Source: Candidatus Bathyarchaeia archaeon
GTDB taxonomy: Archaea > Thermoproteota > Bathyarchaeia > 40CM-2-53-6
Length of the DNA: 64,000 nt
Assembly: GCA_049517415.1 (NCBI GenBank)
Contig: JBEKSC010000002.1
Location: 64,001 to 128,000 of the forward strand
Direction of reading: 5' to 3'
Shown here: one piece after another, positions 1-64,000 of the stretch
Layout: every line of letters starts with the position of its first letter
Numbering within the stretch: position 1 is the stretch's first letter
Position numbers and translations under genes: made by a program
Notes under the pieces: generated by a model
Seen by the model: the letters and a program-made list of their open reading frames with translations, nothing else
Told to the model about the DNA's origin: nothing
The model's database searches: none

Positions 1-618
1 GGCTGTCCATGCGGCCTTGAACGCGTCATGAATAGACAGGCTGTAAGTATCCTCGGCCGAAACCATGGCAACGTTCATGAACCCTTTACTCTTAAGGGCG
101 GCCACGAGCGCGGCGCCTTCAGCTTCAGCCGCGGGAACGACACGATATTCATAATCGCCGGGTGGAGCCACGGATTCTCTGGCAGCAGTTGAAGTCCCGT
201 CGATCACGATTATCTTATTGGTGTCGGCGTACGAGTCGATCGATTTCATAGCCCCGCTGGTCAATCCTCCTATGACGACTTGGCAACCTTGAGCATACAG
301 GTCTTGTATTCGTTGAAGGGCAACGTCGGGCTTTGTCTCGAAGTCTTCATAGAAGAACTTGAAGGTTGTCGGAATGCCCAAAGAAGTAGTGTAGTTGTTG
401 ATCTCACTCTCGGCAATCTTGACCGTTGCTTGCGCCCTCACACCGTAGCTCGAAAAGTCCCCAGTTAGACTTAGCAGAACGCCGATTGGAATCACAGATG
501 GCAATGTGGATGTCATCGGCGGTGGGGTTGGATGTAACGCGTAGCCAAGTCCGCCGCCAATCACAAGCATTACTAGCATCAAAGCAATTACGGGTGGCGT
601 TAGAAATTTACTAGCCGT
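1..618 (-). CDS. ABC transporter substrate-binding protein, LivJ/branched-chain amino acid type (runs off the window edge; start uncertain)
   Basis: Manual translation, not in the ORF track: ASKFLTPPVIALMLVMLVIGGGLGY...IPIGVLLSLTGDFSSYG...FFYEDFETKPDVALQRIQDL...VVIGGLTSG. N-terminal TM anchor plus typical PBP1 motifs. First in-frame ATG is at 579; the ATG at 625 is out of frame. Confidence 0.8.
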
Positions 619-799
619 TTTTCATATCCTCCTCGAAAGGAAAATCGGCGGCGATTCGGCATTTAAGTGTTTGTGAAGTATATCTTCAGAATTTTCATAG
701 CTAGTAGATTTCAGAAGGAACTTCTCGTCGAATAGCTTGGCTGGAGATACTGATTCCTTCCCAAAAGGTACAGCCTCGTCTCGATTCCGGTACAGTCGA

Positions 800-1903
800 T
801 CATTGGATTATGACCAATGGCTTACCTAAAACGTCCGTCTTCGGCTGAATTCCGAGCCCCGGTTGGTTGCTCGCAGCCATGCGGCCGTTCACGCGTTGGG
901 GTGCACCGTCAGCGGTCGTCACGGTAACGTAGCTGTTAAAGTCGGTTGTAGTGAAGAGAAACTCCGGGGGCGTACTGTGAGCTAGATGCGCGATTGCCGC
1001 GGTCGTAATGTCGCCTCCCCAACTATCTTCAATAGTCATAGCTATGCCCAGCGAGACGCAGAGATCACGCGCTTGACGCGTCTTCGTAAGGCCACCGAAT
1101 TTGCTAATTTTGAGATTCACCACGTCCATCGCCAAGTCAGCCTTGCCGCGCAATAACATGTCGACGCCATCGATCACTTCATCAAGTATAAACGGATGGT
1201 TCGTGTGGCGGCGAATGGAAAGACATTCTTCATAGGTCAAGCATGGTTGCTCGATGTAGACATCCGCATCTTGAACTAAGCGAATAACTCGCATGGCATC
1301 GTGCATCAACCATCCCGTGTTCGCGTCCGCCACAAGACGGTCACCCGGCTGAAGTTGCGCGGATACGGCGCGGATGCGCTTGATGTCTACGTCTGGGTCG
1401 CCACCAACCTTGAGTTGGAAGCGGCGATAACCTTCTTTGCGATATTGTGCCACTCGACTAGCCATCGTTTCAGGTGACTCTTGGGAAATGGCACGGTAGA
1501 GCCCAAAATCTTCCCCGTAGCGCCCGCCCAGTAAGGTGCAGACTGGTTGGCCCGTGACTTGGCCGAGGATATCCCAGCAGGCGATGTCGATGGCAGACTT
1601 CACGTAGGGATGCCCTTTGAGTGCAGCGTCCATTCGACGATTTAGGCGGGCAAGTTCGAGTGGGTTTTCGCCTAGTAGATGCGGACCCAGTTCGGCCACG
1701 CCAGCGCGGACGCCGGTCGCGTAAGCAGGCAGGTAGTACGGCCCAAGTGGGCACGTCTCACCGTACCCGATGACACCGATATCCGTCTCAACGCCGACAA
1801 TTGTACTATCGAACACCGAGACAGATTTGCCGCCAGACCACTTGTAGCTCCCCTCTTTCAAGGGAAGGTCAACTTTCCAAGCGGATATTTTCTTAATCTT
1901 CAT
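800..1903 (-). CDS. Enolase-superfamily (MR/MLE) enzyme, cis-3-hydroxy-L-proline dehydratase-like
   Basis: [37 protein letters not shown]; closely resembles the recalled Labrenzia cis-3-Hyp dehydratase. Confidence 0.8.
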
Positions 1904-2051
1904 ACCGCGACCTCATGAGCTCGCACATTAAACCCTAGTTCTTCCGGTTGCATTCTGGCAGGGTCAATTAGGTCAACGTCCTAAGGGTGATTTGACGGCT
2001 GATAGAATACGGAAAGCCATTAATGGAGATTGGCGTGCGGCGAGCATCAAG

Positions 2052-2495
2052 TCACCATTTCTTGATTTCTTCAGGTTCGAGTAGAATGTTCTTCTGAGAT
2101 TCGATTTTCTTCAACTGGTCGTATGCTCTCTCGAACAATTCCTCATTCAGGTTTCCAACAGTAAACCGCATAGCGTTTTCCAAGAATTTCTGGATTTCAA
2201 ATGGGCTCTTCAATTCATGTGTCATCCCTACCTCTATGTCCCCTGCCTTCACAACTCCAACGGTAACATTCCTGGCTTGAAATTTCACTCCTAGCCTTTT
2301 CCTTCTTCCCCAAATCGCCCATGCCACAACCGAATCATTATGCGTTCTTGCGTACGAAGCTAGAAGCCTCAAACAACTCAAGTAATCTTCTTGGATGGAT
2401 ACTCTTTGGGAATCAATGTTGAATTGAGTATTGTTGTCAGTGGTGTTCTTAGCCATCCAGTATAGTTCCACAGTTCGCTTGTATGCTTCCGACAT
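2052..2495 (-). CDS. hypothetical protein
   Basis: 147-aa ORF with ATG start and plausible composition; no motif recognised. Confidence 0.55.
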   Translation of the reverse strand: MSEAYKRTVELYWMAKNTTDNNTQFNIDSQRVSIQEDYLSCLRLLASYARTHNDSVVAWAIWGRRKRLGVKFQARNVTVGVVKAGDIEVGMTHELKSPFEIQKFLENAMRFTVGNLNEELFERAYDQLKKIESQKNILLEPEEIKKW

Positions 2496-2658
2496 TGACT
2501 GGGAATTCTCCTCAGGCCTAAGTTAGGTAAGCCACATCCACTCGGCCGCAAGTGACAAAAATAAACAATTCTAAGGACAAGTGCAGGGCTTTGGTTCAGG
2601 TAGTTTGTCCTAGCCAACGATAAAAGGTTCCGAATACTACGAATAGCGTGACCACCCA

Positions 2659-3330
2659 ATGCACCAGGCTAAAGCAATACTTTCTTGGTCTTCCGGTAAG
2701 GACGGCGCAATGGCGTTATACCGAATTCTCGCCTCGAAACAGTTCGAAGTAGTCTGCCTGCTGACCACGCTGAGCCAACCATTTCGCCGGGTTTCCATGC
2801 ATGGAGTCAGGGAGGAACTTCTTGACCGGCAGGCGGAATCCCTAGGAATAGCCTTGGAGAAGGTGCTGATCCCCTACCCGTGTCCGAATGAAGTGTACGA
2901 AGAAAAAATGCGAAACATTCTATCTCTGTGGAAGGAGAGAGGCGTCACACATGTCATATTCGGCGACTTGTTCCTTGAAGACATTCGCAGATATCGGGAG
3001 GCGAACCTGTCGCAACTCGACCTGACACCAGTCTTTCCTGTCTGGGGAACGGACACGGCAAGTCTTGCGCGTGAAATGTTGGAGGTTGGTTTCCGAGCGA
3101 TCCTAACTTGCGTTGACCCTCGGAAGCTCGATGAGAAATTTGCTGGCCGCCAATTCAACAATTCCCTACTGGAAGATCTGCCACCGACGGTCGACCCTTG
3201 TGGCGAGAACGGTGAATTCCACACATTCGTTTATGATGGACCAAACTTCCGGGAATCGATCCCCGTAGAAGTCGGTCAATCGGTTTTGCGAGATGGGTTC
3301 CAGTTTGCGGATGTACTGTTGAAGCGCTAA
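2659..3330 (+). CDS. Dph6-related PP-loop ATP pyrophosphatase (diphthine-ammonia ligase family)
   Basis: SWSSGKD PP-loop, FGDLFL, DPCGENGEFHTFVYDGP. Confidence 0.88.
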   Translation: MHQAKAILSWSSGKDGAMALYRILASKQFEVVCLLTTLSQPFRRVSMHGVREELLDRQAESLGIALEKVLIPYPCPNEVYEEKMRNILSLWKERGVTHVIFGDLFLEDIRRYREANLSQLDLTPVFPVWGTDTASLAREMLEVGFRAILTCVDPRKLDEKFAGRQFNNSLLEDLPPTVDPCGENGEFHTFVYDGPNFRESIPVEVGQSVLRDGFQFADVLLKR

Positions 3331-3698
3331 CTTGGTTTTGCACCTAGCCGTCTACGCAAGTAGTAGACAGGAATTAGAATTACGAGGACCAATTGGAGCG
3401 CCGACCCAGCTAGAAATGTCAAGGATGCAAGTGAGAAACCCGCCATCACGAATGATTGGTGCTCTGGTTGGGGAACGGAGACCGCAAGCGTGAGAATTGA
3501 GAGAACGAACGCGAGCGGATACGCTGTCCTACGTCCAGTGGCGGCAAGGGCGGCCACAAGCACGTAGGCTAACCATCCTCCCAATACCGAGATGAAAAGC
3601 CAAGTCGGTACGAGGCCGTATAGTTGGGGAAGGAGAAGAACACCTAGGGCGACTGAGAGATAGATCATTAGGTTGATCGAACTCGTAATGGAGGGCAT
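3327..3698 (-). CDS. integral membrane protein
   Basis: four hydrophobic segments. Confidence 0.7.
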   Translation of the reverse strand: MPSITSSINLMIYLSVALGVLLLPQLYGLVPTWLFISVLGGWLAYVLVAALAATGRRTAYPLAFVLSILTLAVSVPQPEHQSFVMAGFSLASLTFLAGSALQLVLVILIPVYYLRRRLGAKPS

Positions 3699-3789
3699 GG
3701 CAGACCGCCGTTTCTGCGATGAAGTTGGACAGATGATCGTTCCATATGAAGTTGAAGAAAGATAGAGGGGAAGGAAGGCGGGAATGCTT

Positions 3790-3912
3790 CTAATGCTTCA
3801 GTTCATCGATTCTCTCAGTTACGCCCTTCAGCTCACTCTCGAGGTTGCTCTTGTATTCCTGAAGCCATTCTAGCTTCTCTTCCTTCGTAAAGAACCTGCG
3901 TTCACCACACAT
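3790..3912 (-). CDS. small coiled-coil protein (DUF5320-like, 40 aa)
   Basis: MCGERRFFTKEEKLEWLQEYKSNLESELKGVTERIDELKH; strong SD AAGGAGGTG upstream and a pyrimidine-rich tract downstream; below the ORF-track cutoff. Confidence 0.75.
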   Translation of the reverse strand: MCGERRFFTKEEKLEWLQEYKSNLESELKGVTERIDELKH

Positions 3913-4060
3913 TACTTTTGCACCTCCTTGATACTTCAACACTCAAGACTGTGCAAGGCAGATTTAGCGACTAAGCTCAGCCGTTGTCGGTCATACGATG
4001 TCGACCGTTCGGAACGCGCATTTCAACGCGTGCTTGAAATCGATAATCGCCGAGACATGG

Positions 4061-4573
4061 CTATCGTGCGATTATGCGGAATTCATTCAGAACATCTCCG
4101 TGCCCACGCGTGAAATCCTCGCTACTCAATTCCTTGGGGTTTACGAATCTTAGGTCGGAGAACCAGTCTGGCCGCACGACCTTATCCTTCAATGTCCCCT
4201 CGTATACGAAACAAATGTCCCAATGGGCGGCCTCAGGGTCATTCGGATCTTGAGAAAGATGGGACTGCACCTCCCGAAAGGTCAGCTTACCGCGACCAAT
4301 CCCAAGTTGCTGCGTAAGAACTCGCATGGCGGCGTCATCAGGCTTTTCGCCGTACTCCAAATGGGACGCAGGAAGAAGCCACTTGTTAGAGGAGGCGTAT
4401 TTTGGCGCGAACATTTCGCCGACATAGAACCTTTCGACCCACACCTCAGGTTTAGCCATCTTCCCTACAAGGATACCACCCTTTCCCTTCAGAACGAGGA
4501 AGACAGAAATGCATGTACCACCCTTCGGCACATGCCCTTCCATGAACAACGCTTTCTTGATCATTACCAACAA
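4061..4573 (-). CDS. NUDIX-fold hydrolase with a degenerate Nudix box
   Basis: WLLPASHLEYGEKPDDAAMRVLTQQLG (REUxEE replaced). Confidence 0.7.
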   Translation of the reverse strand: MLVMIKKALFMEGHVPKGGTCISVFLVLKGKGGILVGKMAKPEVWVERFYVGEMFAPKYASSNKWLLPASHLEYGEKPDDAAMRVLTQQLGIGRGKLTFREVQSHLSQDPNDPEAAHWDICFVYEGTLKDKVVRPDWFSDLRFVNPKELSSEDFTRGHGDVLNEFRIIAR

Positions 4574-4634
4574 CGCCTAATTTACGACCCGCTCACAATA
4601 TAAGAATTGAACGCAAACCTCCAAGACTGGACCC

Positions 4635-6329
4635 TTGACCTCCGCATTCTCGCAAGCCGTGCAAGCAGAACCTCACACCCCAGTTTACACTATGCACAAG
4701 TATTTCGCGCGAAGGCCTTGGAACGTCTTCAACGAGCTCATCTCGCACTATTCCACGACGGGCGAAATTGTTCTGGACCCATTTTGTGGCGGCGGAGTCA
4801 CGGTCGTTGAGTCACTCAAACTAGGCAGGAAAGCGGTCGGGGTTGACGCTAACCCGCTGGCCACTTACGTAACGGAAATGGAATGTAAACCCCTAAACGT
4901 GCCTTTTTTCCGTCAAGCGCTCCTCGAGCTGAGTCAAAAGGTCGAATTGAAAATATCACAGCTTTATCGAACCAGATGTGCTAGATGCGGGTCTGAAGCG
5001 GTTGCCGATTGGATTGAATGGGATGAAGCAACACGCCGAATGCTTCGGTTAAAATACAATTGCCAGAAATGCGGAACAAGCGGCAAGAGGACACCTAAAT
5101 CGTATGACCTCAAGCTTGCGAAACAAATCAGCGAAAACTTTACTCAAAACGTTGGACAGAAGAAACTGTGGTACCCTAAGACTCGAATTCCTAGCGGTGA
5201 CAAAACTAACTCTCTCCTGAGCAAGAAGATCAATTTCTTCCACGAGCTCTTCACGAAAAGAAATCTGCTTGGGCTCTCCATTCTTCTAGCTGAGATTAAT
5301 CAGGTGGAGGACAGGGAGTGCAGGGATTTTCTGAGGTTTGCGTTCAGTAGTTCATTGAAGTGGGCAAGCAAACAATCCCACCTTAGAGGTGAAATAGTTG
5401 AGGGTTGGGCCATGCACGCTTACTGGGTATATCCGAAAAGCCTCGAAATCAACGTCTGGAACACTTTCCGAAGACGAGCACAAGCCATCTTTCGTGGGAA
5501 GAAGTATAGCAATGAACAAATAGGAAAATCATTCACACCTGCAAGAAACTTCAACGAATTGGTCACCGGAAACGCTTCATGCCTCATCCTCAACCAGAAT
5601 TCCACCAAACTTCCATTCCCTGAGAACTCTATCGATACTGTCATTACAGACCCACCCTACGGCGGTAACGTGAACTATGCTGAACTCTCGGATTACTGGC
5701 ACATCTGGCTGAGCGAAGGAAAAATCATTGACAAGAGCAGCGAGGTAATAATCAACAAAACTCAGGAGAAGGGAGTTGAAGAGTATGAATCACTTCTTTC
5801 CGCCGTGTTGAAAGAGTGCTACAGGGTTCTCAAACCAGGCCGTTGCCTCGTATCCACTTTCAACAGTAGAGACATACGAGTTGTTGCAAGCTTCATAACC
5901 GGGGCCGCGAAGGCTGGTTTCACGCTTCACGCTGACGGGCTACTTTACCAGGAGCCCATCCGATCTTACACGACAACTTTTCACGCCATGCAAATCGGCG
6001 CCTTCGTCGGAGATTTCATTTTCACCTTCGTCAAAGAAAGTACCGGTCACGTTGCTGATCCAGGGCAGAGTTTTCTTGATTTGAAAGAAACTTTGGCCGC
6101 ATCGGTTGAAGGTGCGGTGGCTGGTGAAATAACTGAGCCGCAGCTAAGGGAACAAGCATACAGGTCGCTGATCCCATTTCTTGCTGCCAACGCCCGCGAT
6201 GATCCCGAGACGTGTAATGAAGCTATTGATTTCTTTGAGGCCAAAATGAAAGAACGTGAGAAATACTTTGGCCAACTCAGAAGGAGAATCGTTGCGAACA
6301 GAAAACAAAAGTTCAGTCGGCGAGAATAG
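4635..6329 (+). CDS. Amino (N6A/N4C) DNA methyltransferase with Zn-ribbon insert (COG1743-like), orphan
   Basis: MHKYFARRP, LDPFCGGG (motif I), CxxC...CxxC, TDPPY (motif IV), RVLKPG. Confidence 0.88.
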   Translation: MTSAFSQAVQAEPHTPVYTMHKYFARRPWNVFNELISHYSTTGEIVLDPFCGGGVTVVESLKLGRKAVGVDANPLATYVTEMECKPLNVPFFRQALLELSQKVELKISQLYRTRCARCGSEAVADWIEWDEATRRMLRLKYNCQKCGTSGKRTPKSYDLKLAKQISENFTQNVGQKKLWYPKTRIPSGDKTNSLLSKKINFFHELFTKRNLLGLSILLAEINQVEDRECRDFLRFAFSSSLKWASKQSHLRGEIVEGWAMHAYWVYPKSLEINVWNTFRRRAQAIFRGKKYSNEQIGKSFTPARNFNELVTGNASCLILNQNSTKLPFPENSIDTVITDPPYGGNVNYAELSDYWHIWLSEGKIIDKSSEVIINKTQEKGVEEYESLLSAVLKECYRVLKPGRCLVSTFNSRDIRVVASFITGAAKAGFTLHADGLLYQEPIRSYTTTFHAMQIGAFVGDFIFTFVKESTGHVADPGQSFLDLKETLAASVEGAVAGEITEPQLREQAYRSLIPFLAANARDDPETCNEAIDFFEAKMKEREKYFGQLRRRIVANRKQKFSRRE

Positions 6330-6339
6330 CTAAACATTG

Positions 6340-6813
6340 TTACGTGGGCGTTGCCATTGACTCGCCATTTTCCTGCCGCTCGGAATCTCCCCGTCCATAA
6401 TCCCAAGATAGCACGCGGTCGGGCTTCAACATCATAACTACACGGTCAGGCTGCTTAACGGCTTCAGCTAACCATTCTCTTGCATCCTCTTCTCCGTAAC
6501 GGAAGGAAATTTTCTTCAACCAGTCGTCGCGATTCTCCTTAACGATCTGAGCGTTGCCGAACGCGCATACAGCTACGTAGGGATGCGTGTCCGTTGCGAT
6601 ACTCAAAGCAACGGCGGGGTTACGCTTGATTTGTTGTCCCTTCAAGCGGCTGAGGCGTGTTGTGAAGTAGAATATTCCATTCTGATAGGCGTACCAGATA
6701 GGATTCACACGTGGCTTTCCTCTCTTTGAGGCAGTCGCTAGATGTGCCATTCGCGGTGCTTGCAAGAACCTTTCGACTTCAGCCTTGGATAATGGAAACT
6801 TTCTTCCCTCGAT
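6340..6813 (-). CDS. PPOX-class (pyridoxamine 5'-phosphate oxidase-like) flavin/F420-binding protein
   Basis: AHLATAS..G.PRVNPIWY, K..QIKRNPAVAL, PDRVLSWD; the frame stays open to 6813 and the first TTG is at 6765. Confidence 0.8.
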   Translation of the reverse strand: MEGRKFPLSKAEVERFLQAPRMAHLATASKRGKPRVNPIWYAYQNGIFYFTTRLSRLKGQQIKRNPAVALSIATDTHPYVAVCAFGNAQIVKENRDDWLKKISFRYGEEDAREWLAEAVKQPDRVVMMLKPDRVLSWDYGRGDSERQENGESMATPT

Positions 6814-7341
6814 CTAGTCCTGGAGTTTACCTCGCTCGAGGCGATTGTTGTAATTGTTTAGGTAGGCAAGCTCGCTAAGCGGTTTGCGGTTCTTCCGTTT
6901 TCCGGCGAGTTTCTTGGCTGGGTACCCGAACCCTACGACGACGCTAGGACTCAAGTCCTTTGGAATTCCAAAGTCTTTTCGTAGCGTTTCGAGGTTCAAC
7001 CCGGTGAACAGACAAGAGATAACGCCGAAGTTCCACGCAGCGATTTCCATATCCTGAGCCGCCCTGCCCGCGTCGAGGATGTGGAACCCAAATTTCGGAT
7101 TCGTTAGGACAATAATGGCGAAGTTGGCTTTAGCAACCCAAGCGCCCGTAGTGCTGTCTTCGGCCAGGCGTTTGAGGCGATCACGCCCCTGGACGAGGAT
7201 GAAGCGCCAATGTTGATTGTTGATGCCGCTTCCAGTGAGGCGGGCGGCTTCCAGCACTTTCAGCTTCACGTCGGCGGGAACGTCTCTAGGTTCGAATTCG
7301 CGCACTTCCAGTTTCGTGGCAACGCATTCATACGCATCCAT
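6814..7341 (-). CDS. nitroreductase family protein
   Basis: AARLTGSGINNQHWRF, DAGRAAQDMEIAAWNFGV, GFGYP, RKPLSE. Confidence 0.88.
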   Translation of the reverse strand: MDAYECVATKLEVREFEPRDVPADVKLKVLEAARLTGSGINNQHWRFILVQGRDRLKRLAEDSTTGAWVAKANFAIIVLTNPKFGFHILDAGRAAQDMEIAAWNFGVISCLFTGLNLETLRKDFGIPKDLSPSVVVGFGYPAKKLAGKRKNRKPLSELAYLNNYNNRLERGKLQD

Positions 7342-7393
7342 CTAACTCATCTCACCCCTAGTGGAATAAATCAAGAGATAAACTCAGAATGCG

Positions 7394-8680
7394 TTAGCCG
7401 GGTTGAAGGGCCTTTAAACCTGCAAAGTGGGCTCTGCTGCCAAGCTCTCTCTCGATGCTAAGGAGCCTGTTGTATTTGTTTACTCGTTCACCTCGGCAAG
7501 GGGCTCCCGTCTTGATTTGCCCCGCGTTCAAGGCCACGGCGAGGTCTGAGATCGTTGTATCCCACGTTTCCCCTGACCTGTGGCTTACCACAACCCTGTA
7601 ATGATTAGCAAACGCCAACTTCGAGGCATCCAAGGCCTCGGTCAATGTGCCAATCTGGTTGACCTTCAGCAAGAGCGCATTCGCGGCACCTGCATCGATT
7701 CCCTTTTGCAACCGCGAAACGTTAGTGACGAAAATGTCATCGCCCACGATCTGAACCCTACTGCCCACCTTATGTGTGAACTGCGCAGTATGGTCGAAAT
7801 CTTCCTGCTCGAAGGGGTCCTCGATGTAGCGAATTGGGAAACGACCTATCAGCTCTTCATAGAAATCTCCTAGCTGTTCCGGGGACAGGCCCTTTCCATC
7901 GATTTGGTATGTTCCGTTTTGGCAGAATTCGGAGGAGGCGGCGTCAAACCCTAAGAAAACATCTTTTCCAGCGGCGTAGCCGGCTTCGGAGATGGCTTGC
8001 GATAGGATCTCTAGCGCCTCGAGGGTTCTGTTCAGTGGCGGCGCGAATCCGCCTTCGTCGCCAACGTTGATTGCTAGTTTTCCATGTTTGGACTCGATGA
8101 CGTGTTTGAGTGTGTGGTAGATTTCTGCGCCAAAGCGTAGGGCTTCTGTGAAACTCTTAGCCCCCGCCGGTAGAACCATGAACTCTTGGATTTTCAGTTC
8201 CGTCCCCGCATGTTTGCCACCATTGATTACATTCATGGCCGGTACGGGTAGGGTTCTTCCCTTTCCATCACTGAGATAACTGTAGAGTGATTTTCCCTCA
8301 AGCCGAGAGGCCAGCTTCGCCACAGCCAACGAGACGGCTAAGAGGGCATTCGCGCCCAGCCTAGACTTGTTCGGAGTTCCGTCAAGGTCTATCATTACAT
8401 GGTCAACGTTCGATTGTTGCCGCGGGTCGAGGCCTTTGAGTTTCGGGGCAATCACTTCCTCAATATTCCTTACCGCTTTGAGCACGCCCAACCCTGAGTA
8501 ACGCTTCTGATCCCCGTCCCGGAGCTCTAGGGCCTCGTGCGTTCCCGTCGAAGCACCCGAGGGCACTGCAGCCCTCTCGCAAATGTCATCAGAATAAGCG
8601 GCTGCCTCAACGGTTGGGTTCCCCCTTGAATCTAGGATTTCCCGGCTGCTAACCTTCGTTATTTTGAATTTGCTGGGCAA
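7394..8680 (-). CDS. eno: enolase (phosphopyruvate hydratase)
   Basis: REILDSRGNPTVE, VPSGASTG, GDEGGFAP, SHRSGET, GQIKTG. Confidence 0.97.
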   Translation of the reverse strand: MPSKFKITKVSSREILDSRGNPTVEAAAYSDDICERAAVPSGASTGTHEALELRDGDQKRYSGLGVLKAVRNIEEVIAPKLKGLDPRQQSNVDHVMIDLDGTPNKSRLGANALLAVSLAVAKLASRLEGKSLYSYLSDGKGRTLPVPAMNVINGGKHAGTELKIQEFMVLPAGAKSFTEALRFGAEIYHTLKHVIESKHGKLAINVGDEGGFAPPLNRTLEALEILSQAISEAGYAAGKDVFLGFDAASSEFCQNGTYQIDGKGLSPEQLGDFYEELIGRFPIRYIEDPFEQEDFDHTAQFTHKVGSRVQIVGDDIFVTNVSRLQKGIDAGAANALLLKVNQIGTLTEALDASKLAFANHYRVVVSHRSGETWDTTISDLAVALNAGQIKTGAPCRGERVNKYNRLLSIERELGSRAHFAGLKALQPG

Positions 8681-8760
8681 TTGGCAACATCAAGGCATGG
8701 AAAAACCTGCGCGACATAACAATCTTTGCGAAGCAATAATACGCACAGATGCAATACCCA

Positions 8761-10715
8761 TGAGTGATTGTGAAGAGGTGTACCCGCAGGAGTTGCGCCC
8801 GATAATTTGCGTGTCTTTGTCTGTGCTCTTGCTCTTGGTGGCAGTTCCATTATCAGCTGCCCGGACTAACCCGTCGGCTTCGACGGCAGACAACTTGAAC
8901 GGCGTTGCTATTTTGGCGTCGAATAACGGTTGGGCTGTTGGGAACGAGGGAACAACTGAATATTTCGATGGTTCGTCTTGGACCCTGGTCGCTTCGGGTA
9001 CCACCTCAGACCTTCTCGGGGTCTCCTTTGGGCCGCCGGGTTCTCCCAATGCGGATTCAGGTTTCGCGGTAGGTGGAAGCGGCGGGGCCGCTGTGGCACT
9101 TTTCCGGAGCCCAGTTTCATGGCAATTAGCAATGGCTGGACTCTCAGGGCCGGGCGCGCAGAAACTTGGGTCGGTCTTCTCGACCAGTTCCACTGACGCG
9201 TGGGCGGTTGATTCTGTTTCAGGTGCCTTCTGGCATTGGTCTGGTACGGTGGGGTTGGGGGGTGGATGGAACGAGGTTTCCTCAGCTTCGGCCGGTCTTA
9301 ATTCCATCTTCATGGTCAGCTCATCAGAAGGGTGGTCGGTGGGCGTTGGTGGAATCATATACCACTATACAGGTGGGGGATGGACGTCATCCTCCACTGT
9401 CGGAACAACGCTCAACTCCGTCTTCATGGTTAACCAAAACGAAGGATGGGCCGTTGGCAATAGCGGAACAATTTTCCACTACTCGTCGGGAACATGGTCA
9501 GGCCCCGTCTCACCCTCGCCCACGAACCAGAACCTCAAAGCAGTTTTCATGGTGAGTCAAACTGAGGGCTGGGCAGTGGGCGCTTCCGGAACTGTGCTGC
9601 ATTACTTAAACGGAGCTTGGTCGCTGGCCTCGAACCAGTTTGGGACAAACCAAAATTTGAATGCAGTCTCCTTCTTCGGGGCAAATGGTTGGGCAGTAGG
9701 TGACTTTGGAACGATCGTGCCGTTGGGCGCTCAAATTCCTCCCCAAGGTATTCCTGGGGCGACTTTTCAGTCCGTCTACCTTTCGAACGGTGGCGACGGG
9801 TGGATAGTCGGGTGCTCTACTGGAGGTTGTGGAACCGGCGCTGGCGACCTCACGCTGCTCCATTGGAATGGCAACTCATACACTCGAGGCAGCGCGTCCG
9901 CGAGCACGACGGATCTTTACTCAGTCTCCATGGTGAGCCCCTCCGAGGGGTGGGCTGTTGGCGGTTTGGGCAGCAGTCCAGCCATACTACAGTACAATGG
10001 CGGAACATGGGTGCAAACCGCCGCGCCACCCGTCAACGGGGTCTTACACTCAGTGTTCATGGTTGATGGGAGCGACGGTTGGGCGGTGGGAGATAACGGC
10101 GCAATCCTTCAGTACTCTGGAGCTTGGGGATCAGTCTCCACTCCCACAACGAACACGTTACGGAGTATCTTCATGGTCGGCGCTGGTGATGGGTGGGCTG
10201 TGGGTGATGGGGGAACGATAGTCCGATACCAGGGCCAATGGGTAACTTACGCCAGCCCAACAAGCGCGTCTTTGAATTCGGTCTATTTCCTGGACGCCAC
10301 TCACGGATGGGCGGTTGGAGCCGGGGGCACGATCCTGTACTACAATGGTTTACTGTGGAGCCCCGTTGCCGCGGGAGTTTCAGCAAACCTAGACTCCGTA
10401 GTACAGGTGAACCCGCAGGAAGCTTGGGCCGTGGGTGACTCTGCGATAATCCTGCATTGGAATGGAATAAGCTGGTACCAGGTTTCGCCTTCCCCGCCAA
10501 TCTCCGGCAACCCCAACTTGAATTCCATCTTCATCTCGTCGAATGGTTTCGGTTTAATCGTGGGCGCACCTCAGGCGCCAGGCAGCCAAGGAACCATACT
10601 ACGGCTCTCAGCGCTGAGCCCAGTACCAGAACTACCTAACGCACAACTCATATTTGCAGCGATAATCGGAACGGCGCTGCTCATTAGCCCAATCAGGCGC
10701 CGAAGACTCAAATGA
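8761..10715 (+). CDS. secreted/surface protein with 14 GWAVG repeats (YCF48/BNR-like double beta-propeller) and a PEF-CTERM-like anchor
   Basis: signal peptide (LSVLLLLVAVPLSA), 14 repeats of L(N)SVFMV...GWAVG..GTI.HY.G..W, C-terminal PVPELP-TM-RRRR; start approximate. Confidence 0.8.
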
Positions 10716-10795
10716 AACCTGCCACATAGCCGATAATCCGTGAGCAATTTTTTCCTTAAGGAACCGCCCAACTGGAATAGGCTGCGGATTAGTCG

Positions 10796-11779
10796 ATGAA
10801 ACGATGGATACGGAACTTACTGATTATAGCTCTGCTCGCATTCCCATTCGCCTTCATTGCGCTAGATTACCTCGAAGACCTTACCGAGACAGGTTCGGGG
10901 AGCCCAGTTGAAGAAATAATCTCTTCGATGTTGAACCTTCCGCAACTTGTGATCAACTTAGCTACGGTGGGCGGTTATACCGGGATCTTCGCACTAATGT
11001 TGCTGGAAGCCGCCGCTTTCCCTGTTCCCAGCGAGATAATTCTACCATTAGCTGGGTACTTGGTTTCGCGAGGAGTATTGGGGTTCTGGTTGGTTGTTGC
11101 ATATAGCACAGTTGCCGCCATCGTAGGGTCATTCATCGACTTCTTTCTAGGCTGGAAACTTGGCAGCCCATTTCTGAGCGGAGAGGCAAGGTTACCCTAC
11201 ATCGATGCAAGGCATCTGCAGAGAACGCGCGGTTGGTTCGAGAGATATGGGCCAGTGGCGGTTGCGTTATGCCGGCTGGTTCCCGCGGCGCGAGTCTTGA
11301 TCTCCTTTCCAGCAGGCGCATACAGGATGAGTAAGTGGAAGTTCGTACTCTACACTACCGCGGGCTGCCTGCCTTGGAACATAACGCTCGTCTACTTGGG
11401 ATGGTGGCTCGGCTCCTCGTGGGGAGAAGTCGTTGGCGCTTTCAGATACATCAATGTCGTCGTTTACGTTCTCCTAATACTTCTCGTGATTTGGGTTGGG
11501 TGGAGGCTGACGGCAAAAAGGAAACCCTCTGCTAATTCATTCATTAGTTTTCTTTTAGGGCTCTGTAAAGTTCATCCACCCGACGCTTCGTCACCCAGTC
11601 CTTGTGGTGCCGAAATCCGCCCCCGAAAGTTTTCGGGATATGCAGCAATTCGTGGATCAAGGTTTTCTCTTTTTCTTCGTAGGGTAATGAGTCGTATTGT
11701 TCAGACAAGACTTCGACTGCATAGTAAGCTGGTTCGCTCAAGGCTTGTTGCCAAATGCGCGGCAACGAGTGGACTCTAG
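10796..11779 (+). CDS. DedA family membrane protein (C-terminus overlaps the opposite-strand gene)
   Basis: LEAAAFPVPSEIILPLAG, FERYG, RLVPAARVLISFPAGAYRM; homology appears to end near 11530. Confidence 0.88.
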   Translation: MKRWIRNLLIIALLAFPFAFIALDYLEDLTETGSGSPVEEIISSMLNLPQLVINLATVGGYTGIFALMLLEAAAFPVPSEIILPLAGYLVSRGVLGFWLVVAYSTVAAIVGSFIDFFLGWKLGSPFLSGEARLPYIDARHLQRTRGWFERYGPVAVALCRLVPAARVLISFPAGAYRMSKWKFVLYTTAGCLPWNITLVYLGWWLGSSWGEVVGAFRYINVVVYVLLILLVIWVGWRLTAKRKPSANSFISFLLGLCKVHPPDASSPSPCGAEIRPRKFSGYAAIRGSRFSLFLRRVMSRIVQTRLRLHSKLVRSRLVAKCAATSGL

Positions 11780-11918
11780 CTATGACGTTGCCTGCCTTTG
11801 ACCCGTAGCTTCGGTAGCAGTAAACCCGATTCTTCGGAATATGCGTGAAACCTAGCTTGTCTACGATCTCCACTAGCATCTCGGATACGTCGGGTGCACG
11901 TTCGTAACGAAATTGCAT
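11544..11918 (-). CDS. putative zinc metallopeptidase (archaeal)
   Basis: TLIHELLHIP HExxH; likely start MQFRYERAPD. Confidence 0.8.
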   Translation of the reverse strand: MQFRYERAPDVSEMLVEIVDKLGFTHIPKNRVYCYRSYGSKAGNVIARVHSLPRIWQQALSEPAYYAVEVLSEQYDSLPYEEKEKTLIHELLHIPKTFGGGFRHHKDWVTKRRVDELYRALKEN

Positions 11919-11988
11919 GGACACCAGAATATCATACATGTCTAAAATGTGATTGGCCAAGTTCTTTGAAATGAATGCCGAGAAGCGT

Positions 11989-12504
11989 TTAGGTGTTTGA
12001 CTTAATCAGCGCGAGAGCCGTTTCCACCGCTTTCTGCGGGGTATTCTCTCCGAGGATCCGTTCGACCTTGCGATCGTCGATGTAAGTGTCCACTAGCCGG
12101 TCAGCCATTCCCCCAGTCCCTTTCAGGGCTATGATCGGTATCCCCTTCTGGTAGGCCGCTGCCACTTCGATCATAGTTCCCGCCCCGCCCGCAACGATTA
12201 TGATTGCATCCGCAGAGTAAGAGGTCACGAAATCCCTGGCGAAGCCTATTCCAGTTGCAATAACCGCGTCGCAGAATTCGTTCGCTGCCCTCTTATCGTC
12301 TTGAGGTACAATGCCTATCACGAAGCCGCCACCGTCCTTAGCGCCGCGGCTAGCTGCCTCCATCACCCCGCCCAGCCCACCGCTGAGCAGAAGCGCGCCG
12401 CGTCTTGCAACCTCCAACCCCACTTGGTAAGCCGCTTGGTATGCGACCTCGGAGCAATTGTCTTTATTGGAGCCGATAACCAGAATTTGTACGCGTCTGA
12501 GCAT
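11989..12504 (-). CDS. LOG/SLOG family protein (TIGR00725-like)
   Basis: SGGLGGVMEAASRGA, GIGFARD, GGAGTMIE. Confidence 0.88.
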   Translation of the reverse strand: MLRRVQILVIGSNKDNCSEVAYQAAYQVGLEVARRGALLLSGGLGGVMEAASRGAKDGGGFVIGIVPQDDKRAANEFCDAVIATGIGFARDFVTSYSADAIIIVAGGAGTMIEVAAAYQKGIPIIALKGTGGMADRLVDTYIDDRKVERILGENTPQKAVETALALIKSNT

Positions 12505-12529
12505 CTAGATCACTTGACGAGTTCTGGAG

Positions 12530-13129
12530 CTACTGTACTGGCTCAGCTTCAATCCTTCTACGTATCTCCGCCACTAATGTTTTCACTGATGCAAGTTGGA
12601 TTTGGTCGAGTTTCGAGAGGATGTCTTCTACGATTAGCGCCTTTCGTACATGCACGTTTCCCAGCAAATATTCTTCGTAGGCCCAGAGAAGTGCCTCAAT
12701 TTTGTCGGCTGCTTTCACAATATTTACCTCGGTTAGCGAAGTTTCTCGGCTTGACCTGCGCAGTCGAATATACTCGTGGGCGAGGCTTGGCGGCAAGCTT
12801 CCCATCAGGTTCTCGAACCACTCAAGGGCACGGTTATCCAATTTCTCCGCGAAAGCCGCATCCTGGTGCTTGAAGGGGTGGTGAATGTCTCCGGTTCGGG
12901 CCTCCTCGGCATCGTGCAAGAGCGCCATTCTAAGTAACCGCTCCACGTCAACTCTAGTGCCCTTCTCCTGTTCGAGGTCTCCCAGAACCATAGCGTACAA
13001 GGCCGTAAAGTAGGAATGTTGCGCCACATCTTCGCGGAAATGGCATTTGTAAACGCTAAACCGACCAACGGTCATTAGCGACCTGATGGCTAATAGAAAA
13101 TCGAGGACTTCCGGATTCAAAAGTGTCAC
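12530..13129 (-). CDS. HD-domain 5'-deoxynucleotidase (YfbR-like)
   Basis: EDVAQHS, ALLHDAEEARTGDI, VKAADKIE. Confidence 0.88.
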   Translation of the reverse strand: MTLLNPEVLDFLLAIRSLMTVGRFSVYKCHFREDVAQHSYFTALYAMVLGDLEQEKGTRVDVERLLRMALLHDAEEARTGDIHHPFKHQDAAFAEKLDNRALEWFENLMGSLPPSLAHEYIRLRRSSRETSLTEVNIVKAADKIEALLWAYEEYLLGNVHVRKALIVEDILSKLDQIQLASVKTLVAEIRRRIEAEPVQ

Positions 13130-13159
13130 TCGAGTCTAGGAAGAATCGTCTGGCGTATT

Positions 13160-13699
13160 CTAGCTTTCTACATGCTTCAAGCTCTTTTCCAGCGTGAGTG
13201 AGTTCAGCCGCTGGACTTCAGGAATGTCATAATACTTGATCAGAACTTCCTGCGGGTTACTCGATTCTCTATACCCATGCTTCTGGTAGAAGGAAATTGC
13301 CCATGACGCCTTGGTGTAAGTTCCGATTATAATCCTAGTGACCCTGTTCGAATTGGCTATGGTGTCTTCAATGCGGGTCAGCAAGAGGGTGCCGATGCCT
13401 CTACCTTGCGATTCAGGACGGGTGTAAGCATGCCTGATGAGCGCTACGTCTTCAACGAATTCGTACCCCATTACCCCGAGCACGTGGCCTTTTTCTTCAT
13501 ATGCGAGGAAGGAGACCCTCTTCATTTCCCGTTCCAATTCATCCATGGGCATCTGCGGGTCATGGTAAACGTAAGGCGGCAAGACAGGTTGGTACGCCTT
13601 CGCCGCCTCATTGATGACTCTGTAGATTGCCTCAAGGTCCCGAGGGGAACATTCTCTGATGGTTCCTAGAGGAGAGGACATCTCGATCAAGAGCTTCAA
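13160..13699 (-). CDS. GNAT family N-acetyltransferase
   Basis: YTRPESQGRGIGTLLL, AISFYQKHGY. Confidence 0.9.
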   Translation of the reverse strand: MKLLIEMSSPLGTIRECSPRDLEAIYRVINEAAKAYQPVLPPYVYHDPQMPMDELEREMKRVSFLAYEEKGHVLGVMGYEFVEDVALIRHAYTRPESQGRGIGTLLLTRIEDTIANSNRVTRIIIGTYTKASWAISFYQKHGYRESSNPQEVLIKYYDIPEVQRLNSLTLEKSLKHVES

Positions 13700-14053
13700 T
13701 TAGCTAGGAGCATCTGAGACTCAGACTCAAACGCCTCATTTTGGGGAATCTCAACTATAAGCCGTTAAGTCTCAAAATGGGGCCGCGAGTAGGGCCAAAC
13801 CCCCCTTACCCGTCTTATTAGGCCCAAGGCTTTCTCCCCGTATTCATGCGAATTTAAGGGGAAATACGCCTCTGTAGCCGTCTAATAGACGCTCGAACAT
13901 GTGAAATTCAACGCCCCGACTCGGGCTGGGTACGCACGTGGCAGTGTCCAATTGAAAAATTGAGTCTCATTCTTGAGAAAGAAACGAAGCCAGAACGCGA
14001 TTCGCACGTCTTGGCCCAGGATTAAGGTCGCCTAACTGTCTGGAGGTGATTGC

Positions 14054-14296
14054 ATGGCTAGAACGAGTATGCTCACACAAAGGTCAATCGTTGCTGACGA
14101 TACGCTCTCGATGCTTACCGGCCAACCAAGGGGTGCTCTTCTGAGCTACACCGAGCTTACCAAGATGATGCACCAGTACATCAGAACGAAACAACTCAGG
14201 CTCAAAGCTTGCCCGAGTTGCAACGCTCCAATCCCAGGCTACGCGACCTTCTGTGACAAGTGCGGTAAGGACGTAACACCAATACAAATCAAGTAA
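14054..14296 (+). CDS. small SWIB/MDM2-like domain protein fused to a zinc ribbon
   Basis: SD GGAGGTGA; LSYTELTKMMHQYIRTKQL followed by CPSC...FCDKCG. Confidence 0.65.
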   Translation: MARTSMLTQRSIVADDTLSMLTGQPRGALLSYTELTKMMHQYIRTKQLRLKACPSCNAPIPGYATFCDKCGKDVTPIQIK

Positions 14297-14320
14297 ACTC
14301 GGAAAAGTAACACAACTATA

Positions 14321-14343
14321 CCTTTTTTCCTTTTTTTGTTCCT
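14321..14343 (+). terminator. oligo-T archaeal terminator
   Basis: ccttttttcctttttttgttcc about 25 nt after the stop at 14296. Confidence 0.6.
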
Positions 14344-14703
14344 TGCAATTTATGCTGAGATGCAGAGAGGTTTGTCGGGTAACCTCTACTGAGACCCGTA
14401 AGTCAAGAATCTGAAGGCATTCTAGGCCGCTTGCCTGCGCTGTTGCAGATCGGCCATTTCTGAAAGCGCCCAATGTCGTCCTTGCCGATTATCCAGGTTC
14501 CGCAGCTTCCCAAACATTTTGGGCAAATGTCAGTGTCCGGTTTCTTGACTGAGAGTTCAGCAGTTGGCATACCGTCTCGTTGGTCAATTGGCGGGATTAG
14601 GCTATGAGGTGTGGGAATTGTCGGCTGAGTTCTACGAAAGTAAGTTATGGTCTGAGCGGAGCCAACAATCTAGTTGAGTATGGTTCATCTGGTGTCGGGC
14701 AGG

Positions 14704-17244
14704 TCATTCGCTCAGGGTGGCGAGCGCCTCCAACGGAATTGCTTCAACCTTTCTGTAGACCATTCCGGGTTTCGCTACATGCCCCTCAACTTTTAGCAGG
14801 TCTTCCACTTTGACTCCGAATAGTTTCTGGTTCTCCTGAAGGTAGGGCAAGATCAGGTTCCAGTCAGCGGTTTCAACGGAAGTTAATTGGCCTCCGTTCA
14901 ATTGATCCAGGCCAACCTTCCTGGACGGGTCTCTGACGTATATTGCTCCGCCGGAAGCGAGGGAGAAGAGGTTGCCGCCGGGGTATGGTGTTTCAAGTTC
15001 ACGGATTCGGCCGTCATCCTCTAACGCTATTCCGTTAACAATTATGAAGCCGCCCCCATTTAGGGGGTCGCCTGCCATGAAAGATTCGGCTAGGTAGTCG
15101 AGGCATGTGCCGTTTATCACGACACGCGGGCGACCAACGGCGTTGATGAGTGGTCGGCCAGCTGCGTTGCCTAAGACGTAGACGTCGCCGCCTTTGGCAG
15201 CGTACATGAACGTTTGACCAACATCCCCGAAGATAACCAGTTTTCCGGACTTCATGATCTGGGCAACTTGGTCTTGGGCTGAGGTGTGGACGTAGATTTC
15301 GGCGCCATCAAGCCCCGAACCTAAATAATCGCCCGGGTTTCCGAAGACGTCGATTCGAAAGCCTTCCGAATGCTCACCCAACCCTGCACCGCAGAACCGC
15401 TGCCCACGCCAATCAAAAGACATCACATGCTTCCAACCTTGCTTATAGGCGGCTACAATCATGGCTGAAGCCGAACCCTCACCTTCCGCCCCGAAGCCTG
15501 AAACATCAAGCAAAAGCGTGTCCTCACTCTTGGTGGGGGACCGCAGCGAACCCCTGTTTGCTGAATTGACCAAGACCCATCCCGAACCGTTCTGGTCCGC
15601 CAGTTGCGGAAATTCCCTAAGGATATTGAAGAGCGATAATTCCAGCTGTGCGTGGATCCTCCCTTCCTTAGCGTATGGAATCAGGTGAAGAGAGTCTAAC
15701 ACCCAGGTCAGAATTTCTACACTCTTTACTTTCTCGCTGTACCCGTTTTTCGCCGCGTTCGCTAGGTTCACGCAGAGGTCTTCAATGGATTTTGCGCCCG
15801 CTCGAGCCTCAGCTAGCTGTTCCGCGAAATTGTCTGGCGCAAATCTCAAAGTTTCATTTAGAAGTTCATTTGTTGGCTTCTTGGCTGGGACGGAAACTTC
15901 GCGCCCGAATTTATCTGTGCATTTCAGTTGAGGCGTCGCGGATGATCTGTCGACGGTGAAGATGAAAGCGCCTCCGTCCGTGTAGCTTCCGCCTCTTGCA
16001 TTCCAGTAAAGGTCAGCTTTGGCTGCGAATCGCGAATCCTCGCCGGCGAGGCTCTTGAGGCAGGCGTCAATTGCCTGGCGTTCGGAAGCGATCAGGCCGA
16101 TCTTGACTGGACCATCTTGTAATGCGAATACTTGGGGTCGAAGCATTGACGTGTCGGTTATGCCCAATAGGTGCAGCTTGCTTCCGTTCTCTTCGCTTCG
16201 ACCAACTATGAAGAACCATGGCCCATCGGGTGAACCGTGAATATGTGCAGTCTGAATCTCCCGATAGAGAGACCTCTTGTCTTCGGGAAGCATGTAGAAG
16301 TCACGTTCCGTTGTCGGCGCCATCGCCTCAATCAAAACTTCAATCGGGTAACCGTACACTCTCCTCCAAAGGTCGAAGAGATAGACCGCGACCTCCGTGT
16401 CGGTCAGGAAGAGCGGGTAGATTTTTCGTTGGGCAAGGTATTCACAGATTGAATGGTAGTTCGAGAAGTCGCCGTTGTGCACTAGTGCCTCGTGGAGGCC
16501 GACGAAGGGATGTGCGCCGCCGGGATGCCAAACCTTACCCTTTGTAGGATAACGGTGGTGTCCGATCCAGACATGTGCCTTGAAATCCTCCAACTTGTAA
16601 TAGCGTATGACTTGGTCTCCCCAACCAACAATCTTCAGGACCATCATGTCCTTTCCATGCGAAAGGACGAACGCCTTCTTCTCACCGAGGGATGCGTAGA
16701 ATTTCTTATTCAGAGCGTAACTGTTCTGGAAGACGAACTCGTCTTCGGCAAGTTTGCGATCCAAGATTCCGCTCTTATTCATGAATTGGCTGAGGACATC
16801 TTCCTTCACCCGGCAGAAATAGCGGCGAACGGCTGGAGGTTTCACCTGTAATCCGGGTATACTCTTGTGGTCGGGTATGGCCCCAAGCCATTCGGCTGAG
16901 TCGACTCTTAGGTTCGGTAGGATGAATTCATTCTCGACCACGCTGCTTGCTGAAGGGTCGAGGTATGCGATTTGGATTAGGTAGTCTTCGCGAAGAACCT
17001 CTTCTGATACTCCGAGCTGTTCCGGTGAGAGGCCTAGGGCTGCGATTCCGCCTCCCTTTCCGTTTCCGCGGTTCTTCATTTGGAGGAGGGCTTGGAGGAA
17101 GTGTTTGCCAGCGATTGGTTCTGAACAGGCAGCGCCAACTACACCGCACCCGCCTTCAGCCTCAACCCTTCGGCTGAGACTCATCCCCTCAACTAGCCTG
17201 GCCCGGGATTTGATGATGCTTGTGGCTGAATGCATTCTGCTCAC
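14704..17244 (-). CDS. glutamate synthase-type subunit: class II glutamine amidotransferase fused to a GXGXG beta-helix
   Basis: EAEGGCGVVG (catalytic Cys after a propeptide), GHHRYPT, HPF, LVHNGDF, DTE, GXGXG repeats. Confidence 0.88.
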   Translation of the reverse strand: MSRMHSATSIIKSRARLVEGMSLSRRVEAEGGCGVVGAACSEPIAGKHFLQALLQMKNRGNGKGGGIAALGLSPEQLGVSEEVLREDYLIQIAYLDPSASSVVENEFILPNLRVDSAEWLGAIPDHKSIPGLQVKPPAVRRYFCRVKEDVLSQFMNKSGILDRKLAEDEFVFQNSYALNKKFYASLGEKKAFVLSHGKDMMVLKIVGWGDQVIRYYKLEDFKAHVWIGHHRYPTKGKVWHPGGAHPFVGLHEALVHNGDFSNYHSICEYLAQRKIYPLFLTDTEVAVYLFDLWRRVYGYPIEVLIEAMAPTTERDFYMLPEDKRSLYREIQTAHIHGSPDGPWFFIVGRSEENGSKLHLLGITDTSMLRPQVFALQDGPVKIGLIASERQAIDACLKSLAGEDSRFAAKADLYWNARGGSYTDGGAFIFTVDRSSATPQLKCTDKFGREVSVPAKKPTNELLNETLRFAPDNFAEQLAEARAGAKSIEDLCVNLANAAKNGYSEKVKSVEILTWVLDSLHLIPYAKEGRIHAQLELSLFNILREFPQLADQNGSGWVLVNSANRGSLRSPTKSEDTLLLDVSGFGAEGEGSASAMIVAAYKQGWKHVMSFDWRGQRFCGAGLGEHSEGFRIDVFGNPGDYLGSGLDGAEIYVHTSAQDQVAQIMKSGKLVIFGDVGQTFMYAAKGGDVYVLGNAAGRPLINAVGRPRVVINGTCLDYLAESFMAGDPLNGGGFIIVNGIALEDDGRIRELETPYPGGNLFSLASGGAIYVRDPSRKVGLDQLNGGQLTSVETADWNLILPYLQENQKLFGVKVEDLLKVEGHVAKPGMVYRKVEAIPLEALATLSE

Positions 17245-18500
17245 CTGTAGACCAGCAGGTCAGTTCTTCCCCTGAGTTCCTTGATCGAGCGGAGGCCGAG
17301 GCCTGCTAGGATGGTTTTCCACTGCTCGACCCACGAAGTGTAGAGGTTGATAATCCTTTGAGCGCCCCATTGTGGGTCAATGAGCAAAGTGAGTTCGGGA
17401 TCGGTTGTTGTGATTCCTACTTGGCAACCCCTTCCGCGCTCGCAGTTGCCGCAATGCGTGCATCCAACCGCAACAGCTTCAGCCGTCCCAATTACGCACC
17501 CGTCAGCCCCGAGGGCAATGGCTTTGGCTACATCGTAAGCAGTTCTTATTCCGCCACTCGCTATCACCGTTAACTCGTCCCTCACTCCTTCTGCGGTGAG
17601 GTAGCGGTGAACCCTCGGAATCGCATACTCTATTGGCATGGCGATGTTTTTCTTGGCGATCTCCGGGGCCGCGCCCGTCCCGCCGTAGCCACCGTCGATG
17701 TGCAGGATGTTCGCGTTTGCGTAGTAGCTGCCTATGGCGACCATGTCAACATCGACTGGAGTCGAAACTTTCACGGAAACCAAGCAGTTGGGATTTACGG
17801 CGCGAATCCAGTCGACGTGCTTCTTGTGGTCCTCGACCGAGTAGACGCTGTGAAATGGAAATGGGGAATAGAGTGAGGTGAAGGGCAGTGATTCTCTCAT
17901 GCTGGCGACTTCTGAGGTCACCTTGTCCGCGAGCAGGTGGCCCCCCAAGCCGGGTTTCGCTCCTTGCGCATACTTGAACTCCACAATCCTCGCCGCCTGA
18001 ATCGTCTCCTCGCGTACCCCGAACATTCCGGTCGCGACTTGCGTGATCACGGAATCCTTGTACTCCATGAGCTGCGGTGGGTACCCCCCTTCACCAGTGG
18101 AGGTGAAGGTGTTCAGCCGTCTTGCAGCAATAGCCCTGGCAAGCATGAAGTTGAGGCTGACCGAACCGAATGACATGCCGGCGCCGTAGATTGGGATGGG
18201 AATTGTGATCTTGGGGCCGAAGCTGCGGCGGTTCAATTCTATGGATAAGTCATAGTCTTCGCCTTCCACGCTCGCATTGTCTTGGGTGCTCTTGAAATCG
18301 AGCCGGTCGAAACCTCCGCCTGATTTCCCTACCTTGTACTCAAGTTGGGTGGGAGGCTTGCCCGTCGTGGCTTGGTGGTAGGTTGCGAATATCAACTCCG
18401 AGGTCCAACGCTTGTTTCCAAGCCCGCTCGGAATACGTCCAAGGGTTGGCAGGACTTTGAGCCCGTGGTGGATTAGCTCAGAGTGCTTCTGAACGATCAT
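17241..18500 (-). CDS. glutamate synthase FMN-binding subunit (GltB2-like)
   Basis: GMSFGSVS, TGEGG, QVATGMFGV, KYAQGAKPGLGGHL, GGTGAAP, CTHCGNC..RGC; likely start MIVQKH at 18500. Confidence 0.92.
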   Translation of the reverse strand: MIVQKHSELIHHGLKVLPTLGRIPSGLGNKRWTSELIFATYHQATTGKPPTQLEYKVGKSGGGFDRLDFKSTQDNASVEGEDYDLSIELNRRSFGPKITIPIPIYGAGMSFGSVSLNFMLARAIAARRLNTFTSTGEGGYPPQLMEYKDSVITQVATGMFGVREETIQAARIVEFKYAQGAKPGLGGHLLADKVTSEVASMRESLPFTSLYSPFPFHSVYSVEDHKKHVDWIRAVNPNCLVSVKVSTPVDVDMVAIGSYYANANILHIDGGYGGTGAAPEIAKKNIAMPIEYAIPRVHRYLTAEGVRDELTVIASGGIRTAYDVAKAIALGADGCVIGTAEAVAVGCTHCGNCERGRGCQVGITTTDPELTLLIDPQWGAQRIINLYTSWVEQWKTILAGLGLRSIKELRGRTDLLVYR

Positions 18501-18501
18501 T

Positions 18502-19953
18502 TCACGTTCCGTGCGTGATATCGGCAAACGCCTCCTTTTCCAAATCCTCGTTGAACATCGCCCGGCCCACGTCACCCCTTAACCGTCTAACATCGCGCAT
18601 TCCCATCGCGCTTAAAATCTCGATGAGCTGGTCGTGCCACGAAACGAGCAGGTTGACCAAACGCTGTTCCCCCCACCTCGTGTCAAATTTCTCCGGCGCG
18701 ATGCGGCCAGTTTCAGGTGACTTGCACTCGCCCGAGAATTGGGCCTGAAGGGCGATGAGCATGGTTGTATCGATGGCTACGAGGTCGGCACCACAGATTA
18801 TTGCCTTGGGGACGTGTTCAGCGAATATAATTCCCCCGCTCACGATTATTGTCACGTCGTCTCGGAGAGATTCTTTCACAAGCTTGCCGTGGACGGAACG
18901 AACGAGATCCCCGACGAAGGAGGGGTTCTCCTTGCCCCATCCTCGGCCGTGGTAATCTGCGCAAAGATGAATTATGTCCACACCTGCCTGAGCAAGGTCT
19001 ACGGCCGTTTCACCTGAATCGTTTGAGAGTGGAACGCGAACTGAAACGGGCGCTTTCGGGTTTGTTTCTCTAATTTTATCAATTGCTCCCGACTCGTATT
19101 TCGTTAGCTCGATTGCTTGCGCTGCAAGTATCGAACCATCGTTAGCGTTTGCCGGTGATATCATGGGGATTATTCGTTGCGGCTGTGGGGCTGGGATTTG
19201 CTTGATTTGGCTCGGATGTGCGATGAATAGGGTTCCTGTTTTCGTAGCGGCCCCGGCGATTGATTGCAGGATTGATTGGTTGCTTAGGTTTGGTGGCAGG
19301 TAGTCGAAGATTATTGGTATTGCGATTTCGACGTTGCTGGTTGACTGGCTGGGTTTCTGGTTGAAGAATTCTAAAAAGCGCTGTTTCCTTCCTACGTCGA
19401 CTATGGTTGAGATGTATTCCCTTCCGTAGACGCCGTCGCGTGTGGGCCGGACTATTTCTGACATGTCGGTCCACATTGAGTCCCAGCCTGGGCCGGAGAA
19501 GGCTCCTTTGTACCCCATCCCCTTGATCGGAATCTTTCCCGTCTCAGCCTCGTACGAGACCGTAGCTATTGGTGACCCGCTCGCGGTTGCTGGATCCTCA
19601 GGAATCCAGTAGGAGTCTGCGAATTTGTAGAATTCCGGGTTACGGTCGACCGTACAGAAGTCTGGGTACTCCTGAACGCACCGCATGCACCCCGTACATT
19701 TTTTCCTGATGGGGTGAAAACCACCGAACCGGCTGCCAAACACTCCGTAAATGCATGGCCTAGTCATCAGGGCGGCGCGGTACTCTTTTTTCCTTAAGTT
19801 GAATCCGTAATCGAAGACTTCTCGAAGCAACAAGCTTGCGAGGCCGACCTTGCCCACTCTCGGATAGAAGGGATGTGGCTCTTTCCGTCGTGGTAGTGCA
19901 GGCTTTGCCTCAACCTTGTAGCGGACATATGCGCCCGGTTTTTCTGCCTGCAA
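18502..19953 (-). CDS. second, divergent glutamate synthase FMN-domain paralog with an N-terminal Fe-S motif
   Basis: CIYGVF, CTGCMRC, GMGYKG.F.GPGWDSMWTDMSEIVRPTRDG, SGGII, GMRDVRRLRG; lacks GAKPG; start approximate. Confidence 0.82.
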   Translation of the reverse strand: MQAEKPGAYVRYKVEAKPALPRRKEPHPFYPRVGKVGLASLLLREVFDYGFNLRKKEYRAALMTRPCIYGVFGSRFGGFHPIRKKCTGCMRCVQEYPDFCTVDRNPEFYKFADSYWIPEDPATASGSPIATVSYEAETGKIPIKGMGYKGAFSGPGWDSMWTDMSEIVRPTRDGVYGREYISTIVDVGRKQRFLEFFNQKPSQSTSNVEIAIPIIFDYLPPNLSNQSILQSIAGAATKTGTLFIAHPSQIKQIPAPQPQRIIPMISPANANDGSILAAQAIELTKYESGAIDKIRETNPKAPVSVRVPLSNDSGETAVDLAQAGVDIIHLCADYHGRGWGKENPSFVGDLVRSVHGKLVKESLRDDVTIIVSGGIIFAEHVPKAIICGADLVAIDTTMLIALQAQFSGECKSPETGRIAPEKFDTRWGEQRLVNLLVSWHDQLIEILSAMGMRDVRRLRGDVGRAMFNEDLEKEAFADITHGT

Positions 19954-20053
19954 AGCCGGACCGTCGTCTATGCTACTCGCCTGCTCCTGCAAATCTCGCG
20001 CTCCATCGCTGCAACGAACTATAGAACCAGACCGAATACGTTGAACAAATAAA

Positions 20054-20076
20054 TCTATTGAGGAAAAAACAATAGA
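20054..20076. promoter_or_regulatory. inverted repeat in the divergent glutamate synthase / Lrp promoter region
   Basis: TCTATTG-N9-CAATAGA in an AT-rich intergenic region. Confidence 0.4.
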
Positions 20077-20134
20077 CAAATGTACCTCAAATAAACGTAT
20101 TTTCAGATGAACGTGCAAAATATAGGTGTGAAAT

Positions 20135-20596
20135 TTGTCTGCTGCTGAACGTTTGCACATCGATGATGTTGACCGAAAGATTCTGGGCGAGCTTCTTCGT
20201 GATTGCAGGCGGTCTTACAGGTCGCTCGCTCGTCAGGCGGGCGTATCTGTTGGGACCGTTCTCAGCCGCATCCGTAAGCTGGAAAAGGCTGGGGTCATAC
20301 GAAGCTATTCGGCTCTGCTCGACCATGAGAAGCTTGGTTACCAGCTCACCGTCGTAGCAGAAATCACCGTATTGAAGGGAAAGCTGCTTGAGATGGAGGA
20401 GGCGATTGGAAAACTGCCCAATACTTGCGCTGTCTACGACGTCACAGGACTCACGGACGCTCTTGTAATAGCGAAGTTCCATACTCGAGAAGAATTGAGT
20501 AAGTTCACCAAGAATCTTCTAAGCATGCCCTTCGTGGACCGAACCAACACGCACATCGTCTTGACAACGGTTAAGGAAGATTTACGGCTCCTGTAG
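20135..20596 (+). CDS. Lrp/AsnC family transcriptional regulator
   Basis: IDDVDRKIL..L..DCRRSY..LA...GVS..TV..RI.KLE..GVI, VYDVTG. Confidence 0.94.
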   Translation: MSAAERLHIDDVDRKILGELLRDCRRSYRSLARQAGVSVGTVLSRIRKLEKAGVIRSYSALLDHEKLGYQLTVVAEITVLKGKLLEMEEAIGKLPNTCAVYDVTGLTDALVIAKFHTREELSKFTKNLLSMPFVDRTNTHIVLTTVKEDLRLL

Positions 20597-20618
20597 CCCC
20601 GACAGGTCGTCTAGGAAA

Positions 20619-21620
20619 TTGGCTTACGCGTCGAGGCAGACGAGCTACCTAGTCGGCACCATAGGAGTCTTTCTTCAAGTCGTGGGCCTGTGGGGCATGT
20701 ACTCAAACGTTCAGCTCGGAACGAATGAAGCCTCGTGGAACATAGCTCAACTCACGCTCTATGCGGGATTTGCCGTATCGGTTCTGATAATTTGGCGTGG
20801 GCTCCGGGTTCCTAGGATCCAACCCGCCACCACTGTCCCGATTCGATTCGTGAATGTGGCCGGACTAAAGTTGGCGGGTGCAGGGTCAGTGATTGAGATC
20901 GTCGCTCTGGCCTCGAATGAAATTATATTGCATCTCTCCCCCAGTGAACAGTACGTTGCGTTGCCGCTTTCGCTTCTGGCGATTGGCTTGTTGACCGTCA
21001 CGCTTGGGATCGTCATTGGATTAACAATCGAGTATGGGATGATTAGACGCGAAATAATCGCCGCCTCGGCGCTGAAGCGATGGCTGACGCTCATTTCAGT
21101 TATCTTGATGTTCACTTCAATCTGGTTAACTGCATCAGGGATTTTCTTTTACTTGGCGGCTGCTTTCCGAAGTACACTCGTCAACTTGCTAGCCGCGGCC
21201 TTCCTTGGGCTTGTTGCACCGCTTGTTCTGGTTCCCGCGAAGAGGGTGTTTCCGAAAGTTGGGACCGCCATTTCGATTGGCGTCGCATTCAACGCGGTGG
21301 TTTACTTCTTCGTCGTAGTAGTGGCGCATGCTCCGTCCTATGTTCCATGGGGGTTGCTTTCTCTGGCCTTGTTTGACGTTCTGATCTTAGGTTTGAAACG
21401 AATCATGATCATAACAAGGGCTGGGCTTGTCTCGTCGCTGGTAATCGGGGTGCTCTTTTGGGCTACCTATTTTCCGTTCAGTTTGTACTTGTTTCCTTGG
21501 TCGTCTTCACCGCAGCCCCCGCTAGTCGCGGTGGTTCTGGCTAGCCTCGCGGGAGCAACGCTTGGCAACTCGGCCTATGCAGGGCTTACTTCAGTTGTGC
21601 TCGGTGACGTCACGGGTTGA
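20619..21620 (+). CDS. polytopic membrane protein
   Basis: about 10 hydrophobic segments; no family recognised. Confidence 0.75.
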   Translation: MAYASRQTSYLVGTIGVFLQVVGLWGMYSNVQLGTNEASWNIAQLTLYAGFAVSVLIIWRGLRVPRIQPATTVPIRFVNVAGLKLAGAGSVIEIVALASNEIILHLSPSEQYVALPLSLLAIGLLTVTLGIVIGLTIEYGMIRREIIAASALKRWLTLISVILMFTSIWLTASGIFFYLAAAFRSTLVNLLAAAFLGLVAPLVLVPAKRVFPKVGTAISIGVAFNAVVYFFVVVVAHAPSYVPWGLLSLALFDVLILGLKRIMIITRAGLVSSLVIGVLFWATYFPFSLYLFPWSSSPQPPLVAVVLASLAGATLGNSAYAGLTSVVLGDVTG

Positions 21621-21627
21621 CTAGGTT

Positions 21628-22299
21628 CTACTTTCTCTTGTTTACGTAAATGCCGTTGGCAACGTCCAAGCTGAGTGGGTACGAGTTTGACCCTACCTTA
21701 ACCAGCATTGGGCCCTTGAATGGGGCCTTCTCCTCAACCTTTACCTCAACACCCGGAAGCATACCTAAGTTGGCAAGGTAGCGTAGCAGTTCCGTGTTCT
21801 CGTCGGGGATCTCGCTTACGACACCATGTTGACCTGCGCCGAGGTTGGATAACGCTTCGCTTTTTGAAGGTGAGAGGTACCCTTTCTCATCTGGGATTGG
21901 ATTCCCGTGCGGGCAGGTTTCGGGATTACCAAGCGTCTTTTCAATGGAGTTAGCTAGGGTGTCGCTTACTGCATGTTCAAGCTTGCAAGCTTCATCGTGC
22001 GACTCAGCCCAATCGTAATGCAAAACATCCGTTAGTAATCTCTCTGCGAGCCTGTGCCGCCTGAACACTGAGAGGGCTAGGCTTCTTCCCTGTCCCGTTA
22101 ACTTGACACCCTTGTACGGTTCCCGTTCAACGAAACCTTTCCCTTCCAGAACTTCCAGGGTGTTCGTTACGCTTCCAGGCGTAATGTTCAGTAATTTGGC
22201 GATGTCTCCGGTTCGTGCGGCTCCCGTCTTCGCTTCCAGGTTATAGATGGTCTTCAGGTACATTTCAGGGGCAACTGAGAATTCGTGACTCAAAGGCAA
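21628..22299 (-). CDS. DtxR/MntR family metal-dependent regulator with FeoA domain
   Basis: EMYLKTIY, RRHRLAERLL, EACKLEH, CPHGNPIP, C-terminal FeoA. Confidence 0.94.
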   Translation of the reverse strand: MPLSHEFSVAPEMYLKTIYNLEAKTGAARTGDIAKLLNITPGSVTNTLEVLEGKGFVEREPYKGVKLTGQGRSLALSVFRRHRLAERLLTDVLHYDWAESHDEACKLEHAVSDTLANSIEKTLGNPETCPHGNPIPDEKGYLSPSKSEALSNLGAGQHGVVSEIPDENTELLRYLANLGMLPGVEVKVEEKAPFKGPMLVKVGSNSYPLSLDVANGIYVNKRK

Positions 22300-22433
22300 A
22301 ACCTAACTTGACTTTTGTTTCTCGTATCCATGAATAAGTCTACTCGAAGAAAGATTCTTGGCATTTAGTATAAGTGCTGTATGGGCGGATAAAACAAGTC
22401 TAAATACGGTACAAACATGGGCGTGAAGAGTCC

Positions 22434-23072
22434 ATGGCTGGTAAGAAACCTGGCAAGAAACCTTTCGGAAGGGACGGCCCACCGAAAGGGTACCCAAAGG
22501 ACCAAGCCGTCTACGCTGACCCTGAGAACTGGCGGTACCCCCTACATACCCCTTGGCACGCGAAACCCGCACGCCGCTATTTCGACGATTATTCAAACCG
22601 GCGCAAGTATGCCCAGGAAGAGCAGGCGTACATCGATTCGCGGATCAACCAGGCTTTGGAGAAATTCGGAAAATCAGCTTCATCAACAAGCGGAAGACGC
22701 CCCCCACCGAAAGTGCCTTCCCGCAAGGTCGAAGAGTTATCACTAGACCAACTCCTTCGATTGTTCTTGGGCGCAGCGCGGCTCCAGCGTGCCAAGGAGA
22801 TGGATGATTCGCTCGTCTCAGTTTCTGCTTTGACACCTGATCATGTTGGAGGCAAGGTGAAGGACTACGTAGTTGAGATAGACCTCAAGAAACGAACGAT
22901 TATGCATAACTGCGAGGATTGGCGGAAGAATTTGGATTCAAAGAACATGTGCAAACACCTCGGCAAGTTTCTACTAACATTGGACGAGAAGAGGGCGACG
23001 GACTTGTTGAGGGAGTTGTTGGTCGACAAGAATCAGTGGACATTCGCCGCGCCGGCGATCGCATCTGTTTGA
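22434..23072 (+). CDS. hypothetical protein with a DUF6582-like N-terminus and a SWIM zinc finger
   Basis: WRYPLHTPWHAK.ARRYF; HNCEDW...MCKHL. Confidence 0.65.
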   Translation: MAGKKPGKKPFGRDGPPKGYPKDQAVYADPENWRYPLHTPWHAKPARRYFDDYSNRRKYAQEEQAYIDSRINQALEKFGKSASSTSGRRPPPKVPSRKVEELSLDQLLRLFLGAARLQRAKEMDDSLVSVSALTPDHVGGKVKDYVVEIDLKKRTIMHNCEDWRKNLDSKNMCKHLGKFLLTLDEKRATDLLRELLVDKNQWTFAAPAIASV

Positions 23073-23075
23073 TTA

Positions 23076-24338
23076 TTAGCGCGCTAGCCTCTTCAACATC
23101 GCCAAGATTTCGTAGCCATGCTTAATCATTCCCAAATTTCCTTTCCTTCCATAAGTCTCCGTGAATCGCACTGAACCATCCGATTTGACGTTCAACCCTG
23201 TTACGAGGATTGGCACTGGGTCATCGCTATGCCCCTTCTTGATGCATGGGGTAGAATGGTCCGCTGTGACGCATAACAATTTTGAACCCAGTTCAAGCCC
23301 CGCGAAGAAACCTGCGTCAATATCTTCAATCGACTTCGTCTTTCCATCGAAGTCTCCGTCATGCCCAGGTTCATCAGGGCCTTTGAGATGTACGTAGACT
23401 AGGTCGTATTTGGCGGCGAGTTCCAAGGCCTTCTTTACTCGTTGAGAGTAACCTTCAAGCGACCGGTCGGGTGGGAATACTTCCGCGTCCATTCCTATCA
23501 CTTTCGCGATCCCTAGCTCTACGGGCATATCTGCCACCGCTACTGACTTGAACCCAAATTTCTCCCGGAGCGTTTTCACTTTAGGCGTCTTGGTTCCGGC
23601 ATCACGCATTAAGAGAAAGTTGGCGGGCATGTCCCCGCGATTCCTTCGTTCGATATTGACCGGGTGATCCCTCAGGAGATCGTAGACTTGTGCTGCGAAT
23701 TGGTTTAGCAGTTGAGCCGTCTCGGCCGCTGGTTTCGTTTTCTTTAGCGGAACGCATTTGGGGATGGGGATTGGTAGCGTGACGCCGGATAACGCAATCG
23801 TAACGTTACCTTTGCGAGAGTAAGCTGGGTCCAGGTTGGAAACAGCGCCTGAGAAATGATTTCGAGCGCTGTGGAAGACGAGTGCACAGCGATGCCCAAT
23901 TGTTGCCTTAAGCTCGAAATCAGCTAGAGCCCTCAGTTTCGAGTCTTTGTTGACAGCATCTACGAGTTCCCGTGCCTCATCGGTGGAAACGTTTCTGCCC
24001 GCACGTCGGTCGATAATCTGCCCGTCTTGGACGGTGGCAAAGTTGCACCGTAAGGCAAGGTCTCCGGTCTTGAAATCCAGCCCTGAGCCTAGCGCTTCAA
24101 CAACGCCCCTTGAAAGGTCAAGTTTGGACGGGTCGTAGCTGAGTAAGGAGAAAACCCCCGCATCACTCTCCGGCGCAATTCCCCGTTTCACCGTGTAAAC
24201 GGTACCCATCATTCCCTTCGCAGTGAAATTGTCGAAGTGAGGAGTTGCCGCCGCTTCAAGGGGTGTCTGATTTCCGCGTTCCGGGAAGGGTAGGTCGCCC
24301 ACACCGTCCAGGATGACGTAGATTATCGGATTACGCAA
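23076..24338 (-). CDS. apgM: 2,3-bisphosphoglycerate-independent phosphoglycerate mutase (archaeal type)
   Basis: ILDGVGD, TPLEAA, PESD, RCNFAT, HLKGPDEPGHDG, TADHSTP, HSDDPVP; likely TTG start at 24338. Confidence 0.93.
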   Translation of the reverse strand: MRNPIIYVILDGVGDLPFPERGNQTPLEAAATPHFDNFTAKGMMGTVYTVKRGIAPESDAGVFSLLSYDPSKLDLSRGVVEALGSGLDFKTGDLALRCNFATVQDGQIIDRRAGRNVSTDEARELVDAVNKDSKLRALADFELKATIGHRCALVFHSARNHFSGAVSNLDPAYSRKGNVTIALSGVTLPIPIPKCVPLKKTKPAAETAQLLNQFAAQVYDLLRDHPVNIERRNRGDMPANFLLMRDAGTKTPKVKTLREKFGFKSVAVADMPVELGIAKVIGMDAEVFPPDRSLEGYSQRVKKALELAAKYDLVYVHLKGPDEPGHDGDFDGKTKSIEDIDAGFFAGLELGSKLLCVTADHSTPCIKKGHSDDPVPILVTGLNVKSDGSVRFTETYGRKGNLGMIKHGYEILAMLKRLAR

Positions 24339-24412
24339 GTCCAGGCCACTCGGCCGTAAACGTGACGCCCTCAATATATTGATTAGAGCTGGGAACTGCA
24401 TGTCGTGACGAA

Positions 24413-25846
24413 GTGTTCACGATGGATTCGGAGAAAACGAAGACCAAGATTGTTTGCACCATAGGCCCTTCAACGTCTTCGAAGGCGATGCTCCGACGAT
24501 TGACGCGTGCGGGAATGAATGTTGCTAGGCTGAACCTATCCCACGGAACGTTAGACGAGCACGCTGCCCGAATTCGCTTGATTCGTGCGGTTTCGAGGGA
24601 GTTGAAGACCTCCCTTGGAATATTGCTCGACTTGCCGGGGCCTAAGATTAGGGTTGGCAGGATATTCCCGGAGCCTGTGGAGCTACGGGAGGGTGCGCAA
24701 CTCATTCTCACGTCGAGGAGGGTTGTTGGCAATCAAAGGATGGTATCGATTAGCCATCCATCAATCCTGAAGCAGCTTAGGAAAGGCGACCGAGTTTTCC
24801 TTGAAGACGGCATAGTCGAGCTCACCGTTATCCAGGCGAACAAGGACCAAGCCACCTGCCAGATTGTGAGGGGGGGCCACATCTCCTCGGGAAAGGGAGT
24901 CAATTTACCCGGAAAGAAGTTGAGACTTGGCGCCCTAACCAAGCAGGACATTAGCCTCCTCAAATTCGCCGTTCAAAATCGGGTGGACTTTGCCGCCTTA
25001 TCATTCGTAACAACTGCTGCTGAAGTTGCCAAAGCCAAACGAATTGTGAAAGACGCTGGTTCCAAGGCATGGATCATAGCAAAAATCGAAAAACGCCAAG
25101 CGGTCGACAACTTTGATGAAATTGTGCAGAAGGCACATGGCATAATGGTCGCTCGGGGAGACCTTGGCGTCGAGATGGAGATTGAGGAGATCCCCACCCT
25201 TCAAAAGGAAATAATCACCAAGGCTAACGCAGCCGGAAAACCTGTGATCACAGCCACCCAAATGCTGGAATCCATGGTCAATAACCCCGTACCAACACGC
25301 GCGGAAGTAACCGACATCGCGAACGCAATAATCGATGGAACGGACGCGATTATGCTTTCAGAGGAAACTGCAGTTGGAAGCTATCCTGTTGAGGCCGTGA
25401 ACGTGATGAAGCGAGTTGCCTCCGCCACGGAAAAGAACCTGCCCTACAGCGCGCTTCTCGACAGTAGGAGCGAGCACCTGAGACCAATCGTTCAAGATTT
25501 GATCAGTTACTCAGCTTGCTTAGTTGCATACCGAGTGGACGCAGGTTGCATAGTGGCCCATACAAGAACCGGCCTCACGGCACATAGAGTGTCCAAGTTC
25601 CGGTCACCCGTTCCCATCATTGCCCTGACAAACAACGTCCCAATAATGAACAGACTTTCAGTGCTCTGGGGCGTGTACCCCTACCGCGTGAAGAAGCTCT
25701 CGACCACGGCTGAGATATTCTCCGCTGCGAAGATCGCAGCCAGGCATAGCGGGACAGTTAGCGAGAACGGCAAGATAGTTGTGGTTTGCGGAGACCCATC
25801 CACACCAGGGGGAACTACAGACCTGCTTCGAGTCCAGACGGTCTAG
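24413..25846 (+). CDS. pyk: pyruvate kinase
   Basis: TKIVCTIGP, ARLNLSHG, IMVARGDLG, ATQMLESM, PTRAE, MLSEETA. Confidence 0.97.
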   Translation: MFTMDSEKTKTKIVCTIGPSTSSKAMLRRLTRAGMNVARLNLSHGTLDEHAARIRLIRAVSRELKTSLGILLDLPGPKIRVGRIFPEPVELREGAQLILTSRRVVGNQRMVSISHPSILKQLRKGDRVFLEDGIVELTVIQANKDQATCQIVRGGHISSGKGVNLPGKKLRLGALTKQDISLLKFAVQNRVDFAALSFVTTAAEVAKAKRIVKDAGSKAWIIAKIEKRQAVDNFDEIVQKAHGIMVARGDLGVEMEIEEIPTLQKEIITKANAAGKPVITATQMLESMVNNPVPTRAEVTDIANAIIDGTDAIMLSEETAVGSYPVEAVNVMKRVASATEKNLPYSALLDSRSEHLRPIVQDLISYSACLVAYRVDAGCIVAHTRTGLTAHRVSKFRSPVPIIALTNNVPIMNRLSVLWGVYPYRVKKLSTTAEIFSAAKIAARHSGTVSENGKIVVVCGDPSTPGGTTDLLRVQTV

Positions 25847-26055
25847 GGACCTTCTTTGGTTATACGCGTAACTGAACGGTCAAGCTCTTTGGTAGATTTC
25901 TCTCTTAGGATAGCCAAATGCAGGTCTACGGCGCGTTCAAAATTCTGCCTTGCATCCTTCAGAGTCGTCCCAACCGAGTAGCCACCTAGTGTAGAGCGTG
26001 CCATAGCGTAAGTTCCATTATCTTCTAGCATGATTTCTGTCCTAGCATCTTTCAA
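25843..26055 (-). CDS. HicB-like antitoxin (orphan)
   Basis: EDNGTY.A.S..LGG.SVGTTLKDARQNF..AV.LHL. Confidence 0.6.
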   Translation of the reverse strand: MKDARTEIMLEDNGTYAMARSTLGGYSVGTTLKDARQNFERAVDLHLAILREKSTKELDRSVTRITKEGP

Positions 26056-26133
26056 TCAACTAGTAAAGAATGTGCCCAGACTCCAGCTTGATTTTAATTC
26101 CACAGTACTCATCTTGATGGTAAGCGAACGAGT

Positions 26134-26304
26134 TTGCCTTCGAACCAGTTGAAGCCTGAGGAGAGGGTGGCTGTAGCAGTTGGGATGGTGGATTGTGTTA
26201 CCCAGGTTTGTATTGACAGCATTAGAGAAAAGGAGTCCCGTATTTCAGATGCGCAGCTGATTCGCATCCTCCGCCGTAGATTTCGAGCAGGCCGAAGATC
26301 CTAG
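26134..26304 (+). CDS. small putative antitoxin/partner of the downstream nucleotidyltransferase
   Basis: manual translation LPSNQLKPEERVAVAVGMVD...DAQLIRILRRRF, directly upstream of the NTase gene. Confidence 0.55.
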   Translation: MPSNQLKPEERVAVAVGMVDCVTQVCIDSIREKESRISDAQLIRILRRRFRAGRRS

Positions 26305-26319
26305 AATGGTGTGTAGACT

Positions 26320-26928
26320 CTGGATAACTTCTCAGAGTTTGTCAGGAGAGTAGTTAGGACGCTCAACCGGAGCGGAGTACAGTACATGCTCACAGGAGCA
26401 TTAGCATCAAGCTACTACGGCCGTCCGAGAACTACGGTAGACTTGGATGTGGTAGTCGATACTAACGAAGATGAACTTACCGGATTGGCGAAAGTTTTCA
26501 CAAGTGCAGGTCTCAGAGTCCAAGTTCAAAAGCTGGAAGCAACTTGGCGTTCAGAGTACAGGATCATCACCATTGAAGATACCAAAAGTCCACACCACTT
26601 GGACGTAATATTCACCGATCAGAAACTTGAGAGGAAGGCAGCTCGTATTCTAGGGTTGCCAACATACTGCCAAACTGCGGAGTCACTGATACTTGCGAAA
26701 CTAAGAATGATCAAGGCCACCGTCCAGGTGGAGAGAGCCGCCACAGACCGCAATGATATCAGAGCGATCCTCGAGAATACCCATATCAACTTGAGAGGAC
26801 TGCGAAGGAAGGCCAAGAAGGAAAGTACTGCGAAGATTCTCGAAGCTTTGCTGCAGGAAGAGAGCATGTTTAGCACGATGCAAGGAACTTCTCTGAGAGA
26901 CATAAGAGACCACAGGGACCGGGTCTGA
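26320..26928 (+). CDS. Pol-beta-superfamily nucleotidyltransferase (DUF6036/AbiEii-like)
   Basis: YMLTGALASSYYGRPRTTVDLD, ESLILAKL, DRND; frame open upstream of the ATG at 26386 to a CTG at 26320. Confidence 0.8.
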   Translation: MDNFSEFVRRVVRTLNRSGVQYMLTGALASSYYGRPRTTVDLDVVVDTNEDELTGLAKVFTSAGLRVQVQKLEATWRSEYRIITIEDTKSPHHLDVIFTDQKLERKAARILGLPTYCQTAESLILAKLRMIKATVQVERAATDRNDIRAILENTHINLRGLRRKAKKESTAKILEALLQEESMFSTMQGTSLRDIRDHRDRV

Positions 26929-27061
26929 GGCAAATCGTAGAGCCGTATCGGTGACCGGAGATGCGTATTCTACGGCAGGTTTATGCTAGGGCCATTCGCA
27001 ATTCCTACTGAGAAATAGTTCAGATGGATTTCCATTCAAGCAGGCATCGGGGTGCGTCGGA

Positions 27062-28138
27062 GTGGGAGCCTTGACTGTGGGCAAAGAGGCGATACTCTAC
27101 CAGCAGCTGCCTGGTGGCCGGGTTAGATGCACGGCCTGCGCCCGATACTGCAACATTCCGGAAGGAAAGATAGGCCTCTGCGGAATCCGAGGAAACACAA
27201 ACGGAAAGCTCTGGCTCTACGTCTACGGCAAAATCATAGCCGGCCACGTAGACCCAATCGAAAAGAAGCCCGTGACCCACTACATGCCTGGAACTAAGAT
27301 ATTCTCAATCGCTACGACAGGTTGCAATTGGCTCTGCTCCTACTGTCAGAACAGTGACATTAGTCAGCGGCGGAAAATCGAGGGTATAGATGCAACGCCC
27401 GAAACCGTCGTGGAGATGACTAAGCGTTATCGTTGTGAGGGATTGGCGTATACTTACAATGAGCCGTCGATTTTCATTGAGTTTGCGCATGATATTGGAG
27501 TTCAGGCGCGGAAGGCGGGGCTCATCAACATCTTCGTCTCGAACGGGTACGATACGCCCGATACTGTTGGTTTGATGCGAGATTTCTTGGATTGCATAAC
27601 GGTTGACTTCAAAGGCAGCGGTGAGACCGGCTTCGTGCGGAAGTATATCGGTATCGCCAACGCAGACCCAATCTTGCAGACTCTGCTGGAGATTCGTGAT
27701 AGGACCAAGGTTCACATTGAGATCACGGACCTAATTGTTCCAGAGGTTGGGGACGACTTGGGGGCTGCTAAGAGGCTGTCTTCATGGGTCTATGATAACT
27801 TGGGCCCTGATACGCCGATTCACTTTCTTCGATTCCACCCAGATTACAAGATGATGAACTTGCCAGCAACCCCAGTCGGAACCTTGGTGAAGCATCACGC
27901 AGTCGCCAAGGAGGTAGGGTTGAATTACGTTTACCTTGGCAATGTGCCGGGGCATCCGCTAGAACACACATACTGCCCAGAATGCGGGAAGGTTGTTGTC
28001 GAACGTTTAGGTTTCGACATTACGGGATGGCATATGGACGACCAGAACCGGTGCAAGCATTGTGGAAACGAGATCCCAATCGTTGGCCATTTGAGTAAGT
28101 CGATAAACGAAGAACGCTTCATACCCATAATAATGTAA
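27062..28138 (+). CDS. amrS: AmmeMemoRadiSam system radical SAM enzyme
   Basis: CTACARYC, DPIEKKP, GCNWLCSYCQN, AYTYNEP, RFHPDY, YVYLGNVPG, CPECG. Confidence 0.9.
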   Translation: MGALTVGKEAILYQQLPGGRVRCTACARYCNIPEGKIGLCGIRGNTNGKLWLYVYGKIIAGHVDPIEKKPVTHYMPGTKIFSIATTGCNWLCSYCQNSDISQRRKIEGIDATPETVVEMTKRYRCEGLAYTYNEPSIFIEFAHDIGVQARKAGLINIFVSNGYDTPDTVGLMRDFLDCITVDFKGSGETGFVRKYIGIANADPILQTLLEIRDRTKVHIEITDLIVPEVGDDLGAAKRLSSWVYDNLGPDTPIHFLRFHPDYKMMNLPATPVGTLVKHHAVAKEVGLNYVYLGNVPGHPLEHTYCPECGKVVVERLGFDITGWHMDDQNRCKHCGNEIPIVGHLSKSINEERFIPIIM

Positions 28139-28178
28139 GAAGGCCTCGAACTACGAGACCGCTCCACCCCCACCGCGC

Positions 28179-29147
28179 TTAGAATTTGATTTCAATTCCG
28201 GCATTTTCGCGTAGAGCGGATTTGTATATCGTATTAGCGGCGGCCACATCTTCCACGGCTATGCCGACAGACTTGAACAACGTTATCTGTTGAGCAGTTG
28301 TTCGTCCAGCTTTTTTACCAGCAATTACCTCTCCGATTTCCCCGCTAATTTCATCTACCTTGTAACCTCTCGACATAGCTTCAATCAGGTCGCCGGACTC
28401 TTTAGTAGCTTGTTCAATCGAATCCACGAAGACCTTAGACCTTCGAAACAATGCTACGTCAAGTTCATGTCGAGAGGGCATGTTGGACCCGATTGCATTA
28501 ATGTGCGTCCCCGGGTTTGCCGCGGAGGCTTCGAAGAGAGCCTGAGTTGAGGTTGTAGCAGTTATTAGAAGATCAGCATTCTGCACAACTTCATCGGGGG
28601 ATTCAGCAACCTCAAGGGCCACTTTGAATCGGTCGAGAGCTATTGTGCGCGCCTTCTCCGCTTGCTCGCGCTTCACATCGTATACGTACCCGCTCTGAAT
28701 TCTGAGAACATGGCTAATTGCCTCAAGCTGTCCGAGTCCCTGCACGCCGGCCCCCAGCAATCCTAAGTTCCTTGAGTCTTTACGAGCCAAGTACTTCGTG
28801 GCCACGGCGGATGCTGCACCAGTTCTAAGTTGAGTAAGCCTGTTAGCACTCATCACGCATAACAGAGACCCATCTTGGTCGAATAGCATAACGACAAAAT
28901 AGGTTCCTTCAACCGCTCTCTTACCTGCGCTTCCTGTGAGTACCTTCAAGCCAGCCGTATTCAATTCTGGTAACGCAGCGAGCATGACGCGAAGCGTACC
29001 GGGTGTTCCGGGACGGTCCATCTGGTATCTCGGCGGCATTAATGTCGTCTTTTCACTGTATTGTTTGAGCGCCATCTCAACATCAGCAATTATCGAGTCT
29101 AAACTGGCTAGTTTCGATACGGCCTTCTCGTCTAGTATTAGGACCAA
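28179..29147 (-). CDS. ornithine cyclodeaminase / mu-crystallin family reductase
   Basis: LTQLRTGAASAVA, GAGVQG, HINAIGS, LFKSVGIAVED. Confidence 0.9.
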   Translation of the reverse strand: MVLILDEKAVSKLASLDSIIADVEMALKQYSEKTTLMPPRYQMDRPGTPGTLRVMLAALPELNTAGLKVLTGSAGKRAVEGTYFVVMLFDQDGSLLCVMSANRLTQLRTGAASAVATKYLARKDSRNLGLLGAGVQGLGQLEAISHVLRIQSGYVYDVKREQAEKARTIALDRFKVALEVAESPDEVVQNADLLITATTSTQALFEASAANPGTHINAIGSNMPSRHELDVALFRRSKVFVDSIEQATKESGDLIEAMSRGYKVDEISGEIGEVIAGKKAGRTTAQQITLFKSVGIAVEDVAAANTIYKSALRENAGIEIKF

Positions 29148-29270
29148 ACTGGACCCCTAAACCGGACGCTTAGCCAAGGGCTCCATCCTTTAACGCTTTG
29201 GGCACTCGAAACCAACGGAAGTAATTATTAGCCGACGCCGTTAAGGCGAAAAACCTGAAGGGAAACATGC

Positions 29271-30209
29271 ATGGCCGCGAAACTACACGGTATGTGCGCC
29301 ATCTTGGCGACGCCATTCGATCCTCAAAAGAAGATTGATGAGAAAAGCCTTAGGTCGTTAATTGATTTTGAACTAAAGGCAGGCGTCCATGGCGTAACCA
29401 TCCTAGGGCTTCTGGGGGAGGTGTTACGACTGTCTGATGTTGAGAGAAGTGAAATCACAAGGATAGTAGTAAATGAAGTTCGCGGGCGTGTCCCCGTGGT
29501 GTCCGGAACAGGCGCATCGGGTACTGATCTCGCAATAATCTACAGCAAAGAAGCGGAAAAACTTGGCGTTGACGCCGTTATGATTGCCCCACCTAGGTTA
29601 GCCAAACAGAATGACGATGCACTCGTCAATTATTACAGTGAGATTGCAAAAGAAATCAGCATCCCAATAGTCGTGCAAGACGAACCGATGACATACGCAG
29701 TTCACATGTCACCCAAGCTGATCGCTCGTTTCTCCGAGATTGGGGGAATTGACTACATCAAATTGGAAGACCCGCCAACGCCAATCAAAATATCTCAAAT
29801 TCGAAGCTTAACCGATGACCGTTTAGGAATTTTCGGAGGCCTTGGTGGACTATACGCGTTTGAAGAGCTTTCTAGAGGGGCCGTTGGTGTTATGACTGGT
29901 TTCGCCTACCCCGAAGTACTCGTGAGCGTCTGCGAAGCCTTCTCAAGAGGAAAACGCGAAGTTGCACGCGACCTATTCTACCGCGCTCTCCCCTTGATTA
30001 GGTACGAAGCCCAACCAATGGTTAGTCTTGCAATCAGAAAGGAGATCTACAGAAGACGCGGCTCAATCAAAGACTCAATAATGCGTGACCCAGCAACTAA
30101 ACTGGACCAAGAAAGTTTCAAAGAAATTGACGAACTATTGGCTGGAATTAACATAGACGAGCTACTGGCAACATGCAAGAAAGTAGCAACCGGTAAAACC
30201 AGCGCTTAA
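29271..30209 (+). CDS. dihydrodipicolinate synthase family aldolase/dehydratase
   Basis: ATPF, LGLLGE, IVVQD, YIKLED, GVMTG. Confidence 0.88.
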   Translation: MAAKLHGMCAILATPFDPQKKIDEKSLRSLIDFELKAGVHGVTILGLLGEVLRLSDVERSEITRIVVNEVRGRVPVVSGTGASGTDLAIIYSKEAEKLGVDAVMIAPPRLAKQNDDALVNYYSEIAKEISIPIVVQDEPMTYAVHMSPKLIARFSEIGGIDYIKLEDPPTPIKISQIRSLTDDRLGIFGGLGGLYAFEELSRGAVGVMTGFAYPEVLVSVCEAFSRGKREVARDLFYRALPLIRYEAQPMVSLAIRKEIYRRRGSIKDSIMRDPATKLDQESFKEIDELLAGINIDELLATCKKVATGKTSA

Positions 30210-30310
30210 GGGCTGAAGCCTCTCACTTGAAATCGAACAGAGGCTGCGCAAAACGGCGCGTTTTCGTTCTAACGAAAAGCAATTTACATTCACAGCACAA
30301 GCATTAGCCT

Positions 30311-31414
30311 ATGCAAATCACGAAAGTTCAAGCGTATCCTGTCCGCTTGCCGATGCGACAGTTCAGTGATGCATATTCCGATTATCCGATGGGGCAATTT
30401 GTGCTCGTCGAAATCGACACCGACCAAGGTACAGTTGGCTTCGGTGAGGCTCCCTGCACAGTCACCGTGGGGTTCTACGGAGAAACATTGGAGACGGTAA
30501 CTGCTGCAATTCGGAATCACCTTGGACCAAAGTTGTTGGGGGAGGATCCGCTCAATATACGAAAGGCTACTTCACTCATGAATTCCATCCACGGAGCCGC
30601 ATTCATCGCTAAGACAGGCATCGATACAGCGCTCTATGATTTAGCGGGCAAAGCCCTCGAAGTGCCCGTAAGCACCTTGCTAGGTGGCAGACAAAGAAAC
30701 AGCATAGAGGCTGCGTCTGAGATAGCGATAGTTAATCCCGAAGAAATGGCTCGAGAAGCCCGCCGCCTCATTGAGTTGGGTTTCAAAGTCATCAAAGTCA
30801 AGGCCGGCAGAAATGTCGATGATGAGGTCAAGGGTATCAAAGCGATTCGGGACGCGGCAGGCTCAGACATCGAACTGAGAGTCGACCCAAACGCAGGGTG
30901 GTCACGCCTCGACACTCTCCGAGCCCTCAAGGCCCTTTCGCGTGAGGAAATCAGTTACATCGAACAACCGCTGCCTGGCTGGGATCTGGAAGGCCTCGCA
31001 TGGCTACGGAAGACAACGGGTGTTCCCGTAATGGTTGACGAGAGCGTCTGGACTCCACAGGACGTGATTAAGATCGCAAGAGCAGAAGCCGCGGACATAA
31101 TCAACATTAAGATCACAAAGGCTGGCGGCTTGAAGAACTCTCTGGCCATCTACACGACCGCAGAAGCGGTGGGCATCCCGTGCATCGTTGGAACCGAACT
31201 CGAATCATGCGTCGCAGTCGCCGCGAAACTGCAACTCGCGTCATCTTTTGAGAAGCTACCTTTTGCCTGCGAATTTACGGAATTGGCTTTCCAGAGAATA
31301 GCCATAACGGAATCTCTGCACCTCGAAAATGGTACCTTGAAGGTTCCGACAGGCCCAGGCCTGGGCATGGCTCCAGATAGGCAATTGATAGACCAGAACA
31401 CCGTTTCTCTGTAA
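30311..31414 (+). CDS. mandelate racemase/muconate lactonizing family enzyme (dipeptide epimerase-like)
   Basis: IKVKAG, RVDPN, IEQP, MVDES, NIKITKAGG, VPTGPGLG. Confidence 0.88.
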   Translation: MQITKVQAYPVRLPMRQFSDAYSDYPMGQFVLVEIDTDQGTVGFGEAPCTVTVGFYGETLETVTAAIRNHLGPKLLGEDPLNIRKATSLMNSIHGAAFIAKTGIDTALYDLAGKALEVPVSTLLGGRQRNSIEAASEIAIVNPEEMAREARRLIELGFKVIKVKAGRNVDDEVKGIKAIRDAAGSDIELRVDPNAGWSRLDTLRALKALSREEISYIEQPLPGWDLEGLAWLRKTTGVPVMVDESVWTPQDVIKIARAEAADIINIKITKAGGLKNSLAIYTTAEAVGIPCIVGTELESCVAVAAKLQLASSFEKLPFACEFTELAFQRIAITESLHLENGTLKVPTGPGLGMAPDRQLIDQNTVSL

Positions 31415-31634
31415 ATGACAAGTAAGCTACCAATTCGCGCCGTCTTTTTGTTGTTAGCTTCCTACGGACGAAATACTCATTGTCCCGCCATTTTACAGTA
31501 AGCCGTGTGTTGTACCAACGGGACAATACCCGTAATCTTCAAACTCCGAAAAATTCATCCGTAGACATTCTGGAAACGAGTTCGTTGCCTCGTCGTTCGG
31601 CAGCTTTATACAGACACCAAAAATAATCTGAGTT

Positions 31635-33587
31635 ATGGCCAGACTGCGAACTGATGGTCTGCCTGCGGCTATTACTCCGGAAGATATCCTAACGAGGAAG
31701 GTCATTGCTGACGCGCAGATTTCATCCGATGGGAACTCTATCGCTTTTGTTGTAGGAGATTGTTTCAAGGAAAAAATCGGGAAAGCAAAATCGAACATTT
31801 GGTTAGCTGATGTGGGTTCGGGGGCCTCGCGTCAATTCACTGGAGGGGCTGGGACCGACAACTTTCCAAGGTGGTCACCCGACGGGACGAAGCTTGCTTT
31901 TCTGTCAGATAGGTCCGAGAACCGCCTGGTTCAGGTCTACCTGGTAGACCGAGAAGTAGGTGAAGCGCTGCAGCTGACTGACATTAGGGGTGAGATCGCT
32001 GGCTTTGCATGGTCGCCTTCAGGCAAGGAGATAGCGTTTCTGATGTATGATCCAGAGACGGAGGAAGATAGGGCGAGGATGGAAAAGTCTGGAGGCGCAA
32101 TTGAATTCGAGAAGTTTCACAAATTCTGCAGAATCTGGACGGTAGACATCCAAGATAAATCTCTTAGGAAGGTCACGGGAGATTACCAGGTCTGGGAATT
32201 TTGCTGGTGCCCGGATGGTAGTTGCTTTGCTGCTATTGTAGCAGATGAACCCTACGAATGGTCGTGGCATATAGCACGCTTGGCTGTAATACCCCTCAAT
32301 ACAGGCGAACCCTACGTTCTGTATGATGCGAAACCGAAGCAACTGGGCGGGCTGTTGTGGTCACAAGACGGGCGGTCGATCTATTTCTTGTCAGCAACAT
32401 TGAGTGACAGGCCGCTCGTAGGCGGTGACTTATTCAGGATATCTGCGTCGGGTAGTGAAAGGGAACCGACAAATCTTACGAACGACAACCTGGGTTCAGT
32501 TCACTACGCGAAATGGAATTCAACGAACAGACTAATCGTTCTTAGCGTAAACAACGCGAAGACGATATTCACGTTAGTGAACCTTTCAGGGCCAAAGCAA
32601 GTAGAGTTCACTACCCTGTATGAGGGAGAAGTAGGAGTAATTGGCGGAATGTTGTTCACCTCACAGCCAATGTTTTCCTGCGCGGACAACGGATCAATCG
32701 CAATAGTTAGGGAAGACCTGTACTCGCCGCAGGAAATCTGGTACGGCAAAATGTCGGAGGCAAGTATTTCTTGGAAACAGCTTACGGATCTCAACAAGCC
32801 GTTGAAGATGTACTCGAACATTCGCGCGGAAATGGTCGAATGGAAATCTTTTGATGGTCTGAACATACAGGGATTTCTGTACTATCCTCCCGGGCAAGAA
32901 AATGAGCCTCTCCCACTTGTTGTTCGTCCTCATGGAGGACCATCGTTGGGTTACGGTTGCAGATTCGAAATGGAAGCGCGATATTATGCTTCTCATGGAT
33001 ATGCTGTTCTCTTGCCCAACCCGCGAGGGAGCATGGGAAGAGGAGTCAAATTCCTAGAGATGAACAGGGGCAACATAGAAGGCAAGGATTTCAAAGATAT
33101 CATGGCAGGAGTGGATTATTGCATAGAACAGCAATGGGCCGACCCAAAGAACCTCTTTGTTTATGGAGGAAGCTACGGTGGCTACCTCGTAGCTTGGACG
33201 GTTTCACAAACTCAGAGGTTCAATGCCGCCGTAATGGACTATGGAATATGTAATTTACTAAGCTGCCACGGAGGCGAATGGAACACGTATTGGGAAGTAT
33301 TCCAATTCGACATCGACCCCTACAACCAATCAGACTTATTCAACAAGAAATCTCCAATCTACTACGCGCGAAATGTAAAAACTCCGACTTTGATAATACA
33401 TGGAAAAGAAGACCCATGTGTCCCAGTAGAACAAGCGCACGAATTCTTTCGAGCTCTCAAAGGGCTAGGCGTACAGACCGAGCTGGTTGTTTATCCGCGA
33501 GAGGGGCACGGATACCAAGAGAAGGCCCACATGATCGATTCCTTCCAACGACACCTAAACTGGTTCAACGAACACATGAAACACTAG
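31635..33587 (+). CDS. S9 family peptidase (acylaminoacyl peptidase-like)
   Basis: PD40 repeats (PRWSPDG), HGGP, GGSYGG, HGKED, EGHG. Confidence 0.94.
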   Translation: MARLRTDGLPAAITPEDILTRKVIADAQISSDGNSIAFVVGDCFKEKIGKAKSNIWLADVGSGASRQFTGGAGTDNFPRWSPDGTKLAFLSDRSENRLVQVYLVDREVGEALQLTDIRGEIAGFAWSPSGKEIAFLMYDPETEEDRARMEKSGGAIEFEKFHKFCRIWTVDIQDKSLRKVTGDYQVWEFCWCPDGSCFAAIVADEPYEWSWHIARLAVIPLNTGEPYVLYDAKPKQLGGLLWSQDGRSIYFLSATLSDRPLVGGDLFRISASGSEREPTNLTNDNLGSVHYAKWNSTNRLIVLSVNNAKTIFTLVNLSGPKQVEFTTLYEGEVGVIGGMLFTSQPMFSCADNGSIAIVREDLYSPQEIWYGKMSEASISWKQLTDLNKPLKMYSNIRAEMVEWKSFDGLNIQGFLYYPPGQENEPLPLVVRPHGGPSLGYGCRFEMEARYYASHGYAVLLPNPRGSMGRGVKFLEMNRGNIEGKDFKDIMAGVDYCIEQQWADPKNLFVYGGSYGGYLVAWTVSQTQRFNAAVMDYGICNLLSCHGGEWNTYWEVFQFDIDPYNQSDLFNKKSPIYYARNVKTPTLIIHGKEDPCVPVEQAHEFFRALKGLGVQTELVVYPREGHGYQEKAHMIDSFQRHLNWFNEHMKH

Positions 33588-33606
33588 GAGTCATAACCCC
33601 GTAAAA

Positions 33607-33699
33607 GTTCACATTGAAATCACGAACCCAATCGGCCCAGAGATTGGGGACGACCTAGGGCTGCTCAGAGGCTGTCTTCTTACGTGTATGATAACCTAG
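33607..33699 (+). repeat. degenerate ~93-bp copy of internal amrS sequence (27710-27803)
   Basis: gttcacattgaaatcacgaacccaatcggcccagagattggggacgaccta... matches gttcacattgagatcacggacctaattgttccagaggttggggacgacttg... Confidence 0.85.
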
Positions 33700-33826
33700 T
33701 CGAGGGTTTTGCGCCAAGCAATGTGAGCGCGGTGCCTCCGACCGCGATGAGAGTGATCTTTCTCCCCAGCTCCTTGTCCACTTCTTCCAGGAAACCCAGC
33801 AGCACTCTGCTACCTAATCGCGCCAT
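33680..33826 (-). pseudogene. truncated DUF6036/AbiEii-like nucleotidyltransferase
   Basis: MARLGSRVLLGFLEEVDKELGRKITLIAVGGTALTLLGAKPSTR, then cut just before the expected DxD by the amrS-derived sequence. Confidence 0.7.
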
Positions 33827-34898
33827 ACAACCTCATTTTCTCCTCTATGCTCTTATTGTTCGCTCTGATCTCCTTGGGTTTCAGGGATTCGAGGATTCCT
33901 ATCGTAACACCAGTCTCCTTCGAGGGCTTAATCTTGTCTAGCGCTTTCAACAGTCCAATGAGCCTGCCAGACAGTCCGTATTTCTCTGAAAGGAAAATGA
34001 GGAGGCTGTGATTCGCCTTGTTTTTTGCCAGCAGTATCGGTATCGCCTCGATGCGCCTGGCGTCACCCTTCATCATGATGGAAGCGATGATGTATTCGAT
34101 GCATATCCTCTGCCCTTCCCTCAGCTCGGGTCCGATCTCCTTGTAGCCGAACCTTGCTAGATTGAAGGTCAAGTCCTTCTCGGGTATCTTCGCCGGGTTC
34201 GTCTCCGCCTCCAGTAGCGCGATTCTGTATCCTTTGGCCACCGCTGCGGCGATATGGGACCAGAAGTCTTGCGGTCCATGGAGCGTTATCTTGTCGTACA
34301 GCATCTCTTTCAAAGGGTTGATTTCATCCGATGTTAGGAGTTCTAGGAACTCATCCGTTGTCAAGATGAGAGGGTCTATCTTGATTGTGGCGAACGCCTG
34401 CAGGTCTCGCGCGGTTGCATGTATGCGGATTATCTCGCGTTGGAGCAGGTTGCCTTTCGGATCGTGCAGTAAAAACAGTAGCTCCGCCCTGTTGAGCTTC
34501 AGGTTCCTCTCGGCGTTTATCGCTGATATCGATTCTATGGAACGGATCTCCTCGCAGCGTTCCTCGGCGTTCTTGAAAAGCATCTGCAATTCTTTGGATT
34601 CAGCCAGCAGGTCACGTTTTCTTCTGAGATCCACCTCTGTGAGCAAGTCAATGAGCAGGTAATTCGCGAAGTTCAGGCTTGCGAGTGAAGACCTTCCGGC
34701 CTTGGTGAGAGTTATCGTTCCCTCAGCAGCCAGCGCACGCGTCTTCTCGTAAATGTTGGAGTAAAACGCGGTGCCGTGGGAGCGCCTTATCTTGGAGGTT
34801 AGTTCGTGTATAGAGATGGGCCTGCCAGTTTCCTTCCAGAGAGTGTCCAGTACCCTGTAAGTAGTGTCGTCCATTGCTGCACCGACTGATATCTGCAT
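33810..34898 (-). CDS. wHTH-containing protein, putative antitoxin/regulator of a type IV TA pair
   Basis: N-terminal wHTH (ISIHELTSKI...YSNIYEK...L..EG.I...KAGRS); stop overlaps the start of the truncated NTase. Confidence 0.6.
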   Translation of the reverse strand: MQISVGAAMDDTTYRVLDTLWKETGRPISIHELTSKIRRSHGTAFYSNIYEKTRALAAEGTITLTKAGRSSLASLNFANYLLIDLLTEVDLRRKRDLLAESKELQMLFKNAEERCEEIRSIESISAINAERNLKLNRAELLFLLHDPKGNLLQREIIRIHATARDLQAFATIKIDPLILTTDEFLELLTSDEINPLKEMLYDKITLHGPQDFWSHIAAAVAKGYRIALLEAETNPAKIPEKDLTFNLARFGYKEIGPELREGQRICIEYIIASIMMKGDARRIEAIPILLAKNKANHSLLIFLSEKYGLSGRLIGLLKALDKIKPSKETGVTIGILESLKPKEIRANNKSIEEKMRLYGAIR

Positions 34899-35145
34899 TA
34901 TAGCATATACACGATAATATTAAGGCATCATAACTATATAAGTGCATGAATGACAACGGTCTGCCAGCCGATGCCACAACTGCGACACACTGCCTTACCT
35001 CTCAGAGCCATGACACCAACCAGCAGCGGAGATTCGTGGTAATAATTATTCTTCTCAGCTAGGCGCTGCCAGATGTCTTGTTATTGGCCCTAAGTTTTCT
35101 ACTTCCTAGAATGCCTTATCTCTGATACTGTCCCTGCTTTAGTGC

Positions 35146-35511
35146 ATGCCGATTGAAGACCTTGTCGGGAATACGGAGCTTCTAAAGCGAGTCTTAGAAC
35201 ACTACAGATACCGACTGGACAACTTCACGAGTGATGAAGAGGTCAAGCCGCTGATAAGCGGGCCCGTCAGACGATACCTTACCTTTGGCCAATTGAAGTC
35301 ACTGGTTTCCGAAGCGCTGATCGAATTAACCAAAGACAGAGACACTGCAAACCTAAAGCTACCGTTGTACAGCGACCTTCTGAGGTCTGCGGCTCGACAA
35401 TACGTAAAAGACCTGGAACGAATTAAAGAGAAAACCAGCCAAGAGCTGCCAGACAGCAAACTGAGAGAAATGGAGTTGGACATAGAAGCCGCGAAGGAGT
35501 GCCTTCGCTAA
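35146..35511 (+). CDS. hypothetical helical protein
   Basis: 121-aa ORF with ATG start. Confidence 0.6.
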   Translation: MPIEDLVGNTELLKRVLEHYRYRLDNFTSDEEVKPLISGPVRRYLTFGQLKSLVSEALIELTKDRDTANLKLPLYSDLLRSAARQYVKDLERIKEKTSQELPDSKLREMELDIEAAKECLR

Positions 35512-36469
35512 ACGGTCTCCGCCAGGTTGGAAAGACCTCACTGGGACGCTGAAGGCAGTAAGAAGATGGCGGTCATTCATGCTTTCGGTGAGCTGCAACG
35601 CAAAGCCAAGGCGCGCGCAATCAAGGGCGAGCATGCCGATTCTTTGCACTCGTTCAACCTATCTTAGGCCTAGATCACAGTGAAGACAAGGGGTATAATC
35701 GGGGGATGCGCATCGCGAGCAGCGTTCACAGATGCGATTCCAATACTCATAGCAGCTATAGCAGCGGAAATCCAGTTCGCCGTTTCTTCCGAAGGATCCA
35801 CGCGGCTGGGCCATGTCTTCAAGCGTCGGCGAGGCCGCGCCTTTGCCACTAATCAGAAGAACTCACCTCCTTTCCATGAGGCGTGTTTCAAAATACTCTT
35901 CGCCTTCGACCGCTCTACTAAGCATGGCTTTCCTTCGGCACCGATCCCCAGTACGATTCAGGTTAACTTACTCTAGGCTTGGAAGGATCCTTACTGAAGA
36001 AGTTTGAGGGTCTTCGTACCACGAGGAACCGACCACAATCTTGGCAGATGTAATGTTTCGAGTAAGTCCCACCGGAGTAGAAAGTCATTTTCTCACCGCA
36101 GCTTGGGCAGTTTGGATTACCTATCTTCATACGCTCGCGTCCACCAACTACTTCTGTCTCCTCAGAATTGGGTTTTTTGGTGCTCTACTAGGCGGGAGTC
36201 CAAAGGCGCGGACAGGCGAGGTGCGAACCGGTGGTTCGGCAAAGACCGGCGAATAGGTATAGGAGGCCAACGCAAAAGATGCCGAGGAAAGCTTCCGGCA
36301 AGATCAGACGAACGCCACCATCAACTTGACATGACTTTCTAGTTTGCCCAAGTTCGAAGTTCGTGGTCACGATTATTCTTCTTCTTGATTTCCTCTTCCG
36401 AGCTTCTCTTAAGCGAGCTGTGCGGTCCAAATTTGCACGTTTATTAGCAGAGCTTCCCGTTGCAGGGAG

Positions 36470-37525
36470 GTGACTTTTGTGGCTAGGCAATCTCGTCTTC
36501 CTATACGCATAAATCGGAAAGCACCTTCTGCCGCCCTTCTGCCGTTTACAGACTATTTCAAAGGGTTCGATAATGTCGGCGCGATGCGGGGCGTCTTTGG
36601 AGAGAAGACTGACTCAGTCTTGGACAACCTGAAAGTTGGATTCGTTTCTAATCGCCGCATGTACATGGGCATAAGAGACAAAGACGGAAACATTGCCGTC
36701 AGCACTTTTCATCTCAAGCACAGCGACCAGAGGACACTGTATCTTGACGTAGTTCACGAGCTGTTCCATGTCAAGCAATTCATAGAGAATAGAAAGTACT
36801 TCCGAGAAGAGCATCAGAAGTTCATGGGAAACCGGTCTTTGTATTACGTGAGCCCGATAGAAGTCCCGGCCTACAAGCACACAGTTAAGGAGGCCAAACG
36901 AATTGGCATGTCCTTCAACGAGATAGCAGAATATCTGAAGATGGGACCAGTTCCCCCGAAGGTGTTCAACAAGTTCTTGAAAACCGTGAATCTTGAACGA
37001 GGCGGGAACACCTCAAAGAATCGGGCAAGGTTAGCCGTTCGAATAAACCGCTACGCATCGATACGAGTCTTCCCGTTTACCGACTATTTCAAGGGCTTTG
37101 AGAAGTCTTCGGCGGTAAGGGCCCTGTTCGGAAACAAGACGGAGAAGATCTTAGGCAAGCTTAAAGTTGAGTTCGCCGATTCCCCATTTCGAACAATATT
37201 TCCAAGCGATGAGGATGGCCACCTCATGGTGAGCCTAGACTACTTCAGGAAAGGCGACGTGAATTCACTGTATCTTAACGTTCTATTGTGCCTCAATATC
37301 CTGAAACGCCTGTCCGAAGATAAGCTACTTCTCGAATCCAACGATCAGGAGTTCGGTGAGAGCCCCGTCATTTTGGAATCGTACAAGTCGATGTTGGCAG
37401 AATCAAGGCGGATCGGGATGTCTGATAAGAAGATCTTGGAAAGCATGCAGCTTCCGCGTTTCATGATGAGCCCCGCAGGTTACATCAGATTTGTGCGAAA
37501 GTTGGGGCTTTTGGACTCAGGTTAG
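36470..37525 (+). CDS. internally duplicated zincin-like protein
   Basis: two copies of RINR.A....PFTDYFKGF...A.R..FG.KT..L..LKV.F; HELFH and a downstream E only in copy 1. Confidence 0.75.
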   Translation: MTFVARQSRLPIRINRKAPSAALLPFTDYFKGFDNVGAMRGVFGEKTDSVLDNLKVGFVSNRRMYMGIRDKDGNIAVSTFHLKHSDQRTLYLDVVHELFHVKQFIENRKYFREEHQKFMGNRSLYYVSPIEVPAYKHTVKEAKRIGMSFNEIAEYLKMGPVPPKVFNKFLKTVNLERGGNTSKNRARLAVRINRYASIRVFPFTDYFKGFEKSSAVRALFGNKTEKILGKLKVEFADSPFRTIFPSDEDGHLMVSLDYFRKGDVNSLYLNVLLCLNILKRLSEDKLLLESNDQEFGESPVILESYKSMLAESRRIGMSDKKILESMQLPRFMMSPAGYIRFVRKLGLLDSG

Positions 37526-37772
37526 AACGGATAACGCATACTGTGGCGACGAGAAAGAAAAAGGAGGAATAAGCATGTTAGTCCTCGGGTGCCAAATCCC
37601 ATCACGAACAACCGCTCCTATGTGGCAGGCGCCTTTCCTTTTACCTTCGACGCGGTCGACCTTTCACTCGGAGAACACGCATTTTCGAAGGATACGATTC
37701 AAAAGTTCAACTTTAATATCCAAAAAACTGAATCACGGTCGCTGAGACATCTCGGATGTAATTTCGCCCTCT

Positions 37773-37978
37773 CTAAACTCCCTCAACCTGCTGAGAAACT
37801 CCAGTCGCAGCATGCTGTGATTCCGTCTCTGTCATGAGGCCGAGGTCATATTCGCAAGCGATATCCTTGCAGATTAGGAACTTTGATGGCCTTAGATCCC
37901 GTAATACGTTATAGTACCATGACAGCCTTTCCCTTATCGCCGGGTCACGCCAAGTGTCGCCGGTGTAGTGCCTGAGCA
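37773..37978 (-). pseudogene. fragment resembling the N-terminus of an archaeal PflX-like radical SAM protein
   Basis: W.DPAIRERLSWYY.VL.DLRPSKFLICK; no CxxxCxxC follows. Confidence 0.45.
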
Positions 37979-38070
37979 TCCTTCCCAAGAAACCTGTCTT
38001 CGGACCGGGTACTTTGGCCTGGCCCACTTTCGCTTCGAATGGGTACGATACGCCTGAGACGGTTGGTTTG

Positions 38071-38153
38071 GCGCAGGATTTCCGCAGCGCACTTGCGCGG
38101 AGGCCTTAGGACTCTCCCGTAGGGGTTCATGGGTTCGAATCCGGCGCTGCGTA
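38071..38153 (+). pseudogene. degenerate tRNA-Leu(TAG)-like sequence
   Basis: GCGCAG.../CTGCGTA acceptor stem, CTTAGGA loop, CCCGTAGGGG variable arm, GGTTCGAATCC; T and D stems mismatched. Confidence 0.6.
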
Positions 38154-38388
38154 CTTTTTGATGGACCTTGGGTACTCGTTTCCACTGGAGAAAATCGCGG
38201 ATATTGAGGGTTCGCATCTCATTGGGCCCCCCCACGATAAGGAAGGCTCTAGGAGATTGGCCTAGTGTTCTGCCGCTTGCCTTTTCTCAAGCTTCTCGAG
38301 TGTAGTCGCCCAATTCACAAAGCAGCCCCAGAGCAATGAACTTTCGGCATTATCCTTTTCGTTGGAATCTGGTTTGTTCACGATTCGC

Positions 38389-39189
38389 TCACTTTAGATT
38401 TTTGTTAAAGAAAGCAACTGAGCTTTCCCAAGCGTCACTGGCAGCTTCCTTGTTGTAAGACGGTCTGGTCTCGTTGAAAAAGGAGTGCTGCGCTCCCTTG
38501 TAGATTTTCAATGAAAATTGTTTCTTGTACTTTACCATTGCTTCAACTAGAGATGGAACACCTGCGTTGATTCGCTCGTCTTCTCCAGCGTAAAAAGCAA
38601 GTATGGGGCCAGAAATGTTCTCAACAGATCCTAGCGGCTTTGGGTTCGCCCCGTAAAAAGGGACGGATGCGCTGAAGGGATACACCGTTGAAAGCTGATA
38701 GGTCAGGCCTCCGCCCATACAAAACCCCATGATGCCTAATTTTTCGTTGACAACAAAATCGAGGCTCTGAAGATAGCTCCTGCAATCCAAGAGATCTTTG
38801 GCCATTTGCTTTTCCATCTCCTCCCTCCCAAGAAAGAAGATGTTCGCGACTTTCCTTTCAGTTTCGGACATTTTGCTCATGAGTTCCTGAATCGTATCTG
38901 GGGCGCTTCTCTTGTCTGGCGGCACTGTCCACATGTATCTCATCGTAGATTCGATGTTCTTCTCGTTCATAACATCGCCGTTCCTTGTGAAGAGGTTTGG
39001 AGCAATTGTGGCGTAACCTTCCTTAGCGTACCTCTTTGCAACACCCCTGATCTGCTCATTCAATCCAAAGGCCTCGTGGATCACAATTATTCCCGGGAAC
39101 TCTCCGTCCTTGGGTCTAGAGATGAAAGCGGACATCATGGTTCCATCAGCGCAGTTGAATGTGGTATCTTGATCCTTAGTCTCCATCAC
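38389..39189 (-). CDS. dienelactone hydrolase family protein
   Basis: IHEAFGLN, GFCMGG, FYG, AQHSFFN. Confidence 0.92.
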   Translation of the reverse strand: MMETKDQDTTFNCADGTMMSAFISRPKDGEFPGIIVIHEAFGLNEQIRGVAKRYAKEGYATIAPNLFTRNGDVMNEKNIESTMRYMWTVPPDKRSAPDTIQELMSKMSETERKVANIFFLGREEMEKQMAKDLLDCRSYLQSLDFVVNEKLGIMGFCMGGGLTYQLSTVYPFSASVPFYGANPKPLGSVENISGPILAFYAGEDERINAGVPSLVEAMVKYKKQFSLKIYKGAQHSFFNETRPSYNKEAASDAWESSVAFFNKNLK

Positions 39190-39481
39190 TTTGCAACACC
39201 AGTCCGTCTCTCAAGCAAAATTCACTCATTTCCTGAAACAGTAAGCTGTGACTAATAGACCTATTATGAAAGCTATCGCACCAGCTACCTCCCAAAATTA
39301 TGAACCACTCATCATACACTTGATCCTACAACTATTCAACGTCAGCTAAACGGTTCAGAGTCAGATACGCATTAGATCAGATTATGGCCTTACCGCTGCC
39401 TTAGTCAAGGCTCGCAGTTATCCAGTGGAAAGAGAAGTAGCGAAACTACTTCGTACGTTGGTCGAGAAGTGCCTTCAGCCA

Positions 39482-40054
39482 TTAGTCGAACATGTATTTG
39501 CCCATTTCCTGGTAACCCTTTGTGTTTAGGTGAAGTCCATCGGCAGAGTAATCCTCTGAGAGTCTGTTGTTCTGCGGGTCAGCAGTTGCCGCGAAGAAGT
39601 CCACGAATCGTATGTCTCTCTTCTCTGCTTCCATACGGATCAGTCTGTTAAGCTGGAGTCTGGGAGGGATAAGCGCGTCGAATCCAAGAATCGATGGCAC
39701 CGAGCATGCCACGGACACAATGCCCTTGCTCAGAGCAGCATCGTATAGGGTAGTCAAGTTGTGGGCGATCGTTGCCGGATCAAAACCCCAACCTAAGTCA
39801 TTGGCTCCTCCAAGTATGACCACGTAATCCGCTTTCTCATCCACCACGTCCCTCGAGAACCTTTCAAGCATACCCGAGGTCAGATCACCGTTAATTCCCC
39901 TGTTCAGCACATTGACCTCCAAACCTGATCGGAGACTGGTCAAATATTGTTTAGCAAGAGTCTCTAGATATTTCGGGTAAGAGGCGGATTCATCAGAATC
40001 AGAGAACCCGGTTTCTCCAACCGTCAAACTGTCCCCGAGAGCCACAATCTTCAT
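39482..40054 (-). CDS. SGNH/GDSL hydrolase
   Basis: GDSLT, GINGD, GGAND, DGLH. Confidence 0.92.
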   Translation of the reverse strand: MKIVALGDSLTVGETGFSDSDESASYPKYLETLAKQYLTSLRSGLEVNVLNRGINGDLTSGMLERFSRDVVDEKADYVVILGGANDLGWGFDPATIAHNLTTLYDAALSKGIVSVACSVPSILGFDALIPPRLQLNRLIRMEAEKRDIRFVDFFAATADPQNNRLSEDYSADGLHLNTKGYQEMGKYMFD

Positions 40055-40207
40055 GGATTAAGCCTCAAGCCCAGACTCAGTCTCGCGAGTCCTACAGCTT
40101 AGAGATTGTTTCCATCGCCATTCTCTCAGTCATAGGTTCGACGATTTCTACGTTCTTGATCCTGTTTTCCAACGGCTTGAGTCGTTTCCTAACATGATTA
40201 GCCTTGG

Positions 40208-40224
40208 GTTTGGTGCGGGGGAGG
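40208..40224 (-). repeat. att direct repeat (tRNA-Leu 3' end including CCA)
   Basis: gtttggtgcgggggagg, identical to 58834-58850. Confidence 0.88.
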
Positions 40225-40316
40225 AAACATGAAATATAGGTTCGAATTGCCCAGCGTTCTAGATTTCCTACTTCGTTTTTCGGTCATTCTTAACTTACGG
40301 TACTCTTACACCGTGT

Positions 40317-40553
40317 ATGGGCCGTCTGGGGAATCATGCGGAGGATGGCCCAATGGAACAAATATCTACACCTCTAATCGATGAGGAACTCAGAAGACGA
40401 ACAGTAGCTAAGATACTGCTCCGGTTACAGCGATATGTTAGAGGCTACCTCCCAGATCTCCACATCGAGACAGATGAAGACTTCTCCAAGAACCCAGCGG
40501 AAGTAAAGATTAGAGTCTGGTGGAAAGATGAAAAGAGATCTGCTTCTATTTGA
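40317..40553 (+). CDS. small hypothetical protein, with a degenerate second copy at 42144-42287
   Basis: LRLQRYVRGYLPD...EDFSKNPAEVKIRVWWKDE recurs as LRLQRCVGDYLPD...EDFSKNSAEVKIRVS*KDE. Confidence 0.6.
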   Translation: MGRLGNHAEDGPMEQISTPLIDEELRRRTVAKILLRLQRYVRGYLPDLHIETDEDFSKNPAEVKIRVWWKDEKRSASI

Positions 40554-41277
40554 CACTTAGGGCTTTGGCATATTTGTCGAATTCAATTGCAGGAACGGTT
40601 CCCAGTATCTGAAGCCGAGAAAGAAGAGTGAGGAAGAGAAAGATCAGAGAAGACTCTGGAGAACTGATTCCAATTTTGGGGCTTGAATCGGAATAATCGA
40701 TATCAAAGCTCCCGTGACGTAGCGCGCAACCGAAGTCAATTCGTTCCTCTTTCTTAAGTGCACTAACCGCACCTTGAAACTTTTCACCAAACGGTGGGTT
40801 CCAATCACTTTCCAGTGCAACAACGCCGGCAGGTATTTCGAAAAGCTCTCGGGGTGCAAAAACCCCCCCGGCGTGAGGTATTTTTGCGCTCGTACGTCGA
40901 AGCCGTCTTACAGAAGCCGCCTTTTTGCCTGCATATTCAATGTAGGCCTTATCCAGTTTTGGTTTGACTTCGATTATACTGTAGACGCTCTCAGCGGAAA
41001 CGTACAATGCTCCTTCATGGTTTAGCAGAAACGGGGAATACTGAGAATCGAAGATTACAATGTCGATTTGCTCGCTCAGCTGGCTATCCGAGTCCACTAC
41101 GAAGGCCTTCTCTACTTGGTACCTCTTTGGAAGATACTTCTTTAGCATGTCTATCCAACTCATCTCAGTGGCTTCGCCTTTACCAGTGGGATGAGGAATC
41201 TCTTGGGTTGTCGAGAGAGAGGCTTCCATCTCTTTCTGCAGTTTCAAGAATAGTGCACGTAAATCAACGGTTGGCAT
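40546..41277 (-). CDS. nucC: CBASS effector endonuclease NucC
   Basis: HPTGKGEATE..WIDML..YLPKRYQ...AFVVDS...SEQIDIVIFD.QYSPF, AESVY..IEVK, ASVRRL.RTS..IPHAGG, ESDW.P, LQ..GTVP.I; matches recalled E. coli NucC end to end. Confidence 0.92.
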   Translation of the reverse strand: MPTVDLRALFLKLQKEMEASLSTTQEIPHPTGKGEATEMSWIDMLKKYLPKRYQVEKAFVVDSDSQLSEQIDIVIFDSQYSPFLLNHEGALYVSAESVYSIIEVKPKLDKAYIEYAGKKAASVRRLRRTSAKIPHAGGVFAPRELFEIPAGVVALESDWNPPFGEKFQGAVSALKKEERIDFGCALRHGSFDIDYSDSSPKIGISSPESSLIFLFLTLLSRLQILGTVPAIEFDKYAKALSVK

Positions 41278-41282
41278 TCATT

Positions 41283-42044
41283 TCACCGAATAATCTGGTT
41301 CCAGTTTGTGCTCCTCAAAGCTGTTCGAGCAGCATTCGCAATAGTAGTTTTCTCTGTCGAGGTTATGTCGTCAGAAACCGCGTTATTTGAATTGGCTGGA
41401 TCTACAAGACGCGCACTCGGGAAGGTGTTGACAAAGTAATCAAAAACGCTGAAGACATTCGCAGCAACTTGATTCCTGTTGTATCCATGCAGAGCCTCCA
41501 AAACGGCCAATTCAAGAAGGAGGGATGGAAATTCCAGATTATTCAAGTTACGCCAAATCTTTAGGGCTTTGATTTCATCGATCCTGCCGGAGTTACTGAT
41601 TAGGTTGATGTGCGTTTGAACATTCGTCTGTGTCCATGTTTGTGTCCTGTTTCTGAAAAGGCTGTGGTCATTAGTATTGCCACTCTGCTTTCTTGCAGGA
41701 ATTAGATCCACAGAAATCCCAGAGTATCGTACATTTATTGACACGTTTTGCTTGTGCGGTGAAAGATTTTGGTTGGTCAAGAAATTAAACAAGTGGTCAT
41801 AGATTTCTTTCAGGGTCCCTGGTGTGCTTGGATCCAACGAAATGAAGAGATCAACATCAGTAGTTCCTCTGATTCCCGTATTCTTGGCATATGAGCCTGA
41901 GAAGGAAACGTCGAGAAGCGCTTTTCCTGCCCACGTTTGGATTATCGGATATACTTGTTGCGCAACTCTATAAGATGGAGAACTAGGACCGGTCGAAACG
42001 CTGTAATTTGAGATAACTGACAACACATATTCGTCAGGGGTCAA
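41283..42044 (-). CDS. CBASS cyclic oligonucleotide synthase (CD-NTase / SMODS)
   Basis: SGSYAKNT, TDVDLF, QNVSI, VDLIPA, KALKIWR, FPSLLLEL, DPANSNN; 5 bp upstream of nucC; likely TTG start at 42044. Confidence 0.9.
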   Translation of the reverse strand: MTPDEYVLSVISNYSVSTGPSSPSYRVAQQVYPIIQTWAGKALLDVSFSGSYAKNTGIRGTTDVDLFISLDPSTPGTLKEIYDHLFNFLTNQNLSPHKQNVSINVRYSGISVDLIPARKQSGNTNDHSLFRNRTQTWTQTNVQTHINLISNSGRIDEIKALKIWRNLNNLEFPSLLLELAVLEALHGYNRNQVAANVFSVFDYFVNTFPSARLVDPANSNNAVSDDITSTEKTTIANAARTALRSTNWNQIIR

Positions 42045-42309
42045 GAGATTGCAACTCTGTTCAGTCTCTAATTGTGCGACGACTGCATTTGGCTCTTTTG
42101 TAATCTTGAAGGGTATACAACTACCAAGCGGTTCTTCTCCTTGAGAAGACGAGAAGTTGTTAGAATACATCTCCGACTCCAGCGGTGTGTTGGAGACTAT
42201 CTGCCAGACGCCAGGAACGAAACGGTTGAGGACTTCTCGAAGAATTCAGCGGAAGTTAAGATCAGAGTCTCCTGAAAGGATGAGAGACAATAGCGGTTCT
42301 CAGATTCTG

Positions 42310-42921
42310 CTAGTAGGCCTTTTGTGAGAGCTCTTCCAAAGTTTTATGGAAACTCTGGTATTCTTGCATGCCTTTTTGATATAGACGCTTGCTGATCTCT
42401 TCTGTAATCTCCTCGCCCGCATTTTTCCTAATGAGGCATAAGTCGAGCAGAGTATGAAGCCACGGACGCATGAATACTTCAACCAAATTGTCCAGGCGTT
42501 GATGCGCGTCCTTACCGCTGCGAACGGAGCTACATACTAGAGCAGGAAGAGATGCTGCAAGAATCATGACATAAGCCCTGATCGCTTTTCTTTCTAGCTC
42601 AGCGGACTCATTCCCTACTCGAAGTGAATTGAAATGAGGTTTGAAGGATTCTGCTTCGTGATATAGTAACATAGAATGAACGATTTGATGATAGAGGGTT
42701 TGATATGGTTCCTTGTATGCGGCGTACTTCCTGTCAGTCTCCTTGTGATAGATCCAATCGCTTTTTTGCAGATCACGTAAGTACTGCGAAAGGATGGTTG
42801 CTGAGAAACCTGTTTCACGCTTCAACTCACCCCATGTCGCTTCCTTTTCTAGCAAAATTTGATAGATCTTAATGGCCCCTCTCCAAAGACCTTGTGCGCT
42901 CTTCTGGACCATGTGCCGCAT
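42310..42921 (-). CDS. winged-helix transcriptional regulator
   Basis: ATWGELKRETGFSATILSQYLRDLQKSDWI. Confidence 0.75.
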   Translation of the reverse strand: MRHMVQKSAQGLWRGAIKIYQILLEKEATWGELKRETGFSATILSQYLRDLQKSDWIYHKETDRKYAAYKEPYQTLYHQIVHSMLLYHEAESFKPHFNSLRVGNESAELERKAIRAYVMILAASLPALVCSSVRSGKDAHQRLDNLVEVFMRPWLHTLLDLCLIRKNAGEEITEEISKRLYQKGMQEYQSFHKTLEELSQKAY

Positions 42922-42925
42922 CCCT

Positions 42926-42955
42926 AGATAAGTTACTAAACTAACTAGCTTATCT
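42926..42955. promoter_or_regulatory. inverted repeat (putative operator) between divergent regulators
   Basis: AGATAAG-N16-CTTATCT. Confidence 0.5.
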
Positions 42956-42956
42956 C

Positions 42957-43196
42957 ATGCATAAGCGTTGCGCATCTGTTGTTCAGGCGAGATGTAAGGT
43001 GTCCAGAACCAAACATTTGGTCTACTGGAATGTTCCAGTACCAAAGCCGCTTGACAAAGCTGTAGAAGACGCAGTCGAATATGATTCGCACGTTTCAAAA
43101 AGCGACTTGATCCGCGAAGCTGTCAGAGAGAAGCTCGAGAAAATGGGGGTCAAAGTGGTTGTCATCCAAGCTTCTGGAGGGGAGAAGCGTCAGTGA
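42957..43196 (+). CDS. ribbon-helix-helix (CopG) protein
   Basis: WNVPVPKPLDKAVEDAV....SKSDLIREAVREKL. Confidence 0.8.
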   Translation: MHKRCASVVQARCKVSRTKHLVYWNVPVPKPLDKAVEDAVEYDSHVSKSDLIREAVREKLEKMGVKVVVIQASGGEKRQ

Positions 43197-43368
43197 AGAG
43201 GTGTACGACCATTTGCCTCGATGGCGCCGTATCGTTCACGATTTGGCCGTCGAAGCTGGCCTCAAAAAATTCGTGAAGCCATCAGACAGTGACATTGGTA
43301 AATCAAGCGGTAGTTCCGACTCTTCTGCTTCCGAAAACCAACCTGACGGCACGGAGAGTGCGACATGA

Positions 43369-43614
43369 TTGCATAAGAAAGGACAAGAGAGTACGCGTCC
43401 ATCGATCAATCACTACTTGAAAGGCAACGTAATGCTGACCAGAAAAGCCGTTCTTAGACCCTATGAGAGTTGCACGGTGAGTTTGATGTTAGAATTCGCC
43501 CTGAATGAGTCCGATCACGTCACAGAGAGTCAGAAGCTGATGAATTTGATCGACCAGATCGTTGGGATGGCGAAGGAAAAATGGGGTCCAGAAACAAGGC
43601 TAGCATTTCGATGA
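43369..43614 (+). CDS. small hypothetical mobile-element protein
   Basis: 81-aa ORF in a tightly packed run of small co-oriented ORFs. Confidence 0.5.
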   Translation: MHKKGQESTRPSINHYLKGNVMLTRKAVLRPYESCTVSLMLEFALNESDHVTESQKLMNLIDQIVGMAKEKWGPETRLAFR

Positions 43615-43790
43615 CGTTCACAAAATACACAGGCAGACACGCGAAAATGGAAAGAACAGTGCAAGTCAGATTCAGTGCTGACAAGTCTTCGTTCATCGAG
43701 ATCGCCTCAAGGGCGATTAAGATTCTCAACGACTACGTCACATATGCGAGACTAAGGCGCAGACGCTGATGAAAGACTGAGTGCAGGATC

Positions 43791-44972
43791 TTGGCGAAGA
43801 ATAGACGGTCAAAATGCCGTCCGAAGAGGGTTACAAATCTAAATCGATATAGAGGGAACGCAGAGGAAACAGCGGGAAAGGCAGAGGGTCGAACCAACAA
43901 TCCTTGGCCTGAAGTGGGCGAACCGCTCGACTACGATTCTGATGAGTACTTATACCGAAAGGTTCGCGATTTCATCCATAATCATATCGATATTGCCAAC
44001 GAATCATGGTACGATGTCCTATCGTGCTTTGTGATGGAGACTTGGATATATTACAGGTTCAATACGGCTCCTTACGTAGCCTTCATAGGCGAAGTGGAAA
44101 CCGGCAAGACAGATGCCTTGATGACTCTGAGTCGGCTATGTCGAAAGGGCATCGTTATCGATCGTCCTACGAGCGGCAGCTTATCCAGGCTTACGTCAAA
44201 AGAAGAACCGACGATACTTCTCGACAACGTTGACAAAATCACGAAGGGAGATCAAATTGACATAGCCTCTATTCTCGAGTCCGGATACAAGAAAGGAATC
44301 AAGATACCGAGAACGGTCGGTTGGCAGAGTGCAGACTACGGTTTGCTCATGCTAAATATATTCGGTCCAAGGGCTTTCGCTGCAAATAGAGAGTTCACGG
44401 AGAAATCAATGCAGAGCCGATGTCTTACGATACCCATGAGCAAGAACGTGAGAAAAGTAGAACGCCCAATTAATGAACAAAGCGCGCATGAACTCAGACG
44501 CATGCTGCTTATGTGATCTCAAAGACACAGAAATGATCACTTCTCACAACCTGATTTCACGCGCTTCAAGAGCAGCAGGCTTTGCGAGATAATGCACCCG
44601 CTGTTTTCCGTCGCCCCTACCGACGCAGCGAAATGAGCCCTAGCAAAGATTGGCGAGAGTGAGGATACCGAACGCGAATCTGAATCTGGAAACAGTCTGG
44701 ACAGTGACACCGTCAAGGCGATTGTTCAGCTTGCCGGAATTGAGAGCGAAAAGTCGTTCACTATCCAAGATGTAAGAAGACCTTTACAGGCTCAAGGTTA
44801 CGCAAACGACATAATCAATGACCAAAAAATCGGCCGAATGCTTAAGGAATTGGGGTGCATGCGCGTTCGCAAGGGTTCAGGTAGCAATAGGAGACGTTCC
44901 TACATACTCCCGAAAAGGAACCGTAGAAGGCTGATTTTCGCCTACGGAATCAGAGACTCGGATGCAGCTTAA
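43791..44972 (+). pseudogene. replication-associated P-loop protein (DUF3631-like) with two in-frame TGA stops
   Basis: TWIY..F...PY..F.GEVETGKT, TILLDN, ILESGYKKG, SRC..IPM; the frame continues past TGA 44514-44516 and TGA 44634-44636 to a C-terminal wHTH-like IGRMLKELG and TAA at 44972. Confidence 0.72.
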
Positions 44973-45060
44973 CTGTTCCATAAAGAAATGCTAACTAGGG
45001 CTGAAAGGCTCAACTCCATTCGCAAAGACTTTGCCATCCAAGGTGGATACCTACCTTAAG

Positions 45061-45490
45061 GACGTCCATGACGTCCAAGATGTCCACGATTCAAGAGAAT
45101 AGCCCGCTCAAGGTAACAACACCGTGTCAAAATATGAGATCCCCCATCATGAAATCCACCATTTTGAACCGCCTTGCCGCTCGCCGCCTGTTTTGGGCTG
45201 AAGATTAAGCTGCTGTTTAACGGCTGTTGCTGTTTTGGTTCGTAGGCATAACCTAACTTCCGAGACCGCGGGTATCGCGGCGAGCTAGGATTAGTTTTAA
45301 TTTTAAGATTAACCGCTAGTCTAAATTGTAATATCAAGCCGCCGAGTAATCTCTTACTTCAAATCAGAAACAGTAGCCAGTCACAGGCGGCGAAGGCGAG
45401 CGGCGGTGCAGGCATGGGGATTTCGGAACTGGGATTCGCTATTTCAGAAGCTATGGGCAATGGGCCAGTATCATGGACATCGTGGACATC
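45061..45490. repeat. inverted clusters of 9-bp GAYGTCCAH repeats around an AT-rich core (putative origin)
   Basis: three copies at 45061-45087 and two inverted copies at 45473-45490. Confidence 0.6.
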
Positions 45491-45721
45491 GCGGGCGGTA
45501 AGTCACACCAAAGATAATATCCAAAGTGTGTCAGCAACAGCAAGCAATCTCGCTCCTTCCCGAAGTCTTCTCCGCTAAACCCAAGCAATGTAATGGTGGG
45601 GCAGCTGGGATTTGAACTACAGATGCTAACCATGGCAACTGAAGCGCCTTCTCCAAAAGGCTCCACAGTCTAGCCCACATCTTTATGTGCAGTTGCCACG
45701 AACCCCTCCCCGGGACATGCG

Positions 45722-47698
45722 TTGTCAAAACAGCAGTCTCTGACCACGCCTTGGGATCCGCTGTCAGAAGAGGTAGACCAAGAAATATATGGTGCCACCC
45801 TTAAGCGTGAAATCAAGAACATCATCAAATCCTACACTGGATGGTTCGATCCTCTATCCGAGCTTATCCAAAATGCACTTGACGCGGTCGATGAACGCAA
45901 GCGTATCGAGAAGGACTTCTTGCCTAAGCTGTGGATAGAAATCAATTTGAAAGACAATTACGTGTGCGTAACCGATAACGGAATAGGTTTCACTGAGACA
46001 CAATTTAGGAGCTTCCTCCGCCCCAATGTATCCTTCAAGGGTGGTGGTACTCGCGGAGACAAGGGAGTAGGTGTAACTTATCTTGCATATGGATTTAATT
46101 CTCTTCAATTAGGAACGAAAACAAGTGACTTTTCGTACGTCGGAGATATCAAGGGTGGAAGAGAATGGGTAGAGGATGAAAAGAACATTAAACCGCGCCC
46201 AACAGTGCGCGCTTCCACGCCTATTCACAGCGCTTTCGGAGGAATCGATCGCGGCTCCACTTTCTGCCTGAGACTGACGGGAGATTACATTCGACCAAGT
46301 AATCTAACTTGGTCAGGAGCCGAAACTTGTGATCAATGGGAGACGATTCTTAGGATCAAGACTCCTCTAGGCGGCACATATCTTGATCGACCGAAGACTG
46401 AGACTGTTTGCGTCCTGAAGGTCGTCAACACAGGTGGAACGTATCAGGAGAAGACTGTCAAGAATTGTGAATACTATTACCCACACACTGTAGTCAGCAC
46501 GTGTGTTGATTTGAGAGACATCATAAGAACTCAAACAGAACTTACCGCGAAGGGAAAGAGCGTTACCAAACTGCCCGAACACTTTTACAAGCTTAATGGC
46601 ATTTACTCGTTTTGGAGTAATGCCGATCTCGTCAGCGGAAAAGGTCTCCCGCTTAATTTGAAGGACCCCGAGAAAGAACTGATCAAGAAATACGGCATTT
46701 CAGCGTACGGATTCTTCACATACACTGTTGACGTGTGGGACGAATTCAACGACAATATCGTTAAACTGAGAAAAGGCATGAGAATCATGCGCGGCGGATT
46801 ACAACTAGCAACGAACGGGATGCCACAAGGCGAATTGATTCTAATACCGCTCACTCGAAACATTGGATATCAACACAACTCGCATGTACTTGTCCACTTT
46901 GCTCTCGCTGAACCAGATCTTGGCAGAAAAGGGTTCCAACCTGAACTTGAAGAGTTGGCCGAAAGAATTGCGGTATCTATCGTTGAGCTTCTCCTAGACT
47001 GGAAATCCCATCTAAAGTCAACTACTGGCGTCACCCCCCAAATCACTCAAGACAAAGAGATTCACACTTGGAAATCCGAAATGGAACAACATGAGAAGAC
47101 CTCGCCTCTGATAATCAATAGAAAAGACATCTTTCTCCCGACGAATGAGGTTGCTCTCACAGCTACACCGATGGTCGAACAAGACGTTGTCTCGCTTTTC
47201 AATCAGCTTCTAGCGGGAGGTGTGATAAGAGGAATAAAGCTGATGTCAGCGAGCCAGCATAAGCAATACGATGGCCTGTGGAAGGGCTATATGAAGAAAC
47301 CATTTGAGCATTACCTGTTTGATAAGGGAAAGAATCCCCTAGGTGTCGACCAAGCAACTCCGACCGAATTTGAGTCGCCCCCTTACGTCTTGGAGTACAA
47401 ATACAACTTCGACGCTTTGCTCGAAGAGATCGAACAGGGCGAAAAAGATCCATCAGCAATCGGCCTAGTCGTCTGCTGGGAGATGGGAGACAGTTGGAAG
47501 AAGAAATACAGTGTCACACCGCTCCTTCACTTCTCGAATCTTCAGCATAGGGACGTTCACGGAGTAACACATTTGATCCAAGATGCGGCGACAGGGAAGT
47601 ACACTATTCGAGCAGTCATTTTGAAAGAACTCATTGAATTCCTCAACGATCCTGACGGTGTGCAGGATTATCAGAAGCAGAAATACATGGAAGATTAA
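45722..47698 (+). CDS. GHKL (MORC/Hsp90-like) ATPase with a C-terminal PD-(D/E)xK-like nuclease domain
   Basis: ELIQNALDA, DNGIG, GDKGVG, GST; C-terminal EQDVVSLF...YDG...VLEYK...VVCWE. Confidence 0.78.
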   Translation: MSKQQSLTTPWDPLSEEVDQEIYGATLKREIKNIIKSYTGWFDPLSELIQNALDAVDERKRIEKDFLPKLWIEINLKDNYVCVTDNGIGFTETQFRSFLRPNVSFKGGGTRGDKGVGVTYLAYGFNSLQLGTKTSDFSYVGDIKGGREWVEDEKNIKPRPTVRASTPIHSAFGGIDRGSTFCLRLTGDYIRPSNLTWSGAETCDQWETILRIKTPLGGTYLDRPKTETVCVLKVVNTGGTYQEKTVKNCEYYYPHTVVSTCVDLRDIIRTQTELTAKGKSVTKLPEHFYKLNGIYSFWSNADLVSGKGLPLNLKDPEKELIKKYGISAYGFFTYTVDVWDEFNDNIVKLRKGMRIMRGGLQLATNGMPQGELILIPLTRNIGYQHNSHVLVHFALAEPDLGRKGFQPELEELAERIAVSIVELLLDWKSHLKSTTGVTPQITQDKEIHTWKSEMEQHEKTSPLIINRKDIFLPTNEVALTATPMVEQDVVSLFNQLLAGGVIRGIKLMSASQHKQYDGLWKGYMKKPFEHYLFDKGKNPLGVDQATPTEFESPPYVLEYKYNFDALLEEIEQGEKDPSAIGLVVCWEMGDSWKKKYSVTPLLHFSNLQHRDVHGVTHLIQDAATGKYTIRAVILKELIEFLNDPDGVQDYQKQKYMED

Positions 47699-47967
47699 GT
47701 TCTAAAATCGTGCGTGCCTCTGAAGTGTTCGTCGCAGTAAAAAACCTCCGATATGTAGAGTTTCAGCCTAGCGACTTTTCGTTCGCAATCTCGGAAATCA
47801 CAGAATTTCATGAATTAGAAAGGGGATTTGTAAGAAGAAAAATCTCGGGAGCTCGTAGGCTCCTTGCGCTACATATGCTAGCAGTAGCAAAATTGATTTA
47901 GTGATCTGATGAATTCTCTAGCTCACAGAGGATTACTAGATATTGCCATTGTAATGGGTGCGGACAT

Positions 47968-48933
47968 ATGAGAGCACTTGACCTTTTTTGTGGTGCAGGT
48001 GGTCTCTCTTTGGGATTCAAGAAGGCCAAGTTTGAAGTAACAGGCGTGGACGTAAATAATGCAGCCAAAGAGACATTCGAACTGAATAGGATTGGCAAGT
48101 TTATCACAGCGGACCTTTCAAGCGAAACAATCGATGGGGATTATGACATAATATTAGGCGGACCACCGTGCAAACCTTGGGCAACAATTAACACAACACG
48201 AAGGGGCAGTTATCATCCGGATTACAAGCTCCTGACTCGGTTCTTTGATCATGTCATAGCTGCAAAGCCGCGCGCATTTCTGATGGAGAACGTCCCCACT
48301 CTGCGGAACCAACTGATCCTCAAGAGACAACTAGAAAGAGTCCGTGAAGTTGGGTACACATTTGTCAGTCAGTCAATAAGATATAGTGAATTCGGCGCAC
48401 CAACGAGTAGACGTCGCCTAATGATTTTCGGAGCGAGAAAGGGAGATAGGAAATGTAATGGCCAGATGAACAAAGCAGAACGTTTCTTCAAGAATCTTAC
48501 GTCGCAGCAGACTGACCCAACAACTGTACGGAATGCGATCTGGTACCTTCGCAACAAAGGCAAGAATGAAGCACCAGATCATCAATGGCCGGACCTGAAA
48601 ACTATTGACAAATACCGTAAGTTTTATGAGACGGGTAAGTACGGCTGGTACATTCTCAAATGGAACGAACCCTCGCATTCATTTGGTAATGTTCTGAAGA
48701 CATACGTTCTTCATCCTGATTCCTTCAACGGAGGAATTACGCGAGTAATTTCTGTAAGAGAAGCCTGGCGGCTGCTAGGATTCAACAAAGGTTTCAGATT
48801 GCCACAGAAAATAGGAATGGAAATGAAGTACCAACTGGCGGTCGACGCAGTCAGTCCCTGTTTCTCTTGGCGGGCAGCAAGAGCTGCCAAGGAGGTGCTG
48901 AATCCAGATGACTCGAGGGATGACTTCAACTAA
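47968..48933 (+). CDS. C5 cytosine DNA methyltransferase (DrmMII-like)
   Basis: DLFCGAGG, GGPPC, MENV, RRR, RVISVREA.RL.GF. Confidence 0.94.
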   Translation: MRALDLFCGAGGLSLGFKKAKFEVTGVDVNNAAKETFELNRIGKFITADLSSETIDGDYDIILGGPPCKPWATINTTRRGSYHPDYKLLTRFFDHVIAAKPRAFLMENVPTLRNQLILKRQLERVREVGYTFVSQSIRYSEFGAPTSRRRLMIFGARKGDRKCNGQMNKAERFFKNLTSQQTDPTTVRNAIWYLRNKGKNEAPDHQWPDLKTIDKYRKFYETGKYGWYILKWNEPSHSFGNVLKTYVLHPDSFNGGITRVISVREAWRLLGFNKGFRLPQKIGMEMKYQLAVDAVSPCFSWRAARAAKEVLNPDDSRDDFN

Positions 48934-49582
48934 GCGTGCTGAGTTTAGAGAAAAACTTCTGGTATGGTGGAAAGATAATAGGAGAAATTATCCATGGAGA
49001 GATACTCGGAACCCGTACAGAATACTCGTATCTGAGATTTTCCTGCATCGCACGAGAGCAGATCAAGTAGCTCCTGTTTACACTGAGTTCATCAAAGAGT
49101 TTCCGACTGTTCAACATCTGTCGAAGGCAAGACAAGCCCAAGTGACGAGAATACTTCGTCCTCTTGGGCTGATCTGGAGAAACAAACTCCTCAAACCACT
49201 GGCCAGGGAAATTGTTTCTTCTCACAATGGCAGGATTCCTTCCACAACATCGCAGCTGGAATCACTGCCTGGAGTCAGCAAGTACATAGCGGCTGCCGTG
49301 AGTTGTTTTGCTTTCGGGAATGTGGAACCACTACTGGATACAAACACCGTGAGAATTCTGGGAAGAATGTTCGGTTTAATCGTCAATGACGGCTCGAGAA
49401 GGAGCGACAAGTTCTCAGAAATTTATACGTCACTGATTAAAGTCGACGAACCTCGATACTTCAATTATGCAATGGTCGATTTGGGTGCTCTCGTCTGCTC
49501 AGCGAGAGACCCCGCATGTCAAATTTGTCCGGTGAACGATATGTGCAATTACGGAATATCAAGGTTAGGTAGATCCAAGTGA
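48908..49582 (+). CDS. HhH-GPD DNA glycosylase, MIG/TDG-type T:G mismatch glycosylase
   Basis: PWR.TRNPY, SEIFLHRT, PLGL, LPGVSKY, LDTN, C..RDP.C..CP....C; lacks the MutY C-terminal domain. Confidence 0.82.
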   Translation: MTRGMTSTKRAEFREKLLVWWKDNRRNYPWRDTRNPYRILVSEIFLHRTRADQVAPVYTEFIKEFPTVQHLSKARQAQVTRILRPLGLIWRNKLLKPLAREIVSSHNGRIPSTTSQLESLPGVSKYIAAAVSCFAFGNVEPLLDTNTVRILGRMFGLIVNDGSRRSDKFSEIYTSLIKVDEPRYFNYAMVDLGALVCSARDPACQICPVNDMCNYGISRLGRSK

Positions 49583-52500
49583 GAGAGATATTCTTCACAG
49601 AGCTCGTTAGACAGGTCCTAGGCCCGAGCACTGGACCCACTGAATCAATGGACAAAGATCCACGCAACGAGTATGTGACAGGTATACTTGAGCCCAGGGA
49701 TTACGACAGAGGACACTTGGAAAACTACGGCAACGCAGACATCGGCATGTTCATCCCTGAAGAGGAACACGAGGAAGACGACTCTGATGTCGCAAATGAT
49801 TTCGGCGGCATTCCGACGAACCTTGACCCCTACGCGTTTCCCAAGAGTATGGGTGTTTCATTTGTTGTGTGCTCCGAAAGCAAGCCGATGGTTGATTTCT
49901 GTGTAACTTGGGCGCGCTATAACAGAGAGAACAATCTTTGGCGAAGAAAACCCGACAAATTGATCGAGCATGGTTTCGATATTTCGCAAACAGAGCCCAA
50001 GCGATGGGTACCATCGTCCGGGGTCCAAGTCGTTCTACGCAGCAAGCAGCAAAGTAATAATGCATGGCACGTGTCTATTTTTATCATCAACACCACGAAA
50101 GTCAAAGAAAAATTCCTTGATACGTCCGAACTGATTTTTCAACCACAGATTCGCGTCCATTTTCACGACGATGTGATGTCTCTACCCGTGGACAGAAGGC
50201 GATTCTCAGAGGACGAAGAAGGACAGCTGGAGCTGCTTTACGCCAATTTGCAGTGCCTCGCCAGAGGACATATGTGTGGTGCTACATGGCGGCAGATCGA
50301 CCCGGAGAGACCATTCGCAGGGAACGCTGGAGACTCCGCATTTCTCCCCGAAGACATAAAACAACTTCCACCAATAGAACGTACATTATTTGTCAATCCA
50401 GACGTTCGAAGCGAATTCCTGCCTTCATACACCGTTACACAAACAACTATGGAGGCACAAGAGATCAGCGAATTGAAAAAGGATGCAGATGCGTCTCTGC
50501 TTTCTGAAATGTGGGATTTCACGCAACTGTCGAAACCCCTGAAGGCGATAGCGGATGAGTATGAGAGATGGATTGAGAAGCAGAAAACAACTGGTATCGG
50601 ACTCGACAAGCCTTCGCGCAATATCGCAGAAACAAATCTCGTCAAATGTGATACGTCACTGAAGCGCATGCGTGAAGGTATTGAGCTGCTGCAGAAAGAT
50701 GATGTCAGACTAGCTTTCTGCTTCATGAACCAGGCCATGAATATCCAATCAAACTGGACTAGATCCCAGAATCTGATTTGGAGGCCGTTTCAGCTTGCAT
50801 TTATTCTGCAATGCATTCCGAGCCTCGAATCGAAAACTCACCGCGATAGAAGAGTCTGCGATCTCCTGTGGTATCCTACAGGAGGGGGGAAAACCGAGGC
50901 ATATCTGGGCCTGATGATCTTCACACTCGCGCTTCGCAGGATCAGAAACACCCAGAGCCCACTCGCAGGAGGTGGAACTGCGATCTTCTCTAGGTATACT
51001 CTGAGACTTCTCACGATTCAACAGTTCAGGCGAACGCTTGCCGTGATAACCGCGTGTGAATATTTGAGAACGCTCAACTGGAAGCCGTCCGGAACGATGT
51101 CTGAACAGAAGAACCTCTGGGGTGGACAGAGGTTTTCAGTCGGCCTCTGGGTTGGAGCTAATGTCACACCCAACAACATCGTGGACAGAAGTGGCTGGGA
51201 TAACCGATTGAACCTCAACAGGAGGTATATCGGAGCGGTTGGTATTCTCAAGTACGCGCACAAAAAGGCGGGAGGACCGAGCGAGCAAATAATCTATCAG
51301 GGTGAAGAACCTGCTCAGGCTCTCAAGTGTCCAAGTTGCGCGACAGTTCTCGCAGTGCCATCAATCGGCCTTACCGGAAAGGAGCACGAAATATACTGGG
51401 TAATCCGGGCCAGCTCGAAACCACCAGAAGATTCGGCTGCTCTTAGCTACAAGCAGTTCAGCGTCAAACAGGTAACGGTGAGAAATCTCCCTCAACCAGG
51501 ATTCTTTGTCCTACACGTCAAGTTTTCCATATCTTCCAACAGGCTGGTAGATGACAGTCTCAATGAATGGAGATTCCATGTCGAGAAGACACTGCAGTGC
51601 AAGTTTGAGTGCTCAGTTGCCAGCAGACCAGGATATTTCATTCGACCCGCGCCGGACGTTTACAAACGCCCTGTCGATTTCGAGATACGCTGCCCGAATC
51701 CAGATTGCAAGCTCAATTCAGTGAATTGGCAGGAGATGGTTCCATCTGCTGCTGGTACGGCGTTCTGCGTCCCACTTGAGCCTTTCGCAATCCCCGGGAA
51801 CGGAAATGCTTCGCACGGGATACCCATTCCTGCCTATACAGTGGACGCTCAGATCTACGCCCGATGCCCTTCCATAATCATAGCTACGGTAGACAAGTTC
51901 GCCAGACTGCCCTTCGAGCCACGCGCTTCTTCTCTCTTTGGCAATGTTAACAAATACGATTCGCTGTGGGGATATAACAGAGACGTGTCACCTCCTGATA
52001 CGGGAAAAGCGAAACCCGGGAAATCAGTTCCTGTTGGCCGGTTCGACCCTCCTGAACTCATCGTACAGGATGAACTTCACCTCATTGAGGGACCTCTCGG
52101 CAGCATGGTTGGGCTATATGAGACCGCTGTCGACACTCTGGCAACGAGTTGGAAAGACGGGGCACCTGTCATTCCAAAGTACATAGCATCCACAGCAACA
52201 ACAAAACAGGCACTCACTCAGATTATGTCATTGTTCAACAGGGGATTGCATCAGTTTCCTCCTGCTGGTCTAAACGCACTGGACAACTTTTTCGCAAGTG
52301 GTGAGGAAGGGCACCCACTTGATGATAAGGCAGGAAGGCTCTACGTCGGAGTTTGCTGTCCCGGAAAAGGGCCACAGACTCCTACTGTCAGAATCTGGTC
52401 CAGTTTGTTGCAGGGAGCAGAACGAATCAAGAAATCGCCGGGTGATTTATCCGAACTTCAGCATTACTGGACAGTTGTTGGATACTTCAACGCTATCCGT

Positions 52501-53400
52501 GAACTCGCTGCTGCAAGAGCGCTGTACAGGCAAGACATTCCCGACTGGATAAAACAAATGGACGGTGCGGCAAATGCACGCTCAATCGATGATACGAACA
52601 TGCTAGAGCTTCACAGCAATGTTGGATCAGCAGAGGTCTCCGCGGTGCTTGAAAGATTAGAAAAGGAAGCGACGATTGATGCTGTCATGGCAACTTCGAT
52701 GTTCGGCACTGGCGTGGACATCGACAGGCTTTCGTTGATGATTGTGCATGGTCAACCAAAGACAACTGCGAGCTACATTCAGGCCACAGGGCGTGTAGGA
52801 AGAAAAAAAGCCGGCCTTGTTGTCACGTTTCTGAGGTCAACTCGCCCACGGGACCTTGACCACTACGAGTTTTTCACAGGCTACCATCGTGCTCTTCACA
52901 AGTACGTCGAGCCCGTTACAGTCGCACCATTCTCCACGCGAGCGTGTGATCGAGCGCTCGGTCCAGTAGCCGTCGCAATACTTCGCAATGGAATATTGGT
53001 TGAGACAGTAGGCATCGATCCATCGTGGGCGCCAGAAAGCGAATACTGGAAGAAGGCTACGAGTCAAAGTGGTTCCAGATTGATGAGAACCAACAAAAAC
53101 GCGCCGGAGCTTCACATTATTGCCGGGAATTTCGATACTCGCGCGGAGAACCAGCCAGGGAGCAGGAAAAGGGCAAAGAACGCTACTAAGAATGATATTG
53201 AGTCTTTCTATGAAAAATGGGAGAATGTGGCGAAGATGGAGCCGAACCTGTTGTACTCTGAACCCTCTTTCAATTATGTACCCGACAATGCTGTGGTTCT
53301 CGGAGATGAGCAGCACCTGCAACACAAGAAGCGCGTTGTAGCCGAGAACACCCCGCAGTCAATGCGAGAGATGGAGTCAACAACGAGGTTCAGTGGTTAG
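49579..53400 (+). CDS. drmA: DISARM helicase DrmA
   Basis: FQPQI, WRPFQLAFIL, PTGGGKTEAYLG, RYTLRLLTIQQF, ATVDKFA, QDELH, GPLGSMVGLYE, YIQATGRVGR, RPRDLDHYE. Confidence 0.92.
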   Translation: MREIFFTELVRQVLGPSTGPTESMDKDPRNEYVTGILEPRDYDRGHLENYGNADIGMFIPEEEHEEDDSDVANDFGGIPTNLDPYAFPKSMGVSFVVCSESKPMVDFCVTWARYNRENNLWRRKPDKLIEHGFDISQTEPKRWVPSSGVQVVLRSKQQSNNAWHVSIFIINTTKVKEKFLDTSELIFQPQIRVHFHDDVMSLPVDRRRFSEDEEGQLELLYANLQCLARGHMCGATWRQIDPERPFAGNAGDSAFLPEDIKQLPPIERTLFVNPDVRSEFLPSYTVTQTTMEAQEISELKKDADASLLSEMWDFTQLSKPLKAIADEYERWIEKQKTTGIGLDKPSRNIAETNLVKCDTSLKRMREGIELLQKDDVRLAFCFMNQAMNIQSNWTRSQNLIWRPFQLAFILQCIPSLESKTHRDRRVCDLLWYPTGGGKTEAYLGLMIFTLALRRIRNTQSPLAGGGTAIFSRYTLRLLTIQQFRRTLAVITACEYLRTLNWKPSGTMSEQKNLWGGQRFSVGLWVGANVTPNNIVDRSGWDNRLNLNRRYIGAVGILKYAHKKAGGPSEQIIYQGEEPAQALKCPSCATVLAVPSIGLTGKEHEIYWVIRASSKPPEDSAALSYKQFSVKQVTVRNLPQPGFFVLHVKFSISSNRLVDDSLNEWRFHVEKTLQCKFECSVASRPGYFIRPAPDVYKRPVDFEIRCPNPDCKLNSVNWQEMVPSAAGTAFCVPLEPFAIPGNGNASHGIPIPAYTVDAQIYARCPSIIIATVDKFARLPFEPRASSLFGNVNKYDSLWGYNRDVSPPDTGKAKPGKSVPVGRFDPPELIVQDELHLIEGPLGSMVGLYETAVDTLATSWKDGAPVIPKYIASTATTKQALTQIMSLFNRGLHQFPPAGLNALDNFFASGEEGHPLDDKAGRLYVGVCCPGKGPQTPTVRIWSSLLQGAERIKKSPGDLSELQHYWTVVGYFNAIRELAAARALYRQDIPDWIKQMDGAANARSIDDTNMLELHSNVGSAEVSAVLERLEKEATIDAVMATSMFGTGVDIDRLSLMIVHGQPKTTASYIQATGRVGRKKAGLVVTFLRSTRPRDLDHYEFFTGYHRALHKYVEPVTVAPFSTRACDRALGPVAVAILRNGILVETVGIDPSWAPESEYWKKATSQSGSRLMRTNKNAPELHIIAGNFDTRAENQPGSRKRAKNATKNDIESFYEKWENVAKMEPNLLYSEPSFNYVPDNAVVLGDEQHLQHKKRVVAENTPQSMREMESTTRFSG

Positions 53401-53402
53401 AT

Positions 53403-55133
53403 ATGCCAGGACAGGCTCTCAGGCCATCGCAGTTCATCTACACTTTTGGAGTTGGCAGCATAATTGAAGCTCCAGGAGGCCCGAGGCTTGTCCCTGCTTT
53501 TGAGAAATGGGGGAGAGTGTTTGGTCCAGGTAGAACTCCTCCCGTTTCCATGTTTGCTATTCCAGATAGCACAAGTTCTTCACTCATTGATGACGGCCTG
53601 ATCTTTCGGATTCCCACTAACGTCGATCTGAACGAGCCAGAGAATGTGCAGGTCTTCTTTACAGAGCGTTTTCCGGAGTGGGCACTCTGCGTCCCCCACG
53701 GGTACCTCTTTCAACTTCCTAAGGATGACAGAACAAGGTGCCCCGACTGCCTGAACTCTGGTTCAACAAAATCTGCGCGACCGAAAGCAATTCGCTTCGT
53801 CAGGGCATGCCCGGAGGGTCATCTCGACGATGTGGACTGGTACGGAATCATCCATTCGTTTGGGAAAAGTTGCAACAGTACGGTTTATCGCTGGAATTCG
53901 GAGGGTGGGTCATTGCGAGATGTCGAGATTTCCTGTACATGCGGCGCAAGAAAGACCCTGCAGGATATTTACAGGGAAACAAAGCACTGCACTGGCCGAT
54001 TTCCGGAAAGTGGTACAGCTTTTTCAAGCTGTTCGAAGGAAGCAAAGGTCACACTGCGGGGTTCTTCGAGCCTTCGGATTCCCGAAGTCTTCACAACCAT
54101 CACAATCCCTCAGTTCGCATCACGACTTCATAGAATTCTAGATAGCTATCAAATGAGAACAATACTCGCAACACGAAAGGCCTGGACCAAAGCAGATTTG
54201 GTTGACGCACTGAAGAATATGTCTGAGCTCGATCCGAATCTTTTCGACCCAAGAACTATTGACGAAGTGAACACACAGACTGAGGAACGATTACTCAAGA
54301 GTATTGATGACCTGAGGCGGTTTGCACTTAACAGGCCAACAACACTTTCAGCAGTACGCGAGATGGAATTCAACGCTCTTCAAGATGCTGCGGAGAACGG
54401 CCATCCTCCTGATCCAACTTCCGAGAGCCCAGAATTCCAAGTGAACAAGTTCAAAGTAAGGAAAGACGTTCCGTTCTCGTCTCACAACTACAGAATCGCG
54501 CCGGTGGAGAGGCTCCGAGTTGTAACCGTTCAAAGAGGCTACAGGAGACTCGGAACAAACCCAGATTCCAACAAGCTGGTAAAAACCTTCTACTTTGATG
54601 GAAACAGGAAGTGGTTTCCTGGACTGGAGCAAATTGGCGAAGGGATATTCATTGACTTCGGAAAGAACAAACCGAAATTGACCTCTGAGGAGTGGAACAA
54701 CGAGTATCAAAATCGCATGGACCTGCAGTTCCATCCTGTTTTTGTTTGGTGGCATTCGCTTTCACACAGGATCATTACGGCACTCTCAATTGATTCTGGT
54801 TACTCATCTGCTGCGATAAGAGAGAGTGTCTACACAATGAAAGACCCCCGGACAGGAGACGTTTCTGGAGGCGTCCTATTCTATACCACTCAGACAGGCA
54901 CTGACGGGAGTCTGGGCGGGCTCATTTCACTTGTTCCCGAGTTCGAGACTGTTCTTTCAGCCGCCATGCGAAATTTGGATGTCTGCTCAAATGATCCACT
55001 GTGCAGCGAGATGTCAGTCAAAACCCGTGGCATCAACGGCGCTGCATGTTACGCATGCCTCCTGCTGTCAGAGACATCCTGCTCGAACAGGAATATGTTT
55101 CTGGACAGAAATCTGTTGAGAGGAAATATCTAA
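53403..55133 (+). CDS. drmB: DISARM DrmB (DUF1998 domain)
   Basis: RPSQFIYTFGVGSI, RFVRACPEGHLDD, GEGIF, HSLSH, GSLGGL, CSNDPLC...ACYAC..LSETSC. Confidence 0.92.
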   Translation: MPGQALRPSQFIYTFGVGSIIEAPGGPRLVPAFEKWGRVFGPGRTPPVSMFAIPDSTSSSLIDDGLIFRIPTNVDLNEPENVQVFFTERFPEWALCVPHGYLFQLPKDDRTRCPDCLNSGSTKSARPKAIRFVRACPEGHLDDVDWYGIIHSFGKSCNSTVYRWNSEGGSLRDVEISCTCGARKTLQDIYRETKHCTGRFPESGTAFSSCSKEAKVTLRGSSSLRIPEVFTTITIPQFASRLHRILDSYQMRTILATRKAWTKADLVDALKNMSELDPNLFDPRTIDEVNTQTEERLLKSIDDLRRFALNRPTTLSAVREMEFNALQDAAENGHPPDPTSESPEFQVNKFKVRKDVPFSSHNYRIAPVERLRVVTVQRGYRRLGTNPDSNKLVKTFYFDGNRKWFPGLEQIGEGIFIDFGKNKPKLTSEEWNNEYQNRMDLQFHPVFVWWHSLSHRIITALSIDSGYSSAAIRESVYTMKDPRTGDVSGGVLFYTTQTGTDGSLGGLISLVPEFETVLSAAMRNLDVCSNDPLCSEMSVKTRGINGAACYACLLLSETSCSNRNMFLDRNLLRGNI

Positions 55134-55657
55134 TGTCTACCGAAGATCTGGGCCCCGAGGTCGCGGTTACAGGAGACTTCTGGCTTGGCAGAGGTCTCAG
55201 GTCAATCTGGACACTTGTTAGAGACTGCATTTCCAAGGCCGAAAGTGAAATTCAGATCGCAGCGTATGCAATAGGAGAGAATTCCGACGAGTATGAATTC
55301 TTCGAATTGCTGAGAGGTGTGCTAGCGCGAGGAATTCGAGTACTGATGATTGTAAATAGGTTTTCCAATCAGCGTGGTTCTGTTCGAGATGCTCTTCTCG
55401 AACTTGCAGGGAAATATCCCAGTTTTGCGCTCAAAAGTTTCAACCCACGGGACAAAAGAGAAGACCTCCACGCCAAGCTTATTGTGGTAGATCACACGAT
55501 CGCTCTTGTCGGTTCGGCCAATCTGTCGTTCAAAGGAATGGTCGCGAATCATGAAGTAATGGTAAAGCTGTCTGGGAAGACTGCTTATTCTGTCGGTGAA
55601 CTTCTTGACAGATTATCTGCGAATTCTGAGACCATCCAAGAAGCCATAGGCAGGTGA
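55133..55657 (+). CDS. drmC: DISARM phospholipase D-family nuclease DrmC
   Basis: HAKLIVVD, GSANLS, NHE; ATG overlaps the drmB stop (TAATG). Confidence 0.85.
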   Translation: MSTEDLGPEVAVTGDFWLGRGLRSIWTLVRDCISKAESEIQIAAYAIGENSDEYEFFELLRGVLARGIRVLMIVNRFSNQRGSVRDALLELAGKYPSFALKSFNPRDKREDLHAKLIVVDHTIALVGSANLSFKGMVANHEVMVKLSGKTAYSVGELLDRLSANSETIQEAIGR

Positions 55658-55661
55658 CGCG

Positions 55662-57110
55662 ATGGAGGGTGGAAATGAACAACACCTTGCACTCCTTCTG
55701 AAGAAATTCAACCAGAAAATGTATCTCGATTATGTCGCCAAAACTGAACAGATTATCAAGAGTTGTGACGACTCATCACGGTTTACTGACCTTGAGGTAA
55801 TAAAAACCCCTGATAAAGCAGGCGACCTCGCCTTCAGAGCTGATTTCGAATTCCCCATTCACATCATGCTATCCCATCCAATCTGCACGTTCAAGTCCCA
55901 CAGGAATTATCCTGTCGGCAACAAAATGTACATAGCAAACCTCGGGCTCGTTCCGGTGTTTTTTTCCAGCGTGAACCTGATGAGCGTCCTGAAATTATGG
56001 GGCGAACGTGCGACAGGGTTCTTTAATCCCACAAATACGCCTCTTGCTGACTCCGATGCGATTTGCTGGGAGCTACCCCGCGCGTCCAAACCCGCGCAAT
56101 TCTCCAGCATGAATTTCATTTTACAAAATGGAGCAGATCCGCAGGTTGTGGACCCAACCCTGACCACTATTTTCGAGAAGTACTTTCGACTATTGTACTG
56201 GACGTTTCCGCATCAAGGTTTCTCGCCGTCCACTCACTTTCTACATGGAAATTCGAGGATCAGCTCACAGGTGAAAATATCAAAGAGTCTGTACATCGTC
56301 GAGGAGGTGAGAAACCCTTACAGATTTTCCCTCGAAGGAAAGATGATTGAAGGAACATATGTCATGCTCAGAGGGCTTAACTTAGATGGTGATAAGTTCC
56401 TCTTTCAGTCGTTTCCGGCTGTGCTGGATTCCGAATTGGCGGAACAAGTGCTTGCTCGACGGAACCTCGAATCAAGTTTCATCAACGGAGTTGTGGCTGA
56501 GGTCTCACAGCAAACGGCGAATGAACAGCAGTTCACCAAACATTCTCTTCTCACAGTGGTATCTGATTACGGAGAATCGTATTACGACATTATTTCGGCG
56601 CTAACGGGAATGATTGCTGACTCCAAGTTTGCATGCTCAGATTCGCTCAGCGAAATCGGACCCTTAGAAGACATCTCTTTGCAGGTCACCGACGCATACC
56701 GGATTATCTATAGGATGCTCAAAGTTGAGAGGTCGTTGTCCGAGGACATTAACAATGTGTTCGAGCTCGTAATCGACCAGATGTTTCCGGCACTCGTAGA
56801 AGACAATGGATTGTTGTTTTATGTTCACCCACTGGCATGGGGACTTCTAAAGAAGTGGAATTTGATCAGTTCTGAGAAAAACAAGCAGAAAGATGTTCTT
56901 CTGCATCTCATACGGCTCTTGCAGATATCGGAAACCAGCTCCTCCATGAAGGTGTATTTGGACAAAAGCTCTGACTACTTTCAGAGACTCGCTGTAAGCA
57001 AACGGGAACTCACTAGATCAGTGTATCAGCTTGCAAATGCAATTCGTCTCCTAAAAGTGATGAGAAAGATCTGGACGACAAGCCCTCAGCCGAGCATACA
57101 TCTACCTTAA
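55662..57110 (+). CDS. uncharacterised protein in the DISARM-like operon
   Basis: 482-aa ORF starting 4 bp after drmC on the same strand; no motif recognised. Confidence 0.8.
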   Translation: MEGGNEQHLALLLKKFNQKMYLDYVAKTEQIIKSCDDSSRFTDLEVIKTPDKAGDLAFRADFEFPIHIMLSHPICTFKSHRNYPVGNKMYIANLGLVPVFFSSVNLMSVLKLWGERATGFFNPTNTPLADSDAICWELPRASKPAQFSSMNFILQNGADPQVVDPTLTTIFEKYFRLLYWTFPHQGFSPSTHFLHGNSRISSQVKISKSLYIVEEVRNPYRFSLEGKMIEGTYVMLRGLNLDGDKFLFQSFPAVLDSELAEQVLARRNLESSFINGVVAEVSQQTANEQQFTKHSLLTVVSDYGESYYDIISALTGMIADSKFACSDSLSEIGPLEDISLQVTDAYRIIYRMLKVERSLSEDINNVFELVIDQMFPALVEDNGLLFYVHPLAWGLLKKWNLISSEKNKQKDVLLHLIRLLQISETSSSMKVYLDKSSDYFQRLAVSKRELTRSVYQLANAIRLLKVMRKIWTTSPQPSIHLP

Positions 57111-57182
57111 TCGTGAAAGGCCCGTCTTGGCTCGTAACGTCCATTCCTCTTGGATTCTCACTTTTGGAAAGATCTTGTTTTG

Positions 57183-57557
57183 TCAAGCAGGGACATGCCG
57201 AATGTCAATACCTAACTCTTTTGCAACCTTCCCGTATTTGCTTGCGATAAACCTGCGATATACCACTCGGTTAGTCAGCACGAGAATTCTCTTTCTTGCT
57301 TTAGTCCCTAGTAAGAGCAAGCAGTCTCTTGAAATGTCCCCGAGCGTAGCCGTACGTAGAGCCTTACTTGATAGTTTCTGCTTGTTTGGTTCCGAGGTCT
57401 TGATCTCGCCCACGATCCTTCCGTCTGCGGAAACAAAGTCGCATTCGTGTTCCTCGCCGCCTGCAAGTTTCATCTTTCTTTTCGTGAGGGGACCAAAATT
57501 TCTGCTAAGTCTCGACCTTACATCTGCTTCCTTCTTGAGCCTTTGTTGATAGTTCAA
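57183..57557 (-). CDS. small PD-(D/E)xK nuclease-like protein
   Basis: E...HECDFVSADGRIVGEIKT; SD GAGGTGA; 9 bp downstream of the integrase. Confidence 0.7.
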   Translation of the reverse strand: MNYQQRLKKEADVRSRLSRNFGPLTKRKMKLAGGEEHECDFVSADGRIVGEIKTSEPNKQKLSSKALRTATLGDISRDCLLLLGTKARKRILVLTNRVVYRRFIASKYGKVAKELGIDIRHVPA

Positions 57558-57566
57558 TTTCTCACC

Positions 57567-58779
57567 TCACAGAGCCACAGTCAACGCCATGGCCTTTAGC
57601 TTCGATCTCACAAACTCCTTGAACTCTGGATCGACAGCAAGCCTATCCATTACGTAATCGGTCTTCGACTCCTCATCATGCATTAGCATCGCTGTTCTCA
57701 CGTCCAGTGGACAGCCACAACGAGAGCAGAAACCACTAGTAGGCGAATTGACTTCCTGACAACGCGAACACGTCTTGATTCTCAACGTATGTTCTTCGCT
57801 GTTCACTTCATCTTCGGTCTTGATACCATTCAGCTTCAGCAATGCATTGTCAATATTCCGGCCTGATAGATGCACGTAGGTTGAAGCCATTCTTGAGTCA
57901 CCAACCCATCCTAGGTACTCCTTCATTTGAGCCTCAGTTAGGACGTTGGCGAGGTTTGAGGCTCTCGCATGTCTGAAGGAGTGAGGATTAACACGTTTGC
58001 CTATCTTAGCTCTTGAGGCTGTGACAGACAGCATCTTTCTGAACGCGTAGTATTCGAGTGGCTTTGTTGACCCAGCAGATTCGAAGCTGGTCCACAAAGG
58101 CGATTCGGGATCAAGTCTTGATGGATGATGGTTCAACCAATCCGACAGTGCCTTCGCTGAGAAGATTATTCGCACCCTACGTGGACCCGTTTTCCCCTTC
58201 ACAATCATGACCGCTCCGTGCGTGTCGAATTGTACGTCATCGACTTTCAGGGTGAGTATCTCTCCCACTCTGCATCCTGTCTCGTACAGAACGAGTATTA
58301 GCGCCCGGTCTCGCTGGTTCTGACAGATCTCAGCCAATTTCTTGACTTCGTCCTCTGTTAGAAGATGTTCGGGCAGGACCTTGTGATTATTGTTCCGCCT
58401 TGCTCTTATCCATTTTACTTCAACCGGATAATCGTCTTCAGAGTTTCGTAGCCATTTGTAGAATCTTGATGCATTGCTTTTCAGACAGTTTCGTATCGTA
58501 TGCTGTGTCTTGTTTCTCGAGGTCGGATATTACTCGGATCATGTCAGTTTTGGTTGTGCGTCTGAATTCTTTGCTTAGTAGGCTGGAGAGTTTCCTGAGC
58601 ACGTAGGTGCACCTTACCTGTGTAGGTGTGCTTAGTCCTTCGGCTCGTATGTATTCTAGAAATTGTTTGATTTTCTTGCGGTTGCTCTCGAGAACTTTCT
58701 TGTCATTTTCGAGGTTTGACAGCGCCGCTGTTAGTCTTTGATCGTAGTGGTGAATATCGAAGGCTACCTGCTGGTTCAT
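57567..58779 (-). pseudogene. tyrosine integrase with a C-terminal Zn ribbon, frameshifted near 58465
   Basis: ETGCRVGE, KGKTG, HSFRHAR, LGW, STYVH, CSRC..CSRC; the N-terminal ORF 58438-58779 leaves the frame at IK|RFYKWL. Confidence 0.88.
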
Positions 58780-58803
58780 GGCTGAAAATTCTTAGAAGGG
58801 CCG

Positions 58804-58809
58804 ATATAA
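58804..58809 (-). promoter_or_regulatory. TATA box of the integrase gene
   Basis: TTATAT about 25 nt upstream of the ATG at 58779. Confidence 0.5.
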
Positions 58810-58836
58810 GTAAGGAAGCGAACTGAATCTTAAGTT

Positions 58837-58927
<91 letters not shown>

Positions 58928-59156
58928 TAAAGGGGGCTTTAGTCCTTGAGGATCCCGTGGGGGTCAACTTTTCCCATCCTGTTCCATATTTCCTCTGTGT
59001 CAATTTCTCGGTGCAGGATCATTTTCACTCAGCACTCGATGAATGCTCGTAATCTCACAATCCAATAGGGTCCCGCTACCCTCGAAACCTGAGGCGGGTA
59101 GGAGGGAGTTGAAGGATTCTTTCGGCGGTAAGGTCGAGAACGAAAATTCCTGTAAT

Positions 59157-59699
59157 ATGCATAGCTTTTCGGTTCAGCTTCCAGCTAAAGTAGCGGACTG
59201 GGTGGAGAAGGCTGCGCTTGGGAAAGAGAAAACGCCCGAGCAGTTCCTGCGGGAACTGGTAATCACAAACGTAGAGGAAGAAGCTACGCCTCTAACGCTT
59301 CGGCTTCAACGGCTCGACGAACTCGTCAAGAAAATGCAGGTAACAGTAAAGAAGACGCCTATGCAGGAACAGAAGGACGCCAAAACGACGGTCCACTCTT
59401 TAGAGGAACGGGCGAAGAAACGGGACCACCTAATCGAATTAGGATTGGAAGCCTACGACGAACTGAGGAAGATCGCAGCATCGGAACAGGCTTCTAAGAA
59501 ATCGGAGGCCCGCCTCCAAGCATTCGCAGTGATGGCTCGCATCGGCACATTCAATGCTGCCGTAATCCGCGACGCCGAAAACGATGAACTAGGCCACATC
59601 TTAGCGGAACTGGAGGAGACAGACGAGCGTCTCAAAGAACAGCTGAATAAACAAGAGAAAAAGGAAGCAGAGGAGAGAGAACGCTATCGACATAGCTAG
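59157..59699 (+). CDS. hypothetical protein with an RHH-like N-terminus and coiled coil
   Basis: FSVQLPAKVADWVEKAA..K.KTPEQFLREL; charged helical remainder. Confidence 0.65.
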   Translation: MHSFSVQLPAKVADWVEKAALGKEKTPEQFLRELVITNVEEEATPLTLRLQRLDELVKKMQVTVKKTPMQEQKDAKTTVHSLEERAKKRDHLIELGLEAYDELRKIAASEQASKKSEARLQAFAVMARIGTFNAAVIRDAENDELGHILAELEETDERLKEQLNKQEKKEAEERERYRHS

Positions 59700-60006
59700 C
59701 GCCGAATCCGCAAGAAACCAACCGAGGCGCCTCAAACTAAAGCGTTATCGAAGCGTTCAGGTTAACTTCAGGGTCAGCAGCAAATGGTTGAACATAGTCA
59801 ACCTATTAGCCAAGCTGGAAGGCCGCAGCAGCAGCGCCCTAATGCGTGAACTCCTCAACCTCGGCCTCGCCCAATACGTCAACATCCACTACCGCACACC
59901 CCAACTCATCAGGCAACAACAACTCCAGTCCATGATCAACAAACAACCACCCGAAGCCGCATCCCGAGCCAAGGCAGCCCAGAAAAAAGTTTCTGGTAGG
60001 TTTTAG
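59692..60006 (+). CDS. ribbon-helix-helix protein (start uncertain)
   Basis: VQVNFRVSSKWLNIVNLLAKLEGRSSSALMRELL; the beta-strand lies upstream of the first TTG at 59788. Confidence 0.6.
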   Translation: MASAESARNQPRRLKLKRYRSVQVNFRVSSKWLNIVNLLAKLEGRSSSALMRELLNLGLAQYVNIHYRTPQLIRQQQLQSMINKQPPEAASRAKAAQKKVSGRF

Positions 60007-60021
60007 TATCTCTCGTAGGCG

Positions 60022-60294
60022 TTATTCGTATCCTCTCCCTCTGTGGAAGAGGTCGGTTATGTACACTACGTTGCCTTCGACCGCGTATATCGCCCGGTAA
60101 TCGCCAATTCTTAGACGAAAGAGGTCGTGTCTTCCTCTAGTTCCTCCCAACCTCATTATGTCCGCGCTCGATCTTGATTCGTATGGGTTTGCTTCTAGTG
60201 CACGTAGCCCATCTTTGATCCGTGCTTTCATTTTGGGTTCCATTCTCGATAGGGCTTTAGCAACTGTTCTGTGCAGCTTAACCTTGTATTGCAA
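60022..60294 (-). CDS. RelE/ParE family toxin
   Basis: YKVKL...V.K.L, FRLRIGDYRAIY, HRG..Y. Confidence 0.9.
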   Translation of the reverse strand: MQYKVKLHRTVAKALSRMEPKMKARIKDGLRALEANPYESRSSADIMRLGGTRGRHDLFRLRIGDYRAIYAVEGNVVYITDLFHRGRGYE

Positions 60295-60483
60295 TCATAG
60301 CTCATCCAGAGAGACAAACGCCTTTTTGTCTTTGAGGCGTTCGTATTGCCTTTCCATGAACTCTTCGTACACGGCCGACGACATCAACCGATTAAGGATC
60401 TGAGTGTACGTTTCGCCTTTCTTTCCCAGCGATCGCAAACGGTCCCTGGTCTCCTTTTCAACAGGAATAGTCGTAGTTGCCAT
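60295..60483 (-). CDS. antitoxin cognate to the RelE toxin
   Basis: TTIPVEKETRDRLRSLGKKGETY..IL.RL...FVSLDEL; abuts the toxin gene. Confidence 0.82.
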   Translation of the reverse strand: MATTTIPVEKETRDRLRSLGKKGETYTQILNRLMSSAVYEEFMERQYERLKDKKAFVSLDEL

Positions 60484-60634
60484 TAGGATCCATCAGGGAG
60501 GCGTTGGGTTATGAGTAACTATTAAAACTATAAGCAGTTTATAGCCCAGAAAAACGTCTAGAATTGGTTATAGAGAATAGGGATATCATTCCCGAAACGT
60601 TTCTCTCACTTAGGTTTCCTCGTTGAGCGTAGGG

Positions 60635-60690
60635 TATGGTTGACGAAGCCAGAGACCAGGCGTTAGTGTCTAGAACGAGTTTCGGTCTTC
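60635..60690 (-). pseudogene. remnant of a PIN toxin N-terminus
   Basis: KLVLDTN then frameshifted LVSGF, overlapping the AbrB stop. Confidence 0.5.
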
Positions 60691-60926
60691 GCTTCCTCGA
60701 TGAGTTCGCCTACTTCTTTTCCCGAGAGGCCCATTTCTTTGACGGCCCGCCAGATCGGTCTCGCTACCTCTTCAAAGGTCACCGAGGCCAGTTTCTTCAT
60801 GACTATGACGTCACCTATGGCGACCACAAGCAACTGCTCTCCCTCACGTACCTTCACAGCCCGCCGAACAGGCTCCGGAATCACAACCTGGCCACGGCAT
60901 GAAAGCCGCGTCGTGCCCGCAATCAT
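60663..60926 (-). CDS. AbrB/MazE/SpoVT family antitoxin
   Basis: TTRLSCRGQVVIPEPVRRA..V.EGEQL. Confidence 0.88.
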   Translation of the reverse strand: MIAGTTRLSCRGQVVIPEPVRRAVKVREGEQLLVVAIGDVIVMKKLASVTFEEVARPIWRAVKEMGLSGKEVGELIEEAKTETRSRH

Positions 60927-60933
60927 AAGTCAT

Positions 60934-60953
60934 AAGTAAGATTAATCTTACTT
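60934..60953. promoter_or_regulatory. perfect 20-bp palindrome upstream of the AbrB gene (putative operator)
   Basis: AAGTAAGATTAATCTTACTT. Confidence 0.7.
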
Positions 60954-61365
60954 TAATACTTCCCTCAAACCATCCCAGAAAAAGGATGTCTAGCATGTGT
61001 AATACACACCTAGCGGGTGAAAATATGGGACATCTACAAGCGGCTCTAAGCGTTTTCTCGCGTGTTCGCTTCATATTCTTACTCGGTTTGAATGAAAATG
61101 CTTGCAGAGGACATTAGAAGTTTCTTTAGAAAACTGCGACGTGATTCCTAGCGACTGATCTGCCGAAGAATTCTACTTGGTGGAACGAGGCTTCTGGCCC
61201 ACATGCACAGGTAAGACCATCTCGCCTAGTTAGCCGCTTCTCTGTAGTCCTGCACATCAACGTTCGCTACTCGGACGAACGACAAACAGCCACAACCGAA
61301 CAGAGCTCCCGAGAGGTTACATTGAAATGTTAATGTTTCATATGGACGGTTAGGGTGTAGTTATC

Positions 61366-62199
61366 TTGCGAATTTCCCCTGGTTTCCCTACAAGGTTTGT
61401 TTTTGTTCTCTCGGCGTTAAGCGGGGTCCTGTTCTTTTTGCTGTTCTCCCCGGTGGTCAGCCTCATTGGGTCAAGTAGTGTGGCAGGAGTAGTTCTCGCC
61501 ATGGGCAATAGCGAAGCGGTTTCAGCTATCGTGTTAACGGTTTACGCGTCTGGACTCACAGCTTTGGTAGCAGTGCTCTTGGGTGTTCCTCTCGGCTATC
61601 TGCTTGGGAAGTACCAATTTCCCGGAAGGTCGCTGATCGATTCAGTAATCGAGATTCCCCTCATGATTCCGCACACAGTTGCCGGAATCGCACTCATCAC
61701 GATATTCGGTTCAGCGGAACTCGTCGGGTCATTCTTCAGTGGATATGGAATCAAAATGACAAACAACATTCTCGGCATCGTTCTGACACTTGTCTTCGTC
61801 AGCGCCACCTACACCGTGAAGCAAGTTGAGGAGGCGATTAGATCCATGGACCCTAAACTGGAACTTGTTTCCCGAAGCCTAGGCGCATCTTCAACCTTCA
61901 CCTTTGTCAAGGTCACGTTGCCTAACATCTGGCGTTCAGTCGTTTCCGGCGCAATTTTGACATGGGCTAGGGCTTCGAGTGAGGTGGGCGCCCTATTCAT
62001 TATGGCATATTACCCACCCGTTGCTTCAATCTTGATTTGGAACCTCTACGCGGGTTACGGTCTCCACGAATCCATCTCAAACGGCGTTGTGCTCAGCCCA
62101 GGAGCAATCAACGTGGCGGCACTGATGATTTTCATCAACTTAGCGATCTTCGTCCTCTTCAAACTAATTCAAAGAAAGAGGGAGAAACGAAATGAGTGA
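61366..62199 (+). CDS. molybdate/tungstate ABC transporter permease (WtpB/ModB-like)
   Basis: GVPLGYLL, IPLMIPHTVAGIAL, RSLGAS, TWARASSEVGA. Confidence 0.88.
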   Translation: MRISPGFPTRFVFVLSALSGVLFFLLFSPVVSLIGSSSVAGVVLAMGNSEAVSAIVLTVYASGLTALVAVLLGVPLGYLLGKYQFPGRSLIDSVIEIPLMIPHTVAGIALITIFGSAELVGSFFSGYGIKMTNNILGIVLTLVFVSATYTVKQVEEAIRSMDPKLELVSRSLGASSTFTFVKVTLPNIWRSVVSGAILTWARASSEVGALFIMAYYPPVASILIWNLYAGYGLHESISNGVVLSPGAINVAALMIFINLAIFVLFKLIQRKREKRNE

Positions 62200-63247
62200 C
62201 GGAGTTGCGGTCCAGAACCTGTCACATTCATGGGGCCATTTCGCACTAACGAACATTAACCTCTCCGTCGCCCAAGGAAGCTACTTTGTCTTGCTCGGGC
62301 CTACAGGTTCCGGTAAGACCTTGCTCCTTGAGGCGATTGTAGGCGCCTACCGCCCTAGGGAAGGAAACATAATTGTGGACGGAGAAGACGTTTCCAGCCT
62401 CCCACCAGAGAAGCGCAAGATCAGTTACGCGCCGCAGAACTACCTCCTCTTTGATAATATGACCGTGCGAGGGAACGTTGAATTCGGCCTGCACGCCAAG
62501 GGGATCGCGGAAGAAGATCGCAAGAATCGCACAAAGCATCTACTAGACTTACTCGGAATCTCGCATCTCGCGAACCGTTTCCCGAGAAACTTGAGTGGCG
62601 GCGAGAGGCAGAGGGTTTCGCTGGCTCGTGCGCTAGTTGTGGAACCTCGCGCGGTTTTGCTCGATGAACCACTTTCTGCAGTGGACGCTGCGACGAAGAG
62701 TTCGATCCTTGATTATCTACGCCGCGTTCACAAGGAAACCGGTGTCACCGTCATCCACGTAACGCACGATCAGATAGAAGCTGCGACGGTTGCAGACAGA
62801 ATTGGTGTGATAAAGGACGGGAAAATGGTTCAAGTCGGCGCGCCAACAGATGTTATTGAGAGCCCTTCGACTGAGGTTGCATCAATGTTCAGGTCGGAGA
62901 ATTTGTTCGCCGGCAATGTAACACGAAAGGAGGCTAGCCTTGCTTTGGTCGAGATAGGCGACGGGAAGATCATTGAGGCTGTGACAGACCGGACAGGGCC
63001 GGTTATGCTTCACATTAGGCCTGAGGAGGTTGTGGTTTCCAAACATGCCGTCGACTCGAGCGCCCGCAATAGACTCTCGGGGACAGTGGCTGAGGTTACT
63101 GATCTAGGGCCGACTGTTAGACTGCGAATTTCGGGCGAGAAACGCATCATGGCAATAATCACCCGACGGTCGTTCTTTGAAATGCAGCTCAATATCGGGT
63201 CCGAAGTCCATGCCATCTTCAAGGCGACGTCAGTAGAAGTTCTTTGA
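62192..63247 (+). CDS. molybdate/tungstate ABC transporter ATPase with TOBE domains (WtpC/ModC-like)
   Basis: GPTGSGKT, LSGGERQR, LLDEP, SSARN.L.G, A.ITRRS, FKAT. Confidence 0.9.
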   Translation: MSDGVAVQNLSHSWGHFALTNINLSVAQGSYFVLLGPTGSGKTLLLEAIVGAYRPREGNIIVDGEDVSSLPPEKRKISYAPQNYLLFDNMTVRGNVEFGLHAKGIAEEDRKNRTKHLLDLLGISHLANRFPRNLSGGERQRVSLARALVVEPRAVLLDEPLSAVDAATKSSILDYLRRVHKETGVTVIHVTHDQIEAATVADRIGVIKDGKMVQVGAPTDVIESPSTEVASMFRSENLFAGNVTRKEASLALVEIGDGKIIEAVTDRTGPVMLHIRPEEVVVSKHAVDSSARNRLSGTVAEVTDLGPTVRLRISGEKRIMAIITRRSFFEMQLNIGSEVHAIFKATSVEVL

Positions 63248-63394
63248 AAGAGAAAGGAACATACGAAACACTCCTAACTGACGCGATTACCTTTGACGAG
63301 TTAAATGCACTCACCCGGCCGAGAAAATTCGCGAAGTGAGTCCAAGAAACACCACATTAATAGCGCCTGCGAGCGGATACTTTGCTGATGGCTG

Positions 63395-63864
63395 TTGGCT
63401 GTCGATATTCGGGTTAAACGGGCTCCCGCATACAGAGTAGCCTCTATGCTCCGAGTCGGGCCATACGACAGGAACATGCTCCGGGCTGAATTTAGCCAGC
63501 TTGTAAAATGGGCGAAGAAGAGAAAGCTTGGAACTGGGAAATGGATGTTGTATTTCATCGATGAGCCTGGTGGGCGTAGGCCCGCGAACAAGCTTCGGTC
63601 AGAAGCCTGCCTCCAAATCAAGGGCAGGGCGGAGAGCGAGGGGAAGATTAAGGTGAAGAAGCTTCCCGCACAAAAGGTCACCAGTGTCACGTTCAACCCT
63701 GACAAAGTCTCTCCCCGCTTAGTCTACTCGGGAATCTATGGATGGTTGAAGTGGGGGGGTTCAAGGACACGGTCACGGGCCGAGAAGTATACGTCGGAAA
63801 CCCTTGGCGCAACCCTCGTGCTTGGGTGAACACGGAAATTCAGGTTCCCGTGAAAAGAAAATAG
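63395..63864 (+). CDS. GyrI-like small-molecule-binding protein, frameshifted in a G7 run
   Basis: VGPY, YFIDEP, LRSEAC, Y..IYGWL; the C-terminus REVYVGNPW...TEIQVPV is in another frame after G7 at 63753-63759. Confidence 0.75.
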
Positions 63865-64000
63865 AGACAGCTTACTCAAATCCCAATCCGACGCTGCACC
63901 CAGCCGCCCAGTCTGGCCCATAGGGCGTGAGCTGAGTCAGTGATTACGGGCGCGTGTTTGATGCCTGCATTAGTGTCTCTAGCAGCTCGGTTACATCCGC

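Follow-up and report, generated by a model that had tools for sequence, protein, structure and literature searches.

A variant of DISARM with a lineage-specific accessory gene on an integrated island of a bathyarchaeon

Introduction

Does an archaeal operon built around DrmA, DrmB and DrmC belong to one of the known classes of DISARM and, if not, which of its genes is the new one? The question arises in the window (the whole stretch of 64,000 nucleotides that was analyzed, from a contig of Candidatus Bathyarchaeia), where the initial annotation saw a distinct subtype, with a GHKL ATPase-nuclease and a 482-aa protein as accessory or effector parts and a built-in repair enzyme for deaminated 5mC. 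Judging from its genes, the locus is a variant of DISARM that fits neither class I nor class II, and the new part appears to be the gene of the 482-aa protein, here referred to as U482, and not the GHKL gene.

Organization of the operon and its island

All eight ORFs were found at the place and on the strand first reported and, after re-reading ORFs and junctions from the DNA, the six co-oriented, coupled genes stand as a real operon. They code, on the + strand, for a C5 cytosine DNA methyltransferase of the DrmMII type (47968..48933, 321 aa), an HhH-GPD [4Fe-4S] glycosylase of the Mig.MthI type without the MutY C-terminal domain (48908..49582, 224 aa), the long form of the DrmA helicase (49579..53400, 1273 aa), DrmB, a DUF1998/MZB protein (53403..55133, 576 aa), DrmC, a bare single-HKD PLD nuclease (55133..55657, 174 aa), and U482, an unnamed conserved accessory protein (55662..57110, 482 aa). 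The methyltransferase and glycosylase genes overlap by 26 bp as read from the DNA, glycosylase and drmA by 4 bp, and drmB and drmC by 1 bp; the gaps are 2 bp between drmA and drmB and 4 bp between drmC and the U482 gene. Upstream lies the gene of a GHKL ATPase with a C-terminal PD-(D/E)xK-like motif (45722..47698, + strand, 658 aa) and downstream, outside the operon, an ORF of 124 aa (57183..57557, − strand) with a PD-(D/E)xK-like motif read by eye.

The operon sits in an integrated island of 18.6 kb that also carries CBASS, an integrase and flanking direct repeats. The tyrosine integrase (57567..58779, − strand) is frameshifted into two ORFs, as established by PF00589 and N-terminal SAM-like matches and a three-frame reading; the 124-aa ORF follows 9 bp behind it on the same strand. 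The left 17-bp repeat (40208..40224), resembling an att site at a tRNA 3′ end, is repeated exactly on the right (58834..58850), inside a 60-bp stretch with a match, at another place in the genome, to a 3′ half resembling that of a tRNA. This repeat occurs only twice in the host genome, and neither ARAGORN (default settings) nor Rfam called a tRNA at the right copy. Positions 40162-58863 were covered by one 18,702-bp contig with zero differing letters in all four sequencing runs, which are possibly the window's own source. The contigs of these four runs contained no excised circle or empty island site and the runs showed no indel variant at the integrase frameshift; the island is probably immobile now. 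Long DrmA is patchy, being found in 2 of 61 close genomes.

The DISARM core and its methylation genes

DrmA matched the NF038326 model (DISARM_DrmAL) with 1335 bits against a cut-off of 999. Its Walker A, Walker B and motif VI are intact and an acidic loop is found at the trigger-loop position. DrmB, encoded by a separate gene directly after drmA, matched NF038324 (429 against a cut-off of 240) and PF09369. DrmC, encoded after drmB, matched PDLC02614 (E 6e-40) but, with 67.5, did not reach the 133 that NF038319, the longer class I model, sets as its cut-off; the form usually seen has 235-270 aa and an N-terminal extension that is missing here, and H113, K115 and D120 are invariant in an alignment of 32 rows. 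The drmC start is most likely the ATG at 55133 and not the GTG at 55001, because most homologues start there. The core is not new, since curated models for long DrmA and short DrmC pre-exist.

A linked DNA methyltransferase is present, matching DrmMII (PDLC02655, E 1e-102) and PF00145, with intact catalytic motifs. Palindrome avoidance in the host genome is mild (GATC 0.79, CCWGG 0.80) and cannot assign the methylase a target. The best solved relative of the glycosylase was Mig.MthI (1kea, E 1e-42), with MutY nearly tied (2e-42). At the specificity positions it has Ala, as at A50 of Mig, and Tyr (not Gln or Glu) at the position of L187 (positions as given in PMC2714593), replacing the Val and Gln of MutY. 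Family and key residues thus agree with the T:G type first proposed, and activity in T:G repair is predicted. As a distinctive trait of the system the repair enzyme did not hold up: long- and short-DrmA loci, bacterial ones included, repeatedly carry Mig, Vsr or a methylase-glycosylase fusion, and the repair gene is interchangeable (Mig or Vsr).

U482, an archaeal accessory family

The structural model of U482 (pLDDT 85, pTM 0.88) predicts two OB folds (residues ~58-180 and ~189-305), a winged helix (~305-389) and a helical C-terminus. The first OB fold resembled that of Pyrococcus RPA (8oej; Z 7.3, rmsd 2.9 over 97 residues), the second PriB/SSB (3en2; Z 8.8, rmsd 3.1 over 89 residues), and the winged helix that of cullin (Z 7.8, rmsd 1.9 over 65 residues). 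The top Foldseek rows were SSB, RPA70 and baculovirus LEF-3, and there was also a resemblance to SilF (Z 8.1). Whole-chain TM-scores were just 0.1-0.2 and small beta-barrels commonly reach Z-scores of 7-9, which bears against an RPA-like role; an OB fold may also have RNA, dsDNA, metals or proteins as its ligand. Aromatic and basic residues, Pro, Ser and Asn make up most of the conserved positions, and no acidic catalytic cluster stands out among them. No internal duplication relating the two OB folds was detectable (probability 1.8%). U482, like the 124-aa ORF, had no match in PADLOC, Pfam, NCBIfam or PHROGs, none of 71 family members matched an RPA/SSB Pfam model at E 0.01, and all ESM Atlas matches to the U482 query were under 0.8. 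U482 may at best be RPA-like in its working manner and could be a remote homologue; we do not claim membership of that family.

Among relatives with a stated organism, the family was seen only in archaea. Of 36 distinct loci, many of whose drmC-linked cases come from related organisms and hence are not independent, 24 have the gene directly after drmC, 11 have it head-to-head with a second cassette and one is a broken orphan. The second cassette is different, consisting of a helicase whose best model is DpdJ, a DUF1998-PLD protein and an adenine methylase. Altogether 35 of the 36 adjoin a YprA-type helicase/DUF1998/PLD cassette or its remnant. A scan led by U482 itself gave 17 of 31 loci after drmC, 13 facing the second cassette and one uninformative. 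No relatives were found in plasmids or viral contigs, nor was there a fused form among 144 representatives, the lone 1023-aa match being to a 36-residue repeat. Because it was seen only in archaea and is missing from many long-DrmA loci (3 of the 8 long-DrmA genomes in the phylum sample and 17 of 17 loci of bacteria and other archaea, three of which end too early to tell), U482 is a lineage-specific accessory. It is under purifying selection, with a dN/dS of 0.13 compared to 0.03-0.09 for DrmA, DrmB and DrmC. The family contexts bear out the initial annotation, which had taken the 482-aa protein for an accessory or effector part, as far as the accessory is concerned.

Alternatively, U482 could be a hitch-hiker, its gene accompanying YprA cassettes but serving outside their pathway, in defense or regulation (as an independent sensor or a transcription regulator, for instance). 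The winged helix would suit such a role, the gene is dispensable in bacterial long-DrmA loci and divergently transcribed in the second context, and it is intact at one locus (L055) where a deletion destroyed the cassette. However, the gene is coupled to drmC, just a few bases apart, and has been co-inherited with DrmA across deep splits: the trees of both proteins share the main ones, with the same deep clade of four loci and the same clade around the window, and differ on the exact place of one long branch (L026). Furthermore, the sole partner-less copy seen (G122) is a fragment with an internal stop. We consider hitch-hiking unlikely.

The GHKL gene and the small convergent ORF

HATPase matches were obtained in 28 of 28 homologues of the GHKL protein, and E486, D517, E558 and K560 are invariant in the family. 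Because the fold model, made without an alignment, was unusable (pLDDT 31), the putative nuclease domain is assigned by motifs. The initial annotation had made this ATPase-nuclease a part of the system, in which case the locus would be an eight-gene subtype with the GHKL protein as effector, perhaps as the restriction enzyme cognate to the methylase. The gene does lie next to the operon in the same orientation, drmA is directly flanked by GHKL genes of other families at two loci (L074, L086) and has them nearby at two more (L024, L089), a member of the same family on a plasmid (L149) faces an operon of C5 methylase, McrB-like, Vsr and short DrmA genes, and 3 of 7 family loci have a C5 methylase nearby. 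Against this, 269 bp separate the end of the GHKL gene from the methyltransferase start, so that the two are not coupled, and co-occurrence fails: the gene was missing from all five other genomes with DrmABC and U482, including one whose DrmA is 77% identical (G034) and three single-contig genomes, and from the 2.3 kb visible upstream of the methylase at a further locus (L038). Apart from an identical copy of this island, no other long-DrmA locus had it, and none of 400 other genomes of the phylum did; in three other phyla, it turned up in 1 of 201, 0 of 201 and 1 of 301 of the genomes searched. Of the family, 95% is bacterial, and it is stand-alone in 4 of the 7 loci read. The effector reading is therefore very improbable, and the GHKL gene is probably a passenger of the island, a stand-alone defense gene and not a conserved part of the operon. 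The 124-aa ORF, first read as a convergent small nuclease, has four relatives besides itself, was seen at no other DISARM locus and lies behind the integrase. Both genes are probably separate cargo.

Position among the DISARM classes

Class II DISARM consists of DrmA, DrmB, DrmC and DrmE, together with DrmMII (PMC9252829). No match to DrmE (NF038316) was found in any of the six genomes with the operon, i.e., the host genome, which is 100% complete, and five others. For DrmD (NF038317) the host genome gave nothing over the cut-off (five partial matches elsewhere were all far under it), and there was no ORF for an SNF2 DrmD or an adenine methylase DrmMI at the locus. The locus thus stays outside both known classes, as first proposed. 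It was to count as ordinary class II if U482 was DrmE and the GHKL gene did not co-occur with drmABC elsewhere; the second was found, the first was not. That U482 is an extremely divergent DrmE would fit the matches of DrmA, DrmB, DrmC and DrmMII to curated DISARM models, but a profile of 71 U482 sequences compared with two verified DrmE proteins gave probabilities of 0.8% and 0.1% (a supposed DrmE alignment, 3 of whose 5 rows are UvrD helicases, was left out), and the protein has ~480 aa versus ~800 and is encoded after drmC and not before drmA, which, together with the lack of DrmE matches in the six genomes, leaves this reading with very little credit. Equally improbable is that the cassette, with an MrfA/Hrq1-like helicase, a nuclease, an SSB and a glycosylase, repairs DNA or maintains the island. 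YprA helicases do include repair enzymes (10.1101/2025.09.15.676423), and an SSB-like protein and a glycosylase are compatible with repair, but DrmA falls in with the DISARM models, the distribution of the locus is patchy, CBASS is its neighbor on an integrated element, and the methylases have been swapped between loci (56-59% or 24-34% identity), as in restriction-modification systems.

Proposed mechanism

The reading that we favor, and hold to be probable, is that the operon is a restriction-modification-like defense of the DISARM type, of the long-DrmA branch, with U482 standing in for the DrmE or DrmD of the known classes. The C5 methyltransferase would mark host DNA, and the Mig-type glycosylase, to go by its family and key residues, would mend T:G mismatches arising from 5mC deamination. 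By homology to the Serratia DrmAB, for which loading and unwinding have been shown and which requires ssDNA or a 5′ overhang (PMC9142583), DrmA-DrmB would load on single-stranded or 5′-overhang invader DNA and unwind it, with DrmC, the bare PLD, as candidate nuclease. The OB folds of U482 would most likely bind the single strand used for helicase loading or produced by the helicase, with the winged helix and helical end binding duplex DNA or a partner protein, so that U482 could work as an RPA dedicated to this system, sensing ssDNA, holding it or handing it over.

More tentatively, U482 might represent a family of RPA-like sensors of ssDNA, dedicated to defense, which archaea joined to two YprA-helicase defense lineages unrelated to each other and which choose ssDNA for helicase and PLD nuclease; we think this possible and no better than that. 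The lineages meant are the long-DrmA DISARM with C5 methylase and one in which a split helicase goes with an adenine-type methylase and a DUF1998-PLD fusion. One accessory family serving both points to a shared, definable job. If true, the sensor role would be the missing link from DrmAB loading to DrmC cleavage. The variant, with its bare PLD and a single non-enzymatic accessory whose fold is recognizable, makes a compact test case. As both DISARM types, in PADLOC's definition, require a gene that is absent from these loci, archaeal DISARM is probably under-counted, and U482 could be used as a marker for finding it.

Comparison with known systems

Two OB folds in tandem and then a winged helix, as predicted in U482, are found in OB-fold proteins of the RPA/SSB/CST type (8oej, RPA70 1jmc, PriB, Stn1), from which U482 differs by an identity of ~10%, the absence of a Pfam match, another domain orientation and an extra helical C-terminus. 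The GHKL gene recalls Shedu type I-D (VcSduA), a single-gene defense with GHKL and PD-(D/E)xK (PMC12137116), in joining a GHKL ATPase and a PD-(D/E)xK-like C-terminus in one gene independent of its neighbors; as a difference, neither PADLOC nor Pfam gave it a match to Shedu or DUF4263, and none of the 28 homologues matched DUF4263 in Pfam at E 0.05. The glycosylase shares with Mig.MthI (1KEA) its size, [4Fe-4S] loop, catalytic Asp, the equivalents of Tyr126, Arg47 and Ala50, and the linkage to a C5 methylase, whereas Leu187 is Tyr here and its activity is only predicted.

Dpd systems are similar in the bare PLD without a four-helix bundle, in the fusion of DrmA and DrmB at three U482 loci (L027, L028, L091) and in DpdJ as the best helicase model in the second U482 context. 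However, there are no deazaguanine genes, drmA and drmB are separate here, no DpdA, DpdB, DpdC or fused DpdJ was found among the 15 island proteins scanned, and 0 of 71 U482 members matched Dpd models in PADLOC. With the class I DrmAB of Serratia (7S9V/7S9W; PMC9142583) the locus shares the helicase core, the acidic loop at the trigger-loop position and a separate DUF1998 subunit; it differs in having no SNF2 DrmD or adenine methylase and in lacking, by alignment to 7s9v, the first 136 residues of DrmA, an EVE-like domain in Serratia (10.1101/2025.09.15.676423). With class II DISARM it shares DrmA, DrmB, DrmC and the C5 methyltransferase, as recognized by curated models, and the tight drmA-drmB-drmC order. 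The differences are the absence of DrmE, the long form of DrmA, the DrmC without N-terminal extension, U482 after drmC and, at most loci of the variant, a Mig or Vsr repair gene.

Operon structure and gene content

All eight ORFs described in the initial annotation were present. Six of them form a co-oriented operon (47968-57110, +) of C5 methyltransferase, Mig-type glycosylase, drmA, drmB, drmC and a gene for a 482-aa unnamed protein (55662..57110, +; hereafter U482), their junctions in the DNA consisting of overlaps of 26, 4 and 1 bp and gaps of 2 and 4 bp. The 658-aa GHKL ATPase-nuclease ORF (45722..47698, +) ends 269 bp before the first operon gene. Family scans matched the operon products to DrmMII, a Mig/MutY-like glycosylase, DrmA, DrmB and short DrmC; DrmA is the long form (NF038326, above cut-off), and DrmB also passed its cut-off. 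No family match was obtained for U482 or for the 124-aa ORF downstream (57183..57557, -). The genome holding the window (100% complete, 6.9% contamination) has no match to DrmE, the class II marker, and none over the cut-off to DrmD, the SNF2 protein of class I.

U482, a putative OB-fold accessory

DrmE was equally absent from five further genomes carrying the operon, and U482 compared with two proteins passing the DrmE cut-off gave probabilities of just 0.8% and 0.1%, so that the initial view of it as a non-DrmE protein stands. No Pfam or PADLOC family recurred among 71 U482 members. Its structural model (pLDDT 85, pTM 0.88, built from 46 sequences) had SSB, RPA70 and LEF-3 as top Foldseek rows. 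In the model, residues 58-171 align with Pyrococcus RPA (Z 7.3, rmsd 2.9, 97 aligned), residues 189-304 with PriB (Z 8.8, rmsd 3.1, 89 aligned) and residues 305-389 with a cullin winged helix (Z 7.8, rmsd 1.9, 65 aligned). The matches lie within residues 58-389, the searches having barely covered 390-471, and these moderate Z values on a predicted structure are evidence of fold, not of function.

A word search found 47 homologues, and clustering at 50% identity gave 144 representatives, the full-length ones being about 450-560 aa. Relatives with an organism name belong to a Thaumarchaeota MAG, Nitrosopumilus and Cenarchaeum, which suggests that the host of the operon is an archaeon of Thermoproteota. 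Among the 31 loci of a U482-led metagenome scan, 17 had the gene directly after drmC (one being an identical copy of the window island), 13 had it head-to-head with a second cassette and one was uninformative. It was found in 7/401 genomes of the phylum: five times after drmC, once in the second context and once as a broken orphan. Once identical proteins and a split ORF had been merged, there were 36 distinct loci, 24 after drmC, 11 in the second context and one broken orphan; seven of the 24 were first found via DrmA searches, and many come from related organisms. In three loci (L027, L028 and L091) a DrmA-DrmB fusion (2155-2181 aa) precedes drmC and U482.

The second archaeal cassette, with a split YprA helicase and a divergent U482 homologue (loci L049, L050, L052-L059, L061-L063 and L072), encodes an 800-aa helicase (best model DpdJ) that has only short motifs in common with DrmA, a 785-aa DUF1998-PLD fusion and a 490-aa N6/N4-type methylase. 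At L055:8494-10009 the 5' portion of the helicase gene runs, through a deletion, into the 3' portion of the methylase gene; the U482 homologue remains intact.

In the midpoint-rooted tree of U482, built from 29 full-length rows with 8 short or partial ones excluded, the second-context proteins are a single clade (96/95) among the DISARM-linked ones. Long DrmA is one clade (100) in the DrmA tree (39 rows, FastTree), within which the U482-bearing loci fall into two subclades that match the main splits of the U482 tree; one gain followed by losses and two gains both fit this history. The dN/dS of U482 was 0.13 against the homologues of both genome G034 and locus L038, and 0.24 for the G034-L038 pair. 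U482 was missing from three of the eight long-DrmA genomes in the phylum sample and, among the matches listed, from all 17 bacterial and other archaeal long-DrmA loci (three end too early to tell) and all 54 short-DrmA loci. U482 is thus lineage-specific and outside the minimal long-DrmA system. In three genomes of the phylum (L029, L030, L031), short DrmA-DrmB precedes a ResIII-type helicase of 1040-1190 aa and drmC is lacking.

Methylase and repair gene

The C5 methylase was present at 12 of the 13 U482 loci with visible flank, the contig of the 13th stopping inside the glycosylase, and a repair gene at 10 of the 13 (Mig-type in six, Vsr in four). The methylases of U482 loci form two groups (56-59% and 24-30%), a split indicating that the modification module has been exchanged between loci. 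Mig, Vsr or methylase-glycosylase fusions also accompany bacterial long- and short-DrmA loci; the fusions (about 645-690 aa) lie beside bacterial DISARM loci in L075, L081, L094, L115 and L134. The window glycosylase has Ala and Tyr at the equivalents of MutY Val45 and Gln182, specificity positions that are Ala50 and Leu187 in Mig (PMC2714593). A second C5 methylase adjoining an HhH-GPD glycosylase is found elsewhere in the genome (contig C16, about 37900-39700).

The GHKL gene

The HATPase domain was found in 28/28 GHKL homologues tested, with E486, D517, E558 and K560 invariant in a PD-(D/E)xK-like pattern. The family is large (1348 matches; one cluster of 1946 members, 95% bacterial). The initial annotation had made this gene part of the DISARM system, but it was absent from the five other DrmABC+U482 genomes, from 400 other genomes of the phylum and from every other long-DrmA locus searched. 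The system is real and smaller than the initial annotation proposed, the window GHKL gene not being an orthologous component of the operon. Of seven distinct family loci, four are stand-alone (three amid phage tail genes, which we take to be P2- or Mu-like, and one chromosomal) and three have a C5 methylase nearby, one of the three facing a short-DrmA operon. In two bacterial loci drmA is directly adjoined by a GHKL gene of another family, and in two more such a gene lies nearby; this speaks for the initial annotation and, together with the methylase-linked loci, shows that GHKL nucleases and C5-methylase loci are indeed loosely connected. The family of the window gene occurs alone amid prophage tail genes at L154, L155 and L156 and has no PADLOC model; it is a candidate single-gene defence system.

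The integrated island

The operon lies in an 18.6 kb island flanked by a 17-bp, tRNA 3'-end-like direct repeat (40208-40224 and 58834-58850) with just these two copies in the genome. Further cargo includes a frameshifted tyrosine integrase, a broken replication-type ORF and, at the left end, a minimal CBASS pair of CD-NTase and NucC (40546-42170, -; PDLC00803, PDLC00745). One contig spanned the island with zero differences in 4/4 runs, which may be the source of the window. Of 61 close genomes, just 2 have a long DrmA above its cut-off, which marks the island as accessory DNA. The ORF at 43791-44990 (+) has a Walker-A-like motif and, beyond in-frame stops, leads on to a tail resembling a winged helix; presumably it is a decayed island replication gene. 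Directly upstream of the GHKL gene, a degenerate tRNA-like remnant (about 45594-45680, -), whose 3' end is 88-92% identical over 24-28 bases to several genomic tRNA-like ends, may mark an earlier integration boundary. Leucine tRNA-like 3' halves are repeated at numerous sites across the genome, few of them being called by ARAGORN (default settings), a pattern suggestive of unusual introns or numerous att remnants.

Proposed mechanism and comparison with known systems

Gene content, coupling, fold and co-inheritance are what has been shown here. We consider the following scheme, taken as a whole, the leading reading and fairly likely. C5 methylation would mark self DNA, with Mig repairing a by-product of that methylation. 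DrmAB would load onto ssDNA or 5' overhangs of the invader, U482 would bind the loaded single strand and present or hold it, and the bare PLD protein DrmC would be the cutter.

An OB-fold accessory of DISARM is undescribed in the literature searched (mostly titles and abstract openings, with subscription journals largely missing). Long DrmA, short DrmC and this methylase are each covered by a curated model, and the core was therefore already known to curators; the novelty of this DISARM variant is U482.
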